From assembly GCA_964609135.1 (NCBI GenBank), contig CAZSQQ010000002.1:13349-77348 (forward strand): DNA of 64,000 nucleotides. The letters run 5' to 3'. Below, one piece after another: positions 1 to 64,000 of the stretch. A program made the position numbers and the translations under genes. The DNA comes from an uncultured Candidatus Saccharibacteria bacterium. Lineage in GTDB: Bacteria; Patescibacteriota; Minisyncoccia; UBA6257; Colwellbacteraceae. The notes beneath the pieces are model-generated. The model did no database searches. It was not told the origin of the DNA and was given only the letters and a program-made list of their open reading frames with translations. The number at the start of each line of letters is the position of its first letter. Positions within the stretch are counted from its first letter, which is position 1.

Positions 1-301
1 TCCAATAATCACTCAGTTTTTCAAAAAATCCCTGCTCGTAATAAAAAAGTTTTAGAAAAGCGTTCAGTTGCTTTGGAGTTGGACGAGCCGGCAAGTGTTT
101 TCGCAAAATCTCTTCAACCCGGCCATGAAACACTTTATTGGAAAGGTCCTGCCGGGAAAATCCCACCACCTGAAACATCTCCGGTAACTTATCCTTTTCA
201 AACAAGTGAAAAAGAGCCGGTACAATCTTCTTGGCTATGAGGTCCCCGGTCGCGCCGAAAAGCACCAGGATGGTAGGAATGTTTGACGAATTATCCTTCA
301 T
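1..301 (-). CDS. zwf: glucose-6-phosphate 1-dehydrogenase, N-terminal part (5' end in window, rest runs off left edge)
   Basis: Manual translation from ATG at 301: MKDNSSNIPTILVLFGATGDLIAKKIVPALFHLFEKDKLPEMFQVVGFSRQDL...; GxxGDLAKKK-x-PAL is the classic G6PD N-terminal dinucleotide-binding signature. Not in ORF track because partial. Confidence 0.6.
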   Translation of the reverse strand, partial: MKDNSSNIPTILVLFGATGDLIAKKIVPALFHLFEKDKLPEMFQVVGFSRQDLSNKVFHGRVEEILRKHLPARPTPKQLNAFLKLFYYEQGFFEKLSDYW

Positions 302-377
302 AACTCAACTGAAATTTTAGCACTAATCCAAAAGAAAAACCGCCCGGGGCGGTTTTCCCATAATCCTACTTAAACCA

Positions 378-659
378 CTAGGCTGTTTTTACTCGGGCTC
401 CCTTTACCACCAGCCAGATAAACATAAGATAGCCGGCGACTATAATCAAATGGTCGATGTGATAATCCTCAATAAAGCCAATTCCCAAAAACTCGCCGGT
501 TGCATGCGCAAGGTTAGATATTCCAATAAAAGCGAGCGCGGCCACGGTTGCGGTCACGGCAGAATAAGTAAGACCCCGAGCCATCGCCCAGACGGCGCTC
601 GCAAGCGCTCCTGCCGCAAGAACTGTCATTACAATGCTGATAATTAAGTGAGTCGTCAT
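378..659 (-). CDS. small hypothetical membrane protein (3 predicted TM)
   Basis: 93-aa ORF, strongly hydrophobic segments; no recognisable family. Confidence 0.35.
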   Translation of the reverse strand: MTTHLIISIVMTVLAAGALASAVWAMARGLTYSAVTATVAALAFIGISNLAHATGEFLGIGFIEDYHIDHLIIVAGYLMFIWLVVKGARVKTA

Positions 660-746
660 GGTTTATACTTTAATGGTGACTAAATTTGCTAACTCATCGA
701 CCTTGAACTGATTCAACATCATGATATCAGAAACTTAAAATAGGGG

Positions 747-1784
747 TCAAGTTAACCAAGGCTCAATTAATCCAAGTTTCTTATTAGCGCAGTCAATCTC
801 GGCTTTTACTCCAAGCGGCAAAATAATTTGCGGATCGGTGTGCCCGAAATCCACATTAGTAACTATGGGTAAATTAGGCTTTCCAAACTCCTGCGCAATA
901 ATAGAAACAATCTTTTCTTCTAATTTCACTTTCTCTTCATCGGAATAATCGCGCGCCCTTCCAAAAACTAATCCGTTAATCCTATCGAAAAAACCCTGCA
1001 TCCCATAATTTCGAAGAGCGTGATCAATCTCGTGAAGCGAGGGTTTTTCCTCGGATGTTTCCAAAAGGAAAATCTTACCGCTCAAAAATTCCGGCTTTGG
1101 CCAAAATTCAGTCGCTTTCATCATTTCCAGAACTTCCAAGCAACCGCCAAACAACTCTCCCTGAACAGTGCCCCTTCCCTGTAAAAATCTCCAGCCAGAA
1201 TTCTTTTTCAATTGTTTTACCTTGCCAAGATTGGTTTTATCTCCCCATTCCGGATAACCATCACAGTATTCCTCGTAAGCGACATACTCATAGGCATCTT
1301 TTGGTTCAAAAAACATCTCTCTAACGTGTTCCTTAAAAGTTGGAGGCAGGCTTTCCATTTGCGAAAATCCAGCCATAATCGAGGGCCCATAAAAAGTTAC
1401 TAATCCTAATTGATTGCAATAGGTATGTAGGGTTGTCGTATCAGAATAACCCATCAAAATTCTGGGGTTGTTCTTAATTATCTCTTTATCGAGGTACGGC
1501 AAAATTCTCACGGAGTCATCTCCGCCTATCGAAGTAAAAACTGCTTTTATACTACTATTACTAAATGCATCATTAATATCCCCGGCACGAACCTGCGGAT
1601 TATTTCGAAGATATTTAGCGTCTGCTCTAGCGGTTGGGTATTCTTTAACTTTCAATCCCCACTCTTCCAAAACTTTTAAACCATTCTCGTAAATATGCGG
1701 GAATACGCTCGGCCCTCCCCATGAAGGCGATAAGATTGCAACTGTATCACCTTGTTTTAATTTTTTGGGTTTTAAGTAGTTCAC
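747..1784 (-). CDS. LD-carboxypeptidase / peptidase S66 family (muramoyltetrapeptide carboxypeptidase-like)
   Basis: SPSWGG and MGYSDTT(T) motifs typical of S66 LD-carboxypeptidases; start trimmed to GTG at 1784 because the longer ORF (to 1856) would run through a tRNA gene. Confidence 0.7.
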   Translation of the reverse strand: MNYLKPKKLKQGDTVAILSPSWGGPSVFPHIYENGLKVLEEWGLKVKEYPTARADAKYLRNNPQVRAGDINDAFSNSSIKAVFTSIGGDDSVRILPYLDKEIIKNNPRILMGYSDTTTLHTYCNQLGLVTFYGPSIMAGFSQMESLPPTFKEHVREMFFEPKDAYEYVAYEEYCDGYPEWGDKTNLGKVKQLKKNSGWRFLQGRGTVQGELFGGCLEVLEMMKATEFWPKPEFLSGKIFLLETSEEKPSLHEIDHALRNYGMQGFFDRINGLVFGRARDYSDEEKVKLEEKIVSIIAQEFGKPNLPIVTNVDFGHTDPQIILPLGVKAEIDCANKKLGLIEPWLT

Positions 1785-1792
1785 TTTTTGGG

Positions 1793-1879
1793 CGGAAGGG
1801 GCGAGATTCGAACTCGCGGTACCATTTCTGGCACACAGTCTTTCCAGGACTGCCATTTAAACCGCTCATGCACCCTTCC
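1793..1879 (-). tRNA. tRNA-Ser (anticodon GGA)
   Basis: Reverse strand reads GGAAGGGTG...CAGTC-CTGGAAA-GACTG...long variable arm...GCGAGTTCGAATCTCGC-CCCTTCC-G; 7-nt anticodon loop CUGGAAA gives GGA; long extra arm typical of Ser. Confidence 0.85.
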
Positions 1880-1904
1880 TTGACTTAAGACGATATTAGC
1901 TAAT

Positions 1905-2480
1905 TTATCTCGCTCTTACAACCCTATTTTTACCAGCTTTTTTGGCCTGATACATCGCCTTATCGGCTCTTTTAACCAAGTTATCAAGTGTGCTTTCCTT
2001 TTTCATCCCCGCCACTCCGAAACTGGCAGTCAAATAAATTTTCTTGCCCCTGAAAGCGACTGACATTCTTTCCACTTTCTCTCTTAAATTTTCGGCCACG
2101 AGCTCAGCGTCATTGCCGCTCGCGCCAACCAAGGCGACCACAAATTCTTCTCCGCCGAACCTGCCCACAATATCGTTATCCCGCAGGTGTTTCACAAAAA
2201 CTTCGGCCAGAGCTTTTAGGGCCGCGTCGCCAGCATTATGCCCATACTTATCATTCAACTTTTTGAAATTATCTATGTCGGCAAAAATGACGCTGAAGTC
2301 CCTCACAAAAAACTTTTTCCTCATAATTTTGTGATGAGCCGTTTCGTAAGCGGTTTTAAACATTTTTCCCGCTTCTTCCAAAAATCCTCGGCGATTATAA
2401 ACCCCGGTTAGCGGGTCTTTATAGACAAGTCCTTTTAACCGGGAAAGCTCTTTTTTAAGACCTTGAACCTCTTTCGTCAT
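1905..2480 (-). CDS. GGDEF-domain diguanylate cyclase (short, coiled-coil N-terminus)
   Basis: DPLTGVYNRRGF ... RFGGEEF (GGEEF active-site motif); start taken at ATG 2480 whose A is shared with htpX stop (TAATG). Confidence 0.7.
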   Translation of the reverse strand: MTKEVQGLKKELSRLKGLVYKDPLTGVYNRRGFLEEAGKMFKTAYETAHHKIMRKKFFVRDFSVIFADIDNFKKLNDKYGHNAGDAALKALAEVFVKHLRDNDIVGRFGGEEFVVALVGASGNDAELVAENLREKVERMSVAFRGKKIYLTASFGVAGMKKESTLDNLVKRADKAMYQAKKAGKNRVVRAR

Positions 2481-3376
2481 TAAACTGACATTACTTTCAG
2501 AGCCTTGATGCGTTCCTGGATTGGCGGATGAGTCATAAAAAGCTTGGTAAGCCAATTAACTTTACCTTTACTGGCTTTAAACGGATTATCAAGCCAAAGA
2601 TGGGCGGTCGCGGTATTGGCTCTCTGCATAGAAGTAGTATCGGCCGAGATTTTTTGTAAGGCGCTTGCCAACCCCTCCGGATAGCGCGTAAGCAAAGCGC
2701 CGGAAGAATCAGCTAAAAATTCTCGACTGCGGGAGATAGCCAGTTGAATGAGGGTGGCGGTAAGAGGAGCTACGAAGGATAGTATTAGACCCACCAGAAT
2801 CATAAATCCTCCACCGTTTCTGTCGCGCCTGCCGCCTCCCCAAAACATTGAACGGAGGAATATATCGGCGAGGATGGACATAAAGCCGACCAAAATCACG
2901 GCCACGGTGGAAACCAACATATCGCGATTGCCTATGTGTGAGAGTTCGTGAGCAAGCACTCCTTCCAACTCGGTTTTATCAAGTTTTTCTAAAAGGCCAT
3001 CCGTTACAGCTACAACCGCATGATTAGCGTCCCTACCAGTTGCAAAAGCATTGAGAGCACGCTCTGGCACAACATAAATCCTGGGAGTGGGGAGGCCGGC
3101 GGTAATCGCTAAGTTCTCCACAATTCTATAAAGCTCGGGGTTGTCCTTCTTCTCAATCGGCTTCGCCCCCGCCATTTTCAAAACAATCCTGTCCGAATAC
3201 CAGAAACTCACAACGCTCATCAGAGTGCTGAAGATTACCGCAATCCAAAGAATGCTGGGATCACCGTAAGCTTGGCTAAATGTCCAACCTAAACCGATAA
3301 CAATAATTAAAAAGGCGCTGAACAGTATCCAAGTCTTGCGGATATTTTCAGATTTATGAGTGTAAAGCGATGTCAT
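2480..3376 (-). CDS. htpX: zinc metalloprotease HtpX (M48)
   Basis: HELSHI (HExxH) zinc motif, 4 TM topology, typical HtpX N-terminus; ATGA overlap with lemA. Confidence 0.85.
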   Translation of the reverse strand: MTSLYTHKSENIRKTWILFSAFLIIVIGLGWTFSQAYGDPSILWIAVIFSTLMSVVSFWYSDRIVLKMAGAKPIEKKDNPELYRIVENLAITAGLPTPRIYVVPERALNAFATGRDANHAVVAVTDGLLEKLDKTELEGVLAHELSHIGNRDMLVSTVAVILVGFMSILADIFLRSMFWGGGRRDRNGGGFMILVGLILSFVAPLTATLIQLAISRSREFLADSSGALLTRYPEGLASALQKISADTTSMQRANTATAHLWLDNPFKASKGKVNWLTKLFMTHPPIQERIKALKVMSV

Positions 3377-3927
3377 TAAAACTTAACTGGAACGGGTCTA
3401 TCCTCTTCTCCGGTAGTTTCAAAAAATTTATCTGATTTAAAACCGAAGGTGCCGGCAATTAAATTGGCGGGAAAACTCTCAACGGTCGAATTCAAATCCA
3501 TAACTGTTGAGTTATAGAAGCGACGAGCGGCCTGAATCTTGTCTTCGGTATCAGAAAGTTCGCTCTGCAAAGACAAGAAATTGGTGTTGGCTTTCAGATC
3601 CGGATAACTCTCGGCTACCGCGAAAAGAGTTTTTAAGGCGCCCGAGAGCATATTCTCTGATTTATCCCGTTCCAAGGGATTGCCGGCCTGGGAGACGCTG
3701 GCTCTCGCTCTCGTCACATTCTCTAAAACTCCCCGCTCGTGAGCCATATAACCCTTGACCATCTCCACCAGGTTGGGAATAAGGTCGAAACGCCTTTTCT
3801 CCTGGACGTCTATGTCGGATAGCGCCTCTCTAAGACGATTGCGCAGAGTGACCAACCCGTTGTAGGTCATAATGACCCATAAAATCACGACTCCGAATAT
3901 CACTAAGGCAATGTATAAGGTGTTCAT
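3376..3927 (-). CDS. lemA: LemA family protein
   Basis: N-terminal TM followed by LemA-type helical domain (LVTLRNRL...ESYPDLKAN...); canonical LemA-HtpX pairing. Confidence 0.8.
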   Translation of the reverse strand: MNTLYIALVIFGVVILWVIMTYNGLVTLRNRLREALSDIDVQEKRRFDLIPNLVEMVKGYMAHERGVLENVTRARASVSQAGNPLERDKSENMLSGALKTLFAVAESYPDLKANTNFLSLQSELSDTEDKIQAARRFYNSTVMDLNSTVESFPANLIAGTFGFKSDKFFETTGEEDRPVPVKF

Positions 3928-3936
3928 GGTTTTATT

Positions 3937-5568
3937 TTAATACTCGCCGGGCATTCCAGCCATACCTCCGCCGGCTGGCGGATTATCTTTCTTGGGAATT
4001 TCAGTGATGGCCGCACCCACAGTCAGGTAATTGGCGGCAACTGAAACCGCGTTCATAAAGGCCGTTTTCACGACCTTCAAGGGATCAATGATGCCAGCCG
4101 ACTTTAAGTCGCCTATGGTGTTCGTTAGGGCGTTAAAGCCAACCCAAGCATCGTTCTTATTCTTTAATTCATCGAGAACTTTACCGGATGATTCACCGCT
4201 ATTCGCGACGATGGCGCTAATGGGAGATAAAATCGCTTTCACTAAAATAGAATGAGCCGCTTCTTTAACGGGATCATCATATAACTCAATCATCTTCATG
4301 GCTACATTAAACAAAGCTACGCCTCCCCCAGGTACAATGCCCTCTTCCATGGCCGCGCGGGTGGCAGATACCGCATCCTCGACCCTTTGCTTCAAAGTTT
4401 TTTGTTCTGACTCTGTTGGCGCGCCGACTTTAATAACGGCTACACCGCCGGATAACTTTCCCAAACGCTCCTGTAATTTCTCTTTGTCAAAATCAGAATC
4501 GGTTTTCTTAATTTGAACCTTTATCTGGGCAATCCTGTCTGCAATCACCTTCTTGTCGCCTTTGCCTCCGACGATGGTAGTCGTGTCTTTGTTGGAAAGA
4601 ACTTTATGAGCGTGGCCTAAATCAGAAAGTTCAATATTCTCCAATTTCTTCCCTAAATCCTCTGAAATAAACTGGGCGCCGGAAACAATCGCAATGTCCT
4701 CAAGCATCTCCTTTCGTCTATCGCCGAATCCCGGAGCCTTGACTGCCAAAACATTAAAGACTCCACGAAGCTTATTAACTACCAACGTGGCTAAAGCTTC
4801 GCCCTCAACTTCATCGGCGATAATTACCAGCTCTTTCTTGCCGCTCTGAATGACTTTTTCCAAAAGCGGGAGCATCTCCTGAACCGAAGACACTTTTTTG
4901 TCGGTTACCAGCAGGTAAGGGTCCTCAAGGGATGCCTCCATCCGCTCGGCGTTCGTCATCATATAAGGAGAAACGTAACCCCTATCGAACTGCAATCCCT
5001 CAACTATCTCATGGGAACTGCCGATGGTATTGGAGTCTTCTATGGTAACCACTCCTTCCTTGCCGATTTTTTCCATCACCTCGGCTATAAGCTTCCCGAT
5101 TCCGGCATCTTTGGCTGAGAGAGTTGCTACTTCCTCAACTTTCTTAGGGTCGTTAATAAGTTCTCTCTGGGATTCTAAACGCTTAACGATAGCTTCACTC
5201 CCTTTCCTCAATTCCTCCGCGAGCTGAATGACATTAAAGCCCTTTTCTTTAATGGCTTTTTCACCCTCCTCAATCATGGCGTGAGCCAAAACTACCGAAG
5301 TAGTGGTACCGTCACCTACGTTATCATTGGTTTTATCGGCCGCTTGCTTAATAAATTCGGCTCCCAGGTTCTCGTACTTATCCTCAAGCTCAACTTCTTT
5401 GGCAACGGTCACCCCATCAAAAGTGACCTGGGGCGCACCATAACTTTTTTCAATAACCACTGCACGACCCCTCGGACCTAAGGTCATCCTGACCGCTTCG
5501 GCGAGCTTATCAATTCCTTTTTTTATCTTACCCCTTGCTTCTTCGTTAAAAACAATTTGTTTGGCCAT
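3937..5568 (-). CDS. groL: chaperonin GroEL (Cpn60)
   Basis: [12 protein letters not shown]..., [18 protein letters not shown]-terminal GGM-type tail; 543 aa. Confidence 0.95.
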
Positions 5569-5573
5569 ATATA

Positions 5574-5930
5574 TTAGTCTTTATCCTTTGGTAAATTATC
5601 TAAAAATTTCTTTGCATCTGTGGCGGTAAATTCTTTGCCTCCCTCTATTATCGCTAAAATATCATCTTCGTCTCCGACCAAATATTTCTTGCCGTCAACT
5701 TCAATTTCATCAGGGCCGTACTTTTTAAACAAGACTGTGTCGCCGGGCTTCACCGACATCGGTACAAGTTCGCCTTTATCGTTTCTCTTGCCGGGACCAA
5801 CGGCCACTACTTTGCCCTGCATCGGCTTTTCCTTATCAGCCGTGTCGGGAATAACTATCCCCGACTTGGTAGTTTTTTCGTCCTCTGAAATTTCTATAAA
5901 AACGTGGTTGGAAAGAGGTTTTAGATTCAT
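5574..5930 (-). CDS. groS: co-chaperonin GroES (Cpn10) with C-terminal extension
   Basis: MNLKPLSNHVFIE...GKVVAVGPGKR... mobile-loop and roof motifs of GroES; 5 nt upstream of groEL. Confidence 0.9.
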   Translation of the reverse strand: MNLKPLSNHVFIEISEDEKTTKSGIVIPDTADKEKPMQGKVVAVGPGKRNDKGELVPMSVKPGDTVLFKKYGPDEIEVDGKKYLVGDEDDILAIIEGGKEFTATDAKKFLDNLPKDKD

Positions 5931-5941
5931 ACTGCAGAATA

Positions 5942-5970
5942 CATTTAATCAAGAAAGAAGAGTTTGTCAA
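5942..5970 (-). promoter_or_regulatory. sigma70-like promoter for groES operon (-35 TTGACA, 17-nt spacer, -10 TAAATG); very short leader, no CIRCE
   Basis: Minus-strand sequence TTGACAAACTCTTCTTTCTTGATTAAATG-T-ATTCTGCAGT-ATG(groES). Confidence 0.35.
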
Positions 5971-6089
5971 GAATTTCCATCTTATTTGACAAAATACACA
6001 TTAAATGATAGCGTTTTCAGTGAAGTTCGCGATCCTAAGCAACGTAAAGGTTCCTTGGGTTCGCTGAAACCAGGGAACATTTACATAAG

Positions 6090-6330
6090 GGATTGAAGAA
6101 AGGGGGTGAAAAACATGATCCGATTCCTGTGTCTCTTGCGCGGGCATCTCTGGCACTCCGAGGAAGTTGCTCCCGGGAAATACGGGGGGTACAGATGCAC
6201 TCGGTGCGGCCAACCTTTCGTCCACATCTCTCTCATCTCTCAGGGCTGACCTTGGCACCGCGTGCCCCGGTCCCTCACGGGGAGGTGGGGAGGACCGGGG
6301 CCGTCGCTGGTAGCGACGGCCTCTTTTTTA
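6090..6330 (+). ncRNA. candidate structured small RNA (GC-rich island ending in intrinsic terminator); family not assigned
   Basis: About 65% GC over 240 bp against an AT-richer background; several GC-rich hairpins (GCAC-TCG-GTGC at 6206-6216; CCCCGGTCC...GGACCGGGG at 6268-6298); both ORFs across it have implausible composition. Confidence 0.3.
6299..6330 (+). terminator. Rho-independent terminator (plus strand)
   Basis: GGCCGTCGCT-GGTA-AGCGACGGCC, 10-bp perfect stem, followed by TCTTTTTTATTT. Confidence 0.55.
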
Positions 6331-7008
6331 TTTCTTGCGGCGTTCCATCGCGAGCATCGCCTCGATACGCTTAGTATCCGGATGGAACTCCAGTTCGTTA
6401 TCGTTATAAACAATTCTCGGCTTATATCCCAAATCTGCTTTGACGCTGGACTTGATTAACTTTAATTGGACCCTTCTCTGAAGATTCTCAAAAAAGTTCC
6501 AGAACCAGTCGAACAATCCTGATTCGAAAAACTTTACAATTCCAAATTTTCCCTTTGAAGAATGACGTGAGTCGCGCGCAAGATACTCACGCTTAGGTTT
6601 TAACCAGTCGTTGGCTCTAAAAAACTCATTAACTTTTTCTATTTCTCCGAAAACCGGAACTAAATTACGGTAAAGCTCCCCCCAGTAAGCGTTATAAGGC
6701 GGTTTCAATTTGTAGCTTTTGGAAGTCACGAAGTGATTGAGACAAATCTTATCTTTAGCTTCATTCTTGTGCGTGAGCCCTCCCCTTCTCCATCTGGGGA
6801 TGCCTAACAAAAACCACGACAGTCCCCGTACCGTAAATATTCTCCCTTGTCTCGCACCGACAATCACATCGAAGTCGGAATTCTCGCTCACGTTCCCGGT
6901 TGCGAGCGACCCCGCCACCAATACAAAGTCCAAAAACGGGATAAACCTGAAGAGCCAAATTCTCCCTAACAGCTTCCGCCACTTTTTATCTAAAAGCTCA
7001 TTCCTCAT
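6328..7008 (-). CDS. Pol-beta-superfamily nucleotidyltransferase-domain protein
   Basis: GSLATGNVSENSDFDVIV matches the GS-x(9-13)-D-x-D nucleotidyltransferase motif; rest has no recognisable domain. Confidence 0.55.
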   Translation of the reverse strand: MRNELLDKKWRKLLGRIWLFRFIPFLDFVLVAGSLATGNVSENSDFDVIVGARQGRIFTVRGLSWFLLGIPRWRRGGLTHKNEAKDKICLNHFVTSKSYKLKPPYNAYWGELYRNLVPVFGEIEKVNEFFRANDWLKPKREYLARDSRHSSKGKFGIVKFFESGLFDWFWNFFENLQRRVQLKLIKSSVKADLGYKPRIVYNDNELEFHPDTKRIEAMLAMERRKK

Positions 7009-8014
7009 CCTCCACTTCTTGAGGAGTGTTTATTACTACCGGGTCTATGCCGGGCTCTTCCCCGCTGATTCTAAGAACATCTTTATCAATCTTCCCCAAT
7101 TCTTTATAAGCATTGTTATACATATTTACGGTTGTCCCCAAGTGAGTCCCCAATTTTTCCATATAGGATTCGTAGCCGGCCAAGTGCCGACCCAATTCTC
7201 CCACTCTCTTTTGGATTTCCTTGGCGGATTCCTCGATCTGCATCGCCTTCAACCCCTGCATAACCGTCTGAAGATAGGCCAAGAACGAACTGGGAGAAAC
7301 AATCACCACCTTCTTCTCACCCATGGCGTATTCAATAAGGTCCCTGGTATTGGTTTTAATGGCCCCGATTTTATTCACGAGCAGATCATAATAAACCGCC
7401 TCGGCGGGAATAAACATAAAAGCGAAATCCATCGTTCCTTCGTCCGGCTTGATGTATTTTGAGGTTTCATCAATCCGGGCCTTCAAATCTTCTTTGAAAG
7501 CCGACTCCAATCTTTCCCTTTCAGCCTCGTCTCTCACGTCCAAAAGCCGCTGATAATTTTCCAGACTGAACTTGGAATCAATGGGAATCACTTTGTCGCG
7601 GATTTTGATGACGAAGTCCACCGCCGTACCATCTTTAAATTTATACTGCCGCTCATAATTGTGCGGGAAATAATTCTGCAAGATTACTTCCAGCGAATAC
7701 TCTCCCAAAATCCCACGCTGTTTCGGGTTCTTCAGAATATCCTGCATATTTCTTAACTGGTCGGCGAAATTAACAACCTGGCGGTTGGTTTCATCAAGCT
7801 TGGTAAGCCGCTCGGTTACATCGCGGATTATCTCCCGGCTTTGGCTGAACTGCACGCCGAGCTTGGAATCCAAGGTTCTTGTTATTTCATTCATCTGGTT
7901 TTGGAGAAGTAAAAGCGACTTGTCGTCAACCGACTCCTTTTTACGCAGCAATAAGAAAAGGTTAACCGCCAAAGCGCCTAAGATGATGAGTAGAAGCAAG
8001 GTAACGGTATCCAT
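6998..8014 (-). CDS. rmuC: DNA recombination protein RmuC
   Basis: N-terminal TM, long coiled coil, then RmuC core (GILGE..., FMFIPAEAVYYDL...); start set to Met21 (8014) so it does not overlap the divergent ndh start. Confidence 0.75.
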   Translation of the reverse strand: MDTVTLLLLIILGALAVNLFLLLRKKESVDDKSLLLLQNQMNEITRTLDSKLGVQFSQSREIIRDVTERLTKLDETNRQVVNFADQLRNMQDILKNPKQRGILGEYSLEVILQNYFPHNYERQYKFKDGTAVDFVIKIRDKVIPIDSKFSLENYQRLLDVRDEAERERLESAFKEDLKARIDETSKYIKPDEGTMDFAFMFIPAEAVYYDLLVNKIGAIKTNTRDLIEYAMGEKKVVIVSPSSFLAYLQTVMQGLKAMQIEESAKEIQKRVGELGRHLAGYESYMEKLGTHLGTTVNMYNNAYKELGKIDKDVLRISGEEPGIDPVVINTPQEVEDEE

Positions 8015-8045
8015 AGGGTTTATCAATAGTGAATTATATAAGATA

Positions 8046-9296
8046 ATGAAGATAATGGGAAAAAAGATAGTCATTTTGGGCGCCGGTTTCGGAGGACTTC
8101 ACGCGGCAATGGTATTGGGCAAGAAAATCGGCAGACGAAATGAGGTGATACTAATTGACCGAAACCCGTATCACACTTACACCCCTACGCTTTATGAAAT
8201 CGCCACCACCTCCAAAGAGGTGGCTAATTTGGTTGATTTAAAATCAATTGTCACCTTCCCGATTGCTGAAATCCTGAAGGGTATGCCCGTCGGATTCACA
8301 GAGGCCGAGATCAAAGAGCTTGATTTGAAAGGGGGCGATATTCACCTCGACGATGGCCAAAAGTTAAAGTACGACTTTCTCATCATCGCTCTTGGAGCAG
8401 AAACAAATTACTTCAACATCCCTGGGCTTAAAGAAAATTCTCTCGATCTGAAAAGTTTCAACGAGGCTGTTAAAATCCGCGACACTGTCTGGAATTTGAT
8501 AGACGGCGGAAATAAAAATGTAAAAATATTAATCGGGGGAGGGGGTTCAACCGGAGTTGAACTTGCTGGAGAACTACAGCAATGGCTCTGTGAATTCGAT
8601 AAAGGACACAAGAAGTGTTTTGCGGAGGTAAAAATAATCGAAGCCGGGCCGAGTATTCTAAACGGCTTTCCCAAAACAGTTGTCGAAAAGGTGATGAGAC
8701 GTCTTGCACGCCTTGCGGTTGAAGTAATTACAAACGAGGCAATTAAGGAAGTTGCCAAAAAAGAAGTTTTATTAAATAGCGGCAAGAAAATTCCTTTTGA
8801 CGTTTTAATATGGGCGGGAGGAGTAAAAGCCAATTCCCTAACGAGTGGCCTACCGCTAAAAATAGAAAGGCGGGGCAGGGCGGAAGTCATGCCGGGGATG
8901 ATATGTCTCCCTGAATCACCAGAGCTGAAACTCTTCGGAAAAATTTACGGATTGGGAGACGTAACGTGCTTTTATAAGAACGACGGTACACCGATACCCA
9001 GTGTTGCGAGAGCAGCTATTTCTCAAGCCGATATTGTTGCCAAGAACATAATTTGCGATATCTACGGGAAGGAGCCGGTGAAATATAAGCCGACAGAATA
9101 TCCTTATATAATCCCGGTTGGCGGCAAATACGCGGTTGCGAAAGTAGGGCCAATAATTATCTCCGGATTCTCGGCTTGGATCCTTAAAGGATTTGTTGAG
9201 TTAAATTACTTGCTATCAATAATGCCGCCAGGCCGAGCTGTAAAAACTTGGCTTAGGGGTCTAAAAATCTTTATCCAAAACGATCGTTTGGGATAA
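8046..9296 (+). CDS. ndh: type II NADH dehydrogenase (NDH-2) / FAD-dependent pyridine nucleotide-disulfide oxidoreductase
   Basis: Two Rossmann GxGxxG motifs (IVILGAGFGGLHAA; ILIGGGGSTGVELAGEL), about 417 aa, NDH-2 layout; real start is an internal Met of the 503-aa track ORF (8046 or 8055). Confidence 0.8.
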   Translation: MKIMGKKIVILGAGFGGLHAAMVLGKKIGRRNEVILIDRNPYHTYTPTLYEIATTSKEVANLVDLKSIVTFPIAEILKGMPVGFTEAEIKELDLKGGDIHLDDGQKLKYDFLIIALGAETNYFNIPGLKENSLDLKSFNEAVKIRDTVWNLIDGGNKNVKILIGGGGSTGVELAGELQQWLCEFDKGHKKCFAEVKIIEAGPSILNGFPKTVVEKVMRRLARLAVEVITNEAIKEVAKKEVLLNSGKKIPFDVLIWAGGVKANSLTSGLPLKIERRGRAEVMPGMICLPESPELKLFGKIYGLGDVTCFYKNDGTPIPSVARAAISQADIVAKNIICDIYGKEPVKYKPTEYPYIIPVGGKYAVAKVGPIIISGFSAWILKGFVELNYLLSIMPPGRAVKTWLRGLKIFIQNDRLG

Positions 9297-9297
9297 C

Positions 9298-9780
9298 CTA
9301 TCCCCAAAACTTGTGGAGCTTCGGATACTGCCTGCAAATCGGAAGATTGGCGCACCAGTTTTCCAACCCCCAATATCTTCCTGCTCTCACGGCGGCGAAG
9401 AACAGAAGAACTGCGGCGTAAACGATGTGTTCATCAACCAGAAATCCGTGCTCAACTTTCGGAAATTCCAAAACGGGGAAATAGTAAAGCAACATCAAAC
9501 CTACGCCCAGAACAGAGCTTAATCTAACCCCTATTCCCAGAATCAAAGATATTCCCAGAAGAGTCAGTCCCCATTCGTTTACAAAATTCACCCAGCCGAT
9601 ATTGGCGTCGGAGGCAAACCACTGGAATAATTCGGGGAAGGTTTTAGCGGTTGTGAGATATCCTTTGGCTGTCCAAGCGGGATCCATAATTTTGGTAATG
9701 CCGGCATAGAACATAAGCCAACCGACAGCGACTCTCGCGATAGTCAAAAACAGTGCCTCGTTTTTAGTCAAATTAGTCAT
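9298..9780 (-). CDS. DoxX family membrane protein
   Basis: 4-TM DoxX-like profile (ARVAVGWLMFYAGITKI...); start at Met9, 2 nt after upstream stop. Confidence 0.65.
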   Translation of the reverse strand: MTNLTKNEALFLTIARVAVGWLMFYAGITKIMDPAWTAKGYLTTAKTFPELFQWFASDANIGWVNFVNEWGLTLLGISLILGIGVRLSSVLGVGLMLLYYFPVLEFPKVEHGFLVDEHIVYAAVLLFFAAVRAGRYWGLENWCANLPICRQYPKLHKFWG

Positions 9781-10342
9781 TTTTATCCTTATTTTCTTTA
9801 TCAATCGACCGCCATAGTTTAACTATGGCCAAGAAAAGTAATATCAAGAGGCCAATCCAAAAAAGTGTGCCTATCAGGCCAATAATCCCCCACGAGTTGT
9901 AGGTCCACGGATTACTCCAGTTACCCATCATACCTCCTAACATTATCTGCATCATGGGCATAAAACCTCCGGCTTGGGAGGAAAAGGCAGCCGAGGTATC
10001 ACAACCGCTTAATCTTTTACCCATCACGAGATGTGCCTGCTCTTCGCCCGACTCACCCATCATACTAATCATCATGGCGTTCATCACGGCATGCGAATTC
10101 CCCATCATAGTCCCCATAAAATATTCACCCAAAGCTTCGAAATCGCCGTCGTTTAAGTCGCTGCAATTAAGCTGTTTTGATTGAAGCTTTTCCCACAGCG
10201 TCTTACCCTCTGCCTCCTCTTTTTTGGTATGTTCTTCAATTTCCGGGGTAACACTCTTAAACATCGTCTGTCCTTGAGCTTGAGAAACGAGACCGGGTGC
10301 GAAGAGAAGGGCACTAATGAACACTATGAATATCTTTGTCAT
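9773..10342 (-). CDS. secreted Met-rich protein with C-terminal TM anchor (possible Cu(I)-binding Mets motifs)
   Basis: Signal peptide, then MGTMMGNSHAVMNAMMISMMGE and GGFMPMMQIMLGGMMGNW clusters, then C-terminal TM. Confidence 0.5.
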   Translation of the reverse strand: MTKIFIVFISALLFAPGLVSQAQGQTMFKSVTPEIEEHTKKEEAEGKTLWEKLQSKQLNCSDLNDGDFEALGEYFMGTMMGNSHAVMNAMMISMMGESGEEQAHLVMGKRLSGCDTSAAFSSQAGGFMPMMQIMLGGMMGNWSNPWTYNSWGIIGLIGTLFWIGLLILLFLAIVKLWRSIDKENKDKND

Positions 10343-10382
10343 TGTATAAGTTGGTACATCTTATTAAAAATTATACTCCTCT

Positions 10383-10763
10383 TTATGGTTGTAGGGGACA
10401 ACCGCTTTCTTCCGAAAGCTTCTCCAGCCCCTGTTCGCCGGCTAATCTCCGACCATCCGGGAAAAGCCAAGAGGGGTAACTCTCAACTTTATTGGCCAGA
10501 CATCTCTTCGGTTCTTCGGTACACTCCACATAATTCACAAATCGGAAAGAATCACCAAAAGCCGCTTTCTCATTTTGACAATGGGGACACCAATAAGCGC
10601 CGTACATTACGGCTCCGCTATTCGAAAGACACTCGGCAAAACCGTCGTACTTTCCTTGAGCAACCTTCGGAGAAAAGACGTTGGCCATCAAGGTTATGGC
10701 AATGACTGCCGAGAGAAAGATAAAAATAAAAATTGTAATTTTCTTAACCATGCTCAACAACAA
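10383..10763 (-). CDS. membrane-anchored thioredoxin-fold protein with WCPHC active site
   Basis: N-terminal signal anchor followed by ...GAYWCPHCQNEK... (CxxC thioredoxin/DsbA-type motif). Confidence 0.65.
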   Translation of the reverse strand: MLLSMVKKITIFIFIFLSAVIAITLMANVFSPKVAQGKYDGFAECLSNSGAVMYGAYWCPHCQNEKAAFGDSFRFVNYVECTEEPKRCLANKVESYPSWLFPDGRRLAGEQGLEKLSEESGCPLQP

Positions 10764-11215
10764 TTTTCCATCTCCTCCTTTATTTTCTTAACTGACTCGT
10801 TCTTGCTCGAGGCCACCTTCTCTCGCCTGCCGAAAAGAAAATAGCCGAACCCCAATAAAAGCAGAGCTTCGAGAATCAAAACCAACGGACTTAAATTAAT
10901 CAAAAATAAATAAGAGATGGTTAATCCGATAAAAATAACCGGCAATTTCCATCTCCAAATACTTTGACGGGCAAATACATATTTCTTTTCTCCTTGAAAA
11001 GCAATACCAACAACCGTCCCTCCTATAAGCAATCCCAAGGGCAAAAGATACGCTTCTTCATCGAAGATTCCCAAAACGATGAGCAAAGAAATTATAAGCC
11101 AGGTGGAACTTACCCCCAGACAAATTGGACAAATTTCTAACCGCAGCGTCCGATTTAGAAACCGGGCACTAACGGTAATCAAGAACGCCAAACTTATCGC
11201 CACCAACATAGCCAT
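10754..11215 (-). CDS. small 4-TM membrane protein with CPIC (CxxC) motif at edge of TM1; possible DsbB/VKOR-like thiol oxidoreductase partner
   Basis: Start taken at ATG 11215, sharing its A with ccdA stop (TGATG); family assignment tentative. Confidence 0.45.
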   Translation of the reverse strand: MAMLVAISLAFLITVSARFLNRTLRLEICPICLGVSSTWLIISLLIVLGIFDEEAYLLPLGLLIGGTVVGIAFQGEKKYVFARQSIWRWKLPVIFIGLTISYLFLINLSPLVLILEALLLLGFGYFLFGRREKVASSKNESVKKIKEEMENCC

Positions 11216-11991
11216 CAGACAAAGTAAATTATAGACCCTAATCCGACCATGAGGATACCGGCAATTAATCTTTCGGTTTTCCGCTCCTCTCTCTGCCACA
11301 CTTGAACCTTCTCCAGAACTTTCTTATCCGATGCCACAAAGAGGATAACAAGAAGCGGCAGGACGAAAATAATGTTGTAGAAGATGAGGTATGCTAATCC
11401 GTTTAAGAACGTCGCCTGGTCATGCAACAATCCCAGAACCGCGAGGTATGGACCCCCGGTGCAGGGGAATTCACAGATACCGACAAATGCGCCAAGCAAA
11501 AAAGCTGTGGGCAAACTGGCTTGGTCAATCATTACCGCCATCTTATTGTGAGCTGAATGCGGAATATGTAACTTAATCGGGAAGTTCGGAACCAGGACTT
11601 CCAGGGCATTAATGATTCCGAAACCAATAAGCATTATGGCGCCGACCTTGGCCATAAAATGAGGAATGCTGAAAATGTGCAGAACCTGGAGAATCCCGAG
11701 ACCGATTGCGAGATAAGCCAGGAAAATCCCCAAGATGTAGAGAAGACCGATTCGAAGAATATTGGAACGAAGCCGGCCCAGGCTAAAGAGAAAAGCAATC
11801 GTTAGGAGCAGTATGGAGAAAGCGCAGGGATTAATGCTGTCAACCATAGCCGAGGCGACAACGAGGGGCAGGAGCAGCTTACCGCCAGAAGAAATATCCC
11901 ATAGCAACTGGGCGGAAGACATTGAACCGAAGTAAAAGGCTCCGCCCAATAAGACTGCCGCGAATAGAATCAGCCAATAAATCTTTTTCAT
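11215..11991 (-). CDS. ccdA: cytochrome c biogenesis CcdA / DsbD-beta-domain thiol-disulfide transporter
   Basis: 6 TM with the two conserved Cys motifs SINPCA and CEFPCTGGPYL typical of the DsbD_2/CcdA family. Confidence 0.75.
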   Translation of the reverse strand: MKKIYWLILFAAVLLGGAFYFGSMSSAQLLWDISSGGKLLLPLVVASAMVDSINPCAFSILLLTIAFLFSLGRLRSNILRIGLLYILGIFLAYLAIGLGILQVLHIFSIPHFMAKVGAIMLIGFGIINALEVLVPNFPIKLHIPHSAHNKMAVMIDQASLPTAFLLGAFVGICEFPCTGGPYLAVLGLLHDQATFLNGLAYLIFYNIIFVLPLLVILFVASDKKVLEKVQVWQREERKTERLIAGILMVGLGSIIYFV

Positions 11992-11995
11992 CTAT

Positions 11996-12511
11996 TTAGG
12001 GAGTAACGTTGACTTTGAAGCTTAAGACAACGGGCTCGGAACCGCCGAAATCCAGATAAATTTCCCGTTCTATGAATCCCACGCCAGCCGGACCGTGAGC
12101 AGCCGGATCGAAAACCGCACGGACATTAAGAACCTGGTTGGGTTCAATTTTCAGATTGGCGGTCTTCCATAATCCTGAATCCCCGTGCCCGGGCATACCA
12201 AAAGGTCCGACCTCTCTACCGCCCTCCAAACTCAAGAAAGCGGTGGTACACATACAGGAAGTGGTCGCTTCTCCCACCCGCAGGGTTTCCGAAGAAATAT
12301 TCTTAACCGCGTAGTTATAATCTACCAATCCTTTCCTCATTGAGACAGAGCCGAAATCATAACCCGTTTCCTTAATCTCGATCTGGGCGAGATTAAAACT
12401 GGAACTGGCGCCTGATGTCGAGCTTGACTGAATCTTCCCTTGGAGACTCCATACGGATAGACCGGCTATCACCAAAACAAAAAGTGCAATTATTTTAGTT
12501 GAATTTTTCAT
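11996..12511 (-). CDS. exported DUF1573-like protein (conserved SCMCT motif)
   Basis: Signal peptide; YDFGSV...N-x-S...SCMCT matches the DUF1573 core pattern (FDFG...SCGCT). Confidence 0.5.
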   Translation of the reverse strand: MKNSTKIIALFVLVIAGLSVWSLQGKIQSSSTSGASSSFNLAQIEIKETGYDFGSVSMRKGLVDYNYAVKNISSETLRVGEATTSCMCTTAFLSLEGGREVGPFGMPGHGDSGLWKTANLKIEPNQVLNVRAVFDPAAHGPAGVGFIEREIYLDFGGSEPVVLSFKVNVTP

Positions 12512-12597
12512 GTTAGTTGAATTTAACTTTTAATTAGACGCAAAGAAATAGAGCACCAGAAAGTACCAGGGGGCCGCAACCAAAGAAAGCCGCGGCT

Positions 12598-12957
12598 CTA
12601 TCTCAAATTAGGACTATTGAGGTGAGAAACCAGCCAGCTCAATTCTTTTTCAGATAATCGACGGGGTCGGGCATCAACAAAACTAAAATTTCTGTCTAGA
12701 GTTGTATTTAACGTGCTAATCGAATTGGCGAGAAAAAGAATTCCAAGATAAACAAGGGGCAGGACAAGAGACAATAAACCGTTCAAAGACGCGAGATGTC
12801 CCAAAATATCCTCCAAACCGCCGGCCAAACCGCACAGTCCGCCGCTTCCCAAGGGGCAGAAATGACTGCCCACAGTATGAATAGCGAAAACGAAGAATAC
12901 GCTCGCAATCAAGCTCAGAATTAAAATAACACTAAGAGTTTTTTGGTGGAGAACCAT
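12598..12957 (-). CDS. small membrane protein with HFCPLGSGGLCG Cys pair
   Basis: 119-aa ORF, 2-3 TM, co-oriented between DUF1573 gene and copA. Confidence 0.4.
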   Translation of the reverse strand: MVLHQKTLSVILILSLIASVFFVFAIHTVGSHFCPLGSGGLCGLAGGLEDILGHLASLNGLLSLVLPLVYLGILFLANSISTLNTTLDRNFSFVDARPRRLSEKELSWLVSHLNSPNLR

Positions 12958-12990
12958 TTCCCTTAAATTAACATGGAATAACTTAGAAGT

Positions 12991-15183
12991 CTACTGGCGC
13001 AGGCTGGGTTCGACGCGTTTAAGAAGAACTGCATTGGTAGCCACGATGATGGATGAAGCCGACATGAGAAGCGCGGAAATTTCCGGCCGAAGCGACCAGT
13101 GAAGCGAGCTATAGAAAACTCCTGCGGCAATGGGAATGGCAAGCATGTTGTAAATCGCAGCCCAGAAAAGATTCTGTTTCATCTTGACAACGGTTGCTCT
13201 ACTCAAGCGAAGCGCAGCCACAATGTCGTAGGGGTCCGACTTCATAAGAACAATGTTCCCCGTCTCTATGGCCACATCTGTTCCCGCACCAATCGCAATA
13301 CCGATATCCGCTTGGGCAAGCGCCGGTGCATCGTTAATTCCGTCACCGACCATCGCGACAAACTTGCCTTCGTCCTGTAATTGCTTCACATACTTGGCTT
13401 TGTCTCCAGGAAGCACTTGCGCGAAGTAGCGATTGATACCAAGGTCTTTGGCTATCGCACCCGCCACTCGTTCATGGTCGCCGGTAATCATAACCACTTC
13501 CAAACCCATGGACTGCAATACTGAAATCGTCTTTTTCGCCGACGGCCGCAAAGTATCAGCCACACCAATTACTCCCGCAACACTGTTATCAATTGCTACA
13601 ATGCTCAAGGTGTTTCCAGCCTCGAGCAGATGGTCAATCTCCGAGCGAAGCGGTGAGAGATCGATTTTGTGCTGCTGCATGAGACGTTCCGTGCCGGCAA
13701 TAACCGACTGGCCGCCTACGACCGCGCGAACACCCTCTCCGCTAACCGCCTCAAATTTTTCTATCCTCTGTTTTACTTCAATGCCGCGCTTTTTAGCTTC
13801 TTCAATAATAGAAAAGCTGATTGGGTGATTGGAACCAGTTTCAACGGCTGCCGATACGGCAATAAGTTCACGCACGCTATTCCCTGGACGAACGATTATT
13901 TCGGTAACTTGCGGCTTGCCCATGGTCAAAGTACCTGTTTTATCAAGAACAATGGCCGTAAGCCTCGAAGTATTTTCAAGCGTTGCTGCGTCTTTTATAA
14001 GAATGTTGTGTTTGGCGCCGATACCGGTTCCTACGGCAACGGCTGTGGGAGTCGCAAGGCCAAGCGCGTCAGGGCAGGCAATGACAACCGTCGAAACCGC
14101 AAAGGTAAGGGCCGTAAGGAGTCCAGCTCCAGCGCCCAAATACCAACTTAGAAATGCTGCGATCCCGGAACCAATGGCGACAACGACCAGCCAACTCGCC
14201 GCTTTGTCGGCTATGCGCTGGCCGGGCGCTTTAGAATTTTGAGCCGTCTCAACAAGTTTGATGATTTGCGCAAGAACGGTTTCCGACCCAACCTGGGTAG
14301 CTTTAAACTTGACGGTTCCCGTCTGGTTAACTGAACCGCCGACAACTTTATCACCAACTTTTTTAATAACCGGAATTGATTCTCCGGTCACCAGCGATTC
14401 ATCAATTGAAGTTTCCCCTTCCGTAATCGCGCCGTCTACCGGCGCTTTGTCGCCGGGCCGAAGGACAACGATATCGTTGTGAACAATTTCGGCGCTGGGT
14501 ATGACAGTCTCCTTACCACCACGGATAACCTTGGCTTGCGGCGGCACCAGGTCAAAAAGGGCGCGAAGCGCGTCAGAAGTCCCGCGACGCGAACGCATCT
14601 CCATCCAGTGACCAAATAGAACAAACGTTACTAAAAGCGCTGCGGCTTCATAAAAAGTTTCGCTTCCTCCTATTACGGTAAGTAGCACGCTAAAAAGATA
14701 GGCGGCCAGCACTCCGGTAGCGATCAAGACCGCCATATTAAGTTTCTTGGCTTTAAGAGAATAATAGGTGCCGGTAATGAAAATGGAGCCCGTAAAGAAG
14801 ACTATCGGCGTTGTGAGAACAAAAAGCAGCCAATTTACCGGAATGGGAGTTGGAAGATCGAGCTTAAAAAAATTAAGGCCCAGTGGAGAATAAAGAACGA
14901 TAGGGATTGAGAGCAGGAAAGACACTAAAAATCTGCGACGCATGTCGACTTCCATCTGCTCGGCAATTGCCGGATTTGTCATAGCGGCCTCGTGATCAGC
15001 GTGGCTCCCGCCTACGCCACGGCTATGGCGGGCAGGCATTTTCTGCATATTGCGGCTGGCGTGAGAGTCAGCCTTTCGGGGTATCAAATCCATACCGCAG
15101 GCCGGGCACCGGCCGGGTTCGCTCTTCCGAACTTGCGGGTGCATCGGGCAAGCATAGATTTTTTGCGAGGAGCTTTGACCCAC
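12991..15183 (-). CDS. copA: copper-translocating P1B-type ATPase
   Basis: N-terminal CPMHPQV...CPACGM metal-binding ribbon, 8 TM, TGES-type actuator, DKTGTLT phosphorylation site, [10 protein letters not shown] hinge; TM6 motif reads [11 protein letters not shown] (CPD, not CPC). Confidence 0.9.
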
Positions 15184-15215
15184 CGATTATGTTTTGATCT
15201 CTACTGTGCGACCTT

Positions 15216-16160
15216 TTATACTCCGCAACTGCCACCCGACCGCACTTCAGGCACAGTAATTTGACTTAGAATTTTCTGGTATCCAGAGGCGCTGGAAAAA
15301 TCATATCCCAGGAGTTCTTTGGGATCGGCTTTTTCCCATCCAACCCCCTTTGATTGAAGATGTCTTGCAATATTCAAATAAGTATCCGGGAACCAGTATG
15401 CATTAACCCGCAGGGCCACTCTGTACATTTCATTTTCCGATATCCCCTGTGATGCCATAAGTTCAAGGAGTCCCAACATCGCCATGCCGTGATTGCAGTC
15501 CGGGAAGTAGGTTGAGTTGTTGCAACATGGACGATAGATGTTCTTTGCGACCCGGGCGACAAGGTCCTGCTCATCTCTCGTTAAAACGATTAAGGGATGC
15601 CCGCTATAATGATCCATTGTTTCCCCTCTCGAGAGCGTCCATCCGCCGGTCGAGGCAAAGTTCTCCGCCCCTCCATATCGCGCATCCATCATCGGCCCTT
15701 CTTCCAAAATAGAACTCTTAGTGCCTAATCCCAACGCCCACAAAAGATTTAAAATGAACCCGGAATTTTCAGACGTAATTTTGAGGTTGCCGTTATCAGA
15801 TCCATATAAAAGTTGCTTGGCTTCATCGGTTAGGCCCCCGCGACTCGCGTAGATCGACTCAAATTTTTCCTTATCGATTACTCCCGCGCTTATCGTTCTC
15901 ACGCCGAGATCACCCCAACGAACCGGCAGGACAATCCCCGCTCGCGGCAACACTTTATCCTTGAGAGCATCAGCAATATGTTGCTCATTTGATAATGTTG
16001 ATAAGGCTTGAGTCTTCGCCCGATCCCGTTGGAACTCCGGTCCCGTTACGTAAATAAAAACTCCAACGAGAGCAATCACGAAAACAAGAATGTTTATATT
16101 TGAAAGCGTATACTCCCCTTGTTTGCCTTTGCTCTCCATGTCCGGTTTTGTATTATTCAT
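15216..16160 (-). CDS. hypothetical membrane-anchored protein of the cop operon (Cys/His/Met cluster RPCCNNSTYFPDCNHGMAM)
   Basis: About 314 aa from Met19 (16160) to avoid overlap with csoR; one N-terminal TM; no family recognised. Confidence 0.45.
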   Translation of the reverse strand: MNNTKPDMESKGKQGEYTLSNINILVFVIALVGVFIYVTGPEFQRDRAKTQALSTLSNEQHIADALKDKVLPRAGIVLPVRWGDLGVRTISAGVIDKEKFESIYASRGGLTDEAKQLLYGSDNGNLKITSENSGFILNLLWALGLGTKSSILEEGPMMDARYGGAENFASTGGWTLSRGETMDHYSGHPLIVLTRDEQDLVARVAKNIYRPCCNNSTYFPDCNHGMAMLGLLELMASQGISENEMYRVALRVNAYWFPDTYLNIARHLQSKGVGWEKADPKELLGYDFSSASGYQKILSQITVPEVRSGGSCGV

Positions 16161-16188
16161 AACATATTTATTGCAAGCCAACTTCGTT

Positions 16189-16452
16189 TCATTTAGAAAG
16201 TTTATAGATAGCAATAATCTCTTTGACTGCCTTTTTTGATTTTTGTCCCTTTATTTGTTCTACGGCATGTGTGGCAATATGATTCTCAAAAATAAAATCT
16301 TCAAAACTAGAGAGGGCTTTCTTAATCGCCAACGACTGAATAATAATATCGGGGCAGTAGCGGTCGTCTTCAACCATTTTTTGCAGACCGTGGATCTGGC
16401 CGCCAATTATTTTGAGGCGGCGCAGGGCTCGTCCTTGAGTTTTTGTAACCAT
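16189..16452 (-). CDS. csoR: CsoR/RcnR-family metal-sensing transcriptional repressor
   Basis: ALRRLKIIGGQIHGLQKMVEDDRYCPDIIIQ...H...H matches the CsoR fingerprint (RLxRIEGQ, conserved Cys and His ligands); 88 aa from Met14. Confidence 0.75.
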   Translation of the reverse strand: MVTKTQGRALRRLKIIGGQIHGLQKMVEDDRYCPDIIIQSLAIKKALSSFEDFIFENHIATHAVEQIKGQKSKKAVKEIIAIYKLSK

Positions 16453-16462
16453 TGCCTTAAAT

Positions 16463-16480
16463 AATACCCCTAGGGGGTAT
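16463..16480. promoter_or_regulatory. putative CsoR operator: 18-bp perfect palindrome ATACCCCCTAGGGGGTAT immediately upstream of csoR
   Basis: Perfect dyad; closely resembles the known GC-tract CsoR operators of form TACCC-N-GGGTA (B. subtilis copZA). Confidence 0.55.
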
Positions 16481-16492
16481 TCTGTCAACAAC

Positions 16493-16786
16493 CTAAAAGT
16501 AACGTATCAGGACCTTCCCTAAAACATCTTTTTTCGTTATCCAGCCAAAACTTCGGCTGTCGGTGCTCTCCCCTTCGTTGTCACCGGAAACAAAGTACTC
16601 ATCTCCCCGAACTTCTTTGATTCTTTTCAAAATCAAACGCCCATCACGAGGATCTTTTAAAACCACGACTTCGTCCGCCTTGGGTCCTCTAAATTTATAA
16701 ATCAGATTGCTAACCAAAAGTTTGCCGCCTTCTCTAAAAACCGGTTCCATGCTCCGTCCGGAAACAATAAAACGGGAAAGAAACAT
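16493..16786 (-). CDS. sodX: S26-family NiSOD maturation peptidase (SodX-like)
   Basis: Short signal-peptidase-like protein with SGRSMEPVF Ser box and ...LKRIKEVRGD... Lys box; TAATG overlap with sodN. Confidence 0.6.
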   Translation of the reverse strand: MFLSRFIVSGRSMEPVFREGGKLLVSNLIYKFRGPKADEVVVLKDPRDGRLILKRIKEVRGDEYFVSGDNEGESTDSRSFGWITKKDVLGKVLIRYF

Positions 16787-17214
16787 TATTTCTTAGTCCT
16801 TTCAAATATCTCTCCGATCTCGGCAACTTTTTGTCTTAACTCCTTGGCCGATTCGAGGTTTATCTCTCGCTTATTTTTAGAACAGAGCTTGGTCGCAACC
16901 CAAATCTTCTCGTGAAGGTCGGGAAACTGAATCAAATGTTCCGGTTTAAAATAATCCGTCCAGAGAATTAATATTTCTTTTTTGCAAAGTTCGGCGTGTT
17001 CTTCTTTAACTCTGACCATCCGAGCAGCTGAATTCTCATAAACGAGCATCTCTCCTTTATTGAAAGAGGTTGGTGGTGTAAGTCCAGTCAAAAGAATAAC
17101 CATCTTTTCGACCGTCTCCGCGGCCATAGCCGAGGGCACAGCCGAATAAATCCCGCAGGGAATATCGCAGTGAGCGTAAACTACTTTTAGCTCGCCGAAG
17201 ATTCGCATTGGCAT
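16786..17214 (-). CDS. sodN: nickel superoxide dismutase precursor
   Basis: 14-aa propeptide then HCDIPCGIY, the Ni-hook (HCDLPCGVY consensus) of NiSOD; size and helical remainder fit. Confidence 0.8.
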   Translation of the reverse strand: MPMRIFGELKVVYAHCDIPCGIYSAVPSAMAAETVEKMVILLTGLTPPTSFNKGEMLVYENSAARMVRVKEEHAELCKKEILILWTDYFKPEHLIQFPDLHEKIWVATKLCSKNKREINLESAKELRQKVAEIGEIFERTKK

Positions 17215-17739
17215 TTACTGAACAACGACTCGGCCAGTAAACTTTGGATTCAATTTATCAACGTAGTCCCAAATGCCTGAGCGTTCGAAGGTTACGCGCA
17301 GATTTTCGCCAAGCTTTAGACCGGCGCAAGAATCAAACTTGCTCCCGCAAGGACCTCTTTCCGGATATTGATTGGAGGCGACTGATGCCACCCAGTGGGG
17401 AGCCTTATCTCTGTTGGTCCACAGAACTGCCGTGCCTTTGACGATATTTACCTCTGCGGGGCTGAAGCCGGCGGTAGTAATATCAATAACCATGTTGGCC
17501 TGTTTCTCGATAGGAACCATTACCTGGGTAATAGTCCCGTCTTGGGGAACATAAACTTCCGGCGGTTTTTGGACAGGGACCGGAGCGGCTTCTTTTTTGC
17601 CGGTAAGCGAATCTTGAAACTGCTTTAACGGAGTACCGGTTGGCCAATTAACAAGCGTGAAGACGCCAACTACAACGACCGCTAAAACCAGAGCGGCGGC
17701 CACTTTACTGGCTTTTTCGTTATCCATTTCCATAATCAT
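17215..17739 (-). CDS. secreted protein with C-terminal cupredoxin-like domain (paralog A)
   Basis: Signal anchor; GFSPAEVNIVKGTAVLWTNRD..H...C-x6-C...G.W.Y....LNP...G.VVV shared with next gene. Confidence 0.5.
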   Translation of the reverse strand: MIMEMDNEKASKVAAALVLAVVVVGVFTLVNWPTGTPLKQFQDSLTGKKEAAPVPVQKPPEVYVPQDGTITQVMVPIEKQANMVIDITTAGFSPAEVNIVKGTAVLWTNRDKAPHWVASVASNQYPERGPCGSKFDSCAGLKLGENLRVTFERSGIWDYVDKLNPKFTGRVVVQ

Positions 17740-17749
17740 ACCATCTTCC

Positions 17750-18619
17750 TTACTCTACGACTACTGTCCCTGCTTTAGAAGGATTTAAATGATCGTGGTA
17801 TTTCCATGAACCCGGGAAATTAAAAACGAATGTGAAGCTCTCGCCTTTATTTAGCCCCTTACAGGCATCGAAGCTTGAATCAATGCAACCGCCTTTCTCG
17901 GGATAAATTGAGTGAGTTGGGTGAATAGCTGATGCCGGCCAGCTCAAGGCTGAACTTTGATTAGTCCAGCGAACAGTATCTCCCTTCTTAATCTTTATCT
18001 CTTTGGGAGAAAAACCGTTATCGGTTATCAAAACTTCCTTCAATAGCGACTGGTTATTGGACTGAACTGGAGTCGGTTTTTCTTTCAAACTTCCGACAGC
18101 TTCGTCTAAAATCTTATTACCCACGGACTCTAGCTTGTCTCTTATCACGGCACTCTTATCTTTCAAACCTTCGAAAAGTCGGCGATGACGAGAGACTCTG
18201 TCGGCTAACTGCTGCAACAACTTATCAACGTTGGGGTTATTGGAAGTTTGCTTAAGCGATTCCAGTCGCGCGCTCAACCTCGAAACATTACTATTGTAAT
18301 TATTGAGGGCTTTCTCTATGGCCTTGGTATTGCTGGGCTCTAAGTCAATAACTCTCTTAATCTCGGCGGCTCGCTCGCCCGCGACGGTCAATTCGTATTC
18401 AGCTTTGGAAAAAGGATCAAAGATAAAGAAAAGTTTTGTGGCTCTGCCCAGCTCCTTTATAAAATAGAAGGGATTGGTGGGTAGAATCCCCGGGTTGCCC
18501 AAATCTTCATCTCCGCTTTGAACTGCTGGAGCGGGAGAGGTGGTTTGTGCGATGGTTATTGGTAACGACGAAAACGCGAGAGATAGAGCGAGCGACAAAA
18601 CGATTAATGTTTTTTGCAT
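17750..18619 (-). CDS. secreted protein: N-terminal helical domain plus C-terminal cupredoxin-like domain (paralog B)
   Basis: Signal peptide; C-terminus GFSPKEIKIKKGDTVRWTNQ...H.TH...C-x7-C...GSWKYHDHLNP..GTVVVE. Confidence 0.5.
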   Translation of the reverse strand: MQKTLIVLSLALSLAFSSLPITIAQTTSPAPAVQSGDEDLGNPGILPTNPFYFIKELGRATKLFFIFDPFSKAEYELTVAGERAAEIKRVIDLEPSNTKAIEKALNNYNSNVSRLSARLESLKQTSNNPNVDKLLQQLADRVSRHRRLFEGLKDKSAVIRDKLESVGNKILDEAVGSLKEKPTPVQSNNQSLLKEVLITDNGFSPKEIKIKKGDTVRWTNQSSALSWPASAIHPTHSIYPEKGGCIDSSFDACKGLNKGESFTFVFNFPGSWKYHDHLNPSKAGTVVVE

Positions 18620-18741
18620 GGTCTATATTATATCATATAGCCCTCTGCCAACAAGAAAACCAATTTACTTGAATTAAAAACTCTGCTATATTCTTACCGT
18701 CGTTCGGCAAGCTCACGATGGTGAGTTGCACCGAACCATAT

Positions 18742-18813
18742 TCCGCAGTAGCTCAATGGTGGAGCAACTCCCTGTTAAGGAGATGGTTGTAGGTTCGAGT
18801 CCTACCTGCGGAG
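18742..18813 (+). tRNA. tRNA-Asn (anticodon GTT)
   Basis: TCCGCAG-TA-GCTCAATGGTGGAGC-A-ACTCC-CTGTTAA-GGAGA-TGGTT-GTAGGTTCGAGTCCTAC-CTGCGGA-G; cloverleaf with one A-A mismatch in anticodon stem. Confidence 0.85.
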
Positions 18814-18884
18814 CATATTAGTCACACTTAGAACCCATGAAAACAGCCATCGGTTGTAGGTTCTTGATATAATCAATTGCGGAA

Positions 18885-19643
18885 ATGGAAAGAAAATATT
18901 TCGATGCGCTAGTTCTAATTTCATTATTTTCAGTGACTAGTGTTTTGATTCTGCTGTTAAATATAAACGCTTTAATCTCCCAAATATTATATTTAGTTAC
19001 TCCGTCTCTATATTTGCTGATAAGATATCCGCTCCTAATAAGAAGGGTTTTACTCTTTGCTTTACCGTTAGGTATAGCTCTTTCAGTAATTCTTCAAGTT
19101 TTCGCTGAAAAAAACGGCATATGGTATGCGAAATTTCTTTTACCTAGGCTTTACAACGTTCCTTTAGATGTTTTCTTCTGGTATCCCTTTTGGCTTTTAT
19201 TAGTAGTTATACTTTATGAAGTTTTCATAGATTTTAAGCGAACCAACAAGAAACTAAGTAAGAACTATAAGTGGCTTATAATTGCGATTTTCTTTTTGGC
19301 TGTCGTATTTACCCTATGGCTGAAATTAGGTCAAGTCTCAATAGGTATCCCCTATGCAACAATTTTAAGCCTACCAGTTATATTGCCGATCATATACATC
19401 TTGCTGGAAGATCATAAGCTTTTGCCAAAACTGATAACGTTTTCCTTTATACTATTACCGTTTAATATCATCTATGAACTAATAGGCATTAAGTTGCAGC
19501 ATTGGCATTTCGCAGGAGACTATATCGCTTCGGTCAACATTTTAGGATTAGGGATACCACTAGAGGAAATTGTCTTATGGATAATGTTGGGTCCCGCCTC
19601 CGTAGCTGCTTATTATGAAATGTTTGTAGATGATCTAAAATGA
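18885..19643 (+). CDS. lycopene-cyclase-domain-like polytopic membrane protein
   Basis: About 7 TM; C-terminal GIPLEEIVLW resembles the PxEE motif of CrtYcd-type lycopene cyclase domains; tentative. Confidence 0.45.
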   Translation: MERKYFDALVLISLFSVTSVLILLLNINALISQILYLVTPSLYLLIRYPLLIRRVLLFALPLGIALSVILQVFAEKNGIWYAKFLLPRLYNVPLDVFFWYPFWLLLVVILYEVFIDFKRTNKKLSKNYKWLIIAIFFLAVVFTLWLKLGQVSIGIPYATILSLPVILPIIYILLEDHKLLPKLITFSFILLPFNIIYELIGIKLQHWHFAGDYIASVNILGLGIPLEEIVLWIMLGPASVAAYYEMFVDDLK

Positions 19644-19674
19644 AAGGCTGGCGCTTCTTTGATACAATCTACGC

Positions 19675-20346
19675 GTGAGCAAAAAGGTTCTGCTTGTAAG
19701 TCTTGCAGTAATTGCAATTATCGGCGCCGCCTTATTAGTTCCAACGGGCAAGCGGTCTTTTAACGCTAATATTTTCGGTGAAAGAAAAATATTAGGGAAA
19801 GCTAAAGACGAAACTCAAACTAAGGACGTTTTAAGCAAAGCCAAAACCTTTTTTGAAGACACTTCCGAAAAAGTCCGCGAGACGGCAACTAAATCAGTAG
19901 AGGCGGCCAAAACTTTCGCCGCCGAGAAAGCTGTTTCAACCGCGCAGGCGCTTGCCGGGAATGCTGAAAGGAAAGCAAGAGAATTGGCTTTGAATGTTCT
20001 TCGTGGAGTAGAAGAAAACATAGGGGAGGGAAATATTCTTCCAACAAACACAGTTCAAGTAATCCCGCCGGAAGGAATAACGTCCCCGCCAATCAGCTAT
20101 TTAGCGAAACTTGGCAGCACTATTTCATTTAGCATCAGAAAATCGTCTTTGCCGGAATTCGTTACCTTCAACTTATCGCTTGACTGGGGAGACGGAACCA
20201 TGGAAGAGAAGCTGGGCTTGAGTAACGAAGAAAATCAGACCTTCTCACATACCTGGAGCGTCCTCGGAACCTACCAGTTTCAGTTCAAAGTCTCTTCCGG
20301 AAACGCCACCAAAACTTATACCGGAAGCGTAACCGTCATTGAATAG
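19675..20346 (+). CDS. secreted protein with C-terminal PKD-like domain (GTG start)
   Basis: Signal peptide; ...LSLDWGDGT... PKD signature. Confidence 0.5.
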   Translation: MSKKVLLVSLAVIAIIGAALLVPTGKRSFNANIFGERKILGKAKDETQTKDVLSKAKTFFEDTSEKVRETATKSVEAAKTFAAEKAVSTAQALAGNAERKARELALNVLRGVEENIGEGNILPTNTVQVIPPEGITSPPISYLAKLGSTISFSIRKSSLPEFVTFNLSLDWGDGTMEEKLGLSNEENQTFSHTWSVLGTYQFQFKVSSGNATKTYTGSVTVIE

Positions 20347-20374
20347 TTCAATAAATTCACTATGAATAGACCCT

Positions 20375-20578
20375 TTGCAACCGACGCCCGTCCATAATAT
20401 AATCCGGATTATGGTAAATCCCCTGGTCAGAGATTTTATATCAAAAGAAGTAAGAAGCTTTCGTTTTAGAGTCGGCCAACACTTAGCCTCAGGGCTTTCC
20501 GGATTTATCGCCGGTGTTGTCTTCGCCAGCATCGTTTGGATCACAGTTGTCTATATTTATAAAACCCTAAGTCAATAG
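20375..20578 (+). CDS. small membrane protein (67 aa)
   Basis: One clear TM (FIAGVVFASIVWITVVYIY); fits intergenic gap; weak evidence. Confidence 0.3.
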   Translation: MQPTPVHNIIRIMVNPLVRDFISKEVRSFRFRVGQHLASGLSGFIAGVVFASIVWITVVYIYKTLSQ

Positions 20579-20626
20579 TGTTATAATTAGCGAAAGGTCG
20601 GGGGTAAACTAATTTTCAAATACAAA

Positions 20627-20830
20627 ATGGATGAGGGAATGATGATGAAGAATAAGTGCGGCTGCTCGCATCACAAGGTTATCCCGTTGCTTATCGTTTT
20701 ATTCGCCGCGGCCTTCCTCTTGAGGAACCTCGGAGTCTTAAGCGATGAGACCGTGAGCCTCACCTGGCCGGTCTTAGTTGGCCTTGGGGGTTTAATGAAA
20801 CTTAGTGAAGGCGCTTGCAAGTGTTGCTAA
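20627..20830 (+). CDS. small Cys-rich membrane protein (N-terminal CGCSHH, C-terminal CKCC)
   Basis: 67-aa ORF, central TM, Cys clusters at both ends suggest metal binding; weak evidence. Confidence 0.35.
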   Translation: MDEGMMMKNKCGCSHHKVIPLLIVLFAAAFLLRNLGVLSDETVSLTWPVLVGLGGLMKLSEGACKCC

Positions 20831-20892
20831 AAAATTCGTAATTAGAAAAGAAAGGCTGCCCTAAATGCAGCTTTTCTTTATCCCCAAAGAAA

Positions 20893-21486
20893 ATGGATCA
20901 ATTACCAATAAATTATTTAGAACAATTTTCTTACCTCGGAATTTTCACACTCCTGGTTTTAGGTGGAGTGCTTAGTCCAATCTCTGAAGAAATAGTTTTA
21001 ATCTCGGTGGGTTATTTAATCGGCATTCAGGCCCTAAACAAATTTATCGCCCTACCGGTAAGCTTGGCCGGAGTTTTTATAGGAGACAACATCCTTTTCT
21101 TCCTTTCAAAAAAGGGGGGCAAGTTTACCGATGCCTTAATAAAGAGAGTTACACGAGATAAGCTCCTCAAATACGAGGATTTTATGAAAAAGCATAAAGC
21201 CAAGGCCATTTTCTTTTTAAGATTTATAATCGGTTTAAGGTTTCTGGGGCCGATGCTCGCGGGCTTAACAAAGGTAAAGGATAAAACTTTCAGAATGTAT
21301 GATTCTTTGGCAATTCTTTTATATGTTCCGGCAATGATCTTGATTGGTTACTATTTCAACGATCAACTTGATGCCTTGGCCGTAAAAATTGTAGCCATAA
21401 GACATTTCATCTTCATAACCTTTATGGTCATAGCTACGGTTGCAACCGTCATTATAATCAACAGAAAATTTATAAAAGCAGAATGA
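20893..21486 (+). CDS. DedA / SNARE-associated (TVP38) family membrane protein
   Basis: FLRFIIGLRFLGPMLAG DedA signature, 197 aa. Confidence 0.8.
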   Translation: MDQLPINYLEQFSYLGIFTLLVLGGVLSPISEEIVLISVGYLIGIQALNKFIALPVSLAGVFIGDNILFFLSKKGGKFTDALIKRVTRDKLLKYEDFMKKHKAKAIFFLRFIIGLRFLGPMLAGLTKVKDKTFRMYDSLAILLYVPAMILIGYYFNDQLDALAVKIVAIRHFIFITFMVIATVATVIIINRKFIKAE

Positions 21487-21932
21487 CGCTGAAAATAGTT
21501 TTAATACTGACGATTGTTACGATCGCCGCTTACGGCGCGTTTTGGTTCATTGATAGCCTCCCCGAGCCAGCCGAAACCGACATTATCTCGAAATCCGGAA
21601 TCCACTGGCATCCCGAACTTTCAATCTATATTAAAGGAGTAAAGCAGGAGATATCGGCAAATATCGGCATCGGGGTGGCTCACCAACCAATTCACACTCA
21701 CGATGCAACCGGGACCCTACATCTTGAGTTTAGCGGACTAGTTGCCAAAGATGACGTTAAGCTTAAAAATTTCTTCAAGAACTGGGGCAAAGAATTTAAC
21801 TCAACCTGCGTCTTTGATAAATGCAACGGCGAAGACGGCACAGTTAAGATGTACGTTAATGGTAGAGAAAACAAGGATTTTGAGAACTACCTGATGAAAG
21901 ATAAAGACAGAATTGAAATCCGCTACGAGTAG
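21483..21932 (+). CDS. exported hypothetical protein
   Basis: ATGA overlap with dedA; N-terminal signal anchor; no family. Confidence 0.5.
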   Translation: MTLKIVLILTIVTIAAYGAFWFIDSLPEPAETDIISKSGIHWHPELSIYIKGVKQEISANIGIGVAHQPIHTHDATGTLHLEFSGLVAKDDVKLKNFFKNWGKEFNSTCVFDKCNGEDGTVKMYVNGRENKDFENYLMKDKDRIEIRYE

Positions 21933-21951
21933 TGAGCCTGCCCGCTATAAA

Positions 21952-21972
21952 TAACCCCGCAAGTTGCGGGGT
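21952..21972. terminator. bidirectional hairpin between convergent genes
   Basis: AACCCCGC-AAGTT-GCGGGGTT 8-bp stem followed by ATTCTT. Confidence 0.5.
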
Positions 21973-21983
21973 TATTCTTACGC

Positions 21984-24383
21984 TTAGAAACACCGACTAA
22001 AGCCGCAACTCACGCAACTGATGCAACCCTCGGCCATTTTCAAGGCCGCACCGCAATCAGGACACTCCGGCATAAACCCAAAATCGGCCATGGCTCTCGT
22101 CGGCGCATCGGCTGCCGATTCAGCCGCTTCCGATGTCACTGTCGCAATCGCCAACTCTTCAACATGATGATTGTTGATTCTCACGTGCTCTTCAAGCATC
22201 TGACCGATGGCATCCGGTAACGATAGAACCGTACCGCGCTCGGTCATGACAAGCGCCGGTCCCCTAATTCCTTTTAGCTGATCAATGACATTCTCAACCT
22301 TAATGCCGGACCGGAGAGCCAAGGATATCAATCGGCAAATGGCCTCGGACTGCTCCTGAAAAAATCCCCCGCTCTTGCCGATGGTCGCAAAAACTTCGAA
22401 AGGCACGCCGTGCTCGTCGTTGTTTACCGTCACATAAAGATTGCCGTAACCGGTTTTAACTTTGTAGGTCCTCCCTATCAAGGCCTCGGGACGGGTGCGC
22501 TTTTCAATCCTGCCTTTATCAATTGGCAGATTCATCGGCTGATCGGAGAGTTTTTTCACCGGCGCCTCGGTCATCGAAACAATCTCACTCGACCCCAAGT
22601 TCAAAGGCTGAATAACACGGCTACCGTCTCGATAAACGGTGCAACACTTGCACTTTAATTGCCAAGCCAAGATGAAACTATTTTTGACATCTTCTTTAGT
22701 AGCGCTATTGGGCAAGTTAATAGTTTTAGAAATAGAATTATCAACGTGTCTCTGGAAAGCAGCTTGCATTTTGATGTGATTAACCCCAGAAATATCCATC
22801 GCCGTCACGAAAACATTACGCAAATCTTGCGGCAGATCAGTTAATTGCTGAATGCTCCCCTTCGCTACCGCTTCCTCCTTAATGGCGTTAATCTTTTCCT
22901 CGCTGAAACCCCGGCGATGAAGTTCTTCATCGAAGTACTTGTTCAAATAGTGATACTGATGGCCGTCTTTATCTTGCTTGATATAAGCCAGAGCAAATTC
23001 TGGCTCAATTCCGCTCGAGGCATCAAACATCATTGAGATAGAACCGGTAGGGGCGACTGTCGTTGTCGCGGTGTTTCTCATTTTTACTTTAGCGTCTTTA
23101 AAAACGCTCTTGGAATAATTCGGGAAGACCCCTTTCTCCTCGGCAAGTTCCGCTGACATCTCATGAGAAGCTTCTTGGATTGCCCTCATTACTTTCTCGG
23201 CAGCCGCAAATCCTTCATCGGAATCATATTTAACGCCCAATTGGTAGAGCATATCAGCAAAACCCATTATCCCTAAACCAATCCGCCTGTTCTTTAGGGC
23301 GAGTTCAGTAACCTGCGGTACCGGAAAATCGAATTCATCAATTACATTGTCCAAAAACCTGGTGGCGACCTTGGAAACAAGCCTTAGCCTTTTATAATCA
23401 ACTCGGCCGTCTCTTACAAACTTAGCCAGATTTATTGATCCCAAATTACAGTTGTCATATGGGTGCAGGAACTGCTCCCCGCAGGGATTGGAACAGACAA
23501 TATTCCCCATCCCCGGCAAAGGATTCGTTTCATTCACTCTGTCAATGAAAACGATTCCCGGCTCTCCATTTAACCAAGCATAACTTACTATTTCATCAAA
23601 AATCTGCCTCACGGTCATATCTAATTCCTCAACTCCGTAAACGGCACCATTGGAGTGCCTTAAAACTCTATGAGGCTTCGTCCTCTCGCCTTTCCAAGTG
23701 CAATACCACTGATTATCAGGCTCTTCGATAAGTTTCCGCATAAATTCATCAGTAACTTTTACAGAAATATTGAAACAGTTTATTTCCCCTTCAACTTCTT
23801 TAGCACGAATGAAGTCCAGTACATCCGGGTGATCAATACTCATCATAGCCATATTGGCGCCGTGACGACCTTGTTGTTTTATAGTTCGGAAGGCTTCGTT
23901 ATAAATTTTCAAAAATGAAACTGGACCAGAGGAGATCCCCCGAGAGCGTTTCGTCACAGACATTGCCGGACGAAGCGAGTCAAAAGCAAAACCTAAACCA
24001 GAACCTGCTTGTTGTAATAGCGCTGCTTCCTTCAGAGTTTGAAAAATCCCCTCCATTGAATCGCGGATTGGCAGAACAATGCAATTGGCAATAAGCGGGG
24101 TCTCTCCGCCGGCGTTCGTGAGCGTCCTGCCAGCCGGGGTAAATTCTTGATTGGCTAAAACCTCGAAAAAATCTTTCTCTACTTTCTTAATAAATCGGGA
24201 ATCTCTCCCATATTTTTTCTCAACTTTGGCGATTGCCCCGGCAACCCGGCGGAACATTTGAGCCGGGGTTTCTTTGTTACCCTTGTCATCGGCAATTAGG
24301 TAACGTTTCTTCATCATCTTCAAAGCATTCTCTGAAAACGACTGATTTATTTTCTTATCGTCTAAGGTTGCTTTCTTGGACAT
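21984..24383 (-). CDS. nrdJ: class II (adenosylcobalamin-dependent) ribonucleotide reductase
   Basis: NCIVLPIRDSMEGIF, NPCGEQFL, TVAPTGSISMM active-site blocks; C-terminal CPDCG...CISCVSCG Zn ribbon. Confidence 0.9.
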   Translation of the reverse strand: MSKKATLDDKKINQSFSENALKMMKKRYLIADDKGNKETPAQMFRRVAGAIAKVEKKYGRDSRFIKKVEKDFFEVLANQEFTPAGRTLTNAGGETPLIANCIVLPIRDSMEGIFQTLKEAALLQQAGSGLGFAFDSLRPAMSVTKRSRGISSGPVSFLKIYNEAFRTIKQQGRHGANMAMMSIDHPDVLDFIRAKEVEGEINCFNISVKVTDEFMRKLIEEPDNQWYCTWKGERTKPHRVLRHSNGAVYGVEELDMTVRQIFDEIVSYAWLNGEPGIVFIDRVNETNPLPGMGNIVCSNPCGEQFLHPYDNCNLGSINLAKFVRDGRVDYKRLRLVSKVATRFLDNVIDEFDFPVPQVTELALKNRRIGLGIMGFADMLYQLGVKYDSDEGFAAAEKVMRAIQEASHEMSAELAEEKGVFPNYSKSVFKDAKVKMRNTATTTVAPTGSISMMFDASSGIEPEFALAYIKQDKDGHQYHYLNKYFDEELHRRGFSEEKINAIKEEAVAKGSIQQLTDLPQDLRNVFVTAMDISGVNHIKMQAAFQRHVDNSISKTINLPNSATKEDVKNSFILAWQLKCKCCTVYRDGSRVIQPLNLGSSEIVSMTEAPVKKLSDQPMNLPIDKGRIEKRTRPEALIGRTYKVKTGYGNLYVTVNNDEHGVPFEVFATIGKSGGFFQEQSEAICRLISLALRSGIKVENVIDQLKGIRGPALVMTERGTVLSLPDAIGQMLEEHVRINNHHVEELAIATVTSEAAESAADAPTRAMADFGFMPECPDCGAALKMAEGCISCVSCGFSRCF

Positions 24384-24511
24384 TGCTTATTTTCATTTTT
24401 ACCCGTTTTGACTAAAAAGTTTTGACCCTTCACACATTCTACTAACGGGCCCGAAGTCCGCAAGTGTGGATAAATCATCATAAAAGAGCGGCTTTAGCAA
24501 GACTAACACTC

Positions 24512-25765
24512 TTAACGCTTTTTTCTCCTCAAAAAGGCCGGTATCTCCCAAGTTTCCTCATCCCTACTCGAGTCCGGAACCTCTCCGCCAAGTATTTTCC
24601 TAGATTTTTCTTGCTTTTCCCGCAATTCTTTATTCAGGCTTTCTTCATTTCTCGCCTTGCTTCCGCGAGCCTCGCCAAAATCAAGAACTGAATTCTGGGA
24701 ATTAAGCAAACTCGATAAATCAATCTCGCTTTTAAGCGTGAGACCGCTAAAACCGGTCGCGATAAGCACGATTTTCATATGTCCCTTCTTCAATTTCTTG
24801 TCGTTGTAGGCGCCGAAGATAATCTTAGCTCCCGGGTCGGCTTTTTCGGCAATAATTTTCGCCGCTTCATTAACCTCAACCATCTTCAGATCCCTCCCGC
24901 CGGAAACTCCGAAAAGCACGCCCTTGGCGTTATCGATTGGAGTTTCAAGCAAAGGCGAATTCGTTGCTTGGGCTACGGCTTTCACGGCGCGCTCGGGACC
25001 GGAAGCGGTGCCGACGCCGATTACCGACATGCCGGCGCGGGACATTATTGCCTTAACGTCGGCGAAATCAACATTAATGAGACCGGTGGCCGCAATGATT
25101 TCAGCGACGCCTTGGACAGCGCTTTTTAAAATATCATCGATCTTTTCAAAGGCTTTTATGACGGGCGTGTCGTTGTCAATTATGTTAAAAACTCTATCGT
25201 TGGGAATAATCAGAAATGTATCAACTTTATCCTTCAGTTTAATAATTCCCTCTTCGGCGATTTCGCGCCTGGCCGAACCCTCGAAAGTGAAGGGCTTGGT
25301 CACGACGGCCACGGTTAAGGCGCCGTTCTCCCTCGCAATCTCCGCAATCGCTGGAGCGGCTCCCGTTCCCGTCCCGCCGCCGAAACCGGCGGCAATAAAA
25401 ACCATGTCGGCGTCTTTCAATATTTCCGAAATTTCCGCCCTGTTTTCTTCCGCGGCCTGAAGTCCCAGTTCAGGGTCCATTCCGGCTCCCATACCCTTGG
25501 TCACAAATTTACCGATATGAACTTTTTGGTCGGCCTCACAATAATCCAGATCCTGGAGATCGGTATTAATGGCAATGAACTCTATGCCTCGGACGCCAAA
25601 ATCACGACCCATTCTCGAGACGGCATTGCCTCCGCCGCCGCCAACGCCAACCACTTTAATTCGGATTAAGGGACGCCTGGGAGCTTTTTCCCCCCGTCTG
25701 ATGCTCGGCGCCTTTTTGGCCCCTTTTTTTCTTCTAATTCCGCTCTTCTTCATTTTTCTTCTCAT
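24512..25765 (-). CDS. ftsZ: cell division protein FtsZ (basic N-terminal extension)
   Basis: GVGGGGGNAV tubulin signature, GGGTGTGAAP, T7 loop; 417 aa. Confidence 0.9.
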   Translation of the reverse strand: MRRKMKKSGIRRKKGAKKAPSIRRGEKAPRRPLIRIKVVGVGGGGGNAVSRMGRDFGVRGIEFIAINTDLQDLDYCEADQKVHIGKFVTKGMGAGMDPELGLQAAEENRAEISEILKDADMVFIAAGFGGGTGTGAAPAIAEIARENGALTVAVVTKPFTFEGSARREIAEEGIIKLKDKVDTFLIIPNDRVFNIIDNDTPVIKAFEKIDDILKSAVQGVAEIIAATGLINVDFADVKAIMSRAGMSVIGVGTASGPERAVKAVAQATNSPLLETPIDNAKGVLFGVSGGRDLKMVEVNEAAKIIAEKADPGAKIIFGAYNDKKLKKGHMKIVLIATGFSGLTLKSEIDLSSLLNSQNSVLDFGEARGSKARNEESLNKELREKQEKSRKILGGEVPDSSRDEETWEIPAFLRRKKR

Positions 25766-25771
25766 CGGTTA

Positions 25772-26995
25772 TTAAGGTAAAAGATTTTTTAAAAAGCCGA
25801 TTAACCGATTGTCCCCTATCAAAACTCGCCTGGGACTTAAAACCTCGCTCCAGAGAATAAGCCCCAGATTGGTGACGTATTCCGGAGATTCCAAAAACTC
25901 GATTGTCTCCGGGATCACCGCTTCAAATTGAGCGGGGCTGGGAAGCCCTACCTGCGTTGAAAGTTTAAGCTCCGATTTAACCAAGTCAACTATTCCGGGC
26001 ATTTTGGCTCCGCCGCCAACCAGGACCGCTCCGGCCGGAAGTTTTGATGCCTTGCCTAAAAGCCGAAGTTCGTTGTTCACCAACTCGCAAATTTCCGAGA
26101 GACGCGATTCAATAACCTCCGCGACAAATCGGCGAGAAGGAGCACCTTGGGTGTTGACGTCGATTTTCTTTAAATTGATCGATTCTTTATTGGAAACTTC
26201 TTTGGAGACCGCGTAACCGTAGGAGACTTTTACTTTCTCCGCGACTTCGACCGGGATTTTAAGGGCGACTGCCAAATCCATCGTCACGTGCCCGGCGCCG
26301 ACGGGCAAAACTTTTGTTTGCAAAAGTTTATTCTCTTCGTAAACCGCCATGCCCGTTGTCCCGTAACCGATATCAATCAAGACCGTTCCCAGTTCTTTCT
26401 GATTTCTCGTGAGAACTGCGAGCGCCGAGGCCAGCGGACTGAAAATTATTCCGGAGACGCTCCCGCCGGCAAGCTCAACGCACTTGACCAGATTTTTTAC
26501 AGCCGGCTGGAAACCGTCGATCACAAAACTGTTCACTTCCAAACGGGTCCCAACCATTCCCAAGGGTTCCTGGATGTCCCCCACCCCGTCAACGATGTAT
26601 TCTCTGGTTATGGTGTGAAGTATCGTGCGGTTGGGCGGCAAATTAACCGCCTCGGAGGCCTGGACAACGCGGTCAACATCATCCTTGTAGATCTCGGCTG
26701 AAGCCCGCGACACCGCAACCACGCCCCTTGAAATCTGGGTGCGGATGTCGGCTCCGCCAACATTAAGATAGATATTCTTAACAGCCGACTTGGAAGCCTG
26801 TTTTATGTCCTGCAGAACGGCGTTTACTGCCGAGGCGGCCTCCTCCATATCGACAACAACGCCTCTCCGAAGGCCGCGTGACGGCGCAACGACCGCCGTG
26901 AGAAGATTGATTTTGTGGGCTTTACTTCCCTCGGCTACCGATGCTTTGATGGTATTGGAACCAACGTCCAGTCCTAAGATTTGCTCCCGAGCCAT
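25772..26995 (-). CDS. ftsA: cell division protein FtsA
   Basis: Actin-like ATPase motifs LGLDVGSNTIK, DIGYGTTGMAVY; sits immediately upstream of ftsZ. Confidence 0.85.
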   Translation of the reverse strand: MAREQILGLDVGSNTIKASVAEGSKAHKINLLTAVVAPSRGLRRGVVVDMEEAASAVNAVLQDIKQASKSAVKNIYLNVGGADIRTQISRGVVAVSRASAEIYKDDVDRVVQASEAVNLPPNRTILHTITREYIVDGVGDIQEPLGMVGTRLEVNSFVIDGFQPAVKNLVKCVELAGGSVSGIIFSPLASALAVLTRNQKELGTVLIDIGYGTTGMAVYEENKLLQTKVLPVGAGHVTMDLAVALKIPVEVAEKVKVSYGYAVSKEVSNKESINLKKIDVNTQGAPSRRFVAEVIESRLSEICELVNNELRLLGKASKLPAGAVLVGGGAKMPGIVDLVKSELKLSTQVGLPSPAQFEAVIPETIEFLESPEYVTNLGLILWSEVLSPRRVLIGDNRLIGFLKNLLP

Positions 26996-27351
26996 GATAA
27001 AAATTCCATTTCTCGCTTTTGCATTCTCATTCTATCACCTTTCGTCTCGTGATTATATCCCAGAAGATGGAGTATCCCGTGGAAAACCATGAATTTTATG
27101 TCTTCCCCTTTACGCTTGATGTAGCTCGGGCAGAGGTAAACCTCGCCCAGATGCTTCCAGCCTTTCCGCGAAGGAAATCCGTTCGGCTCCTCGAAAGATA
27201 AAACGTTAGTTGGAGTTCTTTTTCCCAAAAAACGCCTGCTCAAAAATTTCATCGATTTTTCACTAACTAAAAAAACATCAACCGATGTTTTCTTTAACTT
27301 TAAAAACCTGAGGGCTCTTTTCGTCAGCACCCGCAAATCACGCTCGCTCAT
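26974..27351 (-). CDS. ybeY: endoribonuclease YbeY (rRNA maturation)
   Basis: HGILHLLGYNHE zinc-binding H3xH5xH motif. Confidence 0.8.
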   Translation of the reverse strand: MSERDLRVLTKRALRFLKLKKTSVDVFLVSEKSMKFLSRRFLGKRTPTNVLSFEEPNGFPSRKGWKHLGEVYLCPSYIKRKGEDIKFMVFHGILHLLGYNHETKGDRMRMQKREMEFLSWLGSKS

Positions 27352-27800
27352 TAGGCACCTAACTTAGCTTTGACTATTTTACTTACAACTCCCGCTTCAG
27401 CCTTACCTTTAACTTCAGCCATCACCGCTTTCATAACCAGACCGAAATCTTTTATCCCGCCGGCAACAACTTTATCAACAACCGTTTCTATGTCGCCTGG
27501 GCTCATAAGTTGCGGCAAGTAGGTTTGTATGAATTGCAGCTCCTCATTTTCCCTGCGGGCCAGTTCCGATCTGCCGGCTTTCTTATATATATCGGCGGCC
27601 TCCCGCCTTTTCTTCGCCTCTTTCCGGAGAACTTCAATCACTTCTTCGTCGGAGAGCTCTAGGGAACCGTTCTTGCTTCGCTTCTCAATTTCGCGGTTGT
27701 GAATGGCGGAGAGGAGCATACGCAAAGTCGCCGTTTGGCTCTCGCGGCGGCCTTTCAGGTTCTCTTTTAAATCTTCCCCTAATTTCTGAAGCAACGACAT
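27351..27800 (-). CDS. GatB/YqeY-domain protein
   Basis: YqeY-type helical protein (LRMLLSAIHNREIEK...VSKIVKAKLGA). Confidence 0.7.
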   Translation of the reverse strand: MSLLQKLGEDLKENLKGRRESQTATLRMLLSAIHNREIEKRSKNGSLELSDEEVIEVLRKEAKKRREAADIYKKAGRSELARRENEELQFIQTYLPQLMSPGDIETVVDKVVAGGIKDFGLVMKAVMAEVKGKAEAGVVSKIVKAKLGA

Positions 27801-27813
27801 TATTAATCTAATT

Positions 27814-28032
27814 TTAGAGGAGACCCATTTTTCTCAACTTCTCCACTTCAATCGTTTTCCGGACACGCCGCATGGCCGAGGCTCTCACTTTGGCCCGGCT
27901 GGGATTTCGTTTCACAAAACGCCGTCTTTTGGCTTCCTTCAAAATACCGCTCTGCTGCATTTTCTTTGAGAAGCGGTAGATTAACGAGTTTGGCGATTCG
28001 CCCTCTTTTCTTCTTACAATTACTCCCGACAT
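27814..28032 (-). CDS. rpsU: 30S ribosomal protein S21
   Basis: 72 aa, highly basic, ...RRKEG...YRFSKKMQQSGILKEAKRRRF... bS21 pattern. Confidence 0.85.
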   Translation of the reverse strand: MSGVIVRRKEGESPNSLIYRFSKKMQQSGILKEAKRRRFVKRNPSRAKVRASAMRRVRKTIEVEKLRKMGLL

Positions 28033-28081
28033 TTTATTCCATCTTGTCGAATGATTTTATCAGTTCCCAGGGATTAGGTAA

Positions 28082-28110
28082 ACCCCCACACTAAACATTT
28101 TAGTGTGGGG
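28082..28110. terminator. perfect 13-bp stem/3-nt loop hairpin between hisS and rpsU
   Basis: CCCCCACACTAAA-CAT-TTTAGTGTGGGGG; followed on minus strand by TTTACC. Confidence 0.45.
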
Positions 28111-28124
28111 GTAAATCTGGGTTC

Positions 28125-29447
28125 TTAAGAATGAAGCCTTCTTTTAACCTCATCCGATATCTTGGAGAGGGGCACAACTTCTTGAACGCCGGTTTCCATG
28201 TCGCGAATGATGATGTTGTCTTCGTGGCTTTCCTTTTGTCCAAAGATTAATGCCAGCGGACTCTTAAGCCTGCCGGCCGCCTCAAGTTGAGCCGCGAGAG
28301 AGTTCTTTCCGAGCGCCTCATAAAGAGATATCTTTTCTCGTCTCAATTCTTCGACGAGAGATAAACTCTTTCTTTTCGCCAGTTCACCGACGTAAACCAG
28401 GAAAACTTTCGGTTTCGGCGCCGGGGTTTCATATTTTGACTTCAAAATCTCAATAATTCTCTCCGCGCCGATCGAAACCCCCACGGCCGCAGCTTGCCTG
28501 CCGCCCAACATTTCGGATAAATAATCATACCTGCCGCCGCCAGCAACGGCCAGTCCGCCCTCTTCGCCAAAAATTTCGAAAACGGTTCGGTTATAATAAT
28601 CCAAACCCCTCACTAACTGCGGGTTCAAAGTATAGGGAAGCTTTACTTCGTCCAAGAATTCCAGAACCTGCCTGAAGTGATTCCCGCAAAGAGAACAAAG
28701 ATAGTCCAAAATGCCGGGAGCCGAAGACTTCACCGGCTGGCAGATTTTGTTTTTGCAATCGAGAACTCGAAGAGGATTAATTCCCAGGCGCTCTTCACAA
28801 TCGCGGCAAATCTCTTCGCCCTTGTAATGCTCAAGAAGTTTCCTGCGGTAATTGGCGCGGCAGCTGCGGCAGCCGATACTGTTCACCTGGATGTTCAAAT
28901 TCTTAATCTTCATTTCTTCCAGAAATCGATAAGTCACGATTATCGACTGCGCGTCATAAACGGGATTCACGTCTCCGTCCCCGCTTATGATCTCAAATCC
29001 CAATTGATGGAACTGCCGATAGCGGCCGGCTTGGGGGCTTTCGTGACGAAAGGCTGGCCCCAAATAATAAAGCTTCTGGGGTTGCGGCGACTTGTGAAGC
29101 CCGTGACTGTTGAAACTCCTTATAACCGGCGCGGTCATCTCTGGCCTCAAAGCCAGCTTCATTCCCCCTTTGGTCCGAAGGACGAACATTTCTTTCTCGA
29201 CAATGTCGGTTCCTTGGCCAATGCCTCTCGAGAAAAGCTCGGCGTTCTCCAAAATGGGGGTCTCAATTTTATTAAAGTTGTAAAACTCGGCAATCTCTTT
29301 GGCTTCTTTTTCAAATTTTTCCCAAAGAGGCATTTCTCCCGGCAAAATATCGTGCATGCCCCTCGGCTCCTGTAAAATAAGTTCCGTTGTTGCGGCCTGA
29401 ACCTTGCTCTGGACTCTAGTTTTTACCTTAGATTTCGTTTTGGGCAT
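28125..29447 (-). CDS. hisS: histidyl-tRNA synthetase
   Basis: Class II aaRS motifs: RGMHDILPGE, YYLGPAFRHESPQAGRYRQFHQ, GGGRYDYL. Confidence 0.9.
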   Translation of the reverse strand: MPKTKSKVKTRVQSKVQAATTELILQEPRGMHDILPGEMPLWEKFEKEAKEIAEFYNFNKIETPILENAELFSRGIGQGTDIVEKEMFVLRTKGGMKLALRPEMTAPVIRSFNSHGLHKSPQPQKLYYLGPAFRHESPQAGRYRQFHQLGFEIISGDGDVNPVYDAQSIIVTYRFLEEMKIKNLNIQVNSIGCRSCRANYRRKLLEHYKGEEICRDCEERLGINPLRVLDCKNKICQPVKSSAPGILDYLCSLCGNHFRQVLEFLDEVKLPYTLNPQLVRGLDYYNRTVFEIFGEEGGLAVAGGGRYDYLSEMLGGRQAAAVGVSIGAERIIEILKSKYETPAPKPKVFLVYVGELAKRKSLSLVEELRREKISLYEALGKNSLAAQLEAAGRLKSPLALIFGQKESHEDNIIIRDMETGVQEVVPLSKISDEVKRRLHS

Positions 29448-29982
29448 AGGGCAGAACCTCTATTTTAGTCGGTGGCCAAAACCTCAAACGCACTTCCCCC
29501 ACTATTTCAGAACGCTTGATGGGGCCCAGATTTCTCGAGTCGCAACTCCAGGGACGATTGTCTCCCATCATGAAATACTCACCTTGCCCAAGGGTAAGGG
29601 ACGTGTCAAGACGGTATTGCCAACCGGATGGCAGATATTTCTCCTCAATCGGAGAGCCGTTAATTAAAACCCGGTTGCCGCCGACCTGCACCTTCTCGCC
29701 CGGCAAGCCGATAACTCGCTTTATGTAGTAGCCGGATTCACGGCATTCCTTGCCGTCATGTTTGAAAACCAGAACGTCATAGCGAACCGGGTCGCGGAAC
29801 CTGTAAGTAATCTGGTCAATCAAAAGATAGTCCCCGGTATAAAAACTCGGCTCCATGCTGGCACCATAGACCAAGAAAGGTTGGGCGATAAAACTGTAAA
29901 TGATTTTTATGGAAATAAGCGAGACCAAAAGAATCTCCAAAACTTCCCAAAAAGAGAGAAGAAATTGCCTCATGGGGCGCAT
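29428..29982 (-). CDS. lepB: signal peptidase I
   Basis: GASMEPSF (Ser box), YIKRVIGLPGEKV (Lys box), GDNR..S.DSR. Confidence 0.85.
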   Translation of the reverse strand: MRPMRQFLLSFWEVLEILLVSLISIKIIYSFIAQPFLVYGASMEPSFYTGDYLLIDQITYRFRDPVRYDVLVFKHDGKECRESGYYIKRVIGLPGEKVQVGGNRVLINGSPIEEKYLPSGWQYRLDTSLTLGQGEYFMMGDNRPWSCDSRNLGPIKRSEIVGEVRLRFWPPTKIEVLPYAQNEI

Positions 29983-29999
29983 TTTAATACAATCAAACT

Positions 30000-30530
30000 A
30001 TGACCGCAAGCCGCTATAAATTCAGACTGGTTATTGGTTTGGGGAACCCGGGGAGCGAATATGAAAACACTTATCATAACGCGGGGCATCTCCTGGTTGA
30101 TTCTCTCGTTGGGCGACGTTTCCGAAACCTGGAATTCAAAACCGACGGCTCAAAGCTTTTTCAATACTTAAAGAACGGGAGCCTGGTTTATGCCAAATCC
30201 CTGGTTTTTATGAACCAGTCGGGGGAGGCCGTTTTGAAATCAGCCAAATACTTCAAAGTAAAGCCATCGGAAATATTAGTTGTCCATGACGATTCCGATA
30301 TCGCTTTAGGAAAGCATAAGATCTCTTTCTCTTCGCGCTCGGCGGGACACAAGGGCGTGGAATCAATTATTAAATCTCTGGGAACGCGGGATTTTTACCG
30401 CTTGAGAATCGGTATTAGAAAGCGGGCAGGCATGGCCGGGGACTTGGTGCTTGAGAAAATCGCCCAATCCGACAAAAAAGTTCTCAATAAAGTTTTTTCA
30501 GAAATCAAGATTCCTAACCTTGAAACTTAA
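30000..30530 (+). CDS. pth: peptidyl-tRNA hydrolase
   Basis: LVIGLGNPGSEYENTYHNAGHLL Pth signature. Confidence 0.85.
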   Translation: MTASRYKFRLVIGLGNPGSEYENTYHNAGHLLVDSLVGRRFRNLEFKTDGSKLFQYLKNGSLVYAKSLVFMNQSGEAVLKSAKYFKVKPSEILVVHDDSDIALGKHKISFSSRSAGHKGVESIIKSLGTRDFYRLRIGIRKRAGMAGDLVLEKIAQSDKKVLNKVFSEIKIPNLET

Positions 30531-32027
30531 AGTAAAGGCCACCGTGCCGTCAATCTGACCCACGATATTCCCCAGTGGCAAACTGACATCCGAAAACTGG
30601 GGGAGCGCGGCGACATTATTTTTAAATTCAATGGCTGATTCATTATTGTTGGCGTTTCCCACAATCACACCGGCCAGATCCACTCCCGGCAGGTAAATTC
30701 TATCTAAACGAACTTTCGCGCCTCCGACATTATTCAAAGTTTGAAGAATTGGTGAGATATTTTTGTCCTTCTCCTTGGCCTGTTTCACGAAACCGACCGC
30801 CTTATTGAATTCTTCGACCCGGACCTGGAGATCGTTTAACTGGGAGAGGTCCTGCGGCTTCAACTCGATCACGCCGGGTTCTCTCGCATCAGCAATGGTC
30901 TTCCCCAGGAATACATCGGAAGCCGCAAAAACGAGAAGCGTAAATCCCACAACCGTAAGAAGCACACTTCTCCAGAGGCTCACGAAATTAAGAATCTGAT
31001 CCTGGAGGAAAGTTTCCGCAACGCTCACGCTCGTCAGGCTTATATCAAAGTCCCTAACCCGGGGCGTTAGCCCCCTCAAGGCAGCTCCTAAAACCGGATT
31101 TACCAAATCGCTTCCTACGATTCTCACCTCGATTCCCGGAAAAAGCTCCCGAACAATTCCCGCCAATTCTTCCTGAAGCGAGGGAGTTACGACGATCATC
31201 TTCCTAATCTGCCCTCCGAAGCGGCCGGAGTAAAAATTCATGATCTTTTGAGTTTCGGCTCCAATCACCCGCCTTAGGTTCGGAACCGATATTTCCCTTG
31301 CCTCCCCCTGAAGAGAACTCCAAGAATAGGAATAATCAAAATAAAGGTTTCCATTTCTTAAGAGCATAAGATTTAAGCCGTAGGAGCCGACCTCTATGGC
31401 CAAATAGGATTCCTGTTTTTGAACTAAACCCGACGAGTTAAGGCTCCTCACGAGGCTAAGGCTGGAAAACTCCGCCGCCGCGACTCCGAATCCTGCTTCC
31501 CGCAGACTCTCCGAGAGCCTATCAACGAGGACTTTAGGAATAAAGGCTCCCAGGAGTTCAATCTGCCCTCCGTCGGCACTCGTTTCCCCAACCTTCTGCC
31601 ATCCGAAATAAGCCTCGTCTACCGGAATTGGGGAAACCATCCGCGAGTTTAATTCTGCGGCCTGCGCCAAAGACTTCTCCGCCAGTTTGGGGAGACTGAA
31701 AGTTTGAACGAAAACCTCTCTCACGGTGAGGGTTAGCACGACGTCGATAATTTTCTTGGGATCTCCGGATATTTGCGAGTGAACTTCCCTTAGGGCGGAT
31801 ACGAAGTTCGGCTTATCAATGACCTTTCCTCCATCGATGATTCCCGGAGGCAGGCGAAGAAACCCTTCGCGACCGACGCTTCCCGCCTCCAGCACCCCTC
31901 CCATGCCCCTTAAATCGTCTTTGAGTTCAAGATATTGGATGGCAAAATTGCCGACAAAAAGTCCCCCGATGGGCGGCGGGGTAATGAATTTTACAAACTT
32001 TCTCACCAGCTTTTTTATCCCTTCCAT
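30498..32027 (-). CDS. pilM: type IV pilus assembly protein, PilM-like actin-fold domain fused to PilN-like TM and coiled-coil domain
   Basis: N-terminal actin-like ATPase region, internal TM (LLTVVGFTLLVFAAS), C-terminal periplasmic domain; architecture-based call. Confidence 0.55.
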   Translation of the reverse strand: MEGIKKLVRKFVKFITPPPIGGLFVGNFAIQYLELKDDLRGMGGVLEAGSVGREGFLRLPPGIIDGGKVIDKPNFVSALREVHSQISGDPKKIIDVVLTLTVREVFVQTFSLPKLAEKSLAQAAELNSRMVSPIPVDEAYFGWQKVGETSADGGQIELLGAFIPKVLVDRLSESLREAGFGVAAAEFSSLSLVRSLNSSGLVQKQESYLAIEVGSYGLNLMLLRNGNLYFDYSYSWSSLQGEAREISVPNLRRVIGAETQKIMNFYSGRFGGQIRKMIVVTPSLQEELAGIVRELFPGIEVRIVGSDLVNPVLGAALRGLTPRVRDFDISLTSVSVAETFLQDQILNFVSLWRSVLLTVVGFTLLVFAASDVFLGKTIADAREPGVIELKPQDLSQLNDLQVRVEEFNKAVGFVKQAKEKDKNISPILQTLNNVGGAKVRLDRIYLPGVDLAGVIVGNANNNESAIEFKNNVAALPQFSDVSLPLGNIVGQIDGTVAFTLSFKVRNLDF

Positions 32028-32055
32028 TCTTGCAGTGAATTTATTGAACTATCAA

Positions 32056-32481
32056 TCAAAAGACAATCTCCTTAAAAGATTGTAGCTTAACATGCCCCGT
32101 TAATGAATCCACTCCCAAAATTGCCTGCACTTTTTTCTTTCTTGAAGAAGACGTCCCGATCGAATTTATGGTGACGACGCCGCCCGCCGAGGCAATGGTG
32201 ACGTCAGCCGTTGACGGCCTTGACCCGACGTTTATTGAATAAGAAGCGGGGCAACCGGTCGTGGGACAATTTTTATAACGAATCACCCGGATAATGGCGT
32301 CGTTCGCTCCCGCTCTGGCCGCGGCCAGGGCCTCCGCTTCAACCCGGCTTCCGAAAATGGTGTTTCCGAGGATGGCGGCCAGGACCACGCCCACGATGGC
32401 GAGTTCCATCACAATCCCCGACATTAGAAGAATGACCGGCAGAGTCGCCGCTCCACTTAACGTTTTAACATCTCGAGCCAC
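32056..32481 (-). CDS. pseudopilin / TadE-like small pilus protein
   Basis: Hydrophobic N-terminal helix with Glu (GIVMELAIVGVVLAAIL) and small Gly/Thr/Ser-rich body. Confidence 0.4.
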   Translation of the reverse strand: MARDVKTLSGAATLPVILLMSGIVMELAIVGVVLAAILGNTIFGSRVEAEALAAARAGANDAIIRVIRYKNCPTTGCPASYSINVGSRPSTADVTIASAGGVVTINSIGTSSSRKKKVQAILGVDSLTGHVKLQSFKEIVF

Positions 32482-32535
32482 GTTTTAATCTTATCATAGG
32501 TTCACCCTATGGTTAGCGGTTACCCGCCTCTAGGT

Positions 32536-33147
32536 TTAGTAGGTTATCTGGGTGTGAGGCAGAAGTTTCCCCACACGCTCCCGCTCGATCTCACTAAAAT
32601 TGTTGCTGCCTAACCAAAGCTGCTCCAGAGCCTTGAGCCGGCTCATCTCATCCGGCAAGGTGGTTAGGTCATTATCGGTTAAGTTAAGAATTTTTAGGTT
32701 GGTCAGTTTGGCAATATCGGCCGGGATCGCAGAGAGACCGTTTTGACCTAACCCGAGCTGAACCAAACTCGTTAAGGTAAATAGCTCGGCCGGGAGAACT
32801 TTGAGGTTGTTGGTGCCTAAACGCAAGAATTTAATATTAGTCATTCGAAAGATCCTCGGATCAAAAATTCCGGACATTTTACCGATCAAATTTAACTCGC
32901 AGACCTTATTTTGATTTTTGACAGCTTGGCTAAGCTCCGTATAGACATCCTCCGCTTTGCAAAACCCGGAAATCAAAGAGGCGCTCGTTTGAGGTGGCGG
33001 AACGACGAGGTTAGGAGGAACTACTATGGGGCTCATCTGCTTAACGGGAAAGACCGAAAGATAAACCAGATAACCCAGGCTGGCCAGTATTTCAACTATT
33101 ACAAACAAGACCAGGACAAGTAGAAATATCTTTAGCTTATAATTCAT
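32536..33147 (-). CDS. leucine-rich-repeat (LRR) protein, membrane-anchored
   Basis: Start at Met32 (33147); about 6 LRRs, LxxLxLxxNxL (LRLGTNNLKVLP, LGLGQNGLSAIP, LNLTDNDLTTLP, LWLGSNNFSEI). Confidence 0.65.
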   Translation of the reverse strand: MNYKLKIFLLVLVLFVIVEILASLGYLVYLSVFPVKQMSPIVVPPNLVVPPPQTSASLISGFCKAEDVYTELSQAVKNQNKVCELNLIGKMSGIFDPRIFRMTNIKFLRLGTNNLKVLPAELFTLTSLVQLGLGQNGLSAIPADIAKLTNLKILNLTDNDLTTLPDEMSRLKALEQLWLGSNNFSEIERERVGKLLPHTQITY

Positions 33148-33151
33148 ATTT

Positions 33152-35146
33152 CTACTTACTGATTTCAGTAAGTACTCTGCCCTGAACATAATCTGGAATT
33201 TTAATTCCCATAAGCGAAAGTATCGTTGGCATTTGGTCAATATGACTGATATTTTTAGGCAAGCTATAGCCCTTCTTATTAACCCCCGGACCCATAATTA
33301 CAAATGGCGTCTGCATGCCGTTAGTCGCGGGATCATAAGCCTGTTTATTGCCAGAAACGACCGAATCGTAAAACACCTGAAGTTTGGGATTTATGCCCTC
33401 GCTAAAGCCGTAGCCGGGTGCAACCTCGAAAATCAAATCTCCGATCCTGTCTTGTGGCAGCTCCGTAAACTTCGGCGTGTCCTCCCAAGTCATAACTTTG
33501 GCCAAGGCCTTGGTTCCATTATTGTCCTTCAGGGACTCAAGAGTGCTTATAACTTCGCTTCTTAGCTTTTCGTATTCGGGCTCGGAACTTCTCTTATAGG
33601 GACCGGCTAACCCTTGAGGATTGATGTAAATATTGTTAGTCTGCAAATAAATAACTTTGGTGCCCCCCCAATCAATATTAACCTCCCCGGTTTGGTCGTT
33701 TAGGGAATATTTAAGCCAGCCTTTTTCGGCAAAAAGATTATTTAACGCCATGACTCTCGTCTGGAGAATAATGCCGTGGTCGGAACTCAAAACAAATAAA
33801 GTTTTGCCGTCATCGTGCTTCAAGGCCTCCCCGATTATTGCATCCAATCCCTGATACATTTTCAAAACGTCGTTCATGGCCGACTCACTTTTCTCTTTAG
33901 TATAGTCAGGACTTTGGGGGTCGAGATATCTCATCCACCAGCGACTGCTTAACATTTGGTTCGGTGTATATATATCTTGAAGGAAAACGTCAGGGTGATA
34001 TTTCTCAAATATGAAATTTGCGGCATTTTTATGATAGTCCAAGGACATCTGGGACTCCTCCAAGAAAGTTTCCTTGTCCTCTGGTTCGTAAATTAACTGC
34101 GGCGGGAAGTTGTCAACGAAATCAACCATAGGACCCAAGGCCTGGGTCATATCCTTAGCCGCTGTTTCCGGAACGGTTACAAATTTATTCAAGTTATTGT
34201 ACAAAACCCTTATTCGGAACTGTCCGTTATCCCAAACCTTGATGACTTTCAGTTTAACGTTCGAATCATAGGGTTCGTCTTTGTATTTTAGGGTTACCGG
34301 CAGCCAGTTGCTCCATCCTCCTTGGTTCAAAAGCGCGAAAATCTCTCCGGTTTCCTTAAAGGAGAGAGCTATCTTGTCATAATTGGTCTTGTGGTCATTG
34401 GTACTGTCAATAATGAAGGCGAAGGTGTCCAAACCATGAGCCGACATTTTGGCCTTTTTTATGGGACTGTAAGAAGCGACCGTTTTAAAATCAGTGTTGG
34501 TTTTAGAGTCAACGAATTTGGTTAAAGTATCGCCGAAATAGAACAACCTGAAACCCGAGCCTACGCTCTTCAGCTCCGCTTGTTTTTCTTTAGGTTCGAA
34601 AATCAAAGCGGCGTCGTCGGAACCCCAGTTGCCCCACCTGCCTCTTATGGTGATGCCCGACTTCAACTCCGGAGGAGTTGAGCCGGGTATGGATAAAAGC
34701 GCCACCTTTTTGCCAGCATTTTCCAAAACCGTCCAAATCGGAGAAACTTTCTTGGCTACAGACGAAAATCCGCCAACTGACGGTTTCTCTAAAGTTTTAC
34801 CCTCAATTCTCATGGGACCATCGGCAACACCATGAACGCTGGGATGAGCGCCCGTCAAAAGCGAGGCGAAATTGACCGGAGTATGGGACGGGAAGTCCGG
34901 AATGGAGTAACCATAGGAACCGCTATCCATCATTTTTTTGATATTGGGCAGTTTTCCCTCTTCGGCCCATTTATAAACGGTCATCAAATTCTGGTCGGCT
35001 CTCATACCGTCGGGAATAAACCAGTAAAGTTTCTGCGCCTTAGGCGAAAATAAGCTCGGATAGACCAAGACGATTAGCACTAAAAGCGAAAGTAATATTA
35101 CAACTGGATTTTTGAAATACTTGAGAAAGCTAGCCTCGTTCATCAA
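33152..35146 (-). CDS. membrane-anchored ectonucleotide pyrophosphatase/phosphodiesterase (alkaline-phosphatase superfamily)
   Basis: WFIPDGMRAD (metal-site Asp) and LFVLSSDHG (DHG motif) characteristic of ENPP/type I phosphodiesterase. Confidence 0.7.
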   Translation of the reverse strand: MMNEASFLKYFKNPVVILLSLLVLIVLVYPSLFSPKAQKLYWFIPDGMRADQNLMTVYKWAEEGKLPNIKKMMDSGSYGYSIPDFPSHTPVNFASLLTGAHPSVHGVADGPMRIEGKTLEKPSVGGFSSVAKKVSPIWTVLENAGKKVALLSIPGSTPPELKSGITIRGRWGNWGSDDAALIFEPKEKQAELKSVGSGFRLFYFGDTLTKFVDSKTNTDFKTVASYSPIKKAKMSAHGLDTFAFIIDSTNDHKTNYDKIALSFKETGEIFALLNQGGWSNWLPVTLKYKDEPYDSNVKLKVIKVWDNGQFRIRVLYNNLNKFVTVPETAAKDMTQALGPMVDFVDNFPPQLIYEPEDKETFLEESQMSLDYHKNAANFIFEKYHPDVFLQDIYTPNQMLSSRWWMRYLDPQSPDYTKEKSESAMNDVLKMYQGLDAIIGEALKHDDGKTLFVLSSDHGIILQTRVMALNNLFAEKGWLKYSLNDQTGEVNIDWGGTKVIYLQTNNIYINPQGLAGPYKRSSEPEYEKLRSEVISTLESLKDNNGTKALAKVMTWEDTPKFTELPQDRIGDLIFEVAPGYGFSEGINPKLQVFYDSVVSGNKQAYDPATNGMQTPFVIMGPGVNKKGYSLPKNISHIDQMPTILSLMGIKIPDYVQGRVLTEISK

Positions 35147-35217
35147 TCTAAAAAAAGATTATACTATATCTTTTACAATTATACTACAATGGGTAAATAT
35201 GACTTTACACGTTTCTG

Positions 35218-36669
35218 ATGGAGCCCGTTAATAAAAACCCCTTAGACAATTGGGATATCGGCATTGCCCTAATGTTAAGCGCTGCTTCGGCGTTAATTTA
35301 TGAGAGCGGAGCAATGCAAGTGCTATTTTTCTACTTTACCGAAAGCAGCTACTCGTTAGCGACGGTACTCGGTGTGTTTTTAGGTGGTTTGGGAATCGGA
35401 TCGTTTCTTTTCTATAAACTATCAGACCGTCTCAAAGACAAAAAATTGCTTTTTGGCATGTTGCAGATAGTTACAGCTATTTATGCATTCACCGTTCTAA
35501 CGCGCTTAACGGTAATCATCCCCCAGATATCGCCCTTGGGGGTGTTTCTGGTAAGCTCGGCTATCCTAATAATTCCGGCCATTTTCTTTGGCGCTATTTT
35601 CCCTTTAGCGGCTTCTTTACTTAAGAGGGTTAATCGCGAAACCGTCGGTCTGGTTTATTCAATTGATTTGTTGGGATCCATCGTCGGCGCGCTCACCGTC
35701 GGTTTCCTCGTAATACCGGTTTGGGGAATTACCTTAGCCATGCAGCTTGGCGCCGTTCTTAATCTTGCCTCTGGGGTTTTAGTAATGCCGCGAACCAAAA
35801 AAGTGTTTGCCGCCGCTGTTGCCGCCACTTTCCTGTCCTTAACTACCTTCGGGAATGTTCCTAATCCGTCAGTCGCTGCGCCAAGCGCCAAACCAATTGA
35901 CGGGCAAGCCTACCAAGTCTACGAAAATTCTCCCTATGGCCCAGTCGCGGTTCAGAACGACAATCTCTACATTAATAACCGCTTACAGTGCCCATATAAT
36001 CCTCATCCCGGCACTTCGCAACATGCCATTGTCGGTAACGCCTTGGACCAACTAAAAGATCATCAAAGTCTGAAAGTTCTTAATATCGGGCTGGGCTGCG
36101 GCGGGACGCTCGGTAAAGTCTTGGAGTATCCCAACACTCAAGTTGACGTCGTCGAAATAAATCCGGTGGTTATCAAAATAACCAAACAATTTTCCAATGT
36201 TTTAGAAAACAGCCGGGTCAATTTAATTACCGGCGACGGACTCGAGCTCCTTCGCCAAACCAGCCAAACCTATGATTCAGTGATTATTATCGTTGATAGT
36301 CCGTTGGTGGCTTATTCTTCGCCGCTTTACACCGTTGACGCTTTTAGGTTAGCCGGGAGGGCTCTCGCACCCCACGGCACCCTGGCTCTCTGGAGTTTTG
36401 ACACACTCTTTGATCCGGTTAACGGTCAAGCTGGTACGACTCCCACCCCACCCCGATATAAAGATATCCTCTACTATTCTCTTAAGGAAGTTTTTCCCTA
36501 CGTCTACAAGTACTACAAAGTCTTTGTCGGTTCGAACACAAAGCTGGATCAACCAGAGTATGCCCCGACTACTCCCTACCAGGTTAATACAATTGACCGT
36601 AATACTTTAGCTGGAGCTTACCTGGGTAAATTTAACGAGATCACCGCCACCGATGATCTGGAAAAATAA
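35218..36669 (+). CDS. fusion: N-terminal polytopic membrane domain plus C-terminal spermidine-synthase-like methyltransferase-fold domain (paralog 1)
   Basis: About 7 TM, then LKVLNIGLGCGGTLGKVL...VDVVEINPVVI...ITGDGLE (PABS-like Rossmann). Confidence 0.6.
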   Translation: MEPVNKNPLDNWDIGIALMLSAASALIYESGAMQVLFFYFTESSYSLATVLGVFLGGLGIGSFLFYKLSDRLKDKKLLFGMLQIVTAIYAFTVLTRLTVIIPQISPLGVFLVSSAILIIPAIFFGAIFPLAASLLKRVNRETVGLVYSIDLLGSIVGALTVGFLVIPVWGITLAMQLGAVLNLASGVLVMPRTKKVFAAAVAATFLSLTTFGNVPNPSVAAPSAKPIDGQAYQVYENSPYGPVAVQNDNLYINNRLQCPYNPHPGTSQHAIVGNALDQLKDHQSLKVLNIGLGCGGTLGKVLEYPNTQVDVVEINPVVIKITKQFSNVLENSRVNLITGDGLELLRQTSQTYDSVIIIVDSPLVAYSSPLYTVDAFRLAGRALAPHGTLALWSFDTLFDPVNGQAGTTPTPPRYKDILYYSLKEVFPYVYKYYKVFVGSNTKLDQPEYAPTTPYQVNTIDRNTLAGAYLGKFNEITATDDLEK

Positions 36670-38932
36670 ATTCACGTTACTGCTGGGGTCGCTCTTTTTC
36701 ACCTCAGCCACTATTCTCGCCTCACAAGTCCTCTTGGCCCGGGAATCCCGTGTCGCCTTCGGCTTTGGACTGGAGTTTATTATCTTTTCCTTCGCTATCG
36801 CTGGGGTTGGGTTAGGCGGACTAATTGTTTACTTCAAAAGCCTGAAACGAGATGCCGCCGAAACGGGCCGCTACTTAACCAAACTATTTCCGTTCTTTAC
36901 CATCCTTTCTCTCGTCCCATTTGTGGCGCTTCACTTTCTTCATGCGCCTACCGACTCCTCTCTTGTTAATTTTCTCGGACTATTCTTCTTTCTATCATCA
37001 CTCGCTTTTTATACAGTCGGTGGAATTTTAATTGCCACCATTCTCAAGTACCACGCCGAAAGAGTATCGCTATTATATTTTCTCGATCTTTTGGGCGGGG
37101 CGTTTGGAGCTCTGATTGTTATTTACCTGATGGATTCCTACGGCACAACAGGGACAGCCCTTTTTATTTACGCCGCGGCTCTCATCGCAACAGTGCTTTA
37201 TCTCCTCTATCGGTTTGGCTTCAAGGTTCTAACCCTTGGCGTGGTAGCGCTCTTAGCGATACCGCTCGCCTTACCGCCGGCCGAATCCTTTCAGGTTTCC
37301 TGCCGCTCGGGAAGAGACTCGTTACTAGTTGAATCCAACTCGTTTTCCCAAATTAACATCGATCCCATCTCGCCGGTTGATGCCGCCAGGTCCAAAGAAG
37401 TAATTGGAATTGATTACCAGCCGGGAAAATCAAACTTTAAAATTTTAAATCTTTCTCGTGACTGTAAACCGAGCGTTGCTTACATCCTCAAGTTTAAGGA
37501 GTTGAGTGACGTTAACTTTCTTCTCAAGAGTATCAATAACCTCCCCTACCTATTGCGGGATTACCAACACGTCTTAGAGATTGGTTCCGGCCCTGGTAAC
37601 TGGGTCATTATTGGTGCCTTAAACAAAGTTCCTGATATCACTGCCGTTGAAATCAATCCTTTGGTAATAGATACTTTCAGACGAACGGTTGACTACAATA
37701 TCTATCAAAATCCGTCGGTTAATCTCCAAGTTGTCGAGGGACGCAATTTTGTCGCTTCCTCCAGTAAAAAATATGATCTCATTTTTCTTTTTACCAAGAC
37801 TTACGGCGGCGTGGGCACGGCAGCTTATGCTTTTTCCGAGAATTATCTTTTCACCAAAGAGGCCTACCAATTATATCTTGATCGCTTGAGTCCGCACGGT
37901 GTCCTGGCTATCGCCGGCGATAATTGGTTCCATACCATCTTGACAGAGAATCTGGTGCCGACCCTTTCCTCTCGCGGACTCGATCCCATAAATCATCTGC
38001 TCATTGCGGAAGGACAAAATTATTCGCTGACCTTGGCCGCCAAAGACGGTTTTTCAGCCGCCGAACAAGGTAAGCTCGCCAGTTTCGCTCAACCGCTCGG
38101 CTATCAGCCCAAAATCCTAACTTCTACCAACGTAACACAGTACCTAGCTAAAAATACCGACGTCACCGACGACCGACCTTTTCTCATCAACACCAGCGAT
38201 CTCATCACTAGCCTCGGCAGTTCTAACGCCATCAATATCGGCTCGGAACAAAGCGGTCTCACCTTCCAGTATCTACTTTGGCTTTTGGGATTAACTGCGC
38301 TCGCTTATGCCGCCGTCATTATCCTGCCTTTCCGAAGGGGGGTTCCAGTAAATAAAAATACTGTTTATCTGACGGCTTTCTTTAGTTTAGTCGGTGTTGG
38401 TTTCATTACTTTTGAGTTGAGTCTAGTCCAAAAGTTGGCGCTTTTCTTGGAGCGACCGCAATGGCCGATCTCGGTTGGTCTGGCGGCAATTCTCTTTTTC
38501 GGCGGACTGGGAAGCTTGGTCACTTCCCGAGTGAGGTCGCTGGAACTTCGTCCTTGGGTTAGCCGGGCGGTTTTAGCTCTCTTACTGCTCTCTCTAAGCT
38601 ATCTCTATCTTTTTGATTACCTCTTCACCAACTTCTCGTCACTGCCCGAAGTTTCGAGAATTATCCTAACCGTCTCGGCCTTAGCAATCCCGAGTTTCCT
38701 GGCCGGCATGGTCTTCCCCATTGGCCTGCGCATGACTGCCCTCGTCTCCGTCGCCTTCATTCCCTGGATGTATGCTATCGACGGCGTGACTTCAGTCCTG
38801 GGCGGTGTGGTGAGTAAAATCATTTTCCTGCTTTGGGGTTTTAAGACTGAGTTTATGATTGGAATACTTATGTATTGTCTCGCCCTGCTGGTTTTGTTTA
38901 AAATAAGAATAAATGGAGACCAAACGGCTTAA
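36653..38932 (+). CDS. fusion: membrane domain plus spermidine-synthase-like domain plus second C-terminal membrane domain (paralog 2)
   Basis: VLEIGSGPGNWVI...ITAVEINPLVID...VVEGRNF, flanked by TM bundles; 17-nt overlap with paralog 1. Confidence 0.6.
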   Translation: MIWKNKFTLLLGSLFFTSATILASQVLLARESRVAFGFGLEFIIFSFAIAGVGLGGLIVYFKSLKRDAAETGRYLTKLFPFFTILSLVPFVALHFLHAPTDSSLVNFLGLFFFLSSLAFYTVGGILIATILKYHAERVSLLYFLDLLGGAFGALIVIYLMDSYGTTGTALFIYAAALIATVLYLLYRFGFKVLTLGVVALLAIPLALPPAESFQVSCRSGRDSLLVESNSFSQINIDPISPVDAARSKEVIGIDYQPGKSNFKILNLSRDCKPSVAYILKFKELSDVNFLLKSINNLPYLLRDYQHVLEIGSGPGNWVIIGALNKVPDITAVEINPLVIDTFRRTVDYNIYQNPSVNLQVVEGRNFVASSSKKYDLIFLFTKTYGGVGTAAYAFSENYLFTKEAYQLYLDRLSPHGVLAIAGDNWFHTILTENLVPTLSSRGLDPINHLLIAEGQNYSLTLAAKDGFSAAEQGKLASFAQPLGYQPKILTSTNVTQYLAKNTDVTDDRPFLINTSDLITSLGSSNAINIGSEQSGLTFQYLLWLLGLTALAYAAVIILPFRRGVPVNKNTVYLTAFFSLVGVGFITFELSLVQKLALFLERPQWPISVGLAAILFFGGLGSLVTSRVRSLELRPWVSRAVLALLLLSLSYLYLFDYLFTNFSSLPEVSRIILTVSALAIPSFLAGMVFPIGLRMTALVSVAFIPWMYAIDGVTSVLGGVVSKIIFLLWGFKTEFMIGILMYCLALLVLFKIRINGDQTA

Positions 38933-39587
38933 TGAAAAGAAAATTAGTATTATAGGACCACTCTTAGTTTTAGCCGTCGGCGTTCTTCTCATTGTCGACT
39001 ATGGGAAAAGAAGCCCAGTGGAAAATTCCGGCGATTCAATCAAGTGGAGCGCGGAGCAGGTCAAGAACGACCTTGTAAAGGGTAAAATCGATCTGGAATT
39101 CCAGAAATATTTCGACCGGGACCCGGAACGGAAAGTGCCGGATCAAAAAAATATCATCGTCGCCCCGGCTGACGGCTTAGTGACTGGGGTGACGAAAGAC
39201 CAAGACGGCGTCACTATCATCATCCACCTTTCGCTCTTTGATGTTCATGTTCAGCGGGTGCCAATTAGCGGGAAGGTTACGAATATCGAGCATGTCGGGA
39301 ACGGCTACTTCTCCGCCAAAGATCCCCAGTACCTGAACGGTGTTCAGACTGTTACCACCATCACGACCGCCGTGGGCGAGGTCAAAGTCAAACAAATCAC
39401 CGCTCTTTTTACTACTAGGATCCAAACCTACCCCAAAGTTGGTGACACGATGCGGATTGGTGATCGACTGGGGCAGATTTTGCTTGGCAGCACCGTCATT
39501 GTTATTCTTCCCGATAATACGAATATTATGGTAAGGCCGGGAGACAAAGTTTACGGAGCAGAAACCGTTATAGCTAACTACCGCTAA
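38913..39587 (+). CDS. psd: phosphatidylserine decarboxylase proenzyme (short/archaeal-type)
   Basis: SLFDVHVQRVPISG (D-x-H..P block) and C-terminal LLGSTVI (LGST self-cleavage motif). Confidence 0.6.
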   Translation: METKRLNEKKISIIGPLLVLAVGVLLIVDYGKRSPVENSGDSIKWSAEQVKNDLVKGKIDLEFQKYFDRDPERKVPDQKNIIVAPADGLVTGVTKDQDGVTIIIHLSLFDVHVQRVPISGKVTNIEHVGNGYFSAKDPQYLNGVQTVTTITTAVGEVKVKQITALFTTRIQTYPKVGDTMRIGDRLGQILLGSTVIVILPDNTNIMVRPGDKVYGAETVIANYR

Positions 39588-39594
39588 TAAAAAT

Positions 39595-41391
39595 ATGTCA
39601 TTCCCGATAAAGCGATTAAAGAAGCAGCAATCTTTTTTTCTTATAGCAACACTCTTGGCGTTGGGTTCAGTTGTCGTTCTTTACAAATATAGTTTGATCT
39701 CGCCAACCGACGAAGAGGGTGATAATAATCGGGCAGAGCTAATACGTTCTGTCTATATCGCCTCCGAAAACGATGGTTGGGCGGTCGGCAACTTGGGAAG
39801 AATTTACAGACTGGGCGAGAATGGGTGGAATTCATTTGAAAGTCCGACTAAACAAAGGCTTCACTCGGTTTCATTCGCCTCCAAAAACGATGGTTGGGCG
39901 GTGGGTTATAGGGGAACTATTATCCATTGGGACGGTGTAGCTTGGCAATTGGCCAAAAACCCTACAGACGATTGGTTAAGGTCGGTGCAAATGCTCTCGC
40001 CCGACGACGGCTGGGCCGTCGGTCACAATAGCATTCTCCACTATGACGGTAAGGAGTGGAAAGAAATAGAAAGGCCTGCCGGAGTTGATAAGCCGCTCAA
40101 AATAGTGAGTATGCTTTCCAAAGACTACGGTTGGATAGCGGGCGATGACGGCACCATCCTTCGCTTTGACGGAAAAAATTGGGAGAAGGTATCCTCCCCC
40201 ACCAACTTGAGACTTCGAGCCATATACACTCTTTCCAAAACCAATGCCTGGATAACGGGAGAAAACGGTCTAATACTGCACTGGGACGGAAATATTTGGC
40301 AAAAAGTAAAAAGCCCGGTGGATAATTGGCTAAGATCGGTCTATTTCACTTCCGAAAACGACGGTTGGGCGGTGGGCCACAACGGACACATCATCCGCTT
40401 TGACGGGCAAACTTGGCAAAAGGTTGAATCGCCCACCGACACCCGGCTCGACCAAATTGTGATGACTGGAAAAGGTGAGGGCTGGATCGTAGGCAACGGC
40501 AACCTAATCCTGAAATGGGACGGGGAGAATTGGCGAACCGAACAATCCCTGCCGATTTTCATGCTTAAACAAATTTTTGCCGTCTCTGACGAAGACGTCT
40601 GGGCGGTCGGCAATAACGGCACGATAACTCACTTTGACGGTAAGTTTTGGTCAAATACCGCGCCCACAACTAATAATTTAAATTCTCTGTATTTATCTTC
40701 GCAGAAATATGGGTGGGCGGTGGGAGACGATGGCGTGATTCTCTCCTTTGACGGCGAGAAGTGGACAGTTGAGAAAAGTCCCACCTCGGAAAGATTGGAA
40801 TACGTTTATGCCACCTCAAAGGATGACGCTTGGGCGGTTGGGTTTAACGGCACAATCATTCATTGGAATGGACAAAGCTGGCAAAGCGTAAAAAGTCCCA
40901 CCCAAGAAAGATTGCGGAATGTTTTTATACTCAATCCCCAATATGGGTACGCGGTCGGCGAACACGCTACCATCCTTTTCTGGAACGGGAAAACTTGGGA
41001 ACCCCAAAACCCGCCTCAAAGCGTTATCGGTTCCGCTCCGACGCTGCACTCCGTTTCCATATTGTCAGAACGGGATGCCTGGATAACGGGGTACGGAGTG
41101 CTTTTAAGATGGGGTGGAAAAGAATGGCGTGAGGTCGGAGACAACCACAAAAGACTCCACTCGATCTACATGCTCTCCCAAAACGACGGCTGGATTGTCG
41201 GCAACTTTGGCACTATTTACTATTGGGATGGAAAGGAGTGGACTCTTATGAAAAATGCCGCCCAGGAGAAACAACAAAGACTTCATTCAGTTTCTTTTTC
41301 CTCTCCTTCGAATGGCTGGGCGCTGGACTTCACGACCGGAACTATCTGGCGCTACAACGGAAAAACATGGGCAGAAAACAATCTGCCTTAA
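39595..41391 (+). CDS. secreted beta-propeller-like repeat protein (14 tandem ~42-aa repeats, Ycf48/BNR-like)
   Basis: Signal anchor then 14 repeats of pattern S..DGWAVG..G.I.HWDG..W. Confidence 0.55.
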   Translation: MSFPIKRLKKQQSFFLIATLLALGSVVVLYKYSLISPTDEEGDNNRAELIRSVYIASENDGWAVGNLGRIYRLGENGWNSFESPTKQRLHSVSFASKNDGWAVGYRGTIIHWDGVAWQLAKNPTDDWLRSVQMLSPDDGWAVGHNSILHYDGKEWKEIERPAGVDKPLKIVSMLSKDYGWIAGDDGTILRFDGKNWEKVSSPTNLRLRAIYTLSKTNAWITGENGLILHWDGNIWQKVKSPVDNWLRSVYFTSENDGWAVGHNGHIIRFDGQTWQKVESPTDTRLDQIVMTGKGEGWIVGNGNLILKWDGENWRTEQSLPIFMLKQIFAVSDEDVWAVGNNGTITHFDGKFWSNTAPTTNNLNSLYLSSQKYGWAVGDDGVILSFDGEKWTVEKSPTSERLEYVYATSKDDAWAVGFNGTIIHWNGQSWQSVKSPTQERLRNVFILNPQYGYAVGEHATILFWNGKTWEPQNPPQSVIGSAPTLHSVSILSERDAWITGYGVLLRWGGKEWREVGDNHKRLHSIYMLSQNDGWIVGNFGTIYYWDGKEWTLMKNAAQEKQQRLHSVSFSSPSNGWALDFTTGTIWRYNGKTWAENNLP

Positions 41392-42856
41392 ACCGATTGT
41401 TCAATCTTTCCTTTAAGTCGCTTACAACATCAGCCCTCTCGTCTAAAACATTATGAAGTTCCTCCTTGTCTTGACTAATATCATATAATTCTAAGCTTTC
41501 TTTAGACGTACCATCTTTCTCAAAAACCGTTTCTTTGATTAGCTTCCAGTTTTTATCTCTTATCACCTCAACTCTGGTTTTCTTTTCGTAATATTGATTA
41601 TTTGCGCCGGGAGTAAAATTAGAACCTGCAAATATATATTCGTTAACTTCCTTATCTTGAAATATAAGCGGGCTTAGACTTTTACCCTCGATAGGAAGCC
41701 GATTTTGAATTCCCAGTAGGTCAAGAAGTGTCGGCAAAATATCAATTTGTTCCGCCAAGCCGTCAATTCTCTTGGGAGAAATTTGTGAACTCTTTATAAG
41801 AAGAGGAATATGTAAAACGTCATCATAAAAAGTTCCCCGAAGCGGACCGCCTCGCATAAACCTGCCGTATTTGCCGAACATATCCCCGTGTTCCGAAGCA
41901 AATATGATTATCGTCTTATCGTAAATGCCCAAAGACTTTAGTTCGTTCAGCAGCTTGCCTATTTCTTTGTCGGCAGAGGTAATGCTTTCGTCGTAAAGCG
42001 CAATGAGATGTTTTACGTCTTCCTCTCCCAACAGCACAAATTTATCGGTGCCCGTCTTGGAAAAATAAACCTTGTAATACGTCTGGCCATCTATAATTTG
42101 GGGACCAGTTCTGTCAAACGTCCATAAACAATCGGAAAAATCGACGGCGCCTTTATAATTTTTATCGTAAGTCAGTCCCCCATTTTGAGAAAATGGGCAA
42201 TGAGCGTCAAATCCCTGGACCTGGACAAAAAATTTCTCTCGGCTATTCTCTTTCAACCAATCAATGGCTTTGGGCACGGTGCAAGTCACCTCTCCATACT
42301 GGCTGGGACCGCCGATTCTCGGGCCCGGTTGCCTGGGATAATTCTGTCCTTGTCCCCTAGTGCACTCTTCATAATGATCAAAACGGTTGGTCAGTCCGAA
42401 TTCGGTATTGTAATCAAAACCTCCGGTAAATGCGGCGGTTGTGTAACCGTTATCCTTTAAAACATCAATTAGGGTAGGTGTGTATTTCGATAGCGTGCTC
42501 CCATCGTACCTATTCATCACTCCGTGCTGAAATGGGAAAAGGGATGTGTAGATAGAAATGATCTCCGGGAGCGTCCAACTGGAATGTCCAAAGGCATTTT
42601 GGAATACCAAAGATTCTTTGGATAGCTTATCAACGTTGGGCGTAGTGGGTCTCGAGTAGCCGTTCCCTGACATATGGTCGTATCGAAGATTCGTCATAGT
42701 AATAAGCACAACGTTGCAGTCCTTACAGATATTGTCAGTAGGAACTGCCGTCACCTCCCGCTGGGCAGACACAGAAATTTCTTGTCTATAATTGTTGACT
42801 ATAAGGTAACCGCCTATAGCTAATACTGATAAAAATCCCAAAACAACTTTCTTCAT
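41342..42856 (-). CDS. sulfatase-like hydrolase/transferase (alkaline-phosphatase superfamily), secreted
   Basis: Signal peptide; sulfatase N-terminal-domain blocks including SLFPFQHG; lacks the CxPxR formylglycine motif, so transferase/phosphatase-like rather than true arylsulfatase. Confidence 0.65.
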   Translation of the reverse strand: MKKVVLGFLSVLAIGGYLIVNNYRQEISVSAQREVTAVPTDNICKDCNVVLITMTNLRYDHMSGNGYSRPTTPNVDKLSKESLVFQNAFGHSSWTLPEIISIYTSLFPFQHGVMNRYDGSTLSKYTPTLIDVLKDNGYTTAAFTGGFDYNTEFGLTNRFDHYEECTRGQGQNYPRQPGPRIGGPSQYGEVTCTVPKAIDWLKENSREKFFVQVQGFDAHCPFSQNGGLTYDKNYKGAVDFSDCLWTFDRTGPQIIDGQTYYKVYFSKTGTDKFVLLGEEDVKHLIALYDESITSADKEIGKLLNELKSLGIYDKTIIIFASEHGDMFGKYGRFMRGGPLRGTFYDDVLHIPLLIKSSQISPKRIDGLAEQIDILPTLLDLLGIQNRLPIEGKSLSPLIFQDKEVNEYIFAGSNFTPGANNQYYEKKTRVEVIRDKNWKLIKETVFEKDGTSKESLELYDISQDKEELHNVLDERADVVSDLKERLNNRFKADCFLPMFFRCSAR

Positions 42857-43404
42857 AAATTACAGCTGAAAGATTTGATAATTTTATCTATCTGGGCGTC
42901 ATCCGCGCCAAAAAGGTTTACTTCAAAAATTCCTTTCCCTCCGCAGTCGAAAAGGCCATACCTCGAATGGTACTTTATCAAATCTTCGGAACAAATCCCG
43001 TAGTTCATCCTCTCTCCGGCAAACAAGCTATAAATAACTCCACTTTCAACCTTCTCTTCTTTGGGCTTGAATTCCTCATCACACTTAACGATGTTAGTTA
43101 TAAATTCGGGATAAGGAGAGGTGGTGGGCTCGAAAAGAAGTTTTAAAATTTCTTTTTTGTCGTTAATAAACTTGCCGCTGTTTTCCGCTACAGATTTTAC
43201 TATTCTTGCTTTTGAATCGTCGGAAACAAGTTCGAGGGAGTCGCCGTTTTCACCGCCCACGTTATAGCTTTGCCAACTTGGCAAATTAACGCTAACTCCC
43301 CAGACGAACAATTTAATACTGGGGAAATTTAAAAAGGAAATTGCGCTAATAAGAAGAAGTAAAAGGGCTGTGAGCAAAAACTTCTTTGAGTTCGTAAAAA
43401 CCAC
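42853..43404 (-). CDS. hypothetical secreted protein (GTG start)
   Basis: 183 aa with N-terminal signal anchor. Confidence 0.4.
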   Translation of the reverse strand: MVFTNSKKFLLTALLLLLISAISFLNFPSIKLFVWGVSVNLPSWQSYNVGGENGDSLELVSDDSKARIVKSVAENSGKFINDKKEILKLLFEPTTSPYPEFITNIVKCDEEFKPKEEKVESGVIYSLFAGERMNYGICSEDLIKYHSRYGLFDCGGKGIFEVNLFGADDAQIDKIIKSFSCNL

Positions 43405-43480
43405 CTTCTAATTTTATCACAGGTTCAAATCTTTCAAGGTTTTCGGGTAATAAACGGTAAGATTTCTCAAAAAGAAAACA

Positions 43481-43496
43481 GTTTCATTAATGAAAC
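43481..43496. repeat. 16-bp perfect palindrome GTTTCATTAATGAAAC in divergent intergenic region
   Basis: Directly upstream of a TGTATAAAT -10-like box facing the truncated MopE-like copy. Confidence 0.7.
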
Positions 43497-43521
43497 CGAG
43501 GGCAGAGTGTATAAATTATAA

Positions 43522-44607
43522 ATAGGGAATCACTATAGAAGCACAGAAGGGGAAAAAGTTGCGGACAATGATACTTATACGACAGGTGCCAGCCAGCAGG
43601 TTCTCTCGGGGGCTACCCTGCCCGCGGGGTACAGGGCGGCTGTAAATGGCGCTGATTGCAACGATACCAACAACACCCTCTGGCAAAATCTGACTGGCTA
43701 TGCCGATGCCGATCTTGATACCTTTACGACCGGAGCAGGGGTGCAAGTCTGTTCTGGAGCGGCTCTGCCTTCAGGGTATAGAGCGGCTGTGAATGGGGCT
43801 GATTGCAATGACGCCAATGGCCTTATCTGGAGAAACAGGTATCGGGATGCCGACGCTGATACGTTTGGCGCGGGCGCTCTGGTCTGTGTTGGCAATGACG
43901 TTGGTTATGTTGATAACGCCAGTGATTGCAACGACGCCGATGTGAACAAGTGGCAGAATCTGACGGGCTATACCGATGCCGACAGTGACACCTTTACCAC
44001 AGGAGGAGGCGTGACAGTCTGTTCAGGAGCCTCTTTGCCTTCAGGATACAGATCAGCCGTGAATGGGGCTGATTGCAATGACGGGAACGCTTCCGTCTGG
44101 CAAAATCTTACCGGCTATACCGATTCCGATGCCGATGGTTATGGTTCATCAGGTCCCGGCAGTGTGTGTTCCGGAGCCAGTCTTCCGGGAGGCTATGTAT
44201 CTAACAACAGTGATTGTTATGATTCAAATGCTAATGCCCGTCCCGGACAGGGTAGCTTTTTTACTACCAATAGGGGTGACGGCAGTTTTGATTATGATTG
44301 TAATAGTGCCATTGCATATGACCAGCCGTACTATGACGACGTAGCCAATTTTACAATATCTCACTTTGATACTGGGCCATATGGCACTGTTTGCGTTACT
44401 GGCAGTACGGACAATTATAATCAAGTGACCAGTGCCTCTTTTTGCGGTACTTCGCATGAGAACTCCGTAGTTGCAGGTGGAACTCCATGTATTAGCTGCT
44501 CTACATCGAATTATCCTAATACTACCTGCTCAGCACCGGCTGGCGTATGCGGATACACTCAATTTTTCGGCTGTATACACAACTTCATGACCATAAGCTG
44601 TCATTAA
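43522..44607 (+). pseudogene. 5'-truncated MopE-type Cys-rich repeat protein (silent cassette / partial paralog of 44702..46189)
   Basis: Open frame from 43522 with no ATG/GTG/TTG before GTG 43741; no signal peptide; repeats of CSGASLPSGY..GADCND.N...WQNLTGYTDAD.DTYTTG; diverged C-terminal ~100 aa. Confidence 0.45.
43561..43700. repeat. IR-left: 140 bp perfectly identical in inverted orientation to 45567..45706
   Basis: Base-by-base comparison of both copies; identity begins and ends abruptly. Confidence 0.85.
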
Positions 44608-44630
44608 TGTTATTAGACGCAACTCAAATA

Positions 44631-44676
44631 TACTAAAGGTTTGCCCAGTGGTTAACCACTGGGCAAACCTTTAGTA
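44631..44676. repeat. 46-bp perfect palindrome (21-bp arms around TTAA; GTTAAC core) between the convergent MopE-like genes
   Basis: TACTAAAGGTTTGCCCAGTGG-TTAA-CCACTGGGCAAACCTTTAGTA. Confidence 0.85.
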
Positions 44677-44701
44677 TAAAAGAATAAGTCGTTGTACTGT
44701 C

Positions 44702-46189
44702 TCAGTGGCAAATCCAGGTCATCGTGGAGAGGACGTACCATCGCGTGATACTGCACCCTGGGTCGGTGTAGCCGCTGGGATTGCAAACACTCCTGGTTGA
44801 CCCGCACTCAGCGTTAGTGGCGGTCGTTCTTACCGTACCTAAGCTACATGACGGTGAGGTCTGGCCACATACACTATAGGCATCCCTTGCATAACAGGGA
44901 CCATTAGGTGCCGCGTCGCATGGTGGTCCGTTAGGATCAAGCTCGTTAACACCGCTACAATTGTAGTCAAAACTGCCATCGCCTCTGTTAGAACTATAAT
45001 AGGCGGTCTGTCCGGGCTTGGCATTGGCATTACTATCATAGCAATCGGCGCCTGAACCGGCGGTAGAAAGATAGGGCGAGGGTAGTGATGCGCCCGAACA
45101 AACAGTGTAGGGTCCAGTAGTATAAGCATCACCATCGGCATCGAGATAGCCGGTCAGGTTTTGCCAGACAGTGGCGTTCGCGTCATTGCAATCTGGGCCG
45201 TTTGCATTGGCCGTGTAACCTGATGGCAAAGAAGCCCCAGAGCAAATGGATTGGGCGGTTGAATTCGCTCTAACGCCATCGTTATCAGCATCAGTATAGC
45301 CGGTAAGGTTCTGCCAAACGGAGGCGTTCCCGTCATTGCAGTCAGTCGAATTATCAACATAACCGGCGTCATTACCTACACAGGTGGCTGAAGATACTCC
45401 ATAACCATCTCCATCTGCATCGCGGTATCTGTTTCTCCAGATAGCGCCATTGGCATCATTGCAATCGGTGGCGGTAGCTGAAGCCCTATACCCGGACGGC
45501 AAGGAGGCACCTGAACAAACTGACTGGGCACTACCAATGGTATAGGTATCACCGTCAGCATCCGTGTAGCCAGTCAGATTTTGCCAGAGGGTGTTGTTGG
45601 TATCGTTGCAATCAGCGCCATTTACAGCCGCCCTGTACCCCGCGGGCAGGGTAGCCCCCGAGAGAACCTGCTGGCTGGCACCTGTCGTATAAGTATCATT
45701 GTCCGCGTCCGCGTAGCCGGTAAGATATTGCCATTTGGTGGAATCGGTTGCGGCGGCGTCAGCTGATGTTGTAGAGGTCATAACATTTCTCCTTCTGCCA
45801 GATGTAGGAGCTGTGTCTTGAGCGTATTGAGTAAGAGAATCCGCATATCCATCGCCGTCGGTATCAACCATCCAAAGATTGGTTTGCTTAAGCTGACCGG
45901 TAGAATTTATGGCAATGGAACCGGTGACGGTAATGGTTTGACCGGAATTCCAGGCAACAGTCTGGCCGGCATTGATTGTCAAAGTTTGACTCAAGGCTAC
46001 AGTCAAGTCGCCGTTATCAACTCCGTCAACGGTGTTCGGGAAGGTGCAGCTCGAACTAATTGTGAGGGCGCCACCGGCGGAGGGAGAACAGTTTACGGCG
46101 AGCGCCGCCCCGGGGGCTAAAAAGTACAAAGCCGCCGCTATGGGCAGACCAAGTTTTATAAAAGATATTTTATTAATTCCTGATTTCAT
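44702..46189 (-). CDS. secreted MopE-type Cys-rich putative metal-binding repeat protein (full-length, signal peptide)
   Basis: Start at Met28 (46189) gives signal peptide MKSGINKISFIKLGLPIAAALYFLAPGAALA; about 6 repeats of DADGDGY/DxDxDxY + DCND.N pattern (MopE/PF11617-like). Confidence 0.6.
   Translation of the reverse strand: MKSGINKISFIKLGLPIAAALYFLAPGAALAVNCSPSAGGALTISSSCTFPNTVDGVDNGDLTVALSQTLTINAGQTVAWNSGQTITVTGSIAINSTGQLKQTNLWMVDTDGDGYADSLTQYAQDTAPTSGRRRNVMTSTTSADAAATDSTKWQYLTGYADADNDTYTTGASQQVLSGATLPAGYRAAVNGADCNDTNNTLWQNLTGYTDADGDTYTIGSAQSVCSGASLPSGYRASATATDCNDANGAIWRNRYRDADGDGYGVSSATCVGNDAGYVDNSTDCNDGNASVWQNLTGYTDADNDGVRANSTAQSICSGASLPSGYTANANGPDCNDANATVWQNLTGYLDADGDAYTTGPYTVCSGASLPSPYLSTAGSGADCYDSNANAKPGQTAYYSSNRGDGSFDYNCSGVNELDPNGPPCDAAPNGPCYARDAYSVCGQTSPSCSLGTVRTTATNAECGSTRSVCNPSGYTDPGCSITRWYVLSTMTWICH
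45567..45706. repeat. IR-right: inverted copy of 43561..43700 (140/140 identical)
   Basis: See IR-left. Confidence 0.85.
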
Positions 46190-46213
46190 AGTTCGATGTG
46201 ACTCACCATAAAT
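46190..46213 (-). repeat. conserved junction element copy F (..AATTTATGGTGAGTCACATCGAACT-ATG)
   Basis: Abuts start codon of MopE-like gene; mini-ORF MVSHIEL* with TGA overlapping ATG. Confidence 0.6.
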
Positions 46214-46221
46214 TTGCTTTC

Positions 46222-46716
46222 TTATTTTACAACAATAGTCCCGATAGCGACTCCGGCGGCATATTTCCAAGTACCTTTCTTAGTGATTCTCATTATTTTA
46301 AACTCGCCCGGAGATATCAAACCGGCGTTCAACTCTTCATTAGATCCGTCGCCTGATGGCGGATCGGAATATACTCTAATTAGCTGACTCGATTTGTTAA
46401 TAATTTTAATCCACTGACCGCTCTTAACGTTATCTGATTTAATCTCTTCGGGTTTAAAAGTAAAACTGACATTTTGCGGCGATAGCGTTGCCCCGTCATA
46501 GGCTATGGTTGCTACTTTGTTGTAGCCGGTATCGGGCGGTTCTTTGGGAGCCGCAGGATTGCTTCCAATAACCTCTCCAGCTACAGGCGATTTAGAATTA
46601 ATATACGGCGAAACAAATTTGAATAAGCTGTCTTTATAGAAATAGAGAAGTACCACAAGCAACAACGCTAAAACCAAGGCAATTTTCGAAATCATCTTTT
46701 TGGTTCTAATTTTCAT
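46222..46716 (-). CDS. secreted hypothetical protein with C-terminal cupredoxin-like beta-sandwich (related to 17215..18619 pair)
   Basis: Signal anchor; C-terminus ...GEFKIMRITKKGTWKYAAGVAIGTIVVK resembles ...GSWKYHDHLNPSKAGTVVVE. Confidence 0.45.
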   Translation of the reverse strand: MKIRTKKMISKIALVLALLLVVLLYFYKDSLFKFVSPYINSKSPVAGEVIGSNPAAPKEPPDTGYNKVATIAYDGATLSPQNVSFTFKPEEIKSDNVKSGQWIKIINKSSQLIRVYSDPPSGDGSNEELNAGLISPGEFKIMRITKKGTWKYAAGVAIGTIVVK

Positions 46717-46740
46717 GGTTCGACGCGGCTCACCATAAAT
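46717..46740 (-). repeat. conserved junction element copy E (TAA-TTTATGGTGAGCCGCGTCGAACC-ATG)
   Basis: Fills the entire 23-nt gap between two genes; mini-ORF MVSRVEP*. Confidence 0.6.
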
Positions 46741-47315
46741 TATCTAAAATTCAAATCTATATGAGAGCTGTAATTAGCCGACTTAGCCTCAAGTATGGCC
46801 GTATATATTTTATCGTGGGTGTCGTTTATTTTCCAGCTTCCGCCCCAAACTCCGTCTTCCCGTGCGCCAGATAGGAGTTTCAGATTATGGCTAACGGTTT
46901 TGGCGTCTCCTTGTGTCTTAAGGACGACTGATTCTATCGCTTCCGGAGCTTTTACCTTAACCGTAACTCTCTGCTCCTTGCCAACACTGCTGTGGAGCGG
47001 ATCAAAGACCGCTTCGGTAAAAGTCGGTATTTCTCTGGTTTGAATATTGTAGGTTTCTTTGGTATTGAAAGGCAGTTTTAAGTTAGAATCAGAGCTTTTT
47101 GTAGTGGAAGGGAGGGGCTGATTCTTGCCTCCATCAATGGTTCGATACAACTCACCATAAGAAGAAAATATGAACGACGCAAGAAACAGCAAGCCAAGGA
47201 CCGTCGCCAACGTCTTAGCGCTGTTATCTAGACTTAAGCCTTTATTTAGTCGGGACAATAAACCCTTGGACATTTTCATCGCCAATCGCGCTATTGCTCC
47301 AACTTTGATAATCAA
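46740..47315 (-). CDS. hypothetical membrane-anchored or secreted protein
   Basis: 191-aa ORF (start may be Met13/Met15); contains junction element copy G inside its coding region just after the TM. Confidence 0.4.
   Translation of the reverse strand: MIIKVGAIARLAMKMSKGLLSRLNKGLSLDNSAKTLATVLGLLFLASFIFSSYGELYRTIDGGKNQPLPSTTKSSDSNLKLPFNTKETYNIQTREIPTFTEAVFDPLHSSVGKEQRVTVKVKAPEAIESVVLKTQGDAKTVSHNLKLLSGAREDGVWGGSWKINDTHDKIYTAILEAKSANYSSHIDLNFR
47139..47160 (-). repeat. conserved junction element copy G (TTATGGTGAGTTGTATCGAACC), intragenic
   Basis: Encodes SSYGELYRTIDGG in ORF 46740..47315. Confidence 0.55.
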
Positions 47316-48234
47316 AACGAGGAGCCGTTAAGCGGTAGGAAACTTCGCCGACTTTGTCGCCATAGACAGTTAACTTACCGGAGTGAGCTTCTTTCTTATA
47401 CCAAGCCCTGCCGTCAAACCCGGGAGAAACTATAACTGATAAATTCTGCCAATTTTTGCCAAAGTCGGTAATCTGATAGAAAAGCCATAAGTCCGAGCCT
47501 TTCTCGGCATTCTTGAAATCAAGAACCGCCTCGGCAATTTTCAATTTTGAATTTTCAATTTTCAATTTAAGAACGCCTGTCGTTTCTTCTTTTACGCCAG
47601 TCATGCTGGGTAGATAAGTGGCGAATCTCTCGCCACCGATGGTATAAATCGGATCAACTGTGCCGGCATCGAGTTTTCCAGAGCCGCCACCGACTACCAC
47701 TGTGCCGCCGCTTGGGGCAATAAGCACATTGCCTTTGGTCGCGTTAGAAGTTGAGTCCAGTGTCAGAGTGCCGCTCACGGTGCTGTTTCCGAAAAGCGTG
47801 AAACCGGCGGCGTTGATGTTGCTCGCCCAAGGTGTCTGCGGTGAAGTTGCGGCGGCCGCGCTTGTCCAAGCCGTGCCATTCGAGGTTAAAACATTGCCGC
47901 TTGCTCCCGGAGCTACGGCCGTAAAGGCGGAAGCGGCATTACCAATCAAAGCTCCCGATAAGGTGGTGGCGCCGGTACCACCTTGGGCAACAGTCAAAGC
48001 GGTAGTAAGTCCGGTAATGGAGGTAATATCCGAGTTCGCGCCCGAGGCGGCCGCACCCAAATTGGTTCTCGCGCCGGAAGCGGTCGTCCCGGCGGTCCCG
48101 CCGTTCGCTATGGGAACCGGCCCGCCGCCCGTGGGCGGAGCAGCCGAGGGATTGGTCCAGGCCCTAACCACTCCGAAGAGAGCCATAAAGCCCACGAGAA
48201 CTAAAACAAAATAAAGCGGGAGGTTCTTAGTCAT
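47242..48234 (-). CDS. secreted Gly/Thr/Ala-rich protein with tail-fibre-like GGTGATT...ARTNLGAAASG repeats
   Basis: Signal anchor; low-complexity N-terminal half, beta-rich C-terminal half. Confidence 0.45.
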   Translation of the reverse strand: MTKNLPLYFVLVLVGFMALFGVVRAWTNPSAAPPTGGGPVPIANGGTAGTTASGARTNLGAAASGANSDITSITGLTTALTVAQGGTGATTLSGALIGNAASAFTAVAPGASGNVLTSNGTAWTSAAAATSPQTPWASNINAAGFTLFGNSTVSGTLTLDSTSNATKGNVLIAPSGGTVVVGGGSGKLDAGTVDPIYTIGGERFATYLPSMTGVKEETTGVLKLKIENSKLKIAEAVLDFKNAEKGSDLWLFYQITDFGKNWQNLSVIVSPGFDGRAWYKKEAHSGKLTVYGDKVGEVSYRLTAPRFDYQSWSNSAIGDENVQGFIVPTK

Positions 48235-48314
48235 TTTATCTTTATCTCATTATACATTATTCGTTTTCTACTTACTAACAAGCTATCAAGCTAACTAAAG
48301 GGCTAACAAGCTCG

Positions 48315-49703
48315 CTACGGGCTCCAGTTAACTATGACATCGTCAACTACCGGAAGTCCGCTGGAAGAGGAAGCAACCTGCATCACCTTATAACTCACCG
48401 TCCCACAGGTAGAGGTGTTGGAGCAGTTGAAGCTTATCCAGCCCAAAGCGTCATTCCAGCCCCAGCCGGAGAAGTCCCCGGTCGTGGTATTCAACAACAC
48501 CCTGTAATCCGACGTAGCGCAGGTATTGCCGATAACGCTATTGTTGCAATTGAAGCTTATCCAGCCAACGGCATCGTTCCAGCCCCAGCCGGCAAGATTG
48601 CCGGCGCCGTCATTGGTAACGTTGAAGTTGCTGGTACTGCAGATATTGCCATTGGGGGAAGTGGCGCAGTCAAAGGCTATGTAAGAACCGGCGAAGCTCT
48701 CCCAGACGGCATAACCCTGAATGAGACTGGGGGTTATGTTAACGGTCCCCGGCGAGAAGAAGTTCATCCAGCCGAAGGAATCGTTCCAGGCCCATTTGTT
48801 TACGGAGTCGATGCCGGTCGAGGGAAGAGTATAGATGCCATCTAAGAAAACCTTATATCTATAGTAGCGCTTATTGTTGTGATAAATGCCCGCGATCTGA
48901 ATGGGGCTATTGGGACCGCTCGGGCTGTAATAAGTTGCCGATGATCCGTCCGACCCCAAAAAGGCGCCGTCACCGGCAGTCTTACTGCCTCCCCAGCCGA
49001 CACCCGCAGCACAGCCTGGAGCGTCGGTTGCGCCATTGGAACAATTGGCAGTTGCCAGTTGAAACTTAACCGCTGAATCGGTGGGCAGTGAACCCTGCCA
49101 GAGAAAGCTGTTAAAAGAAACTCCGTTAGAGTAGCCGGTGTCAAAAGTGCTGGAGATTAAGTTCCCGGCAACAGGCCCGGAGATATTTTGGCTCACCTTA
49201 TAACTCACCGTCCCACAGGTAGAGGTGTTGGAGCAGTTGAAGCTTATCCAGCCCAAAGCGTCATTCCAGCCCCAGCCGGAGAAGTCCCCGGTCGTGGTAT
49301 TCAACAACACCCTGTAATCCGACGTAGCGCAGGTATTGCCGATAACGCTATTGTTGCAATTGAAGCTTATCCAGCCAACGGCATCGTTCCAGCCCCAGCC
49401 GGCAAGATTGCCGGCGCCGTCATTGGTAACGTTGAAGTTGCTGGTACTGCAGATATTGCCATTGGGGGAAGTGGCGCAGTCAAAGGCTATGTAAGAACCG
49501 GCGAAGCTCTCCCAGACGGCATAACCCTGAATGAGACTGGGGGTTATGTTAACGGTCCCCGGCGAGAAGAAGTTCATCCAGCCGAAGGAATCGTTCCAGG
49601 CCCATTTGTTGGTGGAATTAATGTTGGTGGCGGCAGAAGCAATTTCCGGAAAACCAAATGACAAAACCACAATGACCAATAAGATTGAATTAAAAATTTT
49701 CAT
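48315..49703 (-). CDS. secreted Trp/Cys-rich repeat protein (W.WND..GW..F modules) carrying a duplicated 139-aa block
   Basis: Signal peptide MKIFNSILLVIVVLSFGFPEIASA; repeats GWGWNDAVGWISFNC... Confidence 0.55.
   Translation of the reverse strand: MKIFNSILLVIVVLSFGFPEIASAATNINSTNKWAWNDSFGWMNFFSPGTVNITPSLIQGYAVWESFAGSYIAFDCATSPNGNICSTSNFNVTNDGAGNLAGWGWNDAVGWISFNCNNSVIGNTCATSDYRVLLNTTTGDFSGWGWNDALGWISFNCSNTSTCGTVSYKVSQNISGPVAGNLISSTFDTGYSNGVSFNSFLWQGSLPTDSAVKFQLATANCSNGATDAPGCAAGVGWGGSKTAGDGAFLGSDGSSATYYSPSGPNSPIQIAGIYHNNKRYYRYKVFLDGIYTLPSTGIDSVNKWAWNDSFGWMNFFSPGTVNITPSLIQGYAVWESFAGSYIAFDCATSPNGNICSTSNFNVTNDGAGNLAGWGWNDAVGWISFNCNNSVIGNTCATSDYRVLLNTTTGDFSGWGWNDALGWISFNCSNTSTCGTVSYKVMQVASSSSGLPVVDDVIVNWSP
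48383..48800. repeat. 418-bp direct repeat, copy 1 (100% identical to 49193..49610)
   Basis: Line-by-line comparison, offset 810 bp. Confidence 0.9.
49193..49610. repeat. 418-bp direct repeat, copy 2
   Basis: See copy 1. Confidence 0.9.
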
Positions 49704-49726
49704 AGTTCAATGCGATTCACTACAAG
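49704..49726 (-). repeat. conserved junction element copy B (TGA-CTTGTAGTGAATCGCATTGAACT-ATG)
   Basis: Fills the 23-nt gap; frame VVNRIEL* with TGA overlapping ATG. Confidence 0.55.
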
Positions 49727-51049
49727 TCATGGCACTTGAATTTGGATAGACCCGGGGGTGGTTGACGCATCGATCTTGGTCTGCGAAGAATAACCGGTGT
49801 TAGGACTTGTAACCGGCCCTTCAGCGCCAGACCCTCCATTCCAGTTGCTGAATTGGGTAATTTCGTTTTTGGAGCGAGTCAAAAATTCAGAAGCTTGGAT
49901 TTGCGGAGACCCCCCGAACTGACTCCACGAAACCGTAGCCGTGACTTTCTGCGTTGAGGGATCTTCCGTGCCGCCAGTCGCTACGATTGATCCGCCGGAA
50001 TCACGATTAACGTTTTCAACCGACAAATAGCGGGTGAAGGGACGGGAATTATAGGTTTGAGTGACCTCGGCCGCCGAGACCGCCCGCTTGTAAATTTTAA
50101 CGTCGTCTATCCTGTGACTCGCGGACGTTCCATCGGCGTCCCCCATCCGAACAGATCCGGCAGTATAAAGCGTTTGGCTCGCGAGAGCCGAGGTTGTCGT
50201 ACATTGAACTCCGTCCAAATAAACCTTAACAGTTGTGCCGTCATAGGTTCCAAGCAAGTGATGCCAGGCATTTAAAGTAAACGACGGGGCGCAACCCGAG
50301 GCGTTAAATTGGCTCACTCCATTAAAAACTCCGAAGAGGGCGTTGCCGCCGGAATCGGCAAATAAATTCCAGCCGCCGGCGGCGGAGAAATTATTGGCCA
50401 CCAGATCATCAAAGTTAATATGACCGGTCAAATAAACCCAGGCCGAAACAGTTATGGCTGTGGTTGGGAACCCGCTCGGGGGCGCAATCGTGACATACTG
50501 GCCGGTCCCGCTAAGAGTTAGGCAGTCGCTCACGAAACAGGAGACTGTTCTCACGGGACTGCCAGTCAAAGTCCCGTTATTGCCAACACCGGAGGAATCA
50601 TAGGCATTGACCCCTGAAGCCTCATCCAGTTTCCATTGACCAACCAAGCCGTCCCTAATCTCATTTTCAGGAACCCCCTCTTTACCGGTTACGACGGTGA
50701 AATCGGCGCCCGTTGCATTCACAAGATAATAATTGGTAGAAGGGCCCTTGCTAGCCACATTATAAAGATTGGTCCAACCGGCCTGGGAAAAAGACCGCGC
50801 GTTATCAATGAGCTCTTGACTTAACAGATTGGCGGTTTGCACGGTGCGATTTTGGGCGTTGATGCGAAGCGTCAAAACTATCGCTCCCGCCGCCGAGCCG
50901 ATAATCAAGGTTCCAATGGCCACAGCCACGAGCACCTCAACCATTGATTGACCCCTTCGATGTGACTCACTCTTCGACTCTCGCTCAGAGTGCCCTGAGC
51001 TTGTCGAATGGGCAGGGCGGGCCCTCCTCTTGTTAAAACTGGTAGGCAT
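49727..51049 (-). CDS. pilin-like protein with LamG/concanavalin-like (LamG_3) domain; start ambiguous (51049 or 50944)
   Basis: ...RRG-QSMVEVLVAVAIGTLIIG hydrophobic helix with Glu+5, then LVGQWKLDEASGVNAYDSSGVGNNGTL LamG_3 signature. Confidence 0.55.
   Translation of the reverse strand: MPTSFNKRRARPAHSTSSGHSERESKSESHRRGQSMVEVLVAVAIGTLIIGSAAGAIVLTLRINAQNRTVQTANLLSQELIDNARSFSQAGWTNLYNVASKGPSTNYYLVNATGADFTVVTGKEGVPENEIRDGLVGQWKLDEASGVNAYDSSGVGNNGTLTGSPVRTVSCFVSDCLTLSGTGQYVTIAPPSGFPTTAITVSAWVYLTGHINFDDLVANNFSAAGGWNLFADSGGNALFGVFNGVSQFNASGCAPSFTLNAWHHLLGTYDGTTVKVYLDGVQCTTTSALASQTLYTAGSVRMGDADGTSASHRIDDVKIYKRAVSAAEVTQTYNSRPFTRYLSVENVNRDSGGSIVATGGTEDPSTQKVTATVSWSQFGGSPQIQASEFLTRSKNEITQFSNWNGGSGAEGPVTSPNTGYSSQTKIDASTTPGSIQIQVP
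50956..50972 (-). repeat. conserved junction element copy H (GTGAGTCACATCGAAGG), 10 nt upstream of internal ATG-GTT-GAG (MVEV...)
   Basis: 14/16 identical to copy F. Confidence 0.5.
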
Positions 51050-51078
51050 TTCCTATTTAAGTATAAATCACTTGTTGT

Positions 51079-51102
51079 GGTTCGACATAGCTCACCGTAA
51101 AT
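51079..51102 (-). repeat. conserved junction element copy A (TTTACGGTGAGCTATGTCGAACC) overlapping stop of 51092..52219
   Basis: Same orientation as other copies. Confidence 0.55.
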
Positions 51103-52219
51103 TGAAATTATAAAGAGTGGTGACCTCTGAAGCCGAGAGAGCCCGGCTATAGACACGAACTTCATCAATCGAACCGCTTAGAAATCCGGAAGCGAGGTCG
51201 CTTTTCACGGCCATAGTAAAGGGCGCGGCATTCACGTTAACCGAGGTTATGGTTGTGGCCGCGGAATTCTGAAGAGACCCGTCAATATAAATCCTTGCCG
51301 CCACCCCAGACTCAAAAACGCCAACCAAATGATGGAAAGTGCCGTCAGCTAAATTCGATGTGCCGGATACACTCACATTGGTTGTGCCATTAGAAACATA
51401 GAATTGTCCAAATCCAGAAGTTGCCGCAATATTCAGATTGTAAGCGATGGAGGCGTCTAGATCAGTATTGCGCTTGGCAATAATGTAAGCTAAAGCTGTC
51501 GAGGAAGTTTTAATCCAAGCGCTAAGAGAAAAGGAGCTCCCAACATTTAAACTTGAACCATTGCCGGCAGTGACATAATTAGAAGCGCCGTTAAAACTTA
51601 AACAGTTGCCGCTCTTGCAAGAGACTCCCGCAACCCATGTTGGCGCGGCGGCCGAAAAAGTTCCGCTATTGCCGTTCCCGGAATTGTCATTAGCCGTCGT
51701 GCCGGTATTTTCATCTAAATCCCAGTAGCCGACCAGGTCTTTTATGAGGTCGTAGTCAATCTTGCCGGACGTATTCACGGACACGAGACCAATCTGATTC
51801 GATAAAACCGATGAACTTATAACAATATTTGTACTTATATTCGGAATTCCGGTGGCCTTATCAAAAATCACGTCCCTGGAAGTATTGTTAACGGGATCGG
51901 TGAAATCAAGCTGGGGGCTAAGTGAAATTTTGGCGAGCACGGTGCCCGCCGCATAACTTGCGCCGCTCCAAATTTCGTAATAATCGTTGTCCGCTCCGGT
52001 CGGATTCCAGAATCTGATTCCCCACTGCAAACCGTTTTCTTGCGCCCTTGACCTCTGGGCGGTTTGCCTCACGTCGCTTAGAACCCTGAAAGTCATGCTG
52101 TTTAAAACCTGCTTTCCGCGAATGCCAAAATATCCCGGGGCCACAACGGCCGCGAGGAATGCCGTAACGGCCAAGACTATCAAGACTTCAACCAAAGTGA
52201 ACCCCTTCCTAGATGACAT
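51092..52219 (-). CDS. type IV pilin fused to LamG-like domain (class III signal peptide MSSRKG|FTLVEVL)
   Basis: Canonical prepilin cleavage motif G|FTLxE; LVGYWDLDENTGTTANDNSGNGNSGTF LamG_3 signature. Confidence 0.7.
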   Translation of the reverse strand: MSSRKGFTLVEVLIVLAVTAFLAAVVAPGYFGIRGKQVLNSMTFRVLSDVRQTAQRSRAQENGLQWGIRFWNPTGADNDYYEIWSGASYAAGTVLAKISLSPQLDFTDPVNNTSRDVIFDKATGIPNISTNIVISSSVLSNQIGLVSVNTSGKIDYDLIKDLVGYWDLDENTGTTANDNSGNGNSGTFSAAAPTWVAGVSCKSGNCLSFNGASNYVTAGNGSSLNVGSSFSLSAWIKTSSTALAYIIAKRNTDLDASIAYNLNIAATSGFGQFYVSNGTTNVSVSGTSNLADGTFHHLVGVFESGVAARIYIDGSLQNSAATTITSVNVNAAPFTMAVKSDLASGFLSGSIDEVRVYSRALSASEVTTLYNFNLR

Positions 52220-52280
52220 GCCGATTATATATAAATTTTTGAACCTTTGGGTGATAAAAATTTATCCATAGAATCGAGCA

Positions 52281-52384
52281 CCCCGCACCAGTTTACGCAA
52301 AATCGACCATTTTCATAGGGGGAAAGCGAATCTTGAGTTAGGTGACTTGGATGGGTCATGGTGTTCATAAAAACTGGTGCGGGG
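52281..52384 (-). promoter_or_regulatory. structured 5' leader of pilin gene: 14-bp long-range stem enclosing 76 nt
   Basis: Stem CCCCGCACCAGTTT (52281-52294) pairs with AAACTGGTGCGGGG (52371-52384); additional 8-bp hairpin at 52398-52417. Confidence 0.35.
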
Positions 52385-52426
52385 TAAGGTTTTGTTTCTC
52401 CGACGTAAGCGTCGGAGACAAAGCCC

Positions 52427-53638
52427 TTAAACCTTTCCCACCAGTTGATAGACGGGAATGATTATGGCGAGCGCGATCACTCCCACAATCATGCCGATAA
52501 TGAGGAGGAGAACCGGTTCCAAGAACGATATTAAAATCTTGAGAGACGAATCAATTTCAGACTCATAGAACTCGGACAGGGTCTCGAGGATGCTCTCCAA
52601 GTGACCGGATTTTTCGGAAATGGCGATTAGATTCACAACCACTCTCGGAAAATATGTCTCCCGGTGAAAAGCTTCACCGATTGTCAAACCCTTGGCGATG
52701 CCCTCCCTGGAAATTCTAATCAGAGTCGCTTCCATGTCCGGATTGCCGACGGTTTTGGCGGTTATCTCCATCGCTTCCAGGATCGGCATCCCCGACCGCA
52801 AAAGCGAAGAGAGGGTCGAGGCAAATCTCTGCAAGGCGATTCTATAAATAATTTCGCTAACCACCGGCAATCTCACCAAAGTTCTTCTTAAAATCCTTTG
52901 CCCAAGAAAATTTTTGAAAAAGAAAAACCATGAGCCAAAAACGGCGGAGACGAGAAACAACAATACCGCGAAAGCGTTATGGCCCAAAAAGAGCCCGATA
53001 GAAAAAACAATCTTGGAAAAAAGCGGCGGCTCAATGCCGGCCGAAAGGAAGGTTTCGGCTATCCGAGGCAACGCGAAGGTGATCATAAGAAACAGGATCA
53101 CGAGTGACAGGAAAACAAGAACTACCGGATAAATAAGAGCGCTCTTAATTTTGTTCCTTAACTGTTGTTCTTTCTCCAAGCCCCGACTCAAGTCTTCAAA
53201 AATCTGATCCAGATTGCCCGAGACCTCTCCGGCACGAATGAGATTGGTAAAAACCGCCGAAAAGTACTTGGGGTATTTCTCGAAAGTGGTATAGAAAGGC
53301 TGTCCCCGGCTTAAGGCGTCCTTGATTTCCAAGAGAAGAGTTTTAACCGACGGTTTCTCAAAGTCGGCGATTAAAATATCTATGGCGCTGAATAGATCGG
53401 TCCCGACTCTAAGCATCAAAGCCAGGTACTTGGTTAAGAATACCTTGTCGGCCGTGGTAATGGATTCTGAAAAGACGCCCTTAACCCCCCTGGTTTCAAC
53501 CGCCCCCAAAGATTTTAGGGAAACCGGACGAAGACCCTGCTTCCCCATCCACTCCAAGACTTCGCTTGGGGCTCCGGCTTCCAAGTCGCCTTCGACGGCG
53601 TTATTTTTTGCGTCGGTGGCGATATAATGAAATCTCAT
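52427..53638 (-). CDS. pilC: type IV pilus inner-membrane platform protein PilC (GspF family)
   Basis: Two T2SS-F repeats, 3 TM, about 400 aa. Confidence 0.8.
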   Translation of the reverse strand: MRFHYIATDAKNNAVEGDLEAGAPSEVLEWMGKQGLRPVSLKSLGAVETRGVKGVFSESITTADKVFLTKYLALMLRVGTDLFSAIDILIADFEKPSVKTLLLEIKDALSRGQPFYTTFEKYPKYFSAVFTNLIRAGEVSGNLDQIFEDLSRGLEKEQQLRNKIKSALIYPVVLVFLSLVILFLMITFALPRIAETFLSAGIEPPLFSKIVFSIGLFLGHNAFAVLLFLVSAVFGSWFFFFKNFLGQRILRRTLVRLPVVSEIIYRIALQRFASTLSSLLRSGMPILEAMEITAKTVGNPDMEATLIRISREGIAKGLTIGEAFHRETYFPRVVVNLIAISEKSGHLESILETLSEFYESEIDSSLKILISFLEPVLLLIIGMIVGVIALAIIIPVYQLVGKV

Positions 53639-53639
53639 T

Positions 53640-55349
53640 TTACTCTCTAATGACTCGGAATATTTCTTCGATGGTGGTAATTCCCTGTTCGACTTTTCTT
53701 AAACCGTCTTCAAACATACTTATCATACCCTCTTTTTTAGCTAAAGCCCTAAGGGCGTCGAGCGAAAAGTCGGGACTCACAATTAACTTCCTGACTTCTT
53801 CGGTAATTTCCAGCACCTCGAAAATACCTACCCGTCCCTGATAGCCGCTCTCATTATCGGCCGCACAGCCCTTGCCTTTGTATAACAGCTTGGGAAGCCT
53901 GTACTCATTCGGGTCAAATCCCAATTCGGATAGCTGTTTCCTCACGGCCGCCTCGGTTTGGGCGTCGAGCTCGTAAGACTCGATACAATCAAGATGAATC
54001 TTTCTTACCAGCCTTTGAGACAAAACGGCATTTAAGACGGCAGCCACCAGGAATTGGGGGACTTTCATATCCATAAGACGGGGAATGGCCGTCGGAGCGT
54101 CGTTGGTGTGGAGCGAAGACAAGACCAAATGCCCCGTCAAGGCTGACTGCACGGCAATGCCGGCGGTGTCCTCGTCGCGAATTTCTCCAACCATGATGAT
54201 ATTGGGATCCTGTCTCAAAATAGACTTGAGACCGGTCGCAAAAGTCACGCCAGCGACGGGATTAATTTGGGTTTGATTGATAAACTTGATATCGTATTCA
54301 ATTGGATCCTCAACGGTCACAATATTCACTTGAGGGTGATTCAGGGAGGCGAGGACCGAATAGAGGGTGGTGGTTTTGCCGGCTCCGGTCGGACCGCAGA
54401 CCAAAACCATTCCGTAGCTTTTTTTGACATTCTCTTCCAAAAGTTTCACGGTGTCCTCAAACATGCCCAATTCCGCAAAAGATAAGGGGCGGCTCACGGC
54501 TGTGAGTAACCTCATCTCCACCTTCTCTCCATAGAAGGTGGGCATGATGGCGACTCTAACGTCAATCGTCTCCGTGCCGACTTGATAGCGGAAACGGCCG
54601 TCTTGCGGCTTGGAGTGCTCGTCAATCTTCAAGCCCGAGAGAAGTTTGATCCTGGCCGTGACCGCCGGATGAATTTCTTTGGGGAGTCTGAACATTTCAT
54701 AGAGAATGCCGTCAACCCTGTAGCGGACGAGAATTGAGTCCTCGAAAATCTCCATATGGACGTCCGATGACCTCAAGGACATCGCGTAAGACAAGAGATT
54801 GTCAACGGTCGCGATGATTGGGACATCGGTCGCCGCCGCCTCTCCTTTGGCGCGACTCTCAAGCGATTTTCTCACGCTCTCTTCGATCGTTTCCTGAAAA
54901 CTCTTCGCTGAAACTTTGCCGTAAAGCGAATAGCCTTTATTCAAATCCCCCTCGCTCGCGATATAGGGCTTGATTCGGACTTTCAAATAACTCTCCAAGA
55001 ATTCTATGGTTAAGAGGTTCGAGGGATCCTCCATGGCGGCTCCGAGCACACCGGGAGATTCCTCACGAAATATTATTGTTCTTTTATCTCTGGCTATATT
55101 TTCGGGCAGGAGTTTCAGGACGTTCGCGTCTATCTCGCCGCCCTCGATCCTCGAGAGAGGCACGCTTAAATAGAAAGAGAGAGCGTTAATGTAGTAATCC
55201 TCGGTAATGATGTGCCGAGAAATCAAGGTATCGGCCAAACCTTGCCCCAGGCGAGCGGCTTCCGAGGCCACCTCATCAAAAACCTCCGGAGCGATAAGTT
55301 GATCTTGAGTAAGAATCTCTTTCAATTTTTGCGGAGGAATCTGGAGCAT
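53640..55349 (-). CDS. pilB: type IV pilus assembly ATPase PilB (GspE family)
   Basis: Walker A GPTGAGKTTTLY, Asp box, His box, Walker B of secretion ATPases. Confidence 0.85.
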   Translation of the reverse strand: MLQIPPQKLKEILTQDQLIAPEVFDEVASEAARLGQGLADTLISRHIITEDYYINALSFYLSVPLSRIEGGEIDANVLKLLPENIARDKRTIIFREESPGVLGAAMEDPSNLLTIEFLESYLKVRIKPYIASEGDLNKGYSLYGKVSAKSFQETIEESVRKSLESRAKGEAAATDVPIIATVDNLLSYAMSLRSSDVHMEIFEDSILVRYRVDGILYEMFRLPKEIHPAVTARIKLLSGLKIDEHSKPQDGRFRYQVGTETIDVRVAIMPTFYGEKVEMRLLTAVSRPLSFAELGMFEDTVKLLEENVKKSYGMVLVCGPTGAGKTTTLYSVLASLNHPQVNIVTVEDPIEYDIKFINQTQINPVAGVTFATGLKSILRQDPNIIMVGEIRDEDTAGIAVQSALTGHLVLSSLHTNDAPTAIPRLMDMKVPQFLVAAVLNAVLSQRLVRKIHLDCIESYELDAQTEAAVRKQLSELGFDPNEYRLPKLLYKGKGCAADNESGYQGRVGIFEVLEITEEVRKLIVSPDFSLDALRALAKKEGMISMFEDGLRKVEQGITTIEEIFRVIRE

Positions 55350-55409
55350 TGCTTTCCTTAGAGTATAACAGACAAACGACTCTCTGCATTACTGTTTGGC
55401 ACAGAACCG

Positions 55410-55429
55410 CGCTACAGTTAACTGTAGCG
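55410..55429. repeat. 20-bp perfect palindrome CGCTACAGTTAACTGTAGCG downstream of pilin gene (terminator-like; GTTAAC core)
   Basis: Perfect dyad in the pilin/pilB intergenic region. Confidence 0.6.
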
Positions 55430-55469
55430 GTAGGGAGTCGGTATGAAAGAGATAAAATGCTTAAAAATT

Positions 55470-56063
55470 TTACAAAGTCAGGTCGGTGCCCGTCTCGTAG
55501 AAGGCGTTGTCGCCGCCATCCTTACCGTCCAGATCGAGGGTGGTCTTATATTTGACGCTCTCAAAGGAAGCGTTAATTTCAAAGGTTTTAGCCGCCTGGT
55601 CGCAAGCATAACGATAGATGAGATCGCCGGTATTGGTAGGATCGATGGCTAGAGTGCCAAAGGGCGATCCGCCGGAAATGCTGGTAAAGTTAATTGGCAG
55701 CCAACCGCTGCCGCCGACCGTTCTCACAGCCGTAACCACTGTCGCGAGACCCGCGCCGGCGTTTCTCTTCAAAAAAGTGCTGGTGGTGGCGTCTGCGTAA
55801 ACATAACCGTCGCCGGCTGTCGCCCCAACGGTGCAGGCGGTATCGGCCAGAGCTCCATTAAGGTCGGGAGAGGTAGCATCAGATAAATAAAGAGAGATGG
55901 CGCTGCTTAGGGCGGCCAGATCGGAGATTCGGGTCGAGTCCCTGGCTTGAGCGAGCAATTCGGCGGGGTTTAAAACCACAACGGTGGTTGCCGCCAAAAC
56001 TCCCAAAATTCCGATAACGATGAGAAGCTCAATTAAAGTAAAACCTTTTTTATTGGCAGTCAT
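55470..56063 (-). CDS. type IV pilin (short, likely major pilin)
   Basis: Start at Met9: MTANKKG|FTLIELLIVIGILGVLAA, textbook class III signal peptide plus alpha1 helix. Confidence 0.75.
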   Translation of the reverse strand: MTANKKGFTLIELLIVIGILGVLAATTVVVLNPAELLAQARDSTRISDLAALSSAISLYLSDATSPDLNGALADTACTVGATAGDGYVYADATTSTFLKRNAGAGLATVVTAVRTVGGSGWLPINFTSISGGSPFGTLAIDPTNTGDLIYRYACDQAAKTFEINASFESVKYKTTLDLDGKDGGDNAFYETGTDLTL

Positions 56064-56113
56064 GATTACTCTAATGTAGTATAGCAAACTTGGGGGATAT
56101 TGCTTGGGGATAA

Positions 56114-57631
56114 CTATTTCGCATACTCAACCGCTCTCATCTCGCGAATAACATTAACTTTAATCTCACCCGGGTATTTCAATTCCGATTCGATCTTCAC
56201 GGCGATGTCTCTCGCGAGCTCGAGGGCTCTGAAATCGTCAATTTGCTCGGGCACGACGAAAACCCTTATTTCTCTGCCGGCTGAAACGGCGTAAGAATTC
56301 TTAACTCCGGGAAAGCTCATGGCGATTTTTTCCAAATCCTCCAGCCGCTTAATGTAGTTCTCGAGCGTTCCCCTTCTCGCGCCGGGACGCGCCGCTGACA
56401 GGATATCGGCGGCGGTAACAATGAAGGACTCCGGAGAGGCAAAGGGATATTCCTCGTGATGAGACTGCATGGCCAAAATCACCGCCTCGTCCACGCCGTA
56501 TTTCTTCAGAATCTTCCGCCCCAATTCAACGTGAGTGCCCTGCACTTCGTGATCGATGGCCTTACCGATGTCGTGAACCAAGGCGCCTTTCTTTGCCACC
56601 TCGACACTCACTCCCAAATCGGCGGCTATCATGCCGGCCACGTGAGCCATTTCCACCGAATGGGTTAAGACGTTTTGTCCGAAACTGGTCCGAAAGTGGA
56701 GCCTCCCCAAGAGCTGGAGGATCTCCCTCGGCAAATCCAACACCCCCACCTCATAAGCGGCCTCCTCCCCAATCTCCAAAATGCGCTTATCAAGTTCGTT
56801 TTGGGCTTCTTCCACTTTTTCCTCGATCTTGGCCGGCTGGATCCGACCGTCCTTGATGAGCTTCTCCAGTGCCATCTTCACAATCTCGCGACGCATCGGG
56901 TCGAAAGAAGAGATGATTATCGTCTCCGGCGTTTCATCGATGATAAGTTCGGCGCCGGTCAGCCTTTCAAGAGTTCTTACGTTCCGCCCCTCGCGGCCGA
57001 TGATTTTCCCTTTGAATTCCTCCGATGGCAGCGTGAAAATCGAGGTGGTAATTTCTGAAACGTGGCTCCGCGCGTAACGCTGTACCGCCGTCGTCATAAT
57101 CTCAACGCTTTTTTTCTCAATCTCGTCTTTCCTTTCTTTCAGAAGCTTCTGGAGAACCATTGTCGTTTCATCCCTCGCCCTTTCCTCAATTTCCTGAAAA
57201 AGTTTTTTCTTAGCCTCTTCCTCGCTTAACCCGGCAACCCTGGAAAGGGCGGCCCTGGCTTGGTCTTTAATCTTATCAAGTTCGCCCCGAGAGACCTCCA
57301 GTTTCTCTTTCTCTAAGGTGAGGCTGGCTTCCCTTGTTTTTACAACCTCGGTTTCTCGAGAGAGGTCTTCCTCTCTTTTTATCAACCGTTCCTCGAGGCG
57401 GTCCACGGCGGAACGTCTTTCCGTTTCCTCTTTCTTCGCCTCATCCAAAACCGCGACCGCCTTATTCTTAGCCTCAAGGATTATCTCCTGGGCTTCATTT
57501 TTCGCTTTAAGAAATTCTTCTCGGCGCTTATTTTCTAAGCTCTCGGCTCGTTTCTCGGATAAGACCTGTCGAATTACGTAACCGGCGGCCAGGCCCAAAA
57601 AGCCCGCCGCTATAAACGGCAGATAGTTCAT
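56114..57631 (-). CDS. rny: ribonuclease Y
   Basis: N-terminal TM, coiled coil, KH domain, HD domain (HSVEMAHVAGMIAADLG...HDIGK). Confidence 0.85.
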   Translation of the reverse strand: MNYLPFIAAGFLGLAAGYVIRQVLSEKRAESLENKRREEFLKAKNEAQEIILEAKNKAVAVLDEAKKEETERRSAVDRLEERLIKREEDLSRETEVVKTREASLTLEKEKLEVSRGELDKIKDQARAALSRVAGLSEEEAKKKLFQEIEERARDETTMVLQKLLKERKDEIEKKSVEIMTTAVQRYARSHVSEITTSIFTLPSEEFKGKIIGREGRNVRTLERLTGAELIIDETPETIIISSFDPMRREIVKMALEKLIKDGRIQPAKIEEKVEEAQNELDKRILEIGEEAAYEVGVLDLPREILQLLGRLHFRTSFGQNVLTHSVEMAHVAGMIAADLGVSVEVAKKGALVHDIGKAIDHEVQGTHVELGRKILKKYGVDEAVILAMQSHHEEYPFASPESFIVTAADILSAARPGARRGTLENYIKRLEDLEKIAMSFPGVKNSYAVSAGREIRVFVVPEQIDDFRALELARDIAVKIESELKYPGEIKVNVIREMRAVEYAK

Positions 57632-57754
57632 AAGTAAAAATTTTATCGGTTAATTTCATTGGACTTTTATTTAAGTATAAGCCTCGGGATGGAAGCTGTC
57701 AACACATTCGACTTTCTCAGTGTTGATGCTGAGCTTGCCGAACGCATCAAAACC

Positions 57755-58474
57755 CTAAGAAAGAGTCCATGTGGAGGTCCCGAAGATCAGAAGCGTGAGG
57801 AAGATCGCGGAGGTCGCGTTCCTCAAAATAATCTCGCGAGAAAGCGATCCCAAGGAATGGCGGAGAATTAGATCGTGAAAGACAAAAACCAAGGTTGAGG
57901 CGAGGGCGCCTCCCAGAAGAGACCCGAGCGGAAGGAACGAAACAACGAAGAGCGCTTGATTGAGAGTCAAGGCCTCGATGCCTCCCGCGAGCCAGATTTT
58001 GGGCGAAGAAACATTATTAAGGGAAAATAAATAAAATTCTCTGAAGAGAAAGAAGAAGATGAGAAAGGCGGGGAAGGGATGAATAATCCCTTTAATCGCG
58101 AGAGCGCTTAGACCTGTCACTTCTCCAAAATGCAGAAGGTAATATAAATGCAGGCGCCTCGCGTGGATCAGGTTTTTAACTCCCAAAAGCAGATAGAAAA
58201 GGGTTCCCAAAAACACTGAAAGATATATTTCGTAGGCGGGGGAATAGGGGAGTTTAAGGGTTAAGAGGACTACCGCGGAGGCCGAAGCCAAGAACTTCAC
58301 GGAACCAATGGCCGGCCTAAAGTAAAAAAGGATAAAAAGAGAGGAAAATACGGCGGCAGAGAAAAAGCCTTGCCCGCCGGCCCTTAAAAAGAAAACTGTT
58401 ATGGCGAAAAAAAGAGACTTAAGCGCTGAGCTTAATATCGGACTCTTCGAAACTGACTCTAACGCGGCTGCCAT
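57755..58474 (-). CDS. polytopic hypothetical membrane protein
   Basis: About 7 TM; only ATG start overlaps clpB 3' end by 56 nt; no in-frame ATG/GTG/TTG downstream of clpB stop. Confidence 0.4.
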
Positions 58475-61049
58475 CTTTGATGTTTCCTCTTATGATTTGG
58501 TCGGCCAATTTGTCCAAAACCGTTTTCTCAAGGAAGCGCTTTATCGGCCTCGCCCCCAAATCAGGATCAAAACCGTTCTTTATAATGTAATCTTTGGCGG
58601 ATTCGTCAAAAGAAACGGCTATGCCTTTTTGTTTTAAGGTCTCCTCAAGCTGCTTAATTTGAATATCGACGATGGCAGCGACATTTTCCCTGGAAAGCGG
58701 GTTGAAAATAATGGTCTCGTCTATTCGGTTAAGAAATTCCGGACGGAAGTGATCTCTTAAGGCTGATTTCACTTTAGATCGGTATTCCTCCCTTTTTGTT
58801 TTGGCCTCGCCGCGACCGGAGGCGCCAAATCCTAAACGCGACATTTCCCTCAAAAACTCGCTGCCCACGTTCGAAGTCATAATAATAATAGTGTTTTTGA
58901 AGTTCACTGTCTTCCCCTTGCCGTCTGTGAGCCTCCCGTTGTCCAAAACCTGAAGCAAGATGTTGAAAACTTCCGGATGCGCTTTTTCTATCTCGTCAAA
59001 AAGTATGAGACTGTAGGGTCGGTGCCGAATGAGATCGGTTAGCTGTCCCCCTTCCTCAAAACCTACGTATCCCGGAGGCGATCCGATTAGTCTTGAGACC
59101 GAATGCCTTTCCATATATTCGGACATGTCGATTCGGACCAGGGCTTTTTCATCGTTAAACATAAAGGAGGCAAGGGTGCGGGCCAGTTCCGTCTTGCCAA
59201 CCCCGGAGGGGCCCAAAAACATAAATGATCCCAAAGGCCTGTCAACCGGCGAAAGCCCCGCCCTGGCGCGCCGGAGAGCGCTCGAGACCGCGCTAATCCC
59301 CTCGCTCTGCCCCACCACTCGCTCCCCTAAAACCTCTTCAATCCTCTTAAGTTTTAAGGCTTCGGATTCCAAGATGCTTTCCGTGGGAATCCCCGTCCAC
59401 CGGGAAATAACCGAGGCGATATCTTCCGGGTCAACCTTAGCTTTCAAAAACTGCGTCTTGGTTTTGCCGACGGCGGAAAAATAACGCCTCTCGTAAGAAT
59501 CGTATTCTTTAACGGCTGCCGGGAGTTCTCCGTAAATCACCTCGGCCACTCTTTGCAGTTCCCCGCCGCGCTCGGCAATTTCTTTCTCGCGCTTCAGACC
59601 GTCAACTTTGAGCCTCAAATTGTTCAGTTTATCAAAAATCATTTTTTCCGACTCCCAGGCCTGGGTGAGTTCAGCGTCCTTCACTTTCAGAGCTTTAATT
59701 TCCTTGTCTATGTCCTTCAACTTCTTCGAGTTTTTGGTTTTCACTTGCTTTACCACTTGGGCCTTGAGAATTTCCTTGCCGGTCACCTCGCGCCGGACTT
59801 TGACGATCTCTTGAGGCAAGCTTTCAGTCTCAAGTCTTCTCATTGAAGAGGCCTCATCAATCACGTCAACGGCCTTATCGGGCAAAAAACGGTCGGCGAT
59901 ATAGCGAGCCGATAAGTTCACGGCGGCCACTATCGCCTCATCGCTGATTTTTAGTCCGTGATGAAGTTCGTATTTTTCCTTAAGGCCGCGGATAATTTCC
60001 AAGCTGTCTTCAATTGAAGGCTCTTCAATTAAAACCGGCTGGAACCTTCTCTCCAGGGCCGCGTCCTTCTCTATGTGTTTCTGATACTCCTTGGTGGTGG
60101 TGGCCCCGACCGCTCTAAGTTCACCTCTCGCCAAAGCCGGTTTAAGCAGGTTTGAGGCGTCAACCGCTCCTTCGGCGGCGCCGGCTCCGACAATCATATG
60201 GATTTCATCAATGAAAAGAATTATTCTTCCGGCAGAATTTTGAATTTCCTTAATGAAAGCTTTCAGCCTGTCCTCGAATTCTCCCCTGAACTTGGTGCCG
60301 GCAATCAAGGACCCCAGATCCAGCATGATTACTTCCTTGCCCTTCAGGGTTTCGGGAACATCGCCGGAAACGATCTTTTGGGCCAATCCCTCGACAATGG
60401 CAGTTTTACCAACTCCCGGCTCACCGATTAAAATCGGGTTGTTTTTAGTTCTTCTCGAAAGAATTTGTATCACCCGACGAAGTTCTTCTTCGCGCCCTAT
60501 TACCGGATCCAATTTCCCTTCGGCGGCTCTATCGGTCAAGTTAACTGAATATTTTTCCAAAACCTGAAACTTGCTCTCGGGCATCTCGTCGGTCACGTGA
60601 CTTGATCCCCGGAGACTCGAGAGAATTCTCAACGCGTTCTCTCTTCTTAAACCGAACTTCTCGAGTATCGCTCGCGCAGTCGAATCAACCTCTAAGATTC
60701 CCATAAGCAAGTGCTCGCAGGAAATAAATTCATCCTTGTTCACCGCTGCAATCTTGGCGGCACGGTCCACGATTTTCAAAACCTCCTGGGAAAGATAGAG
60801 TTGCCCCACGGAGGTGGCTGAAAAAATTTTGGGCAATCTTTTCAACTCCCCATTGATTTCATTATCAAGCGTCTCCAAATTGACATTGGCCCGGGTAATG
60901 ATGGGCCTTACCAAAGAACTGCCGTCGGCCATAAGAGCCGAGAGCAGGTGGAGGGCTTTAAACTCGCCGTGGTTCTCGGCTGAGGCCAAATCCTGCGCAT
61001 TCTGGATTGCTTCCTGCGCCTTGATTGTAAAACGATTAAATGAATTCAT
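58419..61049 (-). CDS. clpB: ATP-dependent chaperone ClpB
   Basis: Two AAA+ modules ([15 protein letters not shown]; [15 protein letters not shown]), coiled-coil M domain, Clp N domain. Confidence 0.9.
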
Positions 61050-61054
61050 CTCTT

Positions 61055-62320
61055 TTATCCTTGCGGTCTTTCCTCAAGCGTAGCCCGGATATCGATAGTA
61101 TTACTGCCGCGCTTTACCGTGAGCGAAATCGTGTCTCCTATATTATACTTCGAAATCAAACTGCTCAAGGGATTATCCTTATTAACCTTAACGCCTTGAA
61201 CCTCGAGAACAATGTCTTCTGCCTGAAGGCCGGCTTTTTCAGCCGGGCTCCCGGGGACAATGGCCGGTCCGTCTTCACCGCCGCGAATCAAAGCTCCGTA
61301 ATCGACGGGGAGTTTTTGAGATTTCATAATCTCTTCGTCAATTCCTACATAACGCACTCCCAAATAAGCAACTTTGATGCCTCCGGTTTTCATGACTGAC
61401 TGAATGTCACGCTTGGCCTCGTTTACGGGAATGGCGAAACCGATGTTCTGGGCGCCGGAGGCAATGGCGGTGTTAATTCCGATTACCTGCCCCTTCAGAT
61501 TAAGAAGCGGACCGCCGGAATTGCCCGGGTTAATCGCGGCATCGGTTTGAATCAATCCCCGGAGAGTCTCATTGCCGATCGGACCGCCGGCCGTAATGGT
61601 TCTTGAAAGTCCGGAAATAACTCCGACTGACACGGTATTTCTAAACTCTCCCAAGGCGTTTCCGATAGCAATGGCGGTTTGGCCCAACTTGAGGCTTCTT
61701 GAATCACCAAGTTCAGCCGCCTTAAGTCCCGGGGCGTCAATTTTAATTACCGCCAGATCCTGAACCGGGTCACGGGCCAAAACGGTGGCGCTGTATTTCT
61801 TCCCGTCGTTCGTTAGGACTGTATAATCCGCTTTAGCCTCCCCCACCACATGCTTATTGGTAAGAATCATTCCATCTTGGGAGATGATAAAACCGCTCCC
61901 GCCGCCAACCTCTTGTTTTTTAGTTCCTTTCTCGCAGGGGATGGTTATATCAAATCCCGGGCCAAAGAAATCACGAAACTCCGGGGGCAGTCCCGGATTG
62001 TAGGGACAGCGTTCAATAACCGGCAGGTCTTTAGAAATAACTATCGAGACAACCGAAGGCGAGGCCTTTTCTACGGCCTGAATCACCGCTTGTTCATAAT
62101 CGACAGTCGGAGAGTAGAGCGTTGGGTTGGGGGGCGTTTCCGTCTCGTTCTTTCCTGGCGGGGTTGATTTTGGCGATTCGATTTTTGGAGCCAACTTCTC
62201 CAAGAATCCCTTGACGTCGTTAAGTATGCCCGCTTTGGCTGCGGGCGAACTAATCACGGTCCCGGAGAGAATCCCCAGGAAAATCAGGGTAAAAATTAGA
62301 GAGATATTGGCTCTTTTCAT
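61055..62320 (-). CDS. htrA: HtrA/DegP-family serine protease with PDZ domain
   Basis: Catalytic triad blocks [23 protein letters not shown]; C-terminal PDZ. Confidence 0.85.
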
Positions 62321-63462
62321 TGCACTAAATTTATAATCCGCTTGGCCGCCTTGTCAATCTGTCTTTTAGTCGTAGGCGTCCCCAAAGTCAGGCGCAAACT
62401 TCTTTCCGCTCTCTCCTTTCCAAAACCCAAAGCCAGAACCGCATGAGAAGGTTCGGATTTCCGTCCCGCGCAAGCGGAACCGTGAGAAACGGCGATCCCG
62501 GCCAGATCAAATTTTATGATCAGATCTTCCGCCTTATCTTTCGGAAAATAGACATTGATGTTGTTCACGAGCCTATTGTGCATATCACCGTTGACTCGGA
62601 GCTCGGGCTTTTTCTTCTTTAATTCCTTCCAGAAATAATCTCGAAGTTTGCCGATACGTTTGGCCTCGCTGGTTTTGTTTTTTTGAACGAGCAGGGCAGC
62701 CGTCTCGAACCCTACAATTGCAGGAACATTTTCAGTGCCGGCACGAAGCCCGAACTCCTGAATGCCGCCGGTAATTATCGGAACGATGGTGTTTTCTCTT
62801 GCATAGAGCAAGCTCGCCCCTTTCGGCCCGTAAATCTTCTGGCTGGAAACGGTCATCAAGTCCACTCCCAGGCTTTTCACGTCCATTTCCAAAAACTGAA
62901 AAGCCTGCGCGGCGTCAGTATGGAATAACGGATACTGGCAAGAGTTTTTTTTCTTAAAGTCAGCAATAATCTCCGCAATCTCTCTTATTGGTTCAATCAC
63001 GCCAATTTCGTTAGAGGCGTAAATAATTGAAACCAAAACCGTTCGCGCGTTCAGGGCTACTTTCAATTTGTCCAGATCTACGAAACCGTCTTTGGAAACC
63101 GGCAGCTCTATCACCTCCGCGCCGTCTTTCTTCAAATCTCTGCAGGTTTCTATAACCGATTCGTGCTCAATCTGCGAGGTGATAATTCTCGGGTCTTGAA
63201 TGCCGCTTTTCTTTATAGTGCCGCGGATAGCTAAATTATTTCCCTCGGTAGCAGAGGAAACAAAAATAATTTCTCTAAATTTAGCGTTAAGAATCTTCGC
63301 AAAAGTCTCACGCGCCTTATCAACCGCCGCCATCGCTTCCTGTCCAAAAGAGTGGATAGAGCCGGGATTGCCAAAACGTTTGCCTAAATACGGACGCATG
63401 GCGCGCTCTACTTCGGGGTCAACCGGCGTTGAAGCTGCGTAATCTAAATAGATCCTTTCCAT
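62317..63462 (-). CDS. cysteine desulfurase (class V aminotransferase, NifS/IscS-like)
   Basis: PLP-Lys block SSQKIYGPKG, active-site Cys loop HGSACAG, N-terminus MERIYLDYAASTP. Confidence 0.85.
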   Translation of the reverse strand: MERIYLDYAASTPVDPEVERAMRPYLGKRFGNPGSIHSFGQEAMAAVDKARETFAKILNAKFREIIFVSSATEGNNLAIRGTIKKSGIQDPRIITSQIEHESVIETCRDLKKDGAEVIELPVSKDGFVDLDKLKVALNARTVLVSIIYASNEIGVIEPIREIAEIIADFKKKNSCQYPLFHTDAAQAFQFLEMDVKSLGVDLMTVSSQKIYGPKGASLLYARENTIVPIITGGIQEFGLRAGTENVPAIVGFETAALLVQKNKTSEAKRIGKLRDYFWKELKKKKPELRVNGDMHNRLVNNINVYFPKDKAEDLIIKFDLAGIAVSHGSACAGRKSEPSHAVLALGFGKERAERSLRLTLGTPTTKRQIDKAAKRIINLVQ

Positions 63463-63486
63463 GATAAAAATACTTCTTGACTTAGA

Positions 63487-63984
63487 TTATATGAAACGAT
63501 GGGGCGAGACGGTCACCTTTATCAATTCTCCGGTATCCCGGTCGGGAACAATCAAAAATCCTTGCTTTTTCACCAAATCGTACAGGTCCCTCGTAATCAA
63601 GACGTCGTTCAAGCAGTATTTCTCGAGGCTCTCCCAGTCGCCGGCGGCATAAAACTTGGGGGCGTCCAGCCCATGGCCCGTCTTGCCAACTCCCAAATTG
63701 GTTCTAGATAAAATATCCAAGCCCACCCGGCGGCCGAAAGTCATCTCAATTTCATCCAAAAGATCGAAGCTGGGGAGCATTTTAGTATCAAAATCAAAAT
63801 ATTTGTCTAAGACCGGCAAATCAAACCTATTAATTGAAAACCCTATCACTAAGCCAGCCTCCCTAAGAACCGGCCCCAAATCTTTGAGACGATCTTCTCT
63901 GAAACTTAAGAAATTGCCCTGCAAATATGAGTAAACGCCGACCAGGGAGACCTCCAGGTCCTTCAGGTTTTGTTCACCGCCCAC
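63487..63984 (-). CDS. DEDD-type 3'-5' exonuclease-domain protein
   Basis: Exo III-like YCLNDVLITRDLY motif; N-terminus may extend beyond window. Confidence 0.45.
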   Translation of the reverse strand: MGGEQNLKDLEVSLVGVYSYLQGNFLSFREDRLKDLGPVLREAGLVIGFSINRFDLPVLDKYFDFDTKMLPSFDLLDEIEMTFGRRVGLDILSRTNLGVGKTGHGLDAPKFYAAGDWESLEKYCLNDVLITRDLYDLVKKQGFLIVPDRDTGELIKVTVSPHRFI

Positions 63985-64000
63985 ATCAGCGAAAGTGTTT

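Follow-up and report, generated by a model that had tools for sequence, protein, structure and literature searches.

The ten genes at positions 9298-16491 on the minus strand of the window (the whole 64-kb stretch of DNA that was analysed) form one compact operon, in which a CsoR-family repressor and its operator head a putative copper-efflux ATPase and a cassette of envelope proteins with conserved cysteines. The gene content, the operon signals and the conserved neighbourhood are established. An earlier note had proposed from this locus that copper efflux is linked to a CcdA-type transmembrane thiol module; the link holds, and the coupling is conserved in Patescibacteria. As judged from the sequences, we consider it somewhat probable that this is a copper-stress operon in which efflux is coupled to a thiol relay on the extracytoplasmic side; the relay would keep surface cysteines reduced and/or bind exported Cu(I). 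Hundreds of related genomes contain this gene set, a sign of an uncharacterised, lineage-wide form of envelope copper handling.

The operon and its signals

An ORF check found all ten of the minus-strand genes at the coordinates listed here, and the same genes are called in the matching Candidatus Colwellbacteria MAG record (GCA_016187165.1, contig JACPKH010000011.1). The features are, in the direction of transcription:

9298-16491, minus strand: ten-gene operon with tightly packed ORFs
16488-16461, minus strand: sigma-70-type promoter TTGACA-16-TATTAT, matching at 11 of 12 positions
16464-16480: CsoR-type operator, the 7-bp inverted repeat ATACCCC-CTA-GGGGTAT, overlapping the promoter
16189..16452, minus strand: CsoR-family repressor, 87 aa (PF02583, E 1e-21)
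15216..16160, minus strand: P2, 314 aa, anchored in the membrane at its N-terminus, with an alpha/beta ectodomain and, at the C-terminus, a helical bundle
12991..15183, minus strand: P1B-type heavy-metal ATPase, 730 aa, GTG start (TIGR01511, E 3e-169)
12598..12957, minus strand: P4, 119 aa, with two TM segments, a divergent family member with no Pfam match
11996..12511, minus strand: DUF1573 protein, 171 aa (32.9 bits, over the gathering score)
11215..11991, minus strand: CcdA/DsbD-beta-like membrane thiol-disulfide transporter, 258 aa, with a profile match to DsbD
10754..11215, minus strand: P7, 153 aa, polytopic membrane protein whose start overlaps the ccdA stop (TGATG)
10383..10751, minus strand: membrane-anchored thioredoxin-fold protein, 122 aa from its ATG, with two Cys pairs, one of them in WCPHC
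9773..10342, minus strand: P9, 189 aa, with a signal peptide, a Met/His-rich helical domain and a C-terminal TM segment
9298..9780, minus strand: DoxX-family membrane protein, 160 aa (PF07681, 31.6 bits, over the gathering score)
9308-9287, minus strand: terminator-like hairpin and T-run at the DoxX stop, by consensus match only

The promoter is the top promoter-like site in a scan of 9-19 kb and the sole strong one in that stretch; inside the operon, promoter-like matches reach 9 of 12 positions at most, and the signal scan found no intergenic terminator-like site there. The operator is present only once in the 64-kb window, and 11 nt separate its end from the ATG of the regulator downstream. 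In related loci the pattern TACCC-N-GGGTA was counted 38 times; 24 of these copies precede the regulator start, mostly by 11-15 nt. From csoR to DoxX the gaps are 28, 32, 33, 86, 4, -1, 2, 40 and -8 nt, the last being the overlap of the DoxX start with the P9 stop. The promoter, the unique repeat, the compact junctions and the hairpin bear out the single operon with a CsoR-family head and operator that had been described earlier.

The encoded proteins

The metal-ligand fingerprint of the repressor is x-C-H-H (RYC...NHIATH), with a His where M. tuberculosis CsoR has Cys65 in PDB alignments, and this is the copper-sensor type of Thermus thermophilus CsoR (PMC8643695). The family and the repressor role assigned previously are retained, but the ligands are not the canonical C-H-C set.

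The ATPase has an N-terminal HMBD (PF19335; YACPMHP...CPACGM) together with a His-rich stretch, and it keeps the DKTGT, TGES and GDGINDAP motifs. Its TM4 motif is CPD, neither CPC nor CPH, while TM5 has NX6YNX4P and TM6 has MSASSX5N. Because of the TIGR01511 score and these P1B-1 signatures in TM5 and TM6, we predict that it is a copper pump; the Cu(I) specificity is putative because of the Asp in CPD. It had been called copA-like, which is right for a copper P1B ATPase but not for a classical CPC CopA. CPD is present in all 120 of the best homologues (72-100% identity), and the protein is 69-76% identical to other CPD types and at most 43% identical to CPH/CPC types from sister loci. The CPD ATPases thus form a clade of their own.

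The CcdA-like protein is homologous to DsbD-beta. Aligned with E. coli DsbD by hhalign (probability 96%, E 3e-9), it matches both catalytic Pro-Cys motifs with its NPC56 in TM1 and FPC177 in TM4. In Pfam, SfLAP scores 39.4 bits, above the gathering score, and DsbD_TM 21.7 bits, below it; DsbD_TM matches 19 of 34 relatives (best E 9e-13). Residues C56, C173 and C177 are kept in all 25 main-subfamily members.

Invariant residues also mark the other cassette members. P2 has invariant R210, C212, C213, D221, C222, N223 and H224 within YRPCCxNSTxFPDCNHGMAM, as well as an invariant Cys312 in a C-terminal GGxCG tail. Its sole strong structural neighbour is the CcmH thiol-reductase domain, a likeness that is structural only (hhalign E 0.27; Foldseek E 4.2); an HMM of the P2 C-domain, run against 10,155 targets, placed E. 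coli NrfF at rank 343 and CcmH at rank 669. The extracytoplasmic loop of P4 reads H-x5-H-x-C-x7-C...H and its C-terminal motif WLxxHxNSP. The family HMM covers P4 over its full length (E 4e-6), and among the 58 members both cysteines are 100% and the His 97% conserved. The DUF1573 protein is an anchored Ig-like (PapD/ASH-type) beta-sandwich with invariant C86-M87-C88, M106, H109 and H139; its C-x-C is probably redox-active, because selenoprotein relatives have U-x-C. A comparison with DsbD-alpha gave no specific resemblance. The C-terminus of P7 carries an invariant Cys-Cys, TM3 holds GGxxxG, and an invariant CPIC lies where TM2 is predicted to reach the cytoplasm; Pfam and PDB searches with P7 gave no match.

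P9 has two invariant cysteines, C60 and C114. Its relatives fill 630 representative clusters at E<=1e-3 and 305 at E<=1e-10, and 12 of 30 relatives have a SHOCT domain. Four proteins had been described earlier as unassignable. P2, P4, P7 and P9 indeed have no Pfam or NCBIfam match, but three of the four belong to populous conserved families.

Recurrence in Patescibacteria

The survey comprised 80 Patescibacteria loci with P2, and the complete set consists of the 28 that have at least 8 kb on both sides. In the complete loci P2 is accompanied by a CcdA-like protein (26 of 28), the ATPase (25), P4 (22), DUF1573 (20), P7 or P7b (18) and the regulator (15). All of these genes, the ATPase and the regulator included, lie on the P2 strand, and their order is shuffled between genomes. 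The conserved core can be written P4-DUF1573-CcdA-(P7 or P7b)-(Trx)-P2 plus the ATPase. Since the same families share one strand in dozens of independent genomes, the grouping goes beyond chance. The earlier view that such an island is unusual for a reduced genome does not hold: P2 is carried by at least 597 species-level genomes, with more than 7000 homologues, and the cassette is typical.

The P4 family, present in 57 of the 80 loci, is mostly found directly upstream of DUF1573, as in the window. P7 (23 of 80) directly follows CcdA wherever both were identified, and in 22 other loci its slot is filled by P7b, a soluble protein ending in ...DCCDE. The WCPHC protein, present in 15-17 of the 80 loci and in seven of the complete ones, invariably stands between CcdA/P7 and P2. 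In sister loci the cassette is found beside a canonical C-H-C CsoR and a CPC CopA, or beside CPH CopB-type pumps. The commonest order elsewhere places the cassette upstream of the operator-regulator-ATPase unit, and for this reason copper control of the cassette is directly implied only in the window and about eight loci.

Other neighbours are less constant. DoxX and the Met-rich P9 are part of the operon, as described earlier, but they are peripheral to the conserved core: of the 80 loci, 10 contain close DoxX relatives, 14 have a second DoxX-like family, and only three have a close P9 relative. Likewise, the NiSOD reported next door is a feature of this genome and not a conserved link (0 of 80 loci). 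An S26 peptidase is found at one of the 80 P2 loci. Just upstream of the operon are two cupredoxin-like proteins with weak Pfam matches; neither cupredoxin-like genes nor NiSOD are conserved neighbours.

Possible functions and related systems

For the operon in the window we infer copper induction: Cu(I) binding by the repressor would release it from the DNA and allow transcription of the ten genes, and the CPD-variant ATPase would expel cytoplasmic Cu(I). The cassette proteins P4, DUF1573, CcdA, P7, the thioredoxin-fold protein and P2 would present cysteines on the extracytoplasmic side of the membrane, either redox-active or serving as thiolate ligands. The thiol-relay reading is drawn from the cysteines that are invariant in every cassette member, the homology of CcdA to DsbD-beta, the U-x-C of DUF1573 relatives, the structural likeness of P2 to CcmH and the recurrence of AhpC/TSA-type redoxins nearby. 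CcdA would move reducing equivalents through the membrane in the way known for DsbD and CcdA in other systems, although this direction of electron flow is itself inferred. Likely acceptors are DUF1573, through its C-x-C, the DsbA/PDI-like WCPHC protein and, foremost, P2, which has a CcmH-like helical domain, an invariant CC...C...H cluster and a Cys on a flexible C-terminal tail. The reduced ectoproteins could then reshuffle or reduce copper-catalysed disulfides on surface proteins and/or hold freshly expelled Cu(I), with P2 and DUF1573 as putative copper binders. P9 and DoxX would be genome-specific accessories.

The WCPHC protein counts against a reductive reading. Its thioredoxin fold is established, with a Pfam score below the gathering threshold, but its alignment with the Synechococcus VKOR-thioredoxin fusion (3kp9, 4nv2; E 4e-19) spans TM5 and the complete thioredoxin-like domain. 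The dipeptide within its CPHC is that of DsbA. Its closest solved relative is thus an oxidising partner, the DsbA-like domain fused to VKOR, and by similarity it is no ResA/CcmG-type reductant, contrary to the periplasmic Trx-like reductase of the earlier note. It is conceivable, if unlikely, that the module is oxidative: as oxidants of the DsbA kind or as substrates, P2 and the WCPHC protein would make or exchange surface disulfides, or convert bound Cu(I) to less toxic Cu(II), electrons would leave via a VKOR-type quinone reductase, and CcdA would provide only a counter-flow for isomerisation. VKOR genes are present in five of the 80 loci; in one of these (L049) VKOR adjoins the thioredoxin, and in another (L028) P2 directly follows VKOR, in place of DUF1573-CcdA. 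In one relative (P0087) P2 replaces the thioredoxin-like domain in a VKOR fusion of the same topology. Because of this fusion and the adjacency in L028, P2 may be oxidised, not reduced, in some genomes. However, the fusion comes from a lone 1.7-kb contig, no VKOR homologue was found in the window, where the WCPHC gene follows ccdA and P7, and CcdA accompanies P2 far more regularly than VKOR does. With seven of 28 complete loci, the thioredoxin cannot be the core of the system.

Metal-ion transporters also occur among the LysE/DsbD superfamily, and the cysteines might pass on metal in place of electrons. In such a thiolate ligand-exchange relay, which we regard as quite unlikely, a soft metal (Cu(I), Ag(I) or Hg(II)) would cross the membrane as mercury does along MerP-MerT-MerA, from the outer cysteines of P4, DUF1573 and P2 to the two membrane cysteines of the CcdA-like protein and on to the cytoplasmic CPIC and Cys-Cys of P7 (or to P7b). 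An invariant Cys-Cys ends both P7 and P7b, whose slot is right after CcdA; the CPIC and the tail of P7 are predicted to be cytoplasmic by the positive-inside rule; and the invariant Cys, Met and His of DUF1573 and P2 resemble possible Cu(I) ligands. The cysteines of P7 or P7b could also stand in at the ATPase for the missing CopZ; a CopZ-like free ORF was found in only one of the 80 loci (L015) and none was found in the window. On the other hand, a cell with a derepressed CsoR regulon would have little physiological reason to import copper, the cysteines of DsbD with which the CcdA-like protein aligns are those of electron transfer, and the topology is a prediction. A pathway like CcdA-ResA/CcmG-CcmH or TlpA-Sco, maturing a cuproprotein or c-type cytochrome whose gene lies elsewhere and only loosely tied to copper efflux, would account for the joint presence of CcdA and of thioredoxin and CcmH-like folds, since these are the exact thioreduction branch of cytochrome c maturation, and the upstream cupredoxin-like proteins would fit. 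It is nevertheless very improbable. Homologues of CcmC, CcmE and CcmF were found neither in the window nor in the 80 loci, which speaks against the scenario that the earlier note itself had named as refuting; Cox, Sco and Ccm families are absent from the retrieved Pfam annotation, which covers most of the window, and the one CxxCH match in the window falls within an ORF that runs antisense to the ATPase and is no plausible gene. Furthermore, the LRCxxC of CcmH is RPCC in P2, the ATPase and regulator accompany the cassette in genome after genome, and the cupredoxin-like and NiSOD genes do not. Respiratory chains are generally missing from Patescibacteria. Chance neighbours, or separate transcripts with no functional link, would be consistent with the 86-nt gap between P4 and DUF1573 and with the many genomes in which the cassette is upstream of the regulator-ATPase unit and not behind the operator. 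This explanation is disfavoured and extremely improbable in view of the conservation data, since 20-26 of the 28 complete loci have the genes together on one strand although their order is shuffled, and of the overlapping or 2-4-nt junctions and the lack of strong internal promoter-like or terminator-like sites.

The thiol relay that we prefer has a close known parallel in ScsABCD of Salmonella, Proteus and Caulobacter, a copper-induced envelope system in which ScsB, of the DsbD family, feeds ScsC and ScsD against copper. Scs links a DsbD-type transporter and thioredoxin-fold proteins to copper tolerance, ScsC has a very high affinity for Cu(I), and envelope peroxiredoxins are possible clients (PMC10907172, PMC8900818, PMC3322552); AhpC/TSA-type redoxins lie nearby in eight of the 28 complete loci. 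The differences are that the transporter here is a minimal CcdA that lacks the alpha domains at the N-terminus of ScsB, that the thioredoxin is optional, that P2, P4, DUF1573 and P7/P7b have no Scs counterparts, and that the host is a monoderm-type CPR bacterium in which the module is merged into a CsoR-ATPase operon. The role of the cassette also resembles that of DsbD-DsbC in Gram-negative bacteria. Compared with the DsbD/CcdA-CcmG-CcmH branch, P2 has RPCC, a third Cys and a His for LRCxxC, an additional alpha/beta domain of about 140 aa and the C-terminal Cys tail; the sequence similarity is not significant, and no haem-handling or cytochrome c genes were found in the window or the 80 loci.

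The csoR-copZ-copA operons of Bacillus and T. thermophilus likewise have a CsoR-family repressor (in T. thermophilus with the same x-C-H-H set) that controls a P1B ATPase from a G/C-tract inverted-repeat operator over the promoter, whereas the operon here has no CopZ, an ATPase with HMBD, His-rich N-terminus and CPD, and eight further envelope genes. A DoxX-family protein in a copper or oxidative-stress operon is also known from the copper-stress bufferin/gig operons (PMC11626156) and the mycobacterial DoxX-SodA-SseA complex, but no MNIO enzyme or RiPP precursor is present here and DoxX joins the cassette in a minority of genomes. Finally, P1B-3-like 'CPD' ATPases, His-poor and longer, were described from three Rhizobiales (PMC5552934). 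These share CPD for CPH/CPC in the metal-binding TM helix, YN(X)4P and a TM8 of the MSxSS type, whereas the Patescibacteria clade is large, including every one of the 120 best matches, and has the HMBD and a His-rich N-terminus.

Anatomy of the operon

Ten open reading frames lie on the minus strand between positions 9298 and 16491 of the window, and GenBank annotates the same ten genes on contig JACPKH010000011.1 of a Candidatus Colwellbacteria MAG (GCA_016187165.1). P2, P4, P7 and P9 are our names for proteins of this operon. In 5'-to-3' order the genes are:

16452-16189, minus strand: CsoR-family regulator
16160-15216, minus strand: P2, an anchored ectoprotein of 314 aa
15183-12991, minus strand: P1B ATPase
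12957-12598, minus strand: P4, a two-TM protein of 119 aa
12511-11996, minus strand: DUF1573 protein
11991-11215, minus strand: CcdA-like protein
11215-10754, minus strand: P7, a CPIC membrane protein of 153 aa
10751-10383, minus strand: thioredoxin-fold protein with a WCPHC motif
10342-9773, minus strand: Met-rich P9
9780-9298, minus strand: DoxX protein

The intergenic gaps, from the regulator to DoxX, are 28, 32, 33, 86, 4, -1, 2, 40 and -8 nt. A promoter-like TTGACA-16-TATTAT sequence (16488-16461) matches at 11 of 12 positions and is the top site of the 10 kb scanned. Within it lies the inverted repeat ATACCCC-CTA-GGGGTAT (16464-16480), a sequence with no second copy in the window, and a hairpin with a T-run is located at the DoxX stop. 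The promoter, the unique repeat and the terminal hairpin therefore bear out the ten-gene island described in an earlier note on this DNA, and, judged from its sequence, the region has the anatomy of a single operon. The repeat, with its G/C tracts, AT flanks and overlap with the promoter, has the features of a CsoR-type operator and is a putative operator. The same motif is present upstream of the regulator start in related loci, usually 11-15 nt away.

A conserved cassette beside copper pumps

Patescibacteria, most of them uncultured, account for a large part of bacterial diversity and get by with tiny genomes; therefore, gene sets that they keep almost universally likely matter to them. A scan of one genome per species gave at least 597 confirmed P2 loci. 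The best 80 of these, nearly all titled Patescibacteria MAGs, were fetched, and their six-frame ORFs were searched with the window proteins and then clustered all-against-all. What is kept is a same-strand cassette consisting of P4, DUF1573, CcdA, P7 or P7b (a soluble protein in the P7 slot), sometimes the thioredoxin, and P2, which adjoins a CsoR-family regulator and a P1B ATPase.

Occurrence of each family in the 28 of the 80 loci that have at least 8 kb either side of P2
CcdA-like: 26/28
ATPase: 25/28
P4: 22/28
DUF1573: 20/28
P7 or P7b: 18/28
Regulator: 15/28
DoxX or DoxX-like: 12/28
AhpC/TSA redoxin: 8/28
Thioredoxin: 7/28

The window P4 was missed by single-sequence search, but all of its length aligns with the family HMM (E 4e-6) and is in the canonical position upstream of DUF1573. 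Gene order varies among the genomes, with P2 shifted to second place in the window, and this shuffling makes a stronger case for a functional link. The cassette also occurs beside a canonical C-H-C CsoR with a CPC CopA and beside CPH CopB-type pumps, and so it is anchored to copper, whatever ion the CPD variant of the window carries. A cassette with four families lacking any annotation stands beside the copper pump in hundreds of genomes. We regard the finding as real and as broader in scope than the earlier note held, with its parts partly re-assigned and its mechanism one that we infer. Literature searches gave nothing specific on this cassette in the CPR.

The pump belongs to the heavy-metal P-type ATPase subfamily TIGR01525 (588.6 bits against a cutoff of 346) and has the motifs DKTGT, TGES and GDGxNDxP. 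It fits neither of two known copper types. The TM5 (NX6YNX4P) and TM6 (MX2SSX5[NS]) signatures of P1B-1 (CopA-type Cu+) pumps are present, but TM4 has CPD for CPC and the N-terminus is an HMBD (PF19335) and not an HMA (CxxC) domain. P1B-3 (CopB-type) pumps have CPH in TM4, NX5GYNX4P in TM5, MSXST in TM6 and a His-rich N-terminus; membership fails on CPD, an IYN motif without Gly and MSASS, in a protein with a modestly His-rich N-terminus. The HMBD is common to the ATPase and the CPH pumps of sister loci, yet their identity is at most 43%. The CPD pumps of related loci form a tight clade, 69-76% identical to the window ATPase as against at most 43% for CPH and CPC pumps. CPD is present in TM4 of all 120 best database homologues, which rules out a sequencing error; the named sources of these homologues are nearly all Patescibacteria, and one is labelled Ignavibacteriaceae. 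One earlier mention of the motif concerns three rhizobial ATPases, described as atypical and not characterised (PMC5552934). CPD P1B ATPases are a large uncharacterised class, paired here with one regulator type. In the GenBank MAG record the ATPase is 717 aa long because its start is placed 13 codons downstream, and the first Cys of the HMBD motif YACPMHP is lost (15145-15183, minus strand). The GTG start at 15183 (730 aa), which is used in NCBI record P0391 from an 87-kb contig, leaves the HMBD whole.

The regulator is a member of the CsoR/RcnR family of four-helix-bundle repressors, about 90 aa in size (PF02583, 77.5 bits against a Pfam cutoff of 22.8), and its top PDB matches are CsoR proteins. 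In the alignment to 2hh7, a His replaces Cys65 of Mycobacterium tuberculosis CsoR (NHIATH versus NHLETC), so that the ligand set is x-C-H-H and not the canonical x-C-H-C (Cys36, His61, Cys65). In the literature the x-C-H-H set defines a cluster of copper sensors that includes CsoR of Thermus thermophilus (PMC8643695). An RcnR-like Ni/Co sensor was considered because a nickel superoxide dismutase (NiSOD) gene adjoins the operon, and, as in RcnR, a His occupies the Z position. However, the protein is without His3, the closest sequences are CsoRs, x-C-H-H is an established copper type and NiSOD is no conserved neighbour; we reject this reading. Among related loci, x-C-H-H regulators go with the pumps that have an HMBD N-terminus, CPD and CPH alike. 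Where a regulator lies directly upstream of a CPC pump (HMA N-terminus), it is mostly of the canonical C-H-C type.

Probable thiol-redox proteins and a possible mechanism

Sequence searches of Pfam, NCBIfam and the PDB gave no match to P2. Of 8000 candidates scored, 7118 are homologues, and every source name given for the 120 best reads 'hypothetical protein', from Patescibacteria lineages or unclassified bacteria. In its predicted fold, P2 has a three-helix periplasmic domain like that of CcmH/NrfF (PF03918). By sequence it is not a CcmH member: YRPCC stands in place of the CcmH motif LRCxxC, hhalign gives E 0.27 and the HMM ranks (343 and 669 of 10,155) are unremarkable. Therefore, we keep the fold similarity alone. 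Locus L022 also encodes, on the opposite strand and next to two CsoR-family genes, a divergent P2 paralogue of greater length (about 498 aa; 13498-14991, minus strand; E 3e-62).

On its own, the window protein gives a weak CcdA call: in Pfam it scores 21.7 for DsbD_TM, below the gathering threshold of 27.1, with SfLAP above gathering. The call is solid with a profile of 34 relatives, which matches the E. coli DsbD TM domain (hhalign probability 96%, E 3e-9) and aligns both catalytic Pro-Cys motifs (TM1 and TM4) to DsbD; their cysteines are invariant in the main CcdA-like subfamily. With its six-TM core, two Pro-Cys motifs and DsbD homology, the protein is placed by sequence in the CcdA/DsbD-beta family and is predicted to transfer electrons. 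A divergent member of the DsbD superfamily, which has APCC in TM1 and SCCAP in TM4 and is 20-28% identical to the window CcdA, is found beside P2 in about nine fetched loci (L012, L018, L022 at 11817-12677, L029, L032, L033, L043 and L047-L049). The main-type CcdA was not detected at these loci, except in L022, which has both types.

Neither P4, P7 nor P7b has a Pfam or PDB match. P7 has four to five hydrophobic segments by hydropathy, and the positive-inside rule predicts that its invariant CPIC and C-terminal Cys-Cys are on the cytoplasmic side. We rejected P7 as a truncated VKOR or DsbB, since it is without loop cysteines as well as without such a match. P7b, which also terminates in Cys-Cys, occupies the P7 slot in 22 loci. 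It is a helical, unannotated protein of about 166 aa with an invariant EGETWC...KHLL and a C-terminal ...VDCCDE; examples between CcdA and Trx/P2 are L004:4239-4736 and L020:9106-9603. In L035 there is only a 57-aa P7b remnant, ending in HCCDE.

The DUF1573 protein (PF07610, 32.9 bits against 26.1 in Pfam) is a PapD/ASH-type Ig sandwich without specific structural similarity to DsbD-alpha, the Ig-like N-terminal domain of DsbD. An alignment built from a database search has C86-M87-C88, M106, H109 and H139 invariant. In selenoprotein relatives the C-x-C becomes U-G-C, which suggests that it may carry out redox chemistry. DoxX (PF07681) scores 31.6 bits against 23.6 in Pfam. P9 has close relatives in 3 of the 80 best loci; its family comprises 630 representative clusters, with two invariant Cys and often a SHOCT domain.

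The WCPHC protein, which the earlier note took for a periplasmic Trx-like reductase, lies below the Pfam thioredoxin cutoff. Its nearest solved relative is the TM5 plus thioredoxin-like domain of Synechococcus VKOR (3kp9 164-280; E 4e-19, residues 12-125), with which it shares a TM anchor, thioredoxin fold, CxxC and second Cys pair. That domain serves VKOR as its DsbA-like oxidant, and DsbA itself has the CPHC dipeptide at its active site; so, by similarity, the protein is not a ResA/CcmG-type reductant. No VKOR homologue, fused or adjacent, is present in the window, and among related loci VKOR adjoins the thioredoxin only in L049 (3265-4391, VKOR then the WCPHC thioredoxin). VKOR is fused to P2 in the 470-aa protein P0087 and lies directly upstream of P2 in L028 (9253-9816), where it replaces DUF1573-CcdA. 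These three cases hint at an oxidising partner with which P2 can be coupled.

The most economical reading of these genes is a copper-stress operon. The repressor would leave its operator on binding Cu(I) and the pump would export Cu(I). CcdA would convey reducing power to the anchored ectoproteins, and these would undo disulfides formed under copper catalysis, or keep them from forming, and/or bind Cu(I) after its export. We infer that the system is an envelope thiol-redox defence coupled to copper homeostasis and built largely from unannotated protein families. The closest precedent is Scs, in which a DsbD-type transporter and thioredoxin-fold proteins make cells copper-tolerant, with Cu(I) bound by ScsC (PMC10907172, PMC8900818, PMC3322552). 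In functional layout the two are comparable: a transporter, a thioredoxin fold and a promoter that, in the window, is predicted from the operator to be copper-regulated. However, compared with ScsABCD, the window transporter is CcdA-sized, lacking the N-terminal alpha domains of ScsB, and orthologues of ScsA and ScsC are absent.

The genes are also laid out like the CcdA-CcmG-CcmH thioreduction branch, but haem-handling genes were not found in the window or the 80 loci. A cytochrome c maturation system had been named in the earlier note as what could otherwise explain CcdA and the thioredoxin-like protein. We dismiss it as the client, because CcmC, CcmE and CcmF homologues are absent from the window and the 80 loci and the window has no plausible CxxCH gene. 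Pfam annotation, which covered most of the window, contains no Cox, Sco or Ccm family. In the window and the 80 loci there is no sign that P2 works, as CcmH does, with a CcmF/CcmI haem lyase on apocytochrome c.

Two other readings bear on the purely reductive relay. The module could be oxidative or an isomerase, which we consider rather improbable, or it could be a Mer-like thiolate relay for metal, which seems quite improbable. Against a purely reductive relay stand the DsbA/VKOR type of the thioredoxin, the VKOR-P2 fusion, the VKOR in place of DUF1573-CcdA in L028 and the commonest gene order elsewhere, in which the cassette is not downstream of the operator; therefore, we retain both. As for the defence system as a whole, we suggest tentatively that P2, P4, P7/P7b, DUF1573 and CcdA may be an unrecognised, Patescibacteria-specific envelope copper machine. 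In it a CcmH-fold domain, ordinarily at work in cytochrome c maturation, would have been rebuilt (vicinal Cys-Cys, third Cys, His and C-terminal Cys tail) and fed across the membrane by CcdA from novel cytoplasmic Cys-Cys-tailed donors, alongside the pairing of a new CPD class of copper ATPase with x-C-H-H CsoR sensors. P2 would then be an ectoprotein that binds Cu(I) or carries out Cu-dependent thiol-redox chemistry, in organisms without cytochromes c. If true, this would show how epibiotic, cell-wall-exposed bacteria guard surface thiols against copper and would give functions to several large 'hypothetical' families, of which P2 alone has more than 7000 members. It would also be a natural case of the cytochrome c thioreduction toolkit (CcdA, thioredoxin fold and CcmH fold) without cytochromes.

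Neighbouring genes

Several same-strand neighbours recur within 8 kb of P2 in the 80 loci. They are a DUF5643-like protein with a GHHREG motif (17 loci), a membrane protein with SCCAH (16), an anchored AhpC/TSA redoxin (15), DUF5676 two-TM proteins (15 and 12), DUF3105 (14, often right after P2) and small Met-rich SHOCT proteins (13). A free CopZ chaperone was discarded as a component, being present in 1/80 loci and absent from the window.

Directly upstream of the operon, on the same strand (16493-18619, minus strand), are NiSOD, with an HCDIPCGIY Ni-hook behind a 14-residue leader, its S26 maturation peptidase and two anchored paralogues. Both paralogues have a C-terminal domain that is weakly cupredoxin-like, and one contains DUF5667 as well. 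A distance of 4 nt separates the S26 stop from the -35 box of the csoR promoter, and read-through is possible. The link to NiSOD drawn in the earlier note thus holds as adjacency in the window, but not as a conserved neighbourhood: NiSOD is found in 0/80 loci and the S26 peptidase in 1/80, and the cupredoxin-like genes are likewise not conserved beside them in other genomes. A type-II NADH-dehydrogenase-like flavoprotein (Pyr_redox_2; 8055-9296, plus strand) converges on the operon end. Its relatives are near P2 in 3/80 loci, and it could be a quinone reductase or unrelated.

The window passes the end of JACPKH010000011.1 (about 49400) into reversed JACPKH010000027.1 (about 49470-62618), with no N run in 49360-49500 around the junction; it therefore comes from a longer assembly of the same population. 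The operon lies well inside the first contig, JACPKH010000011.1.

Follow-up and report, generated by a model that had tools for sequence, protein, structure and literature searches.

The G segment of phage Mu and the C segment of phage P1 are inverted by Gin and Cin, respectively, between 34 bp sites, with an adjacent serine invertase and an enhancer. In the ivr/cod locus of Streptococcus pneumoniae, the hsdS shufflons of Mycoplasma and the pilV shufflon of R64, a tyrosine recombinase (PsrA/CreX, Rci) lies beside the cassettes, and these loci usually contain several repeat pairs. Site-specific systems of both kinds, with serine invertases (Hin/Gin/Cin) or tyrosine recombinases (Rci/PsrA), act on cognate sites of only about 19–34 bp. 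The sap inversion of Campylobacter fetus is RecA-dependent and takes place between sapA homologs with conserved 5′ regions; there, the invertible element carries the promoter, each silent homolog is a whole ORF with a start codon of its own, about 600 bp are shared and the cassettes are many. The shufflons named above are among the classes cited by Milman et al., 2023 (PMC9881135), who described four attributes that are enriched in gene-altering programmed inversions: a repeat of at least 44, a CDS distance of at most 2588, an asymmetry of at least 0.87 and an orientation matching of at least 0.58. A full-text literature search found no paper on invertons or phase variation in CPR/Patescibacteria.

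We analysed a 64 kb stretch of DNA (the window) from the genome of an uncultured groundwater bacterium that belongs to Candidatus Colwellbacteria (CPR/Patescibacteria). In this window a full-length gene faces a truncated paralog on the opposite strand, a pair that the first-pass annotation had proposed as a switching cassette. The anatomy of the locus, its reading frames, the selection pattern between the copies, the identity island that they share and the genomic context were observed directly, and the layout is real: it is that of a two-state inversion switch. That the locus operates as a two-state, gene-altering C-terminal switch is plausible but unproven, and we put the probability of this reading at roughly 0.45.

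The inverted gene pair and its reading frames

The full-length gene (NCBI HYW37_01125) lies on the minus strand at 44702..46189 and is the last gene of a minus-strand type IV pilus-like cluster (PilB, PilC and N_methyl pilins). From its ATG it encodes a protein of 495 aa, as seen from the ORF and its translation, with an exact database match (P0001). This protein has a signal peptide and a small β-rich N-terminal domain, followed by about six Cys/Asp repeats of 49 aa each and by a C-terminal domain that is rich in Cys. Its N-terminus, MKSGINKISFIKLGLPIAAALYFLAPGAALA/VNC, was judged by eye to be a Sec-type signal peptide; the part that codes for it (residues 1–31, ...APGAALA/VNC, read from the translation) occupies 46097..46189 on the minus strand and is outside the putative invertible segment. 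The AF2 model of the protein (mean pLDDT of 82.8) contains a helix at residues 6–24 and is confident over the N-terminal domain and the repeats. No PDB entry matches this model with E < 1, so the function of the protein is deduced from its context. A conserved leader motif, TATGGTGAGTCACATCGAAC (46191..46210, minus strand), ends immediately 5′ of the ATG. It is common to the neighbouring cluster genes (five matches versus 0.01 expected); we also looked for it upstream of the truncated paralog, where it is absent.

Both proteins had initially been labelled as MopE-type and linked to metal binding. The Cu-binding_MopE profile (PF11617) scores 12.5 bits for the full-length protein and 15.7 bits for the truncated one, compared with a Pfam gathering threshold of 27; these matches span profile positions 1–10 and 1–12, respectively, of 30, and at E ≤ 0.01 neither protein has a match. 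Since the label rests on a sub-threshold match, the metal-binding inference is unsupported. The two proteins do resemble the ‘putative metal-binding motif’ proteins of PF11617 in the DxDxDGY-like start of their repeats and in their paired Cys residues. Some database relatives bear PF11617 or the name ‘MopE-related’.

The 5′-truncated paralog, hereafter the cassette, occupies 43522..44607 on the plus strand (361 open codons), has no signal peptide and is present as a single copy in the window. Its frame is open from a TAA at 43519–43521, with no in-frame start codon upstream of the repeat described below; the first in-frame ATG, GTG or TTG is the GTG at 43741. The ORFs and their translations agree here with the first-pass annotation, which had described a signal-peptide-bearing gene facing a 5′-truncated paralog. 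Between the cassette and a divergent gene (42853–43404) lies a non-coding spacer (43405..43521), with neither a plus-strand promoter-like match nor an in-frame start, which holds a minus-strand terminator-like hairpin at 43479–43498.

The two genes are linked by a perfect inverted repeat, 43561–43700 on the plus strand being the reverse complement of 45567–45706 at 140 of 140 positions. The left arm (plus strand) constitutes the first 140 nt of the cassette's homology, and the right arm (minus strand) falls within repeat unit 1 of the full-length gene, at residues 161–207. Read in frame, the repeat yields an identical stretch of 46 residues in both genes (ADNDTYTT...WQNLTGY). According to the repeat finder it stretches to 167 nt at 95% identity (43561–43727 and 45540–45706). 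It is the sole inverted exact match of at least 30 nt between separate sites in the 64 kb window, the other such match being a self-palindrome. This perfect 50 bp palindrome (44629..44678) lies within the 94 bp that separate the two stop codons, some 20 bp from the midpoint of the segment enclosed by the arms. On the minus strand it resembles a terminator, with the tail TATTTGAGTT, and on the plus-strand side an A-rich tail follows; the T-tail is present for the current orientation alone, and the 3′ flanks of the hairpin differ between the two genes. A known RNA element at the palindrome was considered and rejected, the Rfam matches being sub-threshold hairpin noise. No tRNA was found near the locus.

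The arms of the repeat enclose a putative invertible segment of 1866 bp (43701..45566) that comprises two convergent variable bodies and their shared terminator hairpin. Upon inversion of this segment in silico both frames stay open. One product is the fusion anticipated by the first-pass annotation, in which the signal peptide and the N-terminal domain continue in frame into the alternative body to give a protein of 509 aa, with a junction that reads …WQNLTGYADADLDTF…; the other is a reciprocal headless cassette of 347 codons.

In the proposed switch, the full-length gene would provide the promoter and the coding sequence for the signal peptide and the N-terminal domain, as far as repeat unit 1 and including it. 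The silent cassette, placed tail-to-tail with it, has neither a start codon nor a signal peptide and is otherwise an intact paralog that would be maintained by selection. Reciprocal recombination over the 140 bp repeat would flip the 1866 bp and thereby put the 301 residues of the cassette in place of the last 288 residues of the protein, which comprise four or five repeats and the hypervariable Cys-rich end domain. The export signal and the anchor domain would thus remain constant while about two-thirds of the secreted protein is swapped, and the variable part may set its binding specificity.

Comparison with described inversion systems

The topology is identical to that of the Mu/P1 tail-fibre switch: the promoter and an invariant N-terminal part are outside, two alternative C-terminal parts lie tail-to-tail inside and an inverted repeat in the coding sequence would be the site of the crossover. 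The locus differs from Mu/P1 in that its repeat is 140 bp long, no invertase was found and the gene encodes a cellular secreted repeat protein instead of a tail fibre. As in the hsdS and pilV shufflons, a truncated and inverted silent gene part shares a repeat with the expressed gene and specificity domains would be exchanged, although the target protein is unrelated. With C. fetus sap it has in common that a surface protein would be varied through long shared 5′ coding sequence and not through short recombinase sites, a dedicated invertase being unneeded; the identical 5′ coding region amounts here to 140 bp and is the only common run of more than 17 bp. Unlike in sap, the cassette has no start codon and no signal peptide, and the 5′ end of the full-length gene and the upstream cluster are outside the segment.

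The locus also resembles the gene-altering inversions or ‘partial intergenic invertons’ (PMC9881135; PMC10028968), in which the repeat lies inside the expressed gene, a truncated opposite paralog is nearby and the flip exchanges the 3′ coding part. The likeness extends to the long repeat, the short inter-CDS distance and the high asymmetry. Indeed, an exact inverted repeat of 140 bp links the oppositely oriented CDSs, the stops at 44607 and 44702 are separated by 94 bp and the upstream asymmetry, calculated with the frame open from 43522, is 1 − 39/483 = 0.92. On the other hand, orientation matching is only (39 + 94 + 483)/(616 + 1866) = 0.25, because two-thirds of the gene are within the segment. 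The locus further departs from the gene-altering inversions in having no recombinase nearby, in the intra-species variant not having been seen and in its CPR host.

We scanned the 43 ORFs of at least 150 aa in the 64 kb window against Pfam. In agreement with the first-pass annotation, which saw no site-specific recombinase gene in the window, the scan of these ORFs gave no match to a tyrosine or serine recombinase (Resolvase, Phage_integrase, Recombinase) in or next to the invertible region or elsewhere in the window, none to a transposase or reverse transcriptase and none that would reveal a mobile element near the locus. The sole recombination-related match in the window is RmuC (6998–8074), and recA is absent from the window. 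If inversion does occur, it would proceed through general RecA-type homologous recombination or through an unlinked recombinase. A diversity-generating retroelement, which is defined by a reverse transcriptase and by a template/variable pair of repeats with differences at adenines, placed at the 3′ end of the target, was ruled out: no reverse transcriptase domain was found in these ORFs, and the two copies, inverted relative to each other, do not differ at all and fall within the 5′ third of the gene.

Divergence between the copies and the 140 bp tract

From the repeat onwards, the two proteins align colinearly down to the stop. Synonymous sites outside the repeat are saturated, with a pS of 0.71–0.76, and dN/dS is about 0.13; over this part the full-length gene and the cassette are ancient paralogs. 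As proposed in the first-pass annotation, divergence is greatest at the C-terminus, with a pN of 0.46 over the last 75–100 residues or so. The N-terminal domain is 77% identical to that of the syntenic ortholog, compared with about 58–60% for both bodies, so the swappable part is also the fast-evolving part. This comparison was uninformative as to which body is ancestral, each being about 58–60% identical to the ortholog.

The edges of the repeat are abrupt on both sides, again as first described. Past 43560 and 45707 there is zero homology, and a search for similarity to the full-length gene upstream of 43561 found none. Past 43700 and 45567, identity falls to the level of the paralogs, 0.47–0.80 per 15-codon block. 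In the 47-codon block that contains the repeat there are 34 synonymous sites and no differences over 140 nt, the single counted difference being at 43701, directly beyond the repeat. With a background identity of about 68%, a perfect run of 140 nt is not due to chance. The repeat is therefore an identity island that is either young or actively maintained, given that the copies outside it are ancient paralogs with saturated synonymous sites. It is located at exactly the spot that an inversion switch requires. Judged by its length, this tract is the only shared stretch sufficient for homologous recombination. Ordinary conversion between copies that have diverged to such an extent is unexpected, because the next-longest exact run that they have in common is 17 bp.

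The cassette has no sign of decay, with neither stop codons nor frameshifts. It retains all 38 of the 38 family-invariant residues of alignment A1 within the region covered, and it agrees with the family consensus of the conserved motif DCYDSNANA[RK]PGQ...NRGDGSFDY. In this respect, and in its dN/dS of about 0.13 against a saturated dS, the cassette resembles a maintained coding sequence.

Orientation evidence, alternative explanations and meaning

The locus is known in one orientation. NCBI contig JACPKH010000011.1 carries the identical sequence in the same orientation, and the two assembled contigs, which differ elsewhere, are identical in both sequence and orientation over 34702–48659. A homology search of 5.8 billion proteins returned no chimeric (inverted-state) protein, and a 40-nt exact piece of the repeat had no matches in public metagenome contigs. 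We further screened 162 related loci (80 genome loci, 80 metagenome loci and the contigs that carry P0022 and P0043, the two relatives closest in the N-terminal domain), looking in each for homologs on either strand and for inverted repeats that match exactly. None of the 162 has an inverted paralog and none an exact inverted repeat of more than 30 nt, with one chance-level match of 30 nt in L022. At the syntenic locus (L084) the ortholog is directly followed by a sulfatase gene and the cassette is absent. The comparison of related loci for alternative cassettes, which the first-pass annotation had proposed, thus gave no inverted pair. What stands of the switching cassette that it proposed is the architecture, the frames and the selection pattern; no trace of inversion itself was found in the orientation of the two contigs, in the protein database, in public metagenome contigs or among the related loci.

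This pattern is also what we would see under the main rival explanation, which we consider somewhat unlikely: the plus-strand copy, an independently expressed convergent paralog or a captured allele, recently lost its 5′ end, a single rearrangement or conversion copied 140 bp from the neighbour, and any inversion is rare and incidental and has no programmed function. Such a relic would account for an inverted arrangement that is unique to this genome among the 162 related loci and missing at the locus of the syntenic ortholog, for a single orientation in both assemblies, for the lack of a nearby recombinase among the 43 ORFs of the 64 kb window and for a terminator tail that suits the present orientation. 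Moreover, zero substitutions in the tract fit one very recent event, and a recent truncation also explains the intact ORF and the low dN/dS. The purifying-selection signal, too, would be the same in a paralog whose 5′ end was lost only a short time ago. The accident itself is nevertheless mechanistically awkward, as conversion would have had to start from copies with a longest common run of 17 bp and with no homology on the outer side. It would also have had to place the tract in frame and exactly on the cassette's 5′ edge, the sole place that a switch demands, and to leave a cassette that shows no decay and has kept its invariant residues.

An assembly artefact, in which a de Bruijn graph assembler mixed two alleles of a single gene from co-existing strains or homogenised similar arms, seems improbable. 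By default the final k of MEGAHIT is 141. The repeat length of 140 corresponds to k − 1, the longest exact repeat that such a graph traverses, and in the source study the reads were assembled with MEGAHIT 1.2.9 at its default settings and then scaffolded with IDBA-UD (PMC7906910). In addition, there is an exact repeat of 141 nt at the end of the NCBI contig, a neighbouring repeat-rich gene differs between the two contig versions and the pair has a perfect palindrome at its centre. However, the contig of the window crosses an exact repeat of 418 bp, so that 140 is no hard limit for this scaffold, and the inverted-pair region contains no Ns. Two false joins would be required, one inside the 50 bp palindrome and one at 43560/43561, both of which are unsupported at k ≥ 59. 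The agreement over 34702–48659 between contigs that differ elsewhere also speaks against an artefact, and the difference between the 3′ flanks of the hairpin is as expected of two real genes.

It is very improbable that the cassette is a small gene that is translated from GTG 43741 and functions alone. It is true that the NCBI pipeline called such a gene (HYW37_01120; the GenBank annotation covers 43741–44607 alone, 288 aa), that the ORF is intact and that GGAG is located 5 nt upstream of the GTG. Shine–Dalgarno sequences are hardly used in this genome, and we dropped the argument that could be based on them, in either direction. The product would have no signal peptide despite being a Cys-rich repeat protein of extracellular type, and in the AF2 model its start would fall within a β-strand of a repeat unit. 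The region upstream of the GTG is GC-rich, which is atypical, 28 of the 30 other confident starts being ATG codons after A/T-rich DNA. Finally, the 73 codons 5′ of the GTG, including the perfect repeat, are open and conserved, and there is no promoter-like site upstream.

The weakest candidate, which we likewise consider very improbable, is that of a silent donor copied into the full-length gene by non-reciprocal, pilE/pilS-like gene conversion: the cassette is headless and promoterless with a conserved 5′ flank, and both bodies are followed, in the same orientation relative to each, by the 50 bp of identical sequence that the palindrome provides, but the window holds a single cassette and not the multiple silent 5′-truncated cassettes of pilE/pilS, copying would create a perfect palindrome of about 2 kb that is expected to be unstable, and between inverted copies on one molecule a reciprocal inversion is simpler.

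We may then ask what the inversion switch, our preferred reading, would mean. The cells of CPR bacteria are tiny, have reduced genomes and live obligately attached to a host. Pili have been implicated in this attachment and are the foremost candidates for the organelle that mediates it (PMC7906910). A more specific version of the switch is tentative and, in our view, rather doubtful. Here, a CPR episymbiont would vary the exposed two-thirds of a secreted protein of its pilus cluster by a recombinase-free flip of 1.9 kb, through general homologous recombination, and selection for switching would keep the identity island perfect. If this version holds, no inversion-type surface variation would have been described earlier for the CPR radiation, and the locus would be a minimal, recombinase-free version of the Mu G or shufflon design. 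Should the locus be a relic, it would still illustrate how switches may arise, from a paralog in inverted orientation that is truncated at its 5′ end and shares a homology island. A real switch would demonstrate that gene-altering inversion can work over a long island of homology with no linked invertase. It would also provide a concrete mechanism by which CPR bacteria could hedge their bets on host range or on evasion of phages or immunity.

Two convergent paralogs sharing an inverted repeat

The full-length gene (44702–46189, minus strand) encodes a 495-residue protein with an N-terminal Sec-type signal peptide, as judged from its sequence, identical to MBI2592750.1 (HYW37_01125). Facing it on the plus strand is a 5′-truncated paralog (the cassette, 43522–44607), whose frame is open from the TAA at 43519–43521 with no ATG, GTG or TTG before GTG 43741; the 288-residue product from this GTG is identical to HYW37_01120. 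Both proteins come from the Candidatus Colwellbacteria MAG GCA_016187165.1. The stretch 43561–43700 is the exact reverse complement of 45567–45706 (140/140), extends to 167 nt at 95% identity in a repeat search and encodes the same 46 residues in both reading frames. An exact-match scan found no other exact inverted match of at least 30 nt between separate sites in the 64-kb window, the remaining one being a 50-bp self-palindrome (44629–44678). Both edges of the repeat are abrupt: outward of 43560 and 45707 the copies have zero similarity, and inward identity drops at once to the paralog level (0.47–0.80 per 15-codon block). From the repeat onward the two proteins align colinearly as far as their stop codons, with the greatest divergence in the last 75–100 residues. 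The truncation, perfect repeat, sharp limits and C-terminal divergence described in the first-pass annotation all hold.

By Nei–Gojobori counting, the 140-nt repeat shows no difference; the 47-codon block has 34 synonymous sites, and the one difference counted there falls in the boundary codon, at 43701, where the first mismatch lies. Over the 194 repeat-region codons after the tract, pS is 0.71 (saturated) and dN 0.28, with dN/dS about 0.13. Both genes are accordingly paralogs of ancient origin, shaped by purifying selection, and the tract itself either arose very recently or is kept identical by continuous homogenisation. As the next-longest exact run common to the two genes is 17 bp, the tract is the sole potential substrate for homologous recombination between them. 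The cassette keeps 38 of the 38 residues that are invariant in the family alignment across the region it covers, and its 361 codons contain neither a stop codon nor a frameshift.

Neither protein has a Pfam or NCBIfam match at the usual thresholds. For the MopE motif PF11617 the scores are 12.5 and 15.7 bits, where the cut-off is 27, and just its first 10–12 positions are matched, so that the MopE-type label proposed earlier falls below threshold and the associated link to metal binding is unsupported. The homologs are hypothetical secreted proteins with repeats, from CPR bacteria, DPANN archaea and Myxococcota; they have in common 49-residue Asp/Cys repeats, a conserved block DCYDSNANA[RK]PGQ..NRGDGSFDY[DN]C and a Cys-rich tail of low conservation that ends in C[RHQ]. 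In the AlphaFold model the N-terminal beta-rich domain and the repeats are confident (mean pLDDT 82.8) and the tail is poor; a structure search with this model gave no match at E < 1 among solved structures. The full-length protein is therefore a putative ‘surface adhesin’, a name suggested by its signal peptide, repeats and pilus context.

The pilus-like cluster and its elements

The full-length gene closes a type IV pilus-like cluster: it is preceded on its strand by genes for four small proteins, secreted or anchored, of no recognised family and, further upstream, for two pilin-like proteins, PilC (T2SSF), PilB (T2SSE) and another pilin. The two pilin-like proteins (49727–51049 and 51092–52219, minus strand), which adjoin PilC and PilB, each have a methylation motif at the N-terminus together with a Laminin_G_3 (ConA-like lectin) domain; both are candidates for a tip or adhesive pilin. 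The study most likely behind GCA_016187165.1, to judge from the JACP accession series that this MAG shares with L002, an NC_groundwater MAG, imaged pili that connect ultrasmall cells with hosts (PMC7906910).

A conserved 20-nt motif, TATGGTGAGYYRYRTCGAAC, occurs on the minus strand at 46191–46210, 46718–46737, 47140–47159 and 51080–51099, with a weaker plus-strand copy at 18717–18736, 5 nt before a tRNA-Asn (5 matches versus 0.01 expected). It ends 1–2 nt before the start codons of consecutive pilus-cluster genes, and a related sequence also precedes the ATG at 49703. The motif holds a 7-codon mini-ORF, overlapping the start as ATGA in two cases, and may be a promoter or short-leader element.

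The segments 48383–48800 and 49193–49610, both inside the ORF 48315–49703 (minus strand), are perfect 418-bp direct repeats; they duplicate a module of about 270 residues within a secreted protein of the cluster. The NCBI version of the contig differs here by a 67-bp indel, and the syntenic ortholog in L084, a locus from a related CPR genome, has one module only (2362–2910); either the domain was duplicated very recently or scaffolding created the repeat. Beyond the cassette, 39595–41391 (plus strand) encodes a 598-residue protein with many BNR/Ycf48-like beta-propeller repeats (PF14870, E = 2e-28), visible at the DNA level as five copies of a 47-nt repeat (39758–41217).

Predicted outcome of an inversion

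Homologous recombination across the 140-bp tract would flip the 1866-bp segment between its arms (43701–45566). Flipped in silico, the segment yields an in-frame protein of 509 residues in which the signal peptide, N-terminal domain and repeat 1 are joined to the cassette body, so that the fusion first proposed keeps an open frame; the reciprocal product is a headless cassette of 347 codons. Since the window contains just these two copies, the switch would have two states. The two stops are separated by a 94-bp gap, and the palindrome (perfect, 25-nt arms, central TTAA) falls in it, 20 bp off the segment centre, as a 3′ hairpin common to both convergent genes. With a tail that reads TATTTGAGTT on the minus strand and is A-rich on the plus strand, the palindrome resembles an intrinsic terminator of minus-strand transcription. 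After a flip, the full-length gene would meet a hairpin without a U-tract, a mild asymmetry favouring the present orientation. With the repeat and the palindrome, the two arms match exactly at both ends and differ in between, a pattern that would be compatible with an inverted duplication in which one body was later replaced. A predicted terminator-like hairpin with a T-run (43479–43498, minus strand), upstream of the gene 42853–43404, would stop pilus-cluster read-through passing antisense through the cassette.

This anatomy fits a two-state C-terminal inversion switch of Mu-G/shufflon topology. Recombinase, transposase and reverse transcriptase domains are absent from the 43 scanned ORFs of at least 150 residues in the window, in agreement with the first-pass annotation; the sole recombination-related domain found there belongs to an RmuC-family protein (6998–8074, minus strand; PF02646, E = 1e-55). 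In E. coli, this family is associated with keeping inversions at short inverted repeats in check. The C. fetus sap system switches through long homology, independently of a recombinase, a style which this locus resembles. Three of the four attributes enriched in validated gene-altering inversions (Milman et al., PMC9881135) are present, the exception being orientation matching (0.25). The likeness to known switches claimed earlier stands for topology.

Relatives and alternative explanations

Homologous loci were screened in two sets of 80, one from species-representative genomes and one from metagenomes, together with the two contigs encoding the closest N-terminal-domain relatives. This comparison, suggested earlier as a search for alternative cassettes, returned no inverted pair: neither an opposite-strand homolog nor an exact inverted repeat longer than 30 nt occurs in the 160 loci and two contigs. 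Tandem same-strand copies do occur, and one locus (L022) has a 30-nt exact inverted match, not between paralogs. The public collections searched contained no chimeric protein and no copy of the repeat. L084 (Ga0209514_10000046, 1–9416 of a 307-kb contig) has the same gene order from pilins to ortholog, with pilins, four small genes, a 460-residue ortholog that lacks one of the repeats and has 77% identity over the N-terminal domain, and two sulfatase genes. Its ortholog runs straight into a sulfatase gene, the cassette and a homolog of 42853–43404 both missing. L084 is a useful ‘empty site’ reference, and the cassette is thus a lineage-specific addition.

We put the probability that the locus is a working two-state C-terminal inversion switch at about 0.45: the pattern of selection and the singular position of the identity island argue for it, whereas against it no flipping was observed and both a recombinase and conservation are absent. 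The main rival, somewhat less probable, is that the cassette is a recently truncated paralog with a one-off copied tract; with a 17-bp maximum elsewhere and no outer homology, casual gene conversion is not an easy explanation.

The NCBI contig (62,805 bp) is 100% identical to the window over 34702–48659, repeat and orientation included, then diverges inside the neighbouring repeat-rich gene and ends near 49400; there is also a record of another contig, 87,463 bp long. Two assembled versions thus agree at the locus. MEGAHIT has a default final k of 141. The repeat, at exactly 140 nt, is the longest exact repeat that a k = 141 graph can cross, and the NCBI contig ends in a 141-nt exact repeat; we nevertheless consider an assembly artefact improbable, as no simple route to two inverted copies and the junction 43560/43561 could be devised and the window's contig crosses a 418-bp exact repeat. 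In the source study (PMC7906910) each filter was assembled with MEGAHIT 1.2.9 defaults and scaffolded with IDBA-UD; with a 140-nt repeat at k = 141, the assembled orientation reflects at most the dominant state.

An independently translated small gene is very improbable, and the cassette is probably silent: the 117-bp spacer has no plus-strand promoter-like site, the 20-nt leader motif found before the ATG of the full-length and neighbouring cluster genes is absent upstream, and a Cys-rich protein of extracellular type would not plausibly lack a signal peptide. Moreover, the sequence around GTG 43741 is GC-rich and coding-like, whereas 28 of the 30 confident starts are ATG codons that follow A/T-rich DNA, and the model places this GTG in the middle of a beta-strand of a repeat unit. 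These 30 starts have almost no Shine–Dalgarno-like sequence, and translation initiation in the source genome seems largely SD-independent. A role for the cassette as a gene-conversion donor is the least probable reading.

Full-text literature searches gave no report of inversion-based variation in the CPR radiation; if real, the locus would add a case from this radiation to a known kind of switch.

What the first reader, a model, noticed from the sequence alone, without database searches (positions are those of the whole stretch)
44631..44676. Perfect 46-bp palindrome (21-bp arms) near the centre of the putative invertible segment
TACTAAAGGTTTGCCCAGTGG-TTAA-CCACTGGGCAAACCTTTAGTA lies in the 94-bp gap between the two convergent MopE-like genes. 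Its centre is within about 20 bp of the midpoint of the segment bounded by the 140-bp inverted repeats. A 21-bp perfect stem is much longer than typical intrinsic terminators (7-12 bp) and neither side has a convincing U tract. It could be a bidirectional transcription stop that works in either orientation, a cruciform or recombinase-binding site, or a replication/recombination hotspot. The same GTTAAC core occurs in another perfect palindrome at 55410..55429, and a TTAA-centred one at 43481..43496.
Basis: seen in the sequence. Interest (0 to 1): 0.5.

Follow-up and report, generated by a model that had tools for sequence, protein, structure and literature searches.

The report
Shared hairpin terminator between mirrored genes
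The long perfect palindrome is real. It is most likely an ordinary two-way transcription stop signal that sits exactly on the mirror axis of an old inverted gene duplication, so it would serve whichever of the two gene endings is in use.

Summary
The palindrome is real and slightly longer than reported: a perfect 50-bp palindrome at 44629-44678 (25-nt arms, or a 23-bp stem with a TTAA loop). About 6e-11 would be expected by chance per window.

It is the exact symmetry axis of a ~2.15-kb inverted duplication (43561-45706). One arm is the 3' two-thirds of a full-length secreted protein gene (44702-46189, minus strand), the last gene of a type IV pilus-like operon in a Candidatus Colwellbacteria MAG. 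The other arm is a promoterless, start-less copy on the plus strand.

Between the copies, synonymous sites are saturated and the 21/23-nt spacers cannot be aligned. Yet the 25+25-nt palindrome and the 140-bp outer repeats are 100% identical, so both are actively maintained.

The palindrome reads as a 14-bp GC-rich stem, a TTAA loop and a TTTAGTAT tail on both strands. That is the anatomy of a bidirectional intrinsic terminator. Perfect gene-end palindromes with 10-22-nt arms are common in this window and in other CPR loci.

In-silico inversion gives an in-frame 509-aa alternative protein followed 21 nt later by the same hairpin.

The shared GTTAAC core is coincidence, and the arm has no other copy anywhere searched. 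No recombinase gene was found. Neither inversion nor termination could be tested here.

The hairpin is an ordinary kind of element in a moderately interesting setting.

The parts
44629..44678 (.). Perfect 50-bp palindrome (25-nt arms). As RNA on either strand it forms a 23-bp stem with a UUAA loop.
   Evidence: (I11). Chance expectation about 6e-11.
44638..44669 (.). Inner GC-rich core, GGTTTGCCCAGTGG-TTAA-CCACTGGGCAAACC (14-bp stem, 9 G:C pairs). It is flanked by TATACTAAA upstream and TTTAGTATA downstream on both strands, which is the layout of a bidirectional intrinsic terminator.
   Evidence: TTTAGTAT tail with 5 T in 8 on both strands. DNA fold of the core, -16.6 kcal/mol.
44702..46189 (-). 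Full-length gene (495 aa, NCBI tag HYW37_01125). It has a Sec-type signal peptide, a confident beta-solenoid-like N-terminal domain, Cys/Asp-rich repeats and a variable Cys-rich C-terminus. It is the last gene of the minus-strand pilus-like operon. Its stop codon lies 23 nt before the palindrome.
   Evidence: Operon context.
43561..44607 (+). Promoterless, 5'-truncated paralogous cassette (348 codons, open throughout). It has no start codon before GTG 43741, no signal peptide, and a stop codon at 43519-43521 just upstream. Its own stop codon lies 21 nt before the palindrome.
   Evidence: pN 0.21-0.27 against saturated pS.
43561..43727 (+). Left outer inverted repeat. The first 140 bp (43561-43700) are identical to the right copy, and identity is 95% over 167 bp. 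It is in the same reading frame as the right copy.
   Evidence: (I1).
45540..45706 (-). Right outer inverted repeat, inside the expressed gene and starting at codon 162. The perfect part is 45567-45706.
   Evidence: (I1). Logan contigs from three other sequencing runs stop exactly 30 nt into it.
44608..44628 (+). 21-nt spacer between the plus-strand stop codon and the palindrome. It cannot be aligned with its mirror counterpart.
44679..44701 (-). 23-nt spacer between the minus-strand stop codon and the palindrome.
43479..43498 (-). Canonical minus-strand terminator-like hairpin (8-bp stem, TTAA-centred, followed by TTTTCTTTTT). It lies just outside the left repeat. It is probably a back-up or ancestral operon terminator that insulates the next gene (42853-43404).

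Best explanation
The palindrome encodes an RNA hairpin that forms and stabilises transcript 3' ends in both directions; it is a bidirectional intrinsic-terminator-type element. It lies on the mirror axis of an ancient inverted duplication of the 3' two-thirds of a secreted-protein gene at the end of a type IV pilus-like operon.

Shown by the sequence:
- It sits 23 nt after the stop codon of the expressed gene and 21 nt after the stop codon of the silent convergent cassette.
- It is a perfect Watson-Crick palindrome.
- It maps onto itself if the segment between the 140-bp repeats is inverted.

Inferred:
- RNA polymerase leaving the operon on the minus strand pauses and releases at the 14-bp GC-rich stem plus U-rich tail. 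This prevents antisense transcription of the silent cassette.
- If recombination between the 140-bp repeats swaps the cassettes, the same element terminates the alternative 509-aa gene.
- Function on both strands forbids G-U wobble pairs, because a G-U pair on one strand is an A-C mismatch on the other. That would explain why the arms stay perfectly complementary.
- The element probably began as the ancestral gene's terminator hairpin, and the duplication folded back at its loop.
For: Anatomy:
- Stem, 4-nt loop and T-rich tail. The scan calls a terminator on the minus strand. With the inner 14-bp stem, both strands carry TTTAGTAT, 5 T in 8.
- Very stable fold on both strands.

Position:
- 21 and 23 nt after the two stop codons, in a 94-bp gap between convergent ORFs.

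House style:
- All eight perfect hairpins in the window with stems of 10 nt or more were placed against the ORF list. Seven lie in or next to a gene's 3' end. The eighth (19766-19795) lies inside ORF 19675-20346.
- Other CPR loci carry perfect gene-end palindromes with arms of 14-22 nt, 0-70 nt after a stop codon, without any inverted gene pair.

Constraint:
- Between the two arms pS is about 0.76-0.8 (saturated), and the last ~100 codons are about 43% identical at the nucleotide level.
- The flanking spacers cannot be aligned, yet 25/25 positions of the palindrome match.

Symmetry:
- The arm-to-arm alignment is colinear right up to the axis.
- In-silico inversion gives an in-frame 509-aa ORF followed 21 nt later by the identical hairpin.

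Literature:
- Inverted repeats of 8 bp or more just after stop codons in E. coli are mostly intrinsic terminators (PMC6060812).
- Hairpin-encoding bidirectional terminators between convergent genes are prevalent (bioRxiv 10.1101/2022.10.23.513370).
Against: - No transcript data exist. Nothing is known experimentally about termination signals in Colwellbacteria.
- On the plus strand the fully zipped stem is followed by AAAGAATA, with no U tract. Termination there requires that only the inner stem acts, or that the hairpin works by pausing or collision.
- A 23-bp perfect stem is longer than needed and is the longest seen here. The next longest in about 0.7 Mb of related loci are 22 and 21 nt.
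- There are no orthologous loci to test for compensatory changes.
Confidence: 0.62

Rival explanations
1. Passive relic. The palindrome is simply the junction left by the fold-back (template-switch) event that created the inverted duplication. It has no function of its own.
For: - It is exactly the axis of the duplication, and the arm alignment runs colinear into it.
- The distances to the two stop codons are nearly equal, 21 and 23 nt.
Against: - The duplication is old. Synonymous sites are saturated and the adjoining spacers are randomised.
- An unconstrained junction should have decayed like its flanks. At about 45% flank identity, the chance of 25/25 identical positions is about 1e-9.
Confidence: 0.1
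2. RNA-processing or stability element. The 23-bp perfect duplex, about two helical turns, is a substrate for RNase III (my own knowledge of RNase III substrate requirements). It would set the half-life of the operon's last cistron rather than, or in addition to, terminating transcription.
For: - The stem length of 23 bp exceeds what terminators need.
- A separate canonical terminator lies further downstream on the same strand at 43479-43498.
Against: - Similar long gene-end palindromes in other CPR loci carry obvious A-tract/T-tract terminator features.
- No rnc gene or cleavage data are available here.
- This reading is compatible with the terminator reading rather than exclusive of it.
Confidence: 0.08
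3. Recombinogenic DNA element. The palindrome extrudes as a hairpin or cruciform during replication or under supercoiling. It would be a preferred break or fork-stall site that stimulates homologous exchange (inversion or gene conversion) between the flanking inverted cassettes, without a dedicated recombinase.
For: - The DNA hairpin is stable at -25.3 kcal/mol with no spacer.
- It lies midway between 140-bp perfect repeats that must be kept identical by recombination.
- No recombinase gene was found in the 64-kb window or about 10 kb beyond its low-coordinate end.
Against: - Comparably long palindromes occur at gene ends in other CPR loci that have no inverted repeats, so length alone needs no such role.
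- There is no evidence that inversion occurs at all.
- 50 bp is below the palindrome length that is strongly unstable in E. coli (my own knowledge).
Confidence: 0.07
4. Protein-binding site for a dimeric regulator, an invertase accessory factor, a restriction-modification enzyme (GTTAAC) or a protelomerase-type resolvase.
For: - Perfect dyad symmetry.
- A length of 50 bp resembles protelomerase target sites (my own knowledge).
- The centre is GTTAAC.
Against: - There is no second copy of the arm in the window, in 97 fetched loci, in JGI metagenome contigs or in viral contigs.
- GTTAAC is neither enriched nor avoided, 16 observed against 18 expected.
- Pfam found no recombinase, R-M or telomere-resolvase domain in the window.
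- Crossover sites of an inversion would lie at the segment ends, not at its centre.
- The flanks are diverged paralogous genes, not replicated telomere arms.
Confidence: 0.04
5. Assembly artefact: a chimeric fold-back join in a metagenome assembly.
For: - The source is a MAG.
- The orientation of the segment between the 140-bp exact repeats cannot be resolved from contigs alone.
Against: - The two arms are strongly diverged paralogues, not the same sequence folded back.
- A 50-bp palindrome with unique flanks is spanned by single reads.
- The NCBI contig is 100% identical to the window across this region, although the two differ at the 48.4-49.5 kb tandem repeat. They therefore appear to be separate assemblies.
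Confidence: 0.02

Closest known systems
Bidirectional intrinsic (Rho-independent) terminators between convergent genes
   Same: - GC-rich stem, short loop and T-rich tract, mirrored by an A-rich tract so that the whole unit is a palindrome.
- Located a few tens of nt after both stop codons.
- A single element serves both strands.
   Different: - The paired region is unusually long and flawless: 23 bp, compared with about 7-14 bp for typical intrinsic-terminator stems.
- The U tract is short and interrupted (UUUAGUAU).
- One of the two 'genes' it serves is a silent cassette, so convergent transcription is probably absent in the present orientation.
- Activity is untested.
Gene-altering programmed inversions: shufflon-like or 'partial intergenic' invertons such as the phage Mu G segment, the R64 pilV shufflon and hsdS invertons (PMC9881135, PMC7672463, PMC10028968)
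   Same: For the surrounding locus:
- One expressed gene plus an inverted, promoterless, 5'-truncated paralogue placed tail-to-tail.
- Inverted repeats lie in frame near the 5' side of the variable part.
- Inversion would swap the C-terminal specificity region.
- The gene sits at the end of a type IV pilus operon, as pilV does in R64 (my own knowledge).
   Different: - No recombinase gene is nearby.
- The repeats are 140 bp of perfect coding sequence rather than short core sites, which points to homologous recombination.
- Neither orientation switching nor population heterogeneity was observed.
- None of the invertons in the papers read here is from Patescibacteria (a term search in PMC9881135 gave 0 occurrences).
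Long gene-end perfect palindromes in other CPR/Patescibacteria genomes
   Same: - Perfect arms of 17-22 nt.
- A/T-rich outer parts and GC-rich inner parts.
- Where a preceding ORF could be assigned (L006, L061 7757-7797, L070, L053), they lie 0-70 nt after its stop codon.
   Different: - Those are not on the axis of an inverted gene duplication.
- They have unrelated sequences and centres.
Protelomerase target sites (telRL of phage N15 and relatives)
   Same: A perfect palindrome of about 50 bp.
   Different: - No protelomerase gene.
- Not at a replicon end.
- The flanks are diverged coding paralogues.
- The resemblance is in length only.

Membership tests
Intrinsic terminator (bidirectional type) | Stable GC-containing stem-loop with a 3-8 nt loop | tested here: met
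   A 23-bp stem with a 4-nt loop, -39.4 kcal/mol as RNA on either strand. The inner 14-bp stem has 9 G:C pairs.
Intrinsic terminator (bidirectional type) | U-rich tract immediately 3' of the stem on the minus (operon) strand | tested here: met
   The scan reports a terminator-like site at 44676-44631 (-) with tail TATTTGAGTT. The inner-stem tail is TTTAGTAT.
Intrinsic terminator (bidirectional type) | U-rich tract immediately 3' of the stem on the plus strand | tested here: inconclusive
   The full stem is followed by AAAGAATA (1 T in 8), so the criterion is not met. The inner 14-bp stem is followed by TTTAGTAT (5 T in 8), so it is met only under that reading.
Intrinsic terminator (bidirectional type) | Located shortly downstream of the stop codon(s), between convergent ORFs | tested here: met
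   21 nt and 23 nt after the two stop codons.
Intrinsic terminator (bidirectional type) | Transcript 3' ends map at the element | not testable with these tools
   No transcriptome is available for this uncultivated organism.
Gene-altering programmed inversion (shufflon-like inverton) | Inverted repeats in two CDSs on opposite strands, tail-to-tail, with the repeats near the 5' side | tested here: met
   140-bp perfect repeats at 43561-43700 and 45567-45706. The orientation rule is described in PMC9881135.
Gene-altering programmed inversion (shufflon-like inverton) | Inversion yields an intact in-frame alternative gene, and the silent copy lacks its own start and promoter | tested here: met
   - In-silico inversion gives a 509-aa ORF.
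- There is a stop at 43519-43521, no start codon before 43741, and no plus-strand promoter-like site upstream.
- The silent copy is under purifying selection.
Gene-altering programmed inversion (shufflon-like inverton) | Site-specific recombinase encoded nearby | tested here: not met
   There is no recombinase, integrase or resolvase domain among the ~53 ORFs of 150 aa or more that were scanned from the window. None appears in the genes about 10 kb beyond its low-coordinate end either. The rest of the genome was not examined.
Gene-altering programmed inversion (shufflon-like inverton) | Both orientations present in reads or in related genomes | not testable with these tools
   - Only one orientation is seen, in the NCBI contig and in the window.
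- Logan contigs break 30 nt into the repeat.
- No close relatives exist in the databases searched.
Repeated palindromic element (REP/MITE-like) | Multiple copies in the genome | tested here: not met
   The arm occurs only in this palindrome, even allowing up to 3 mismatches in the window. It is absent from JGI metagenome contigs, viral contigs and 94 other fetched loci. The remaining contigs of the MAG were not searchable.
Protelomerase target site | Associated telomere-resolvase gene, with flanks that mirror each other perfectly or lie at a replicon end | tested here: not met
   No such domain was found in the window. The flanks diverge immediately outside the 50 bp.
Pfam PF11617 Cu-binding_MopE (the 'MopE-like' label for the flanking genes) | Score at or above the Pfam gathering threshold (27 bits) | tested here: not met
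   12.5 and 14.2 bits, E = 0.18 and 0.054. Some distant homologues do carry precomputed PF11617 hits.

The most novel reading that the evidence does not exclude
The palindrome is a working part of a recombinase-independent cassette switch. It would be a hairpin- or cruciform-prone fragile site placed on the axis of two inverted cassettes. Breakage or fork stalling there would trigger RecA-type exchange between the 140-bp repeats. This would let a Patescibacteria cell alternate the C-terminal (presumably ligand-binding) part of a protein encoded at the end of its pilus-like operon. The same sequence would also terminate transcription in either state.
Probability: 0.06. Interest if true: 0.7.

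Novelty: new member of a known kind. Interest (0 to 1): 0.27.

Why it matters
The palindrome alone matters little. It extends the picture that Patescibacteria mark gene ends with long, perfect, A/T-flanked hairpins, which is useful for annotating transcription units in a group with no transcript maps.

The setting is more interesting:
- A silent, selectively maintained C-terminal cassette lies mirror-wise behind the last gene of a type IV pilus-like operon.
- The cassette has 140-bp perfect in-frame repeats and a shared symmetric terminator.
- This is the architecture of a shufflon-like antigen or specificity switch.
- Type IV pili mediate host binding in cultivated Patescibacteria (PMC11623550), so a switchable secreted partner protein could bear on host range.

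That claim needs read-level evidence and properly belongs to the neighbouring 'invertible segment' finding.

Tried and rejected
- Repeat-family idea. The 21-nt arm was searched in the window with up to 3 mismatches, in JGI metagenome contigs, in IMG/VR viral contigs and in all fetched loci. Only the palindrome itself was found.
- Shared GTTAAC/TTAA core as a motif. Rejected: 16 sites against 18 expected, 14 of them with arms of only 3-4 nt (little or nothing beyond the 6-bp site), and other CPR palindromes have different centres.
- Known RNA family. Rfam gave only sub-threshold microRNA-type hairpin matches, 21-26 bits against cut-offs of 65-200.
- Conservation of the architecture. Five homologue loci and 80 genome loci were examined. 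Tandem paralogues occur (L002, L004), but none shows a convergent pair with near-identical repeats and an axial palindrome. Comparative or covariation tests were therefore impossible.
- Recombinase search. Pfam was run on about 53 ORFs of the window and on neighbouring genes beyond one end. None was found. The look-up beyond the other end failed.
- Evidence for the flipped orientation. The NCBI contig and the window agree. Short-read Logan contigs from five other runs all stop before the repeat can be crossed; three end exactly 30 nt into it and two end upstream of it. This is uninformative on orientation.
- Protein function. An AlphaFold2 model from a 15-sequence alignment was confident only for residues ~32-140, which look like a beta-solenoid. 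Foldseek against the PDB gave nothing with E < 1.
- Promoter reading. A 9/12 sigma-70-like match on the minus strand inside the palindrome is within chance expectation, 8 found against 5.9 expected in the region.

Full report
**Observation**

The flagged sequence is present, and it is larger than reported. It is a perfect 50-bp palindrome at 44629-44678 with 25-nt arms and no spacer. Read as RNA, this is a 23-bp stem with a TTAA loop.

- It is the longest perfect hairpin in the window; the next have stems of 14, 13 and 10 nt.
- The chance expectation for arms of 25 nt or more is about 6e-11 per 64 kb.
- The fold is extreme relative to shuffles: RNA -39.4 kcal/mol with z = -10.8, and DNA -25.3 kcal/mol with z = -11.2.

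**Source and setting**

Exact protein look-ups place the window in a metagenome-assembled genome of Candidatus Colwellbacteria (Patescibacteria/CPR). The assembly is GCA_016187165.1 and the genes are HYW37_01125 and HYW37_01120.

The minus strand from about 56.1 kb down to 44.7 kb is a type IV pilus-like operon. It encodes:
- a PilB-type ATPase;
- a PilC-type platform protein;
- three proteins with the prepilin N-methylation motif;
- several proteins with no family match;
- as the last gene, a 495-aa secreted protein at 44702-46189.

The label 'MopE-like' rests on a sub-threshold motif match, PF11617 at 12-14 bits against a cut-off of 27.

**The palindrome is the axis of an inverted duplication**

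I aligned 43480-44653 with the reverse complement of 44654-45830. The two sides are colinear from the outer repeats right into the palindrome.

- The minus-strand arm is the 3' two-thirds of the expressed gene.
- The plus-strand arm (43561-44607) is a copy that starts abruptly at the repeat boundary.
- A stop codon lies just upstream of that copy (43519-43521).
- It has no start codon before GTG 43741, no signal peptide and no promoter-like site upstream.
- It is nevertheless open for 348 codons.

**Both the outer repeats and the palindrome are actively maintained**

Codon-level comparison of the two arms gave:

| Region | Result |
|---|---|
| Middle part, synonymous differences per site | 0.76-0.80 (saturated) |
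| Middle part, non-synonymous differences per site | 0.21-0.27 |
| First 56 codons, nucleotide identity | 95% |
| Last ~100 codons, nucleotide identity | ~43% |

- The duplication is therefore old.
- Both copies have stayed under protein-level selection.
- The outer 140 bp are being homogenised.
- The 21-nt and 23-nt spacers between the stop codons and the palindrome cannot be aligned. Against that background, 25/25 matching positions in the palindrome mean that its complementarity is actively maintained.

**What the palindrome looks like functionally**

On either strand it reads: A-rich tract (TATACTAAA), a 14-bp GC-rich stem (GGTTTGCCCAGTGG), a TTAA loop, the return stem, and a T-rich tract (TTTAGTATA).

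- The consensus scan reports it as a terminator on the minus (operon) strand.
- Applying the same T-count rule to the inner stem, both strands pass with 5 T in 8.
That pairing is inherent in bidirectional terminators.
- Function on both strands also explains perfection. A G-U pair tolerated on one transcript is an A-C mismatch on the other. This step is inference.

**House style**

Perfect hairpins in this window with stems of 10 nt or more lie almost only at gene ends:
- 336-356, after a 93-aa ORF;
- 6299-6321;
- 21950-21976, beside the 3' end of the ribonucleotide reductase gene (21984-24383);
- 28082-28112, after hisS;
- 33153-33174;
- 55410-55429, after a pilin-like gene.

The exception is 19766-19795, which lies inside ORF 19675-20346.

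Among 80 loci that encode relatives of the protein, other CPR genomes carry perfect palindromes with 14-22-nt arms. Where a preceding ORF could be assigned, they lie 0-70 nt after its stop codon. Most have obvious A/T-tract flanks. Their sequences and centres are unrelated, and no inverted gene pair surrounds them.

So the element here is the long end of an ordinary class. Published work agrees:
- Inverted repeats just after stop codons in E. coli are mostly intrinsic terminators (PMC6060812).
- Hairpin-encoding bidirectional terminators between convergent genes are common (bioRxiv 10.1101/2022.10.23.513370).

**Relation to the putative invertible segment**

- The two 140-bp repeats are in the same reading frame.
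- Flipping 43701-45566 in silico produces an intact 509-aa protein, made of the constant 161 residues plus the plus-strand cassette. It is followed 21 nt later by the identical hairpin.
- The tail-to-tail layout with repeats near the 5' side matches the rule found for gene-altering programmed inversions (PMC9881135).
- A promoterless secondary copy matches hsdS invertons (PMC7672463).

Points that weaken or leave open the inversion idea:
- No recombinase domain was found among the ORFs scanned from the 64-kb window, or in the genes about 10 kb beyond its low-coordinate end.
- Only one orientation is seen, in the NCBI contig and in the window.
- Logan short-read contigs from five other runs are 100% identical to the window. 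All end before the right repeat can be crossed. Three of them stop exactly 30 nt (k-1) into it, which shows only that the repeat is a branch point in the assembly graph.
- Inversion is therefore plausible but unproven. With 140-bp perfect repeats it would more likely run through homologous recombination.
- A second, canonical minus-strand terminator (43479-43498, followed by TTTTCTTTTT) lies just outside the left repeat. It would stop any read-through before the next gene.

**Alternatives examined**

- *Repeated element or protein-binding site.* Unlikely. The arm has no other copy in the window (up to 3 mismatches), in JGI metagenome contigs, in viral contigs or in the other fetched loci.
- *GTTAAC core as a meaningful motif.* It occurs 16 times against 18 expected, and 14 of those sites have arms of only 3-4 nt, i.e. 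little or nothing beyond the 6-bp site itself. The shared core with 55410-55429 is coincidence.
- *Known RNA family.* Rfam gives only sub-threshold hairpin look-alikes.
- *Assembly fold-back artefact.* Excluded by the strong divergence of the arms. Only the orientation of the segment is assembly-ambiguous.
- *Passive relic of the duplication event.* Contradicted by the decay of its immediate flanks.
- *RNase III processing site, or a recombinogenic hairpin/cruciform.* Neither can be excluded, and neither has positive evidence.

**Side work**

- The closest relatives of the protein share at most about 50% identity over the repeats. They occur singly or as tandem paralogues, never in this mirrored layout.
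- An AlphaFold2 model is confident only for the constant N-terminal beta-solenoid-like domain, and it has no significant PDB match.

**Verdict**

- The best-supported reading is a symmetric, bidirectional terminator-type hairpin on the axis of an old inverted duplication. It is shared by an expressed gene and its silent alternative ending.
- It is a new example of a known kind of element.
- Whatever novelty exists lies in the surrounding candidate cassette switch in a Patescibacteria pilus-like operon. Testing that needs read-level data.

Noticed in passing
window 48383-48800 and 49193-49610 (inside ORF 48315-49703, minus strand): A 418-nt stretch is repeated exactly 810 nt downstream, forming a tandem duplication inside a 462-aa ORF of the pilus-like operon. 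The NCBI contig JACPKH010000011.1 ends and differs in exactly this region, so the copy number is uncertain in the assemblies.
   Followed up: partly
window 46167-46214, 46694-46741, 47116-47163, 49695-49730 (minus strand): A conserved ~30-nt motif, TTATGGTGAG(T/C)C(A/G)C(A/G)TCGAAC(T/C)ATGAAA, lies directly in front of and includes the start codons of consecutive operon genes. It contains a 7-codon mini-ORF (MVSxxEx*) whose TGA overlaps the next ATG. This may be a translational-coupling or RBS cassette.
   Followed up: partly
window 44702-56087 (minus strand): The flagged locus is the 3' end of a type IV pilus-like operon. The operon holds a PilB-type ATPase (53640-55349), a PilC-type protein (52427-53638) and N-methyl-motif pseudopilins, two of them with Laminin_G_3 domains (49727-51049, 51092-52219).
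   Followed up: yes
window 43479-43498 (minus strand): A canonical terminator-like hairpin with a TTTTCTTTTT tail lies just outside the left inverted repeat. It may be the ancestral operon terminator, or a back-up that insulates gene 42853-43404.
   Followed up: partly
window 41342-41391: The convergent genes 39595-41391 (+, YCF48/BNR-like beta-propeller with 117-nt periodic repeats) and 41342-42856 (-, sulfatase) overlap by 50 nt at their 3' ends with no hairpin. Not every convergent pair in this genome has a terminator palindrome.
   Followed up: no
L092, L093, L095 (Logan contigs of runs SRR12113424, SRR12113384, SRR12113430), ending at window 45677: Three independent short-read assemblies are 100% identical to the window and all stop exactly 30 nt (k-1) into the right 140-bp repeat. 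The repeat is a graph branch point in several samples, so the same population is present in at least six runs that could be mined for both orientations.
   Followed up: partly
L006 7759-7802; L061 260-302 and 7757-7797; L070 8719-8754; L053 9926-9962: Other CPR loci carry perfect palindromes with 17-22-nt arms. Most lie just after a stop codon, which suggests that long perfect hairpins are a general gene-end signal in Patescibacteria.
   Followed up: partly
window 1791-1879 (minus strand): A predicted tRNA-Ser (GGA) overlaps the 5' end of ORF 747-1856, so that ORF's true start is probably further downstream. The gene called on the NCBI contig is 345 aa.
   Followed up: no
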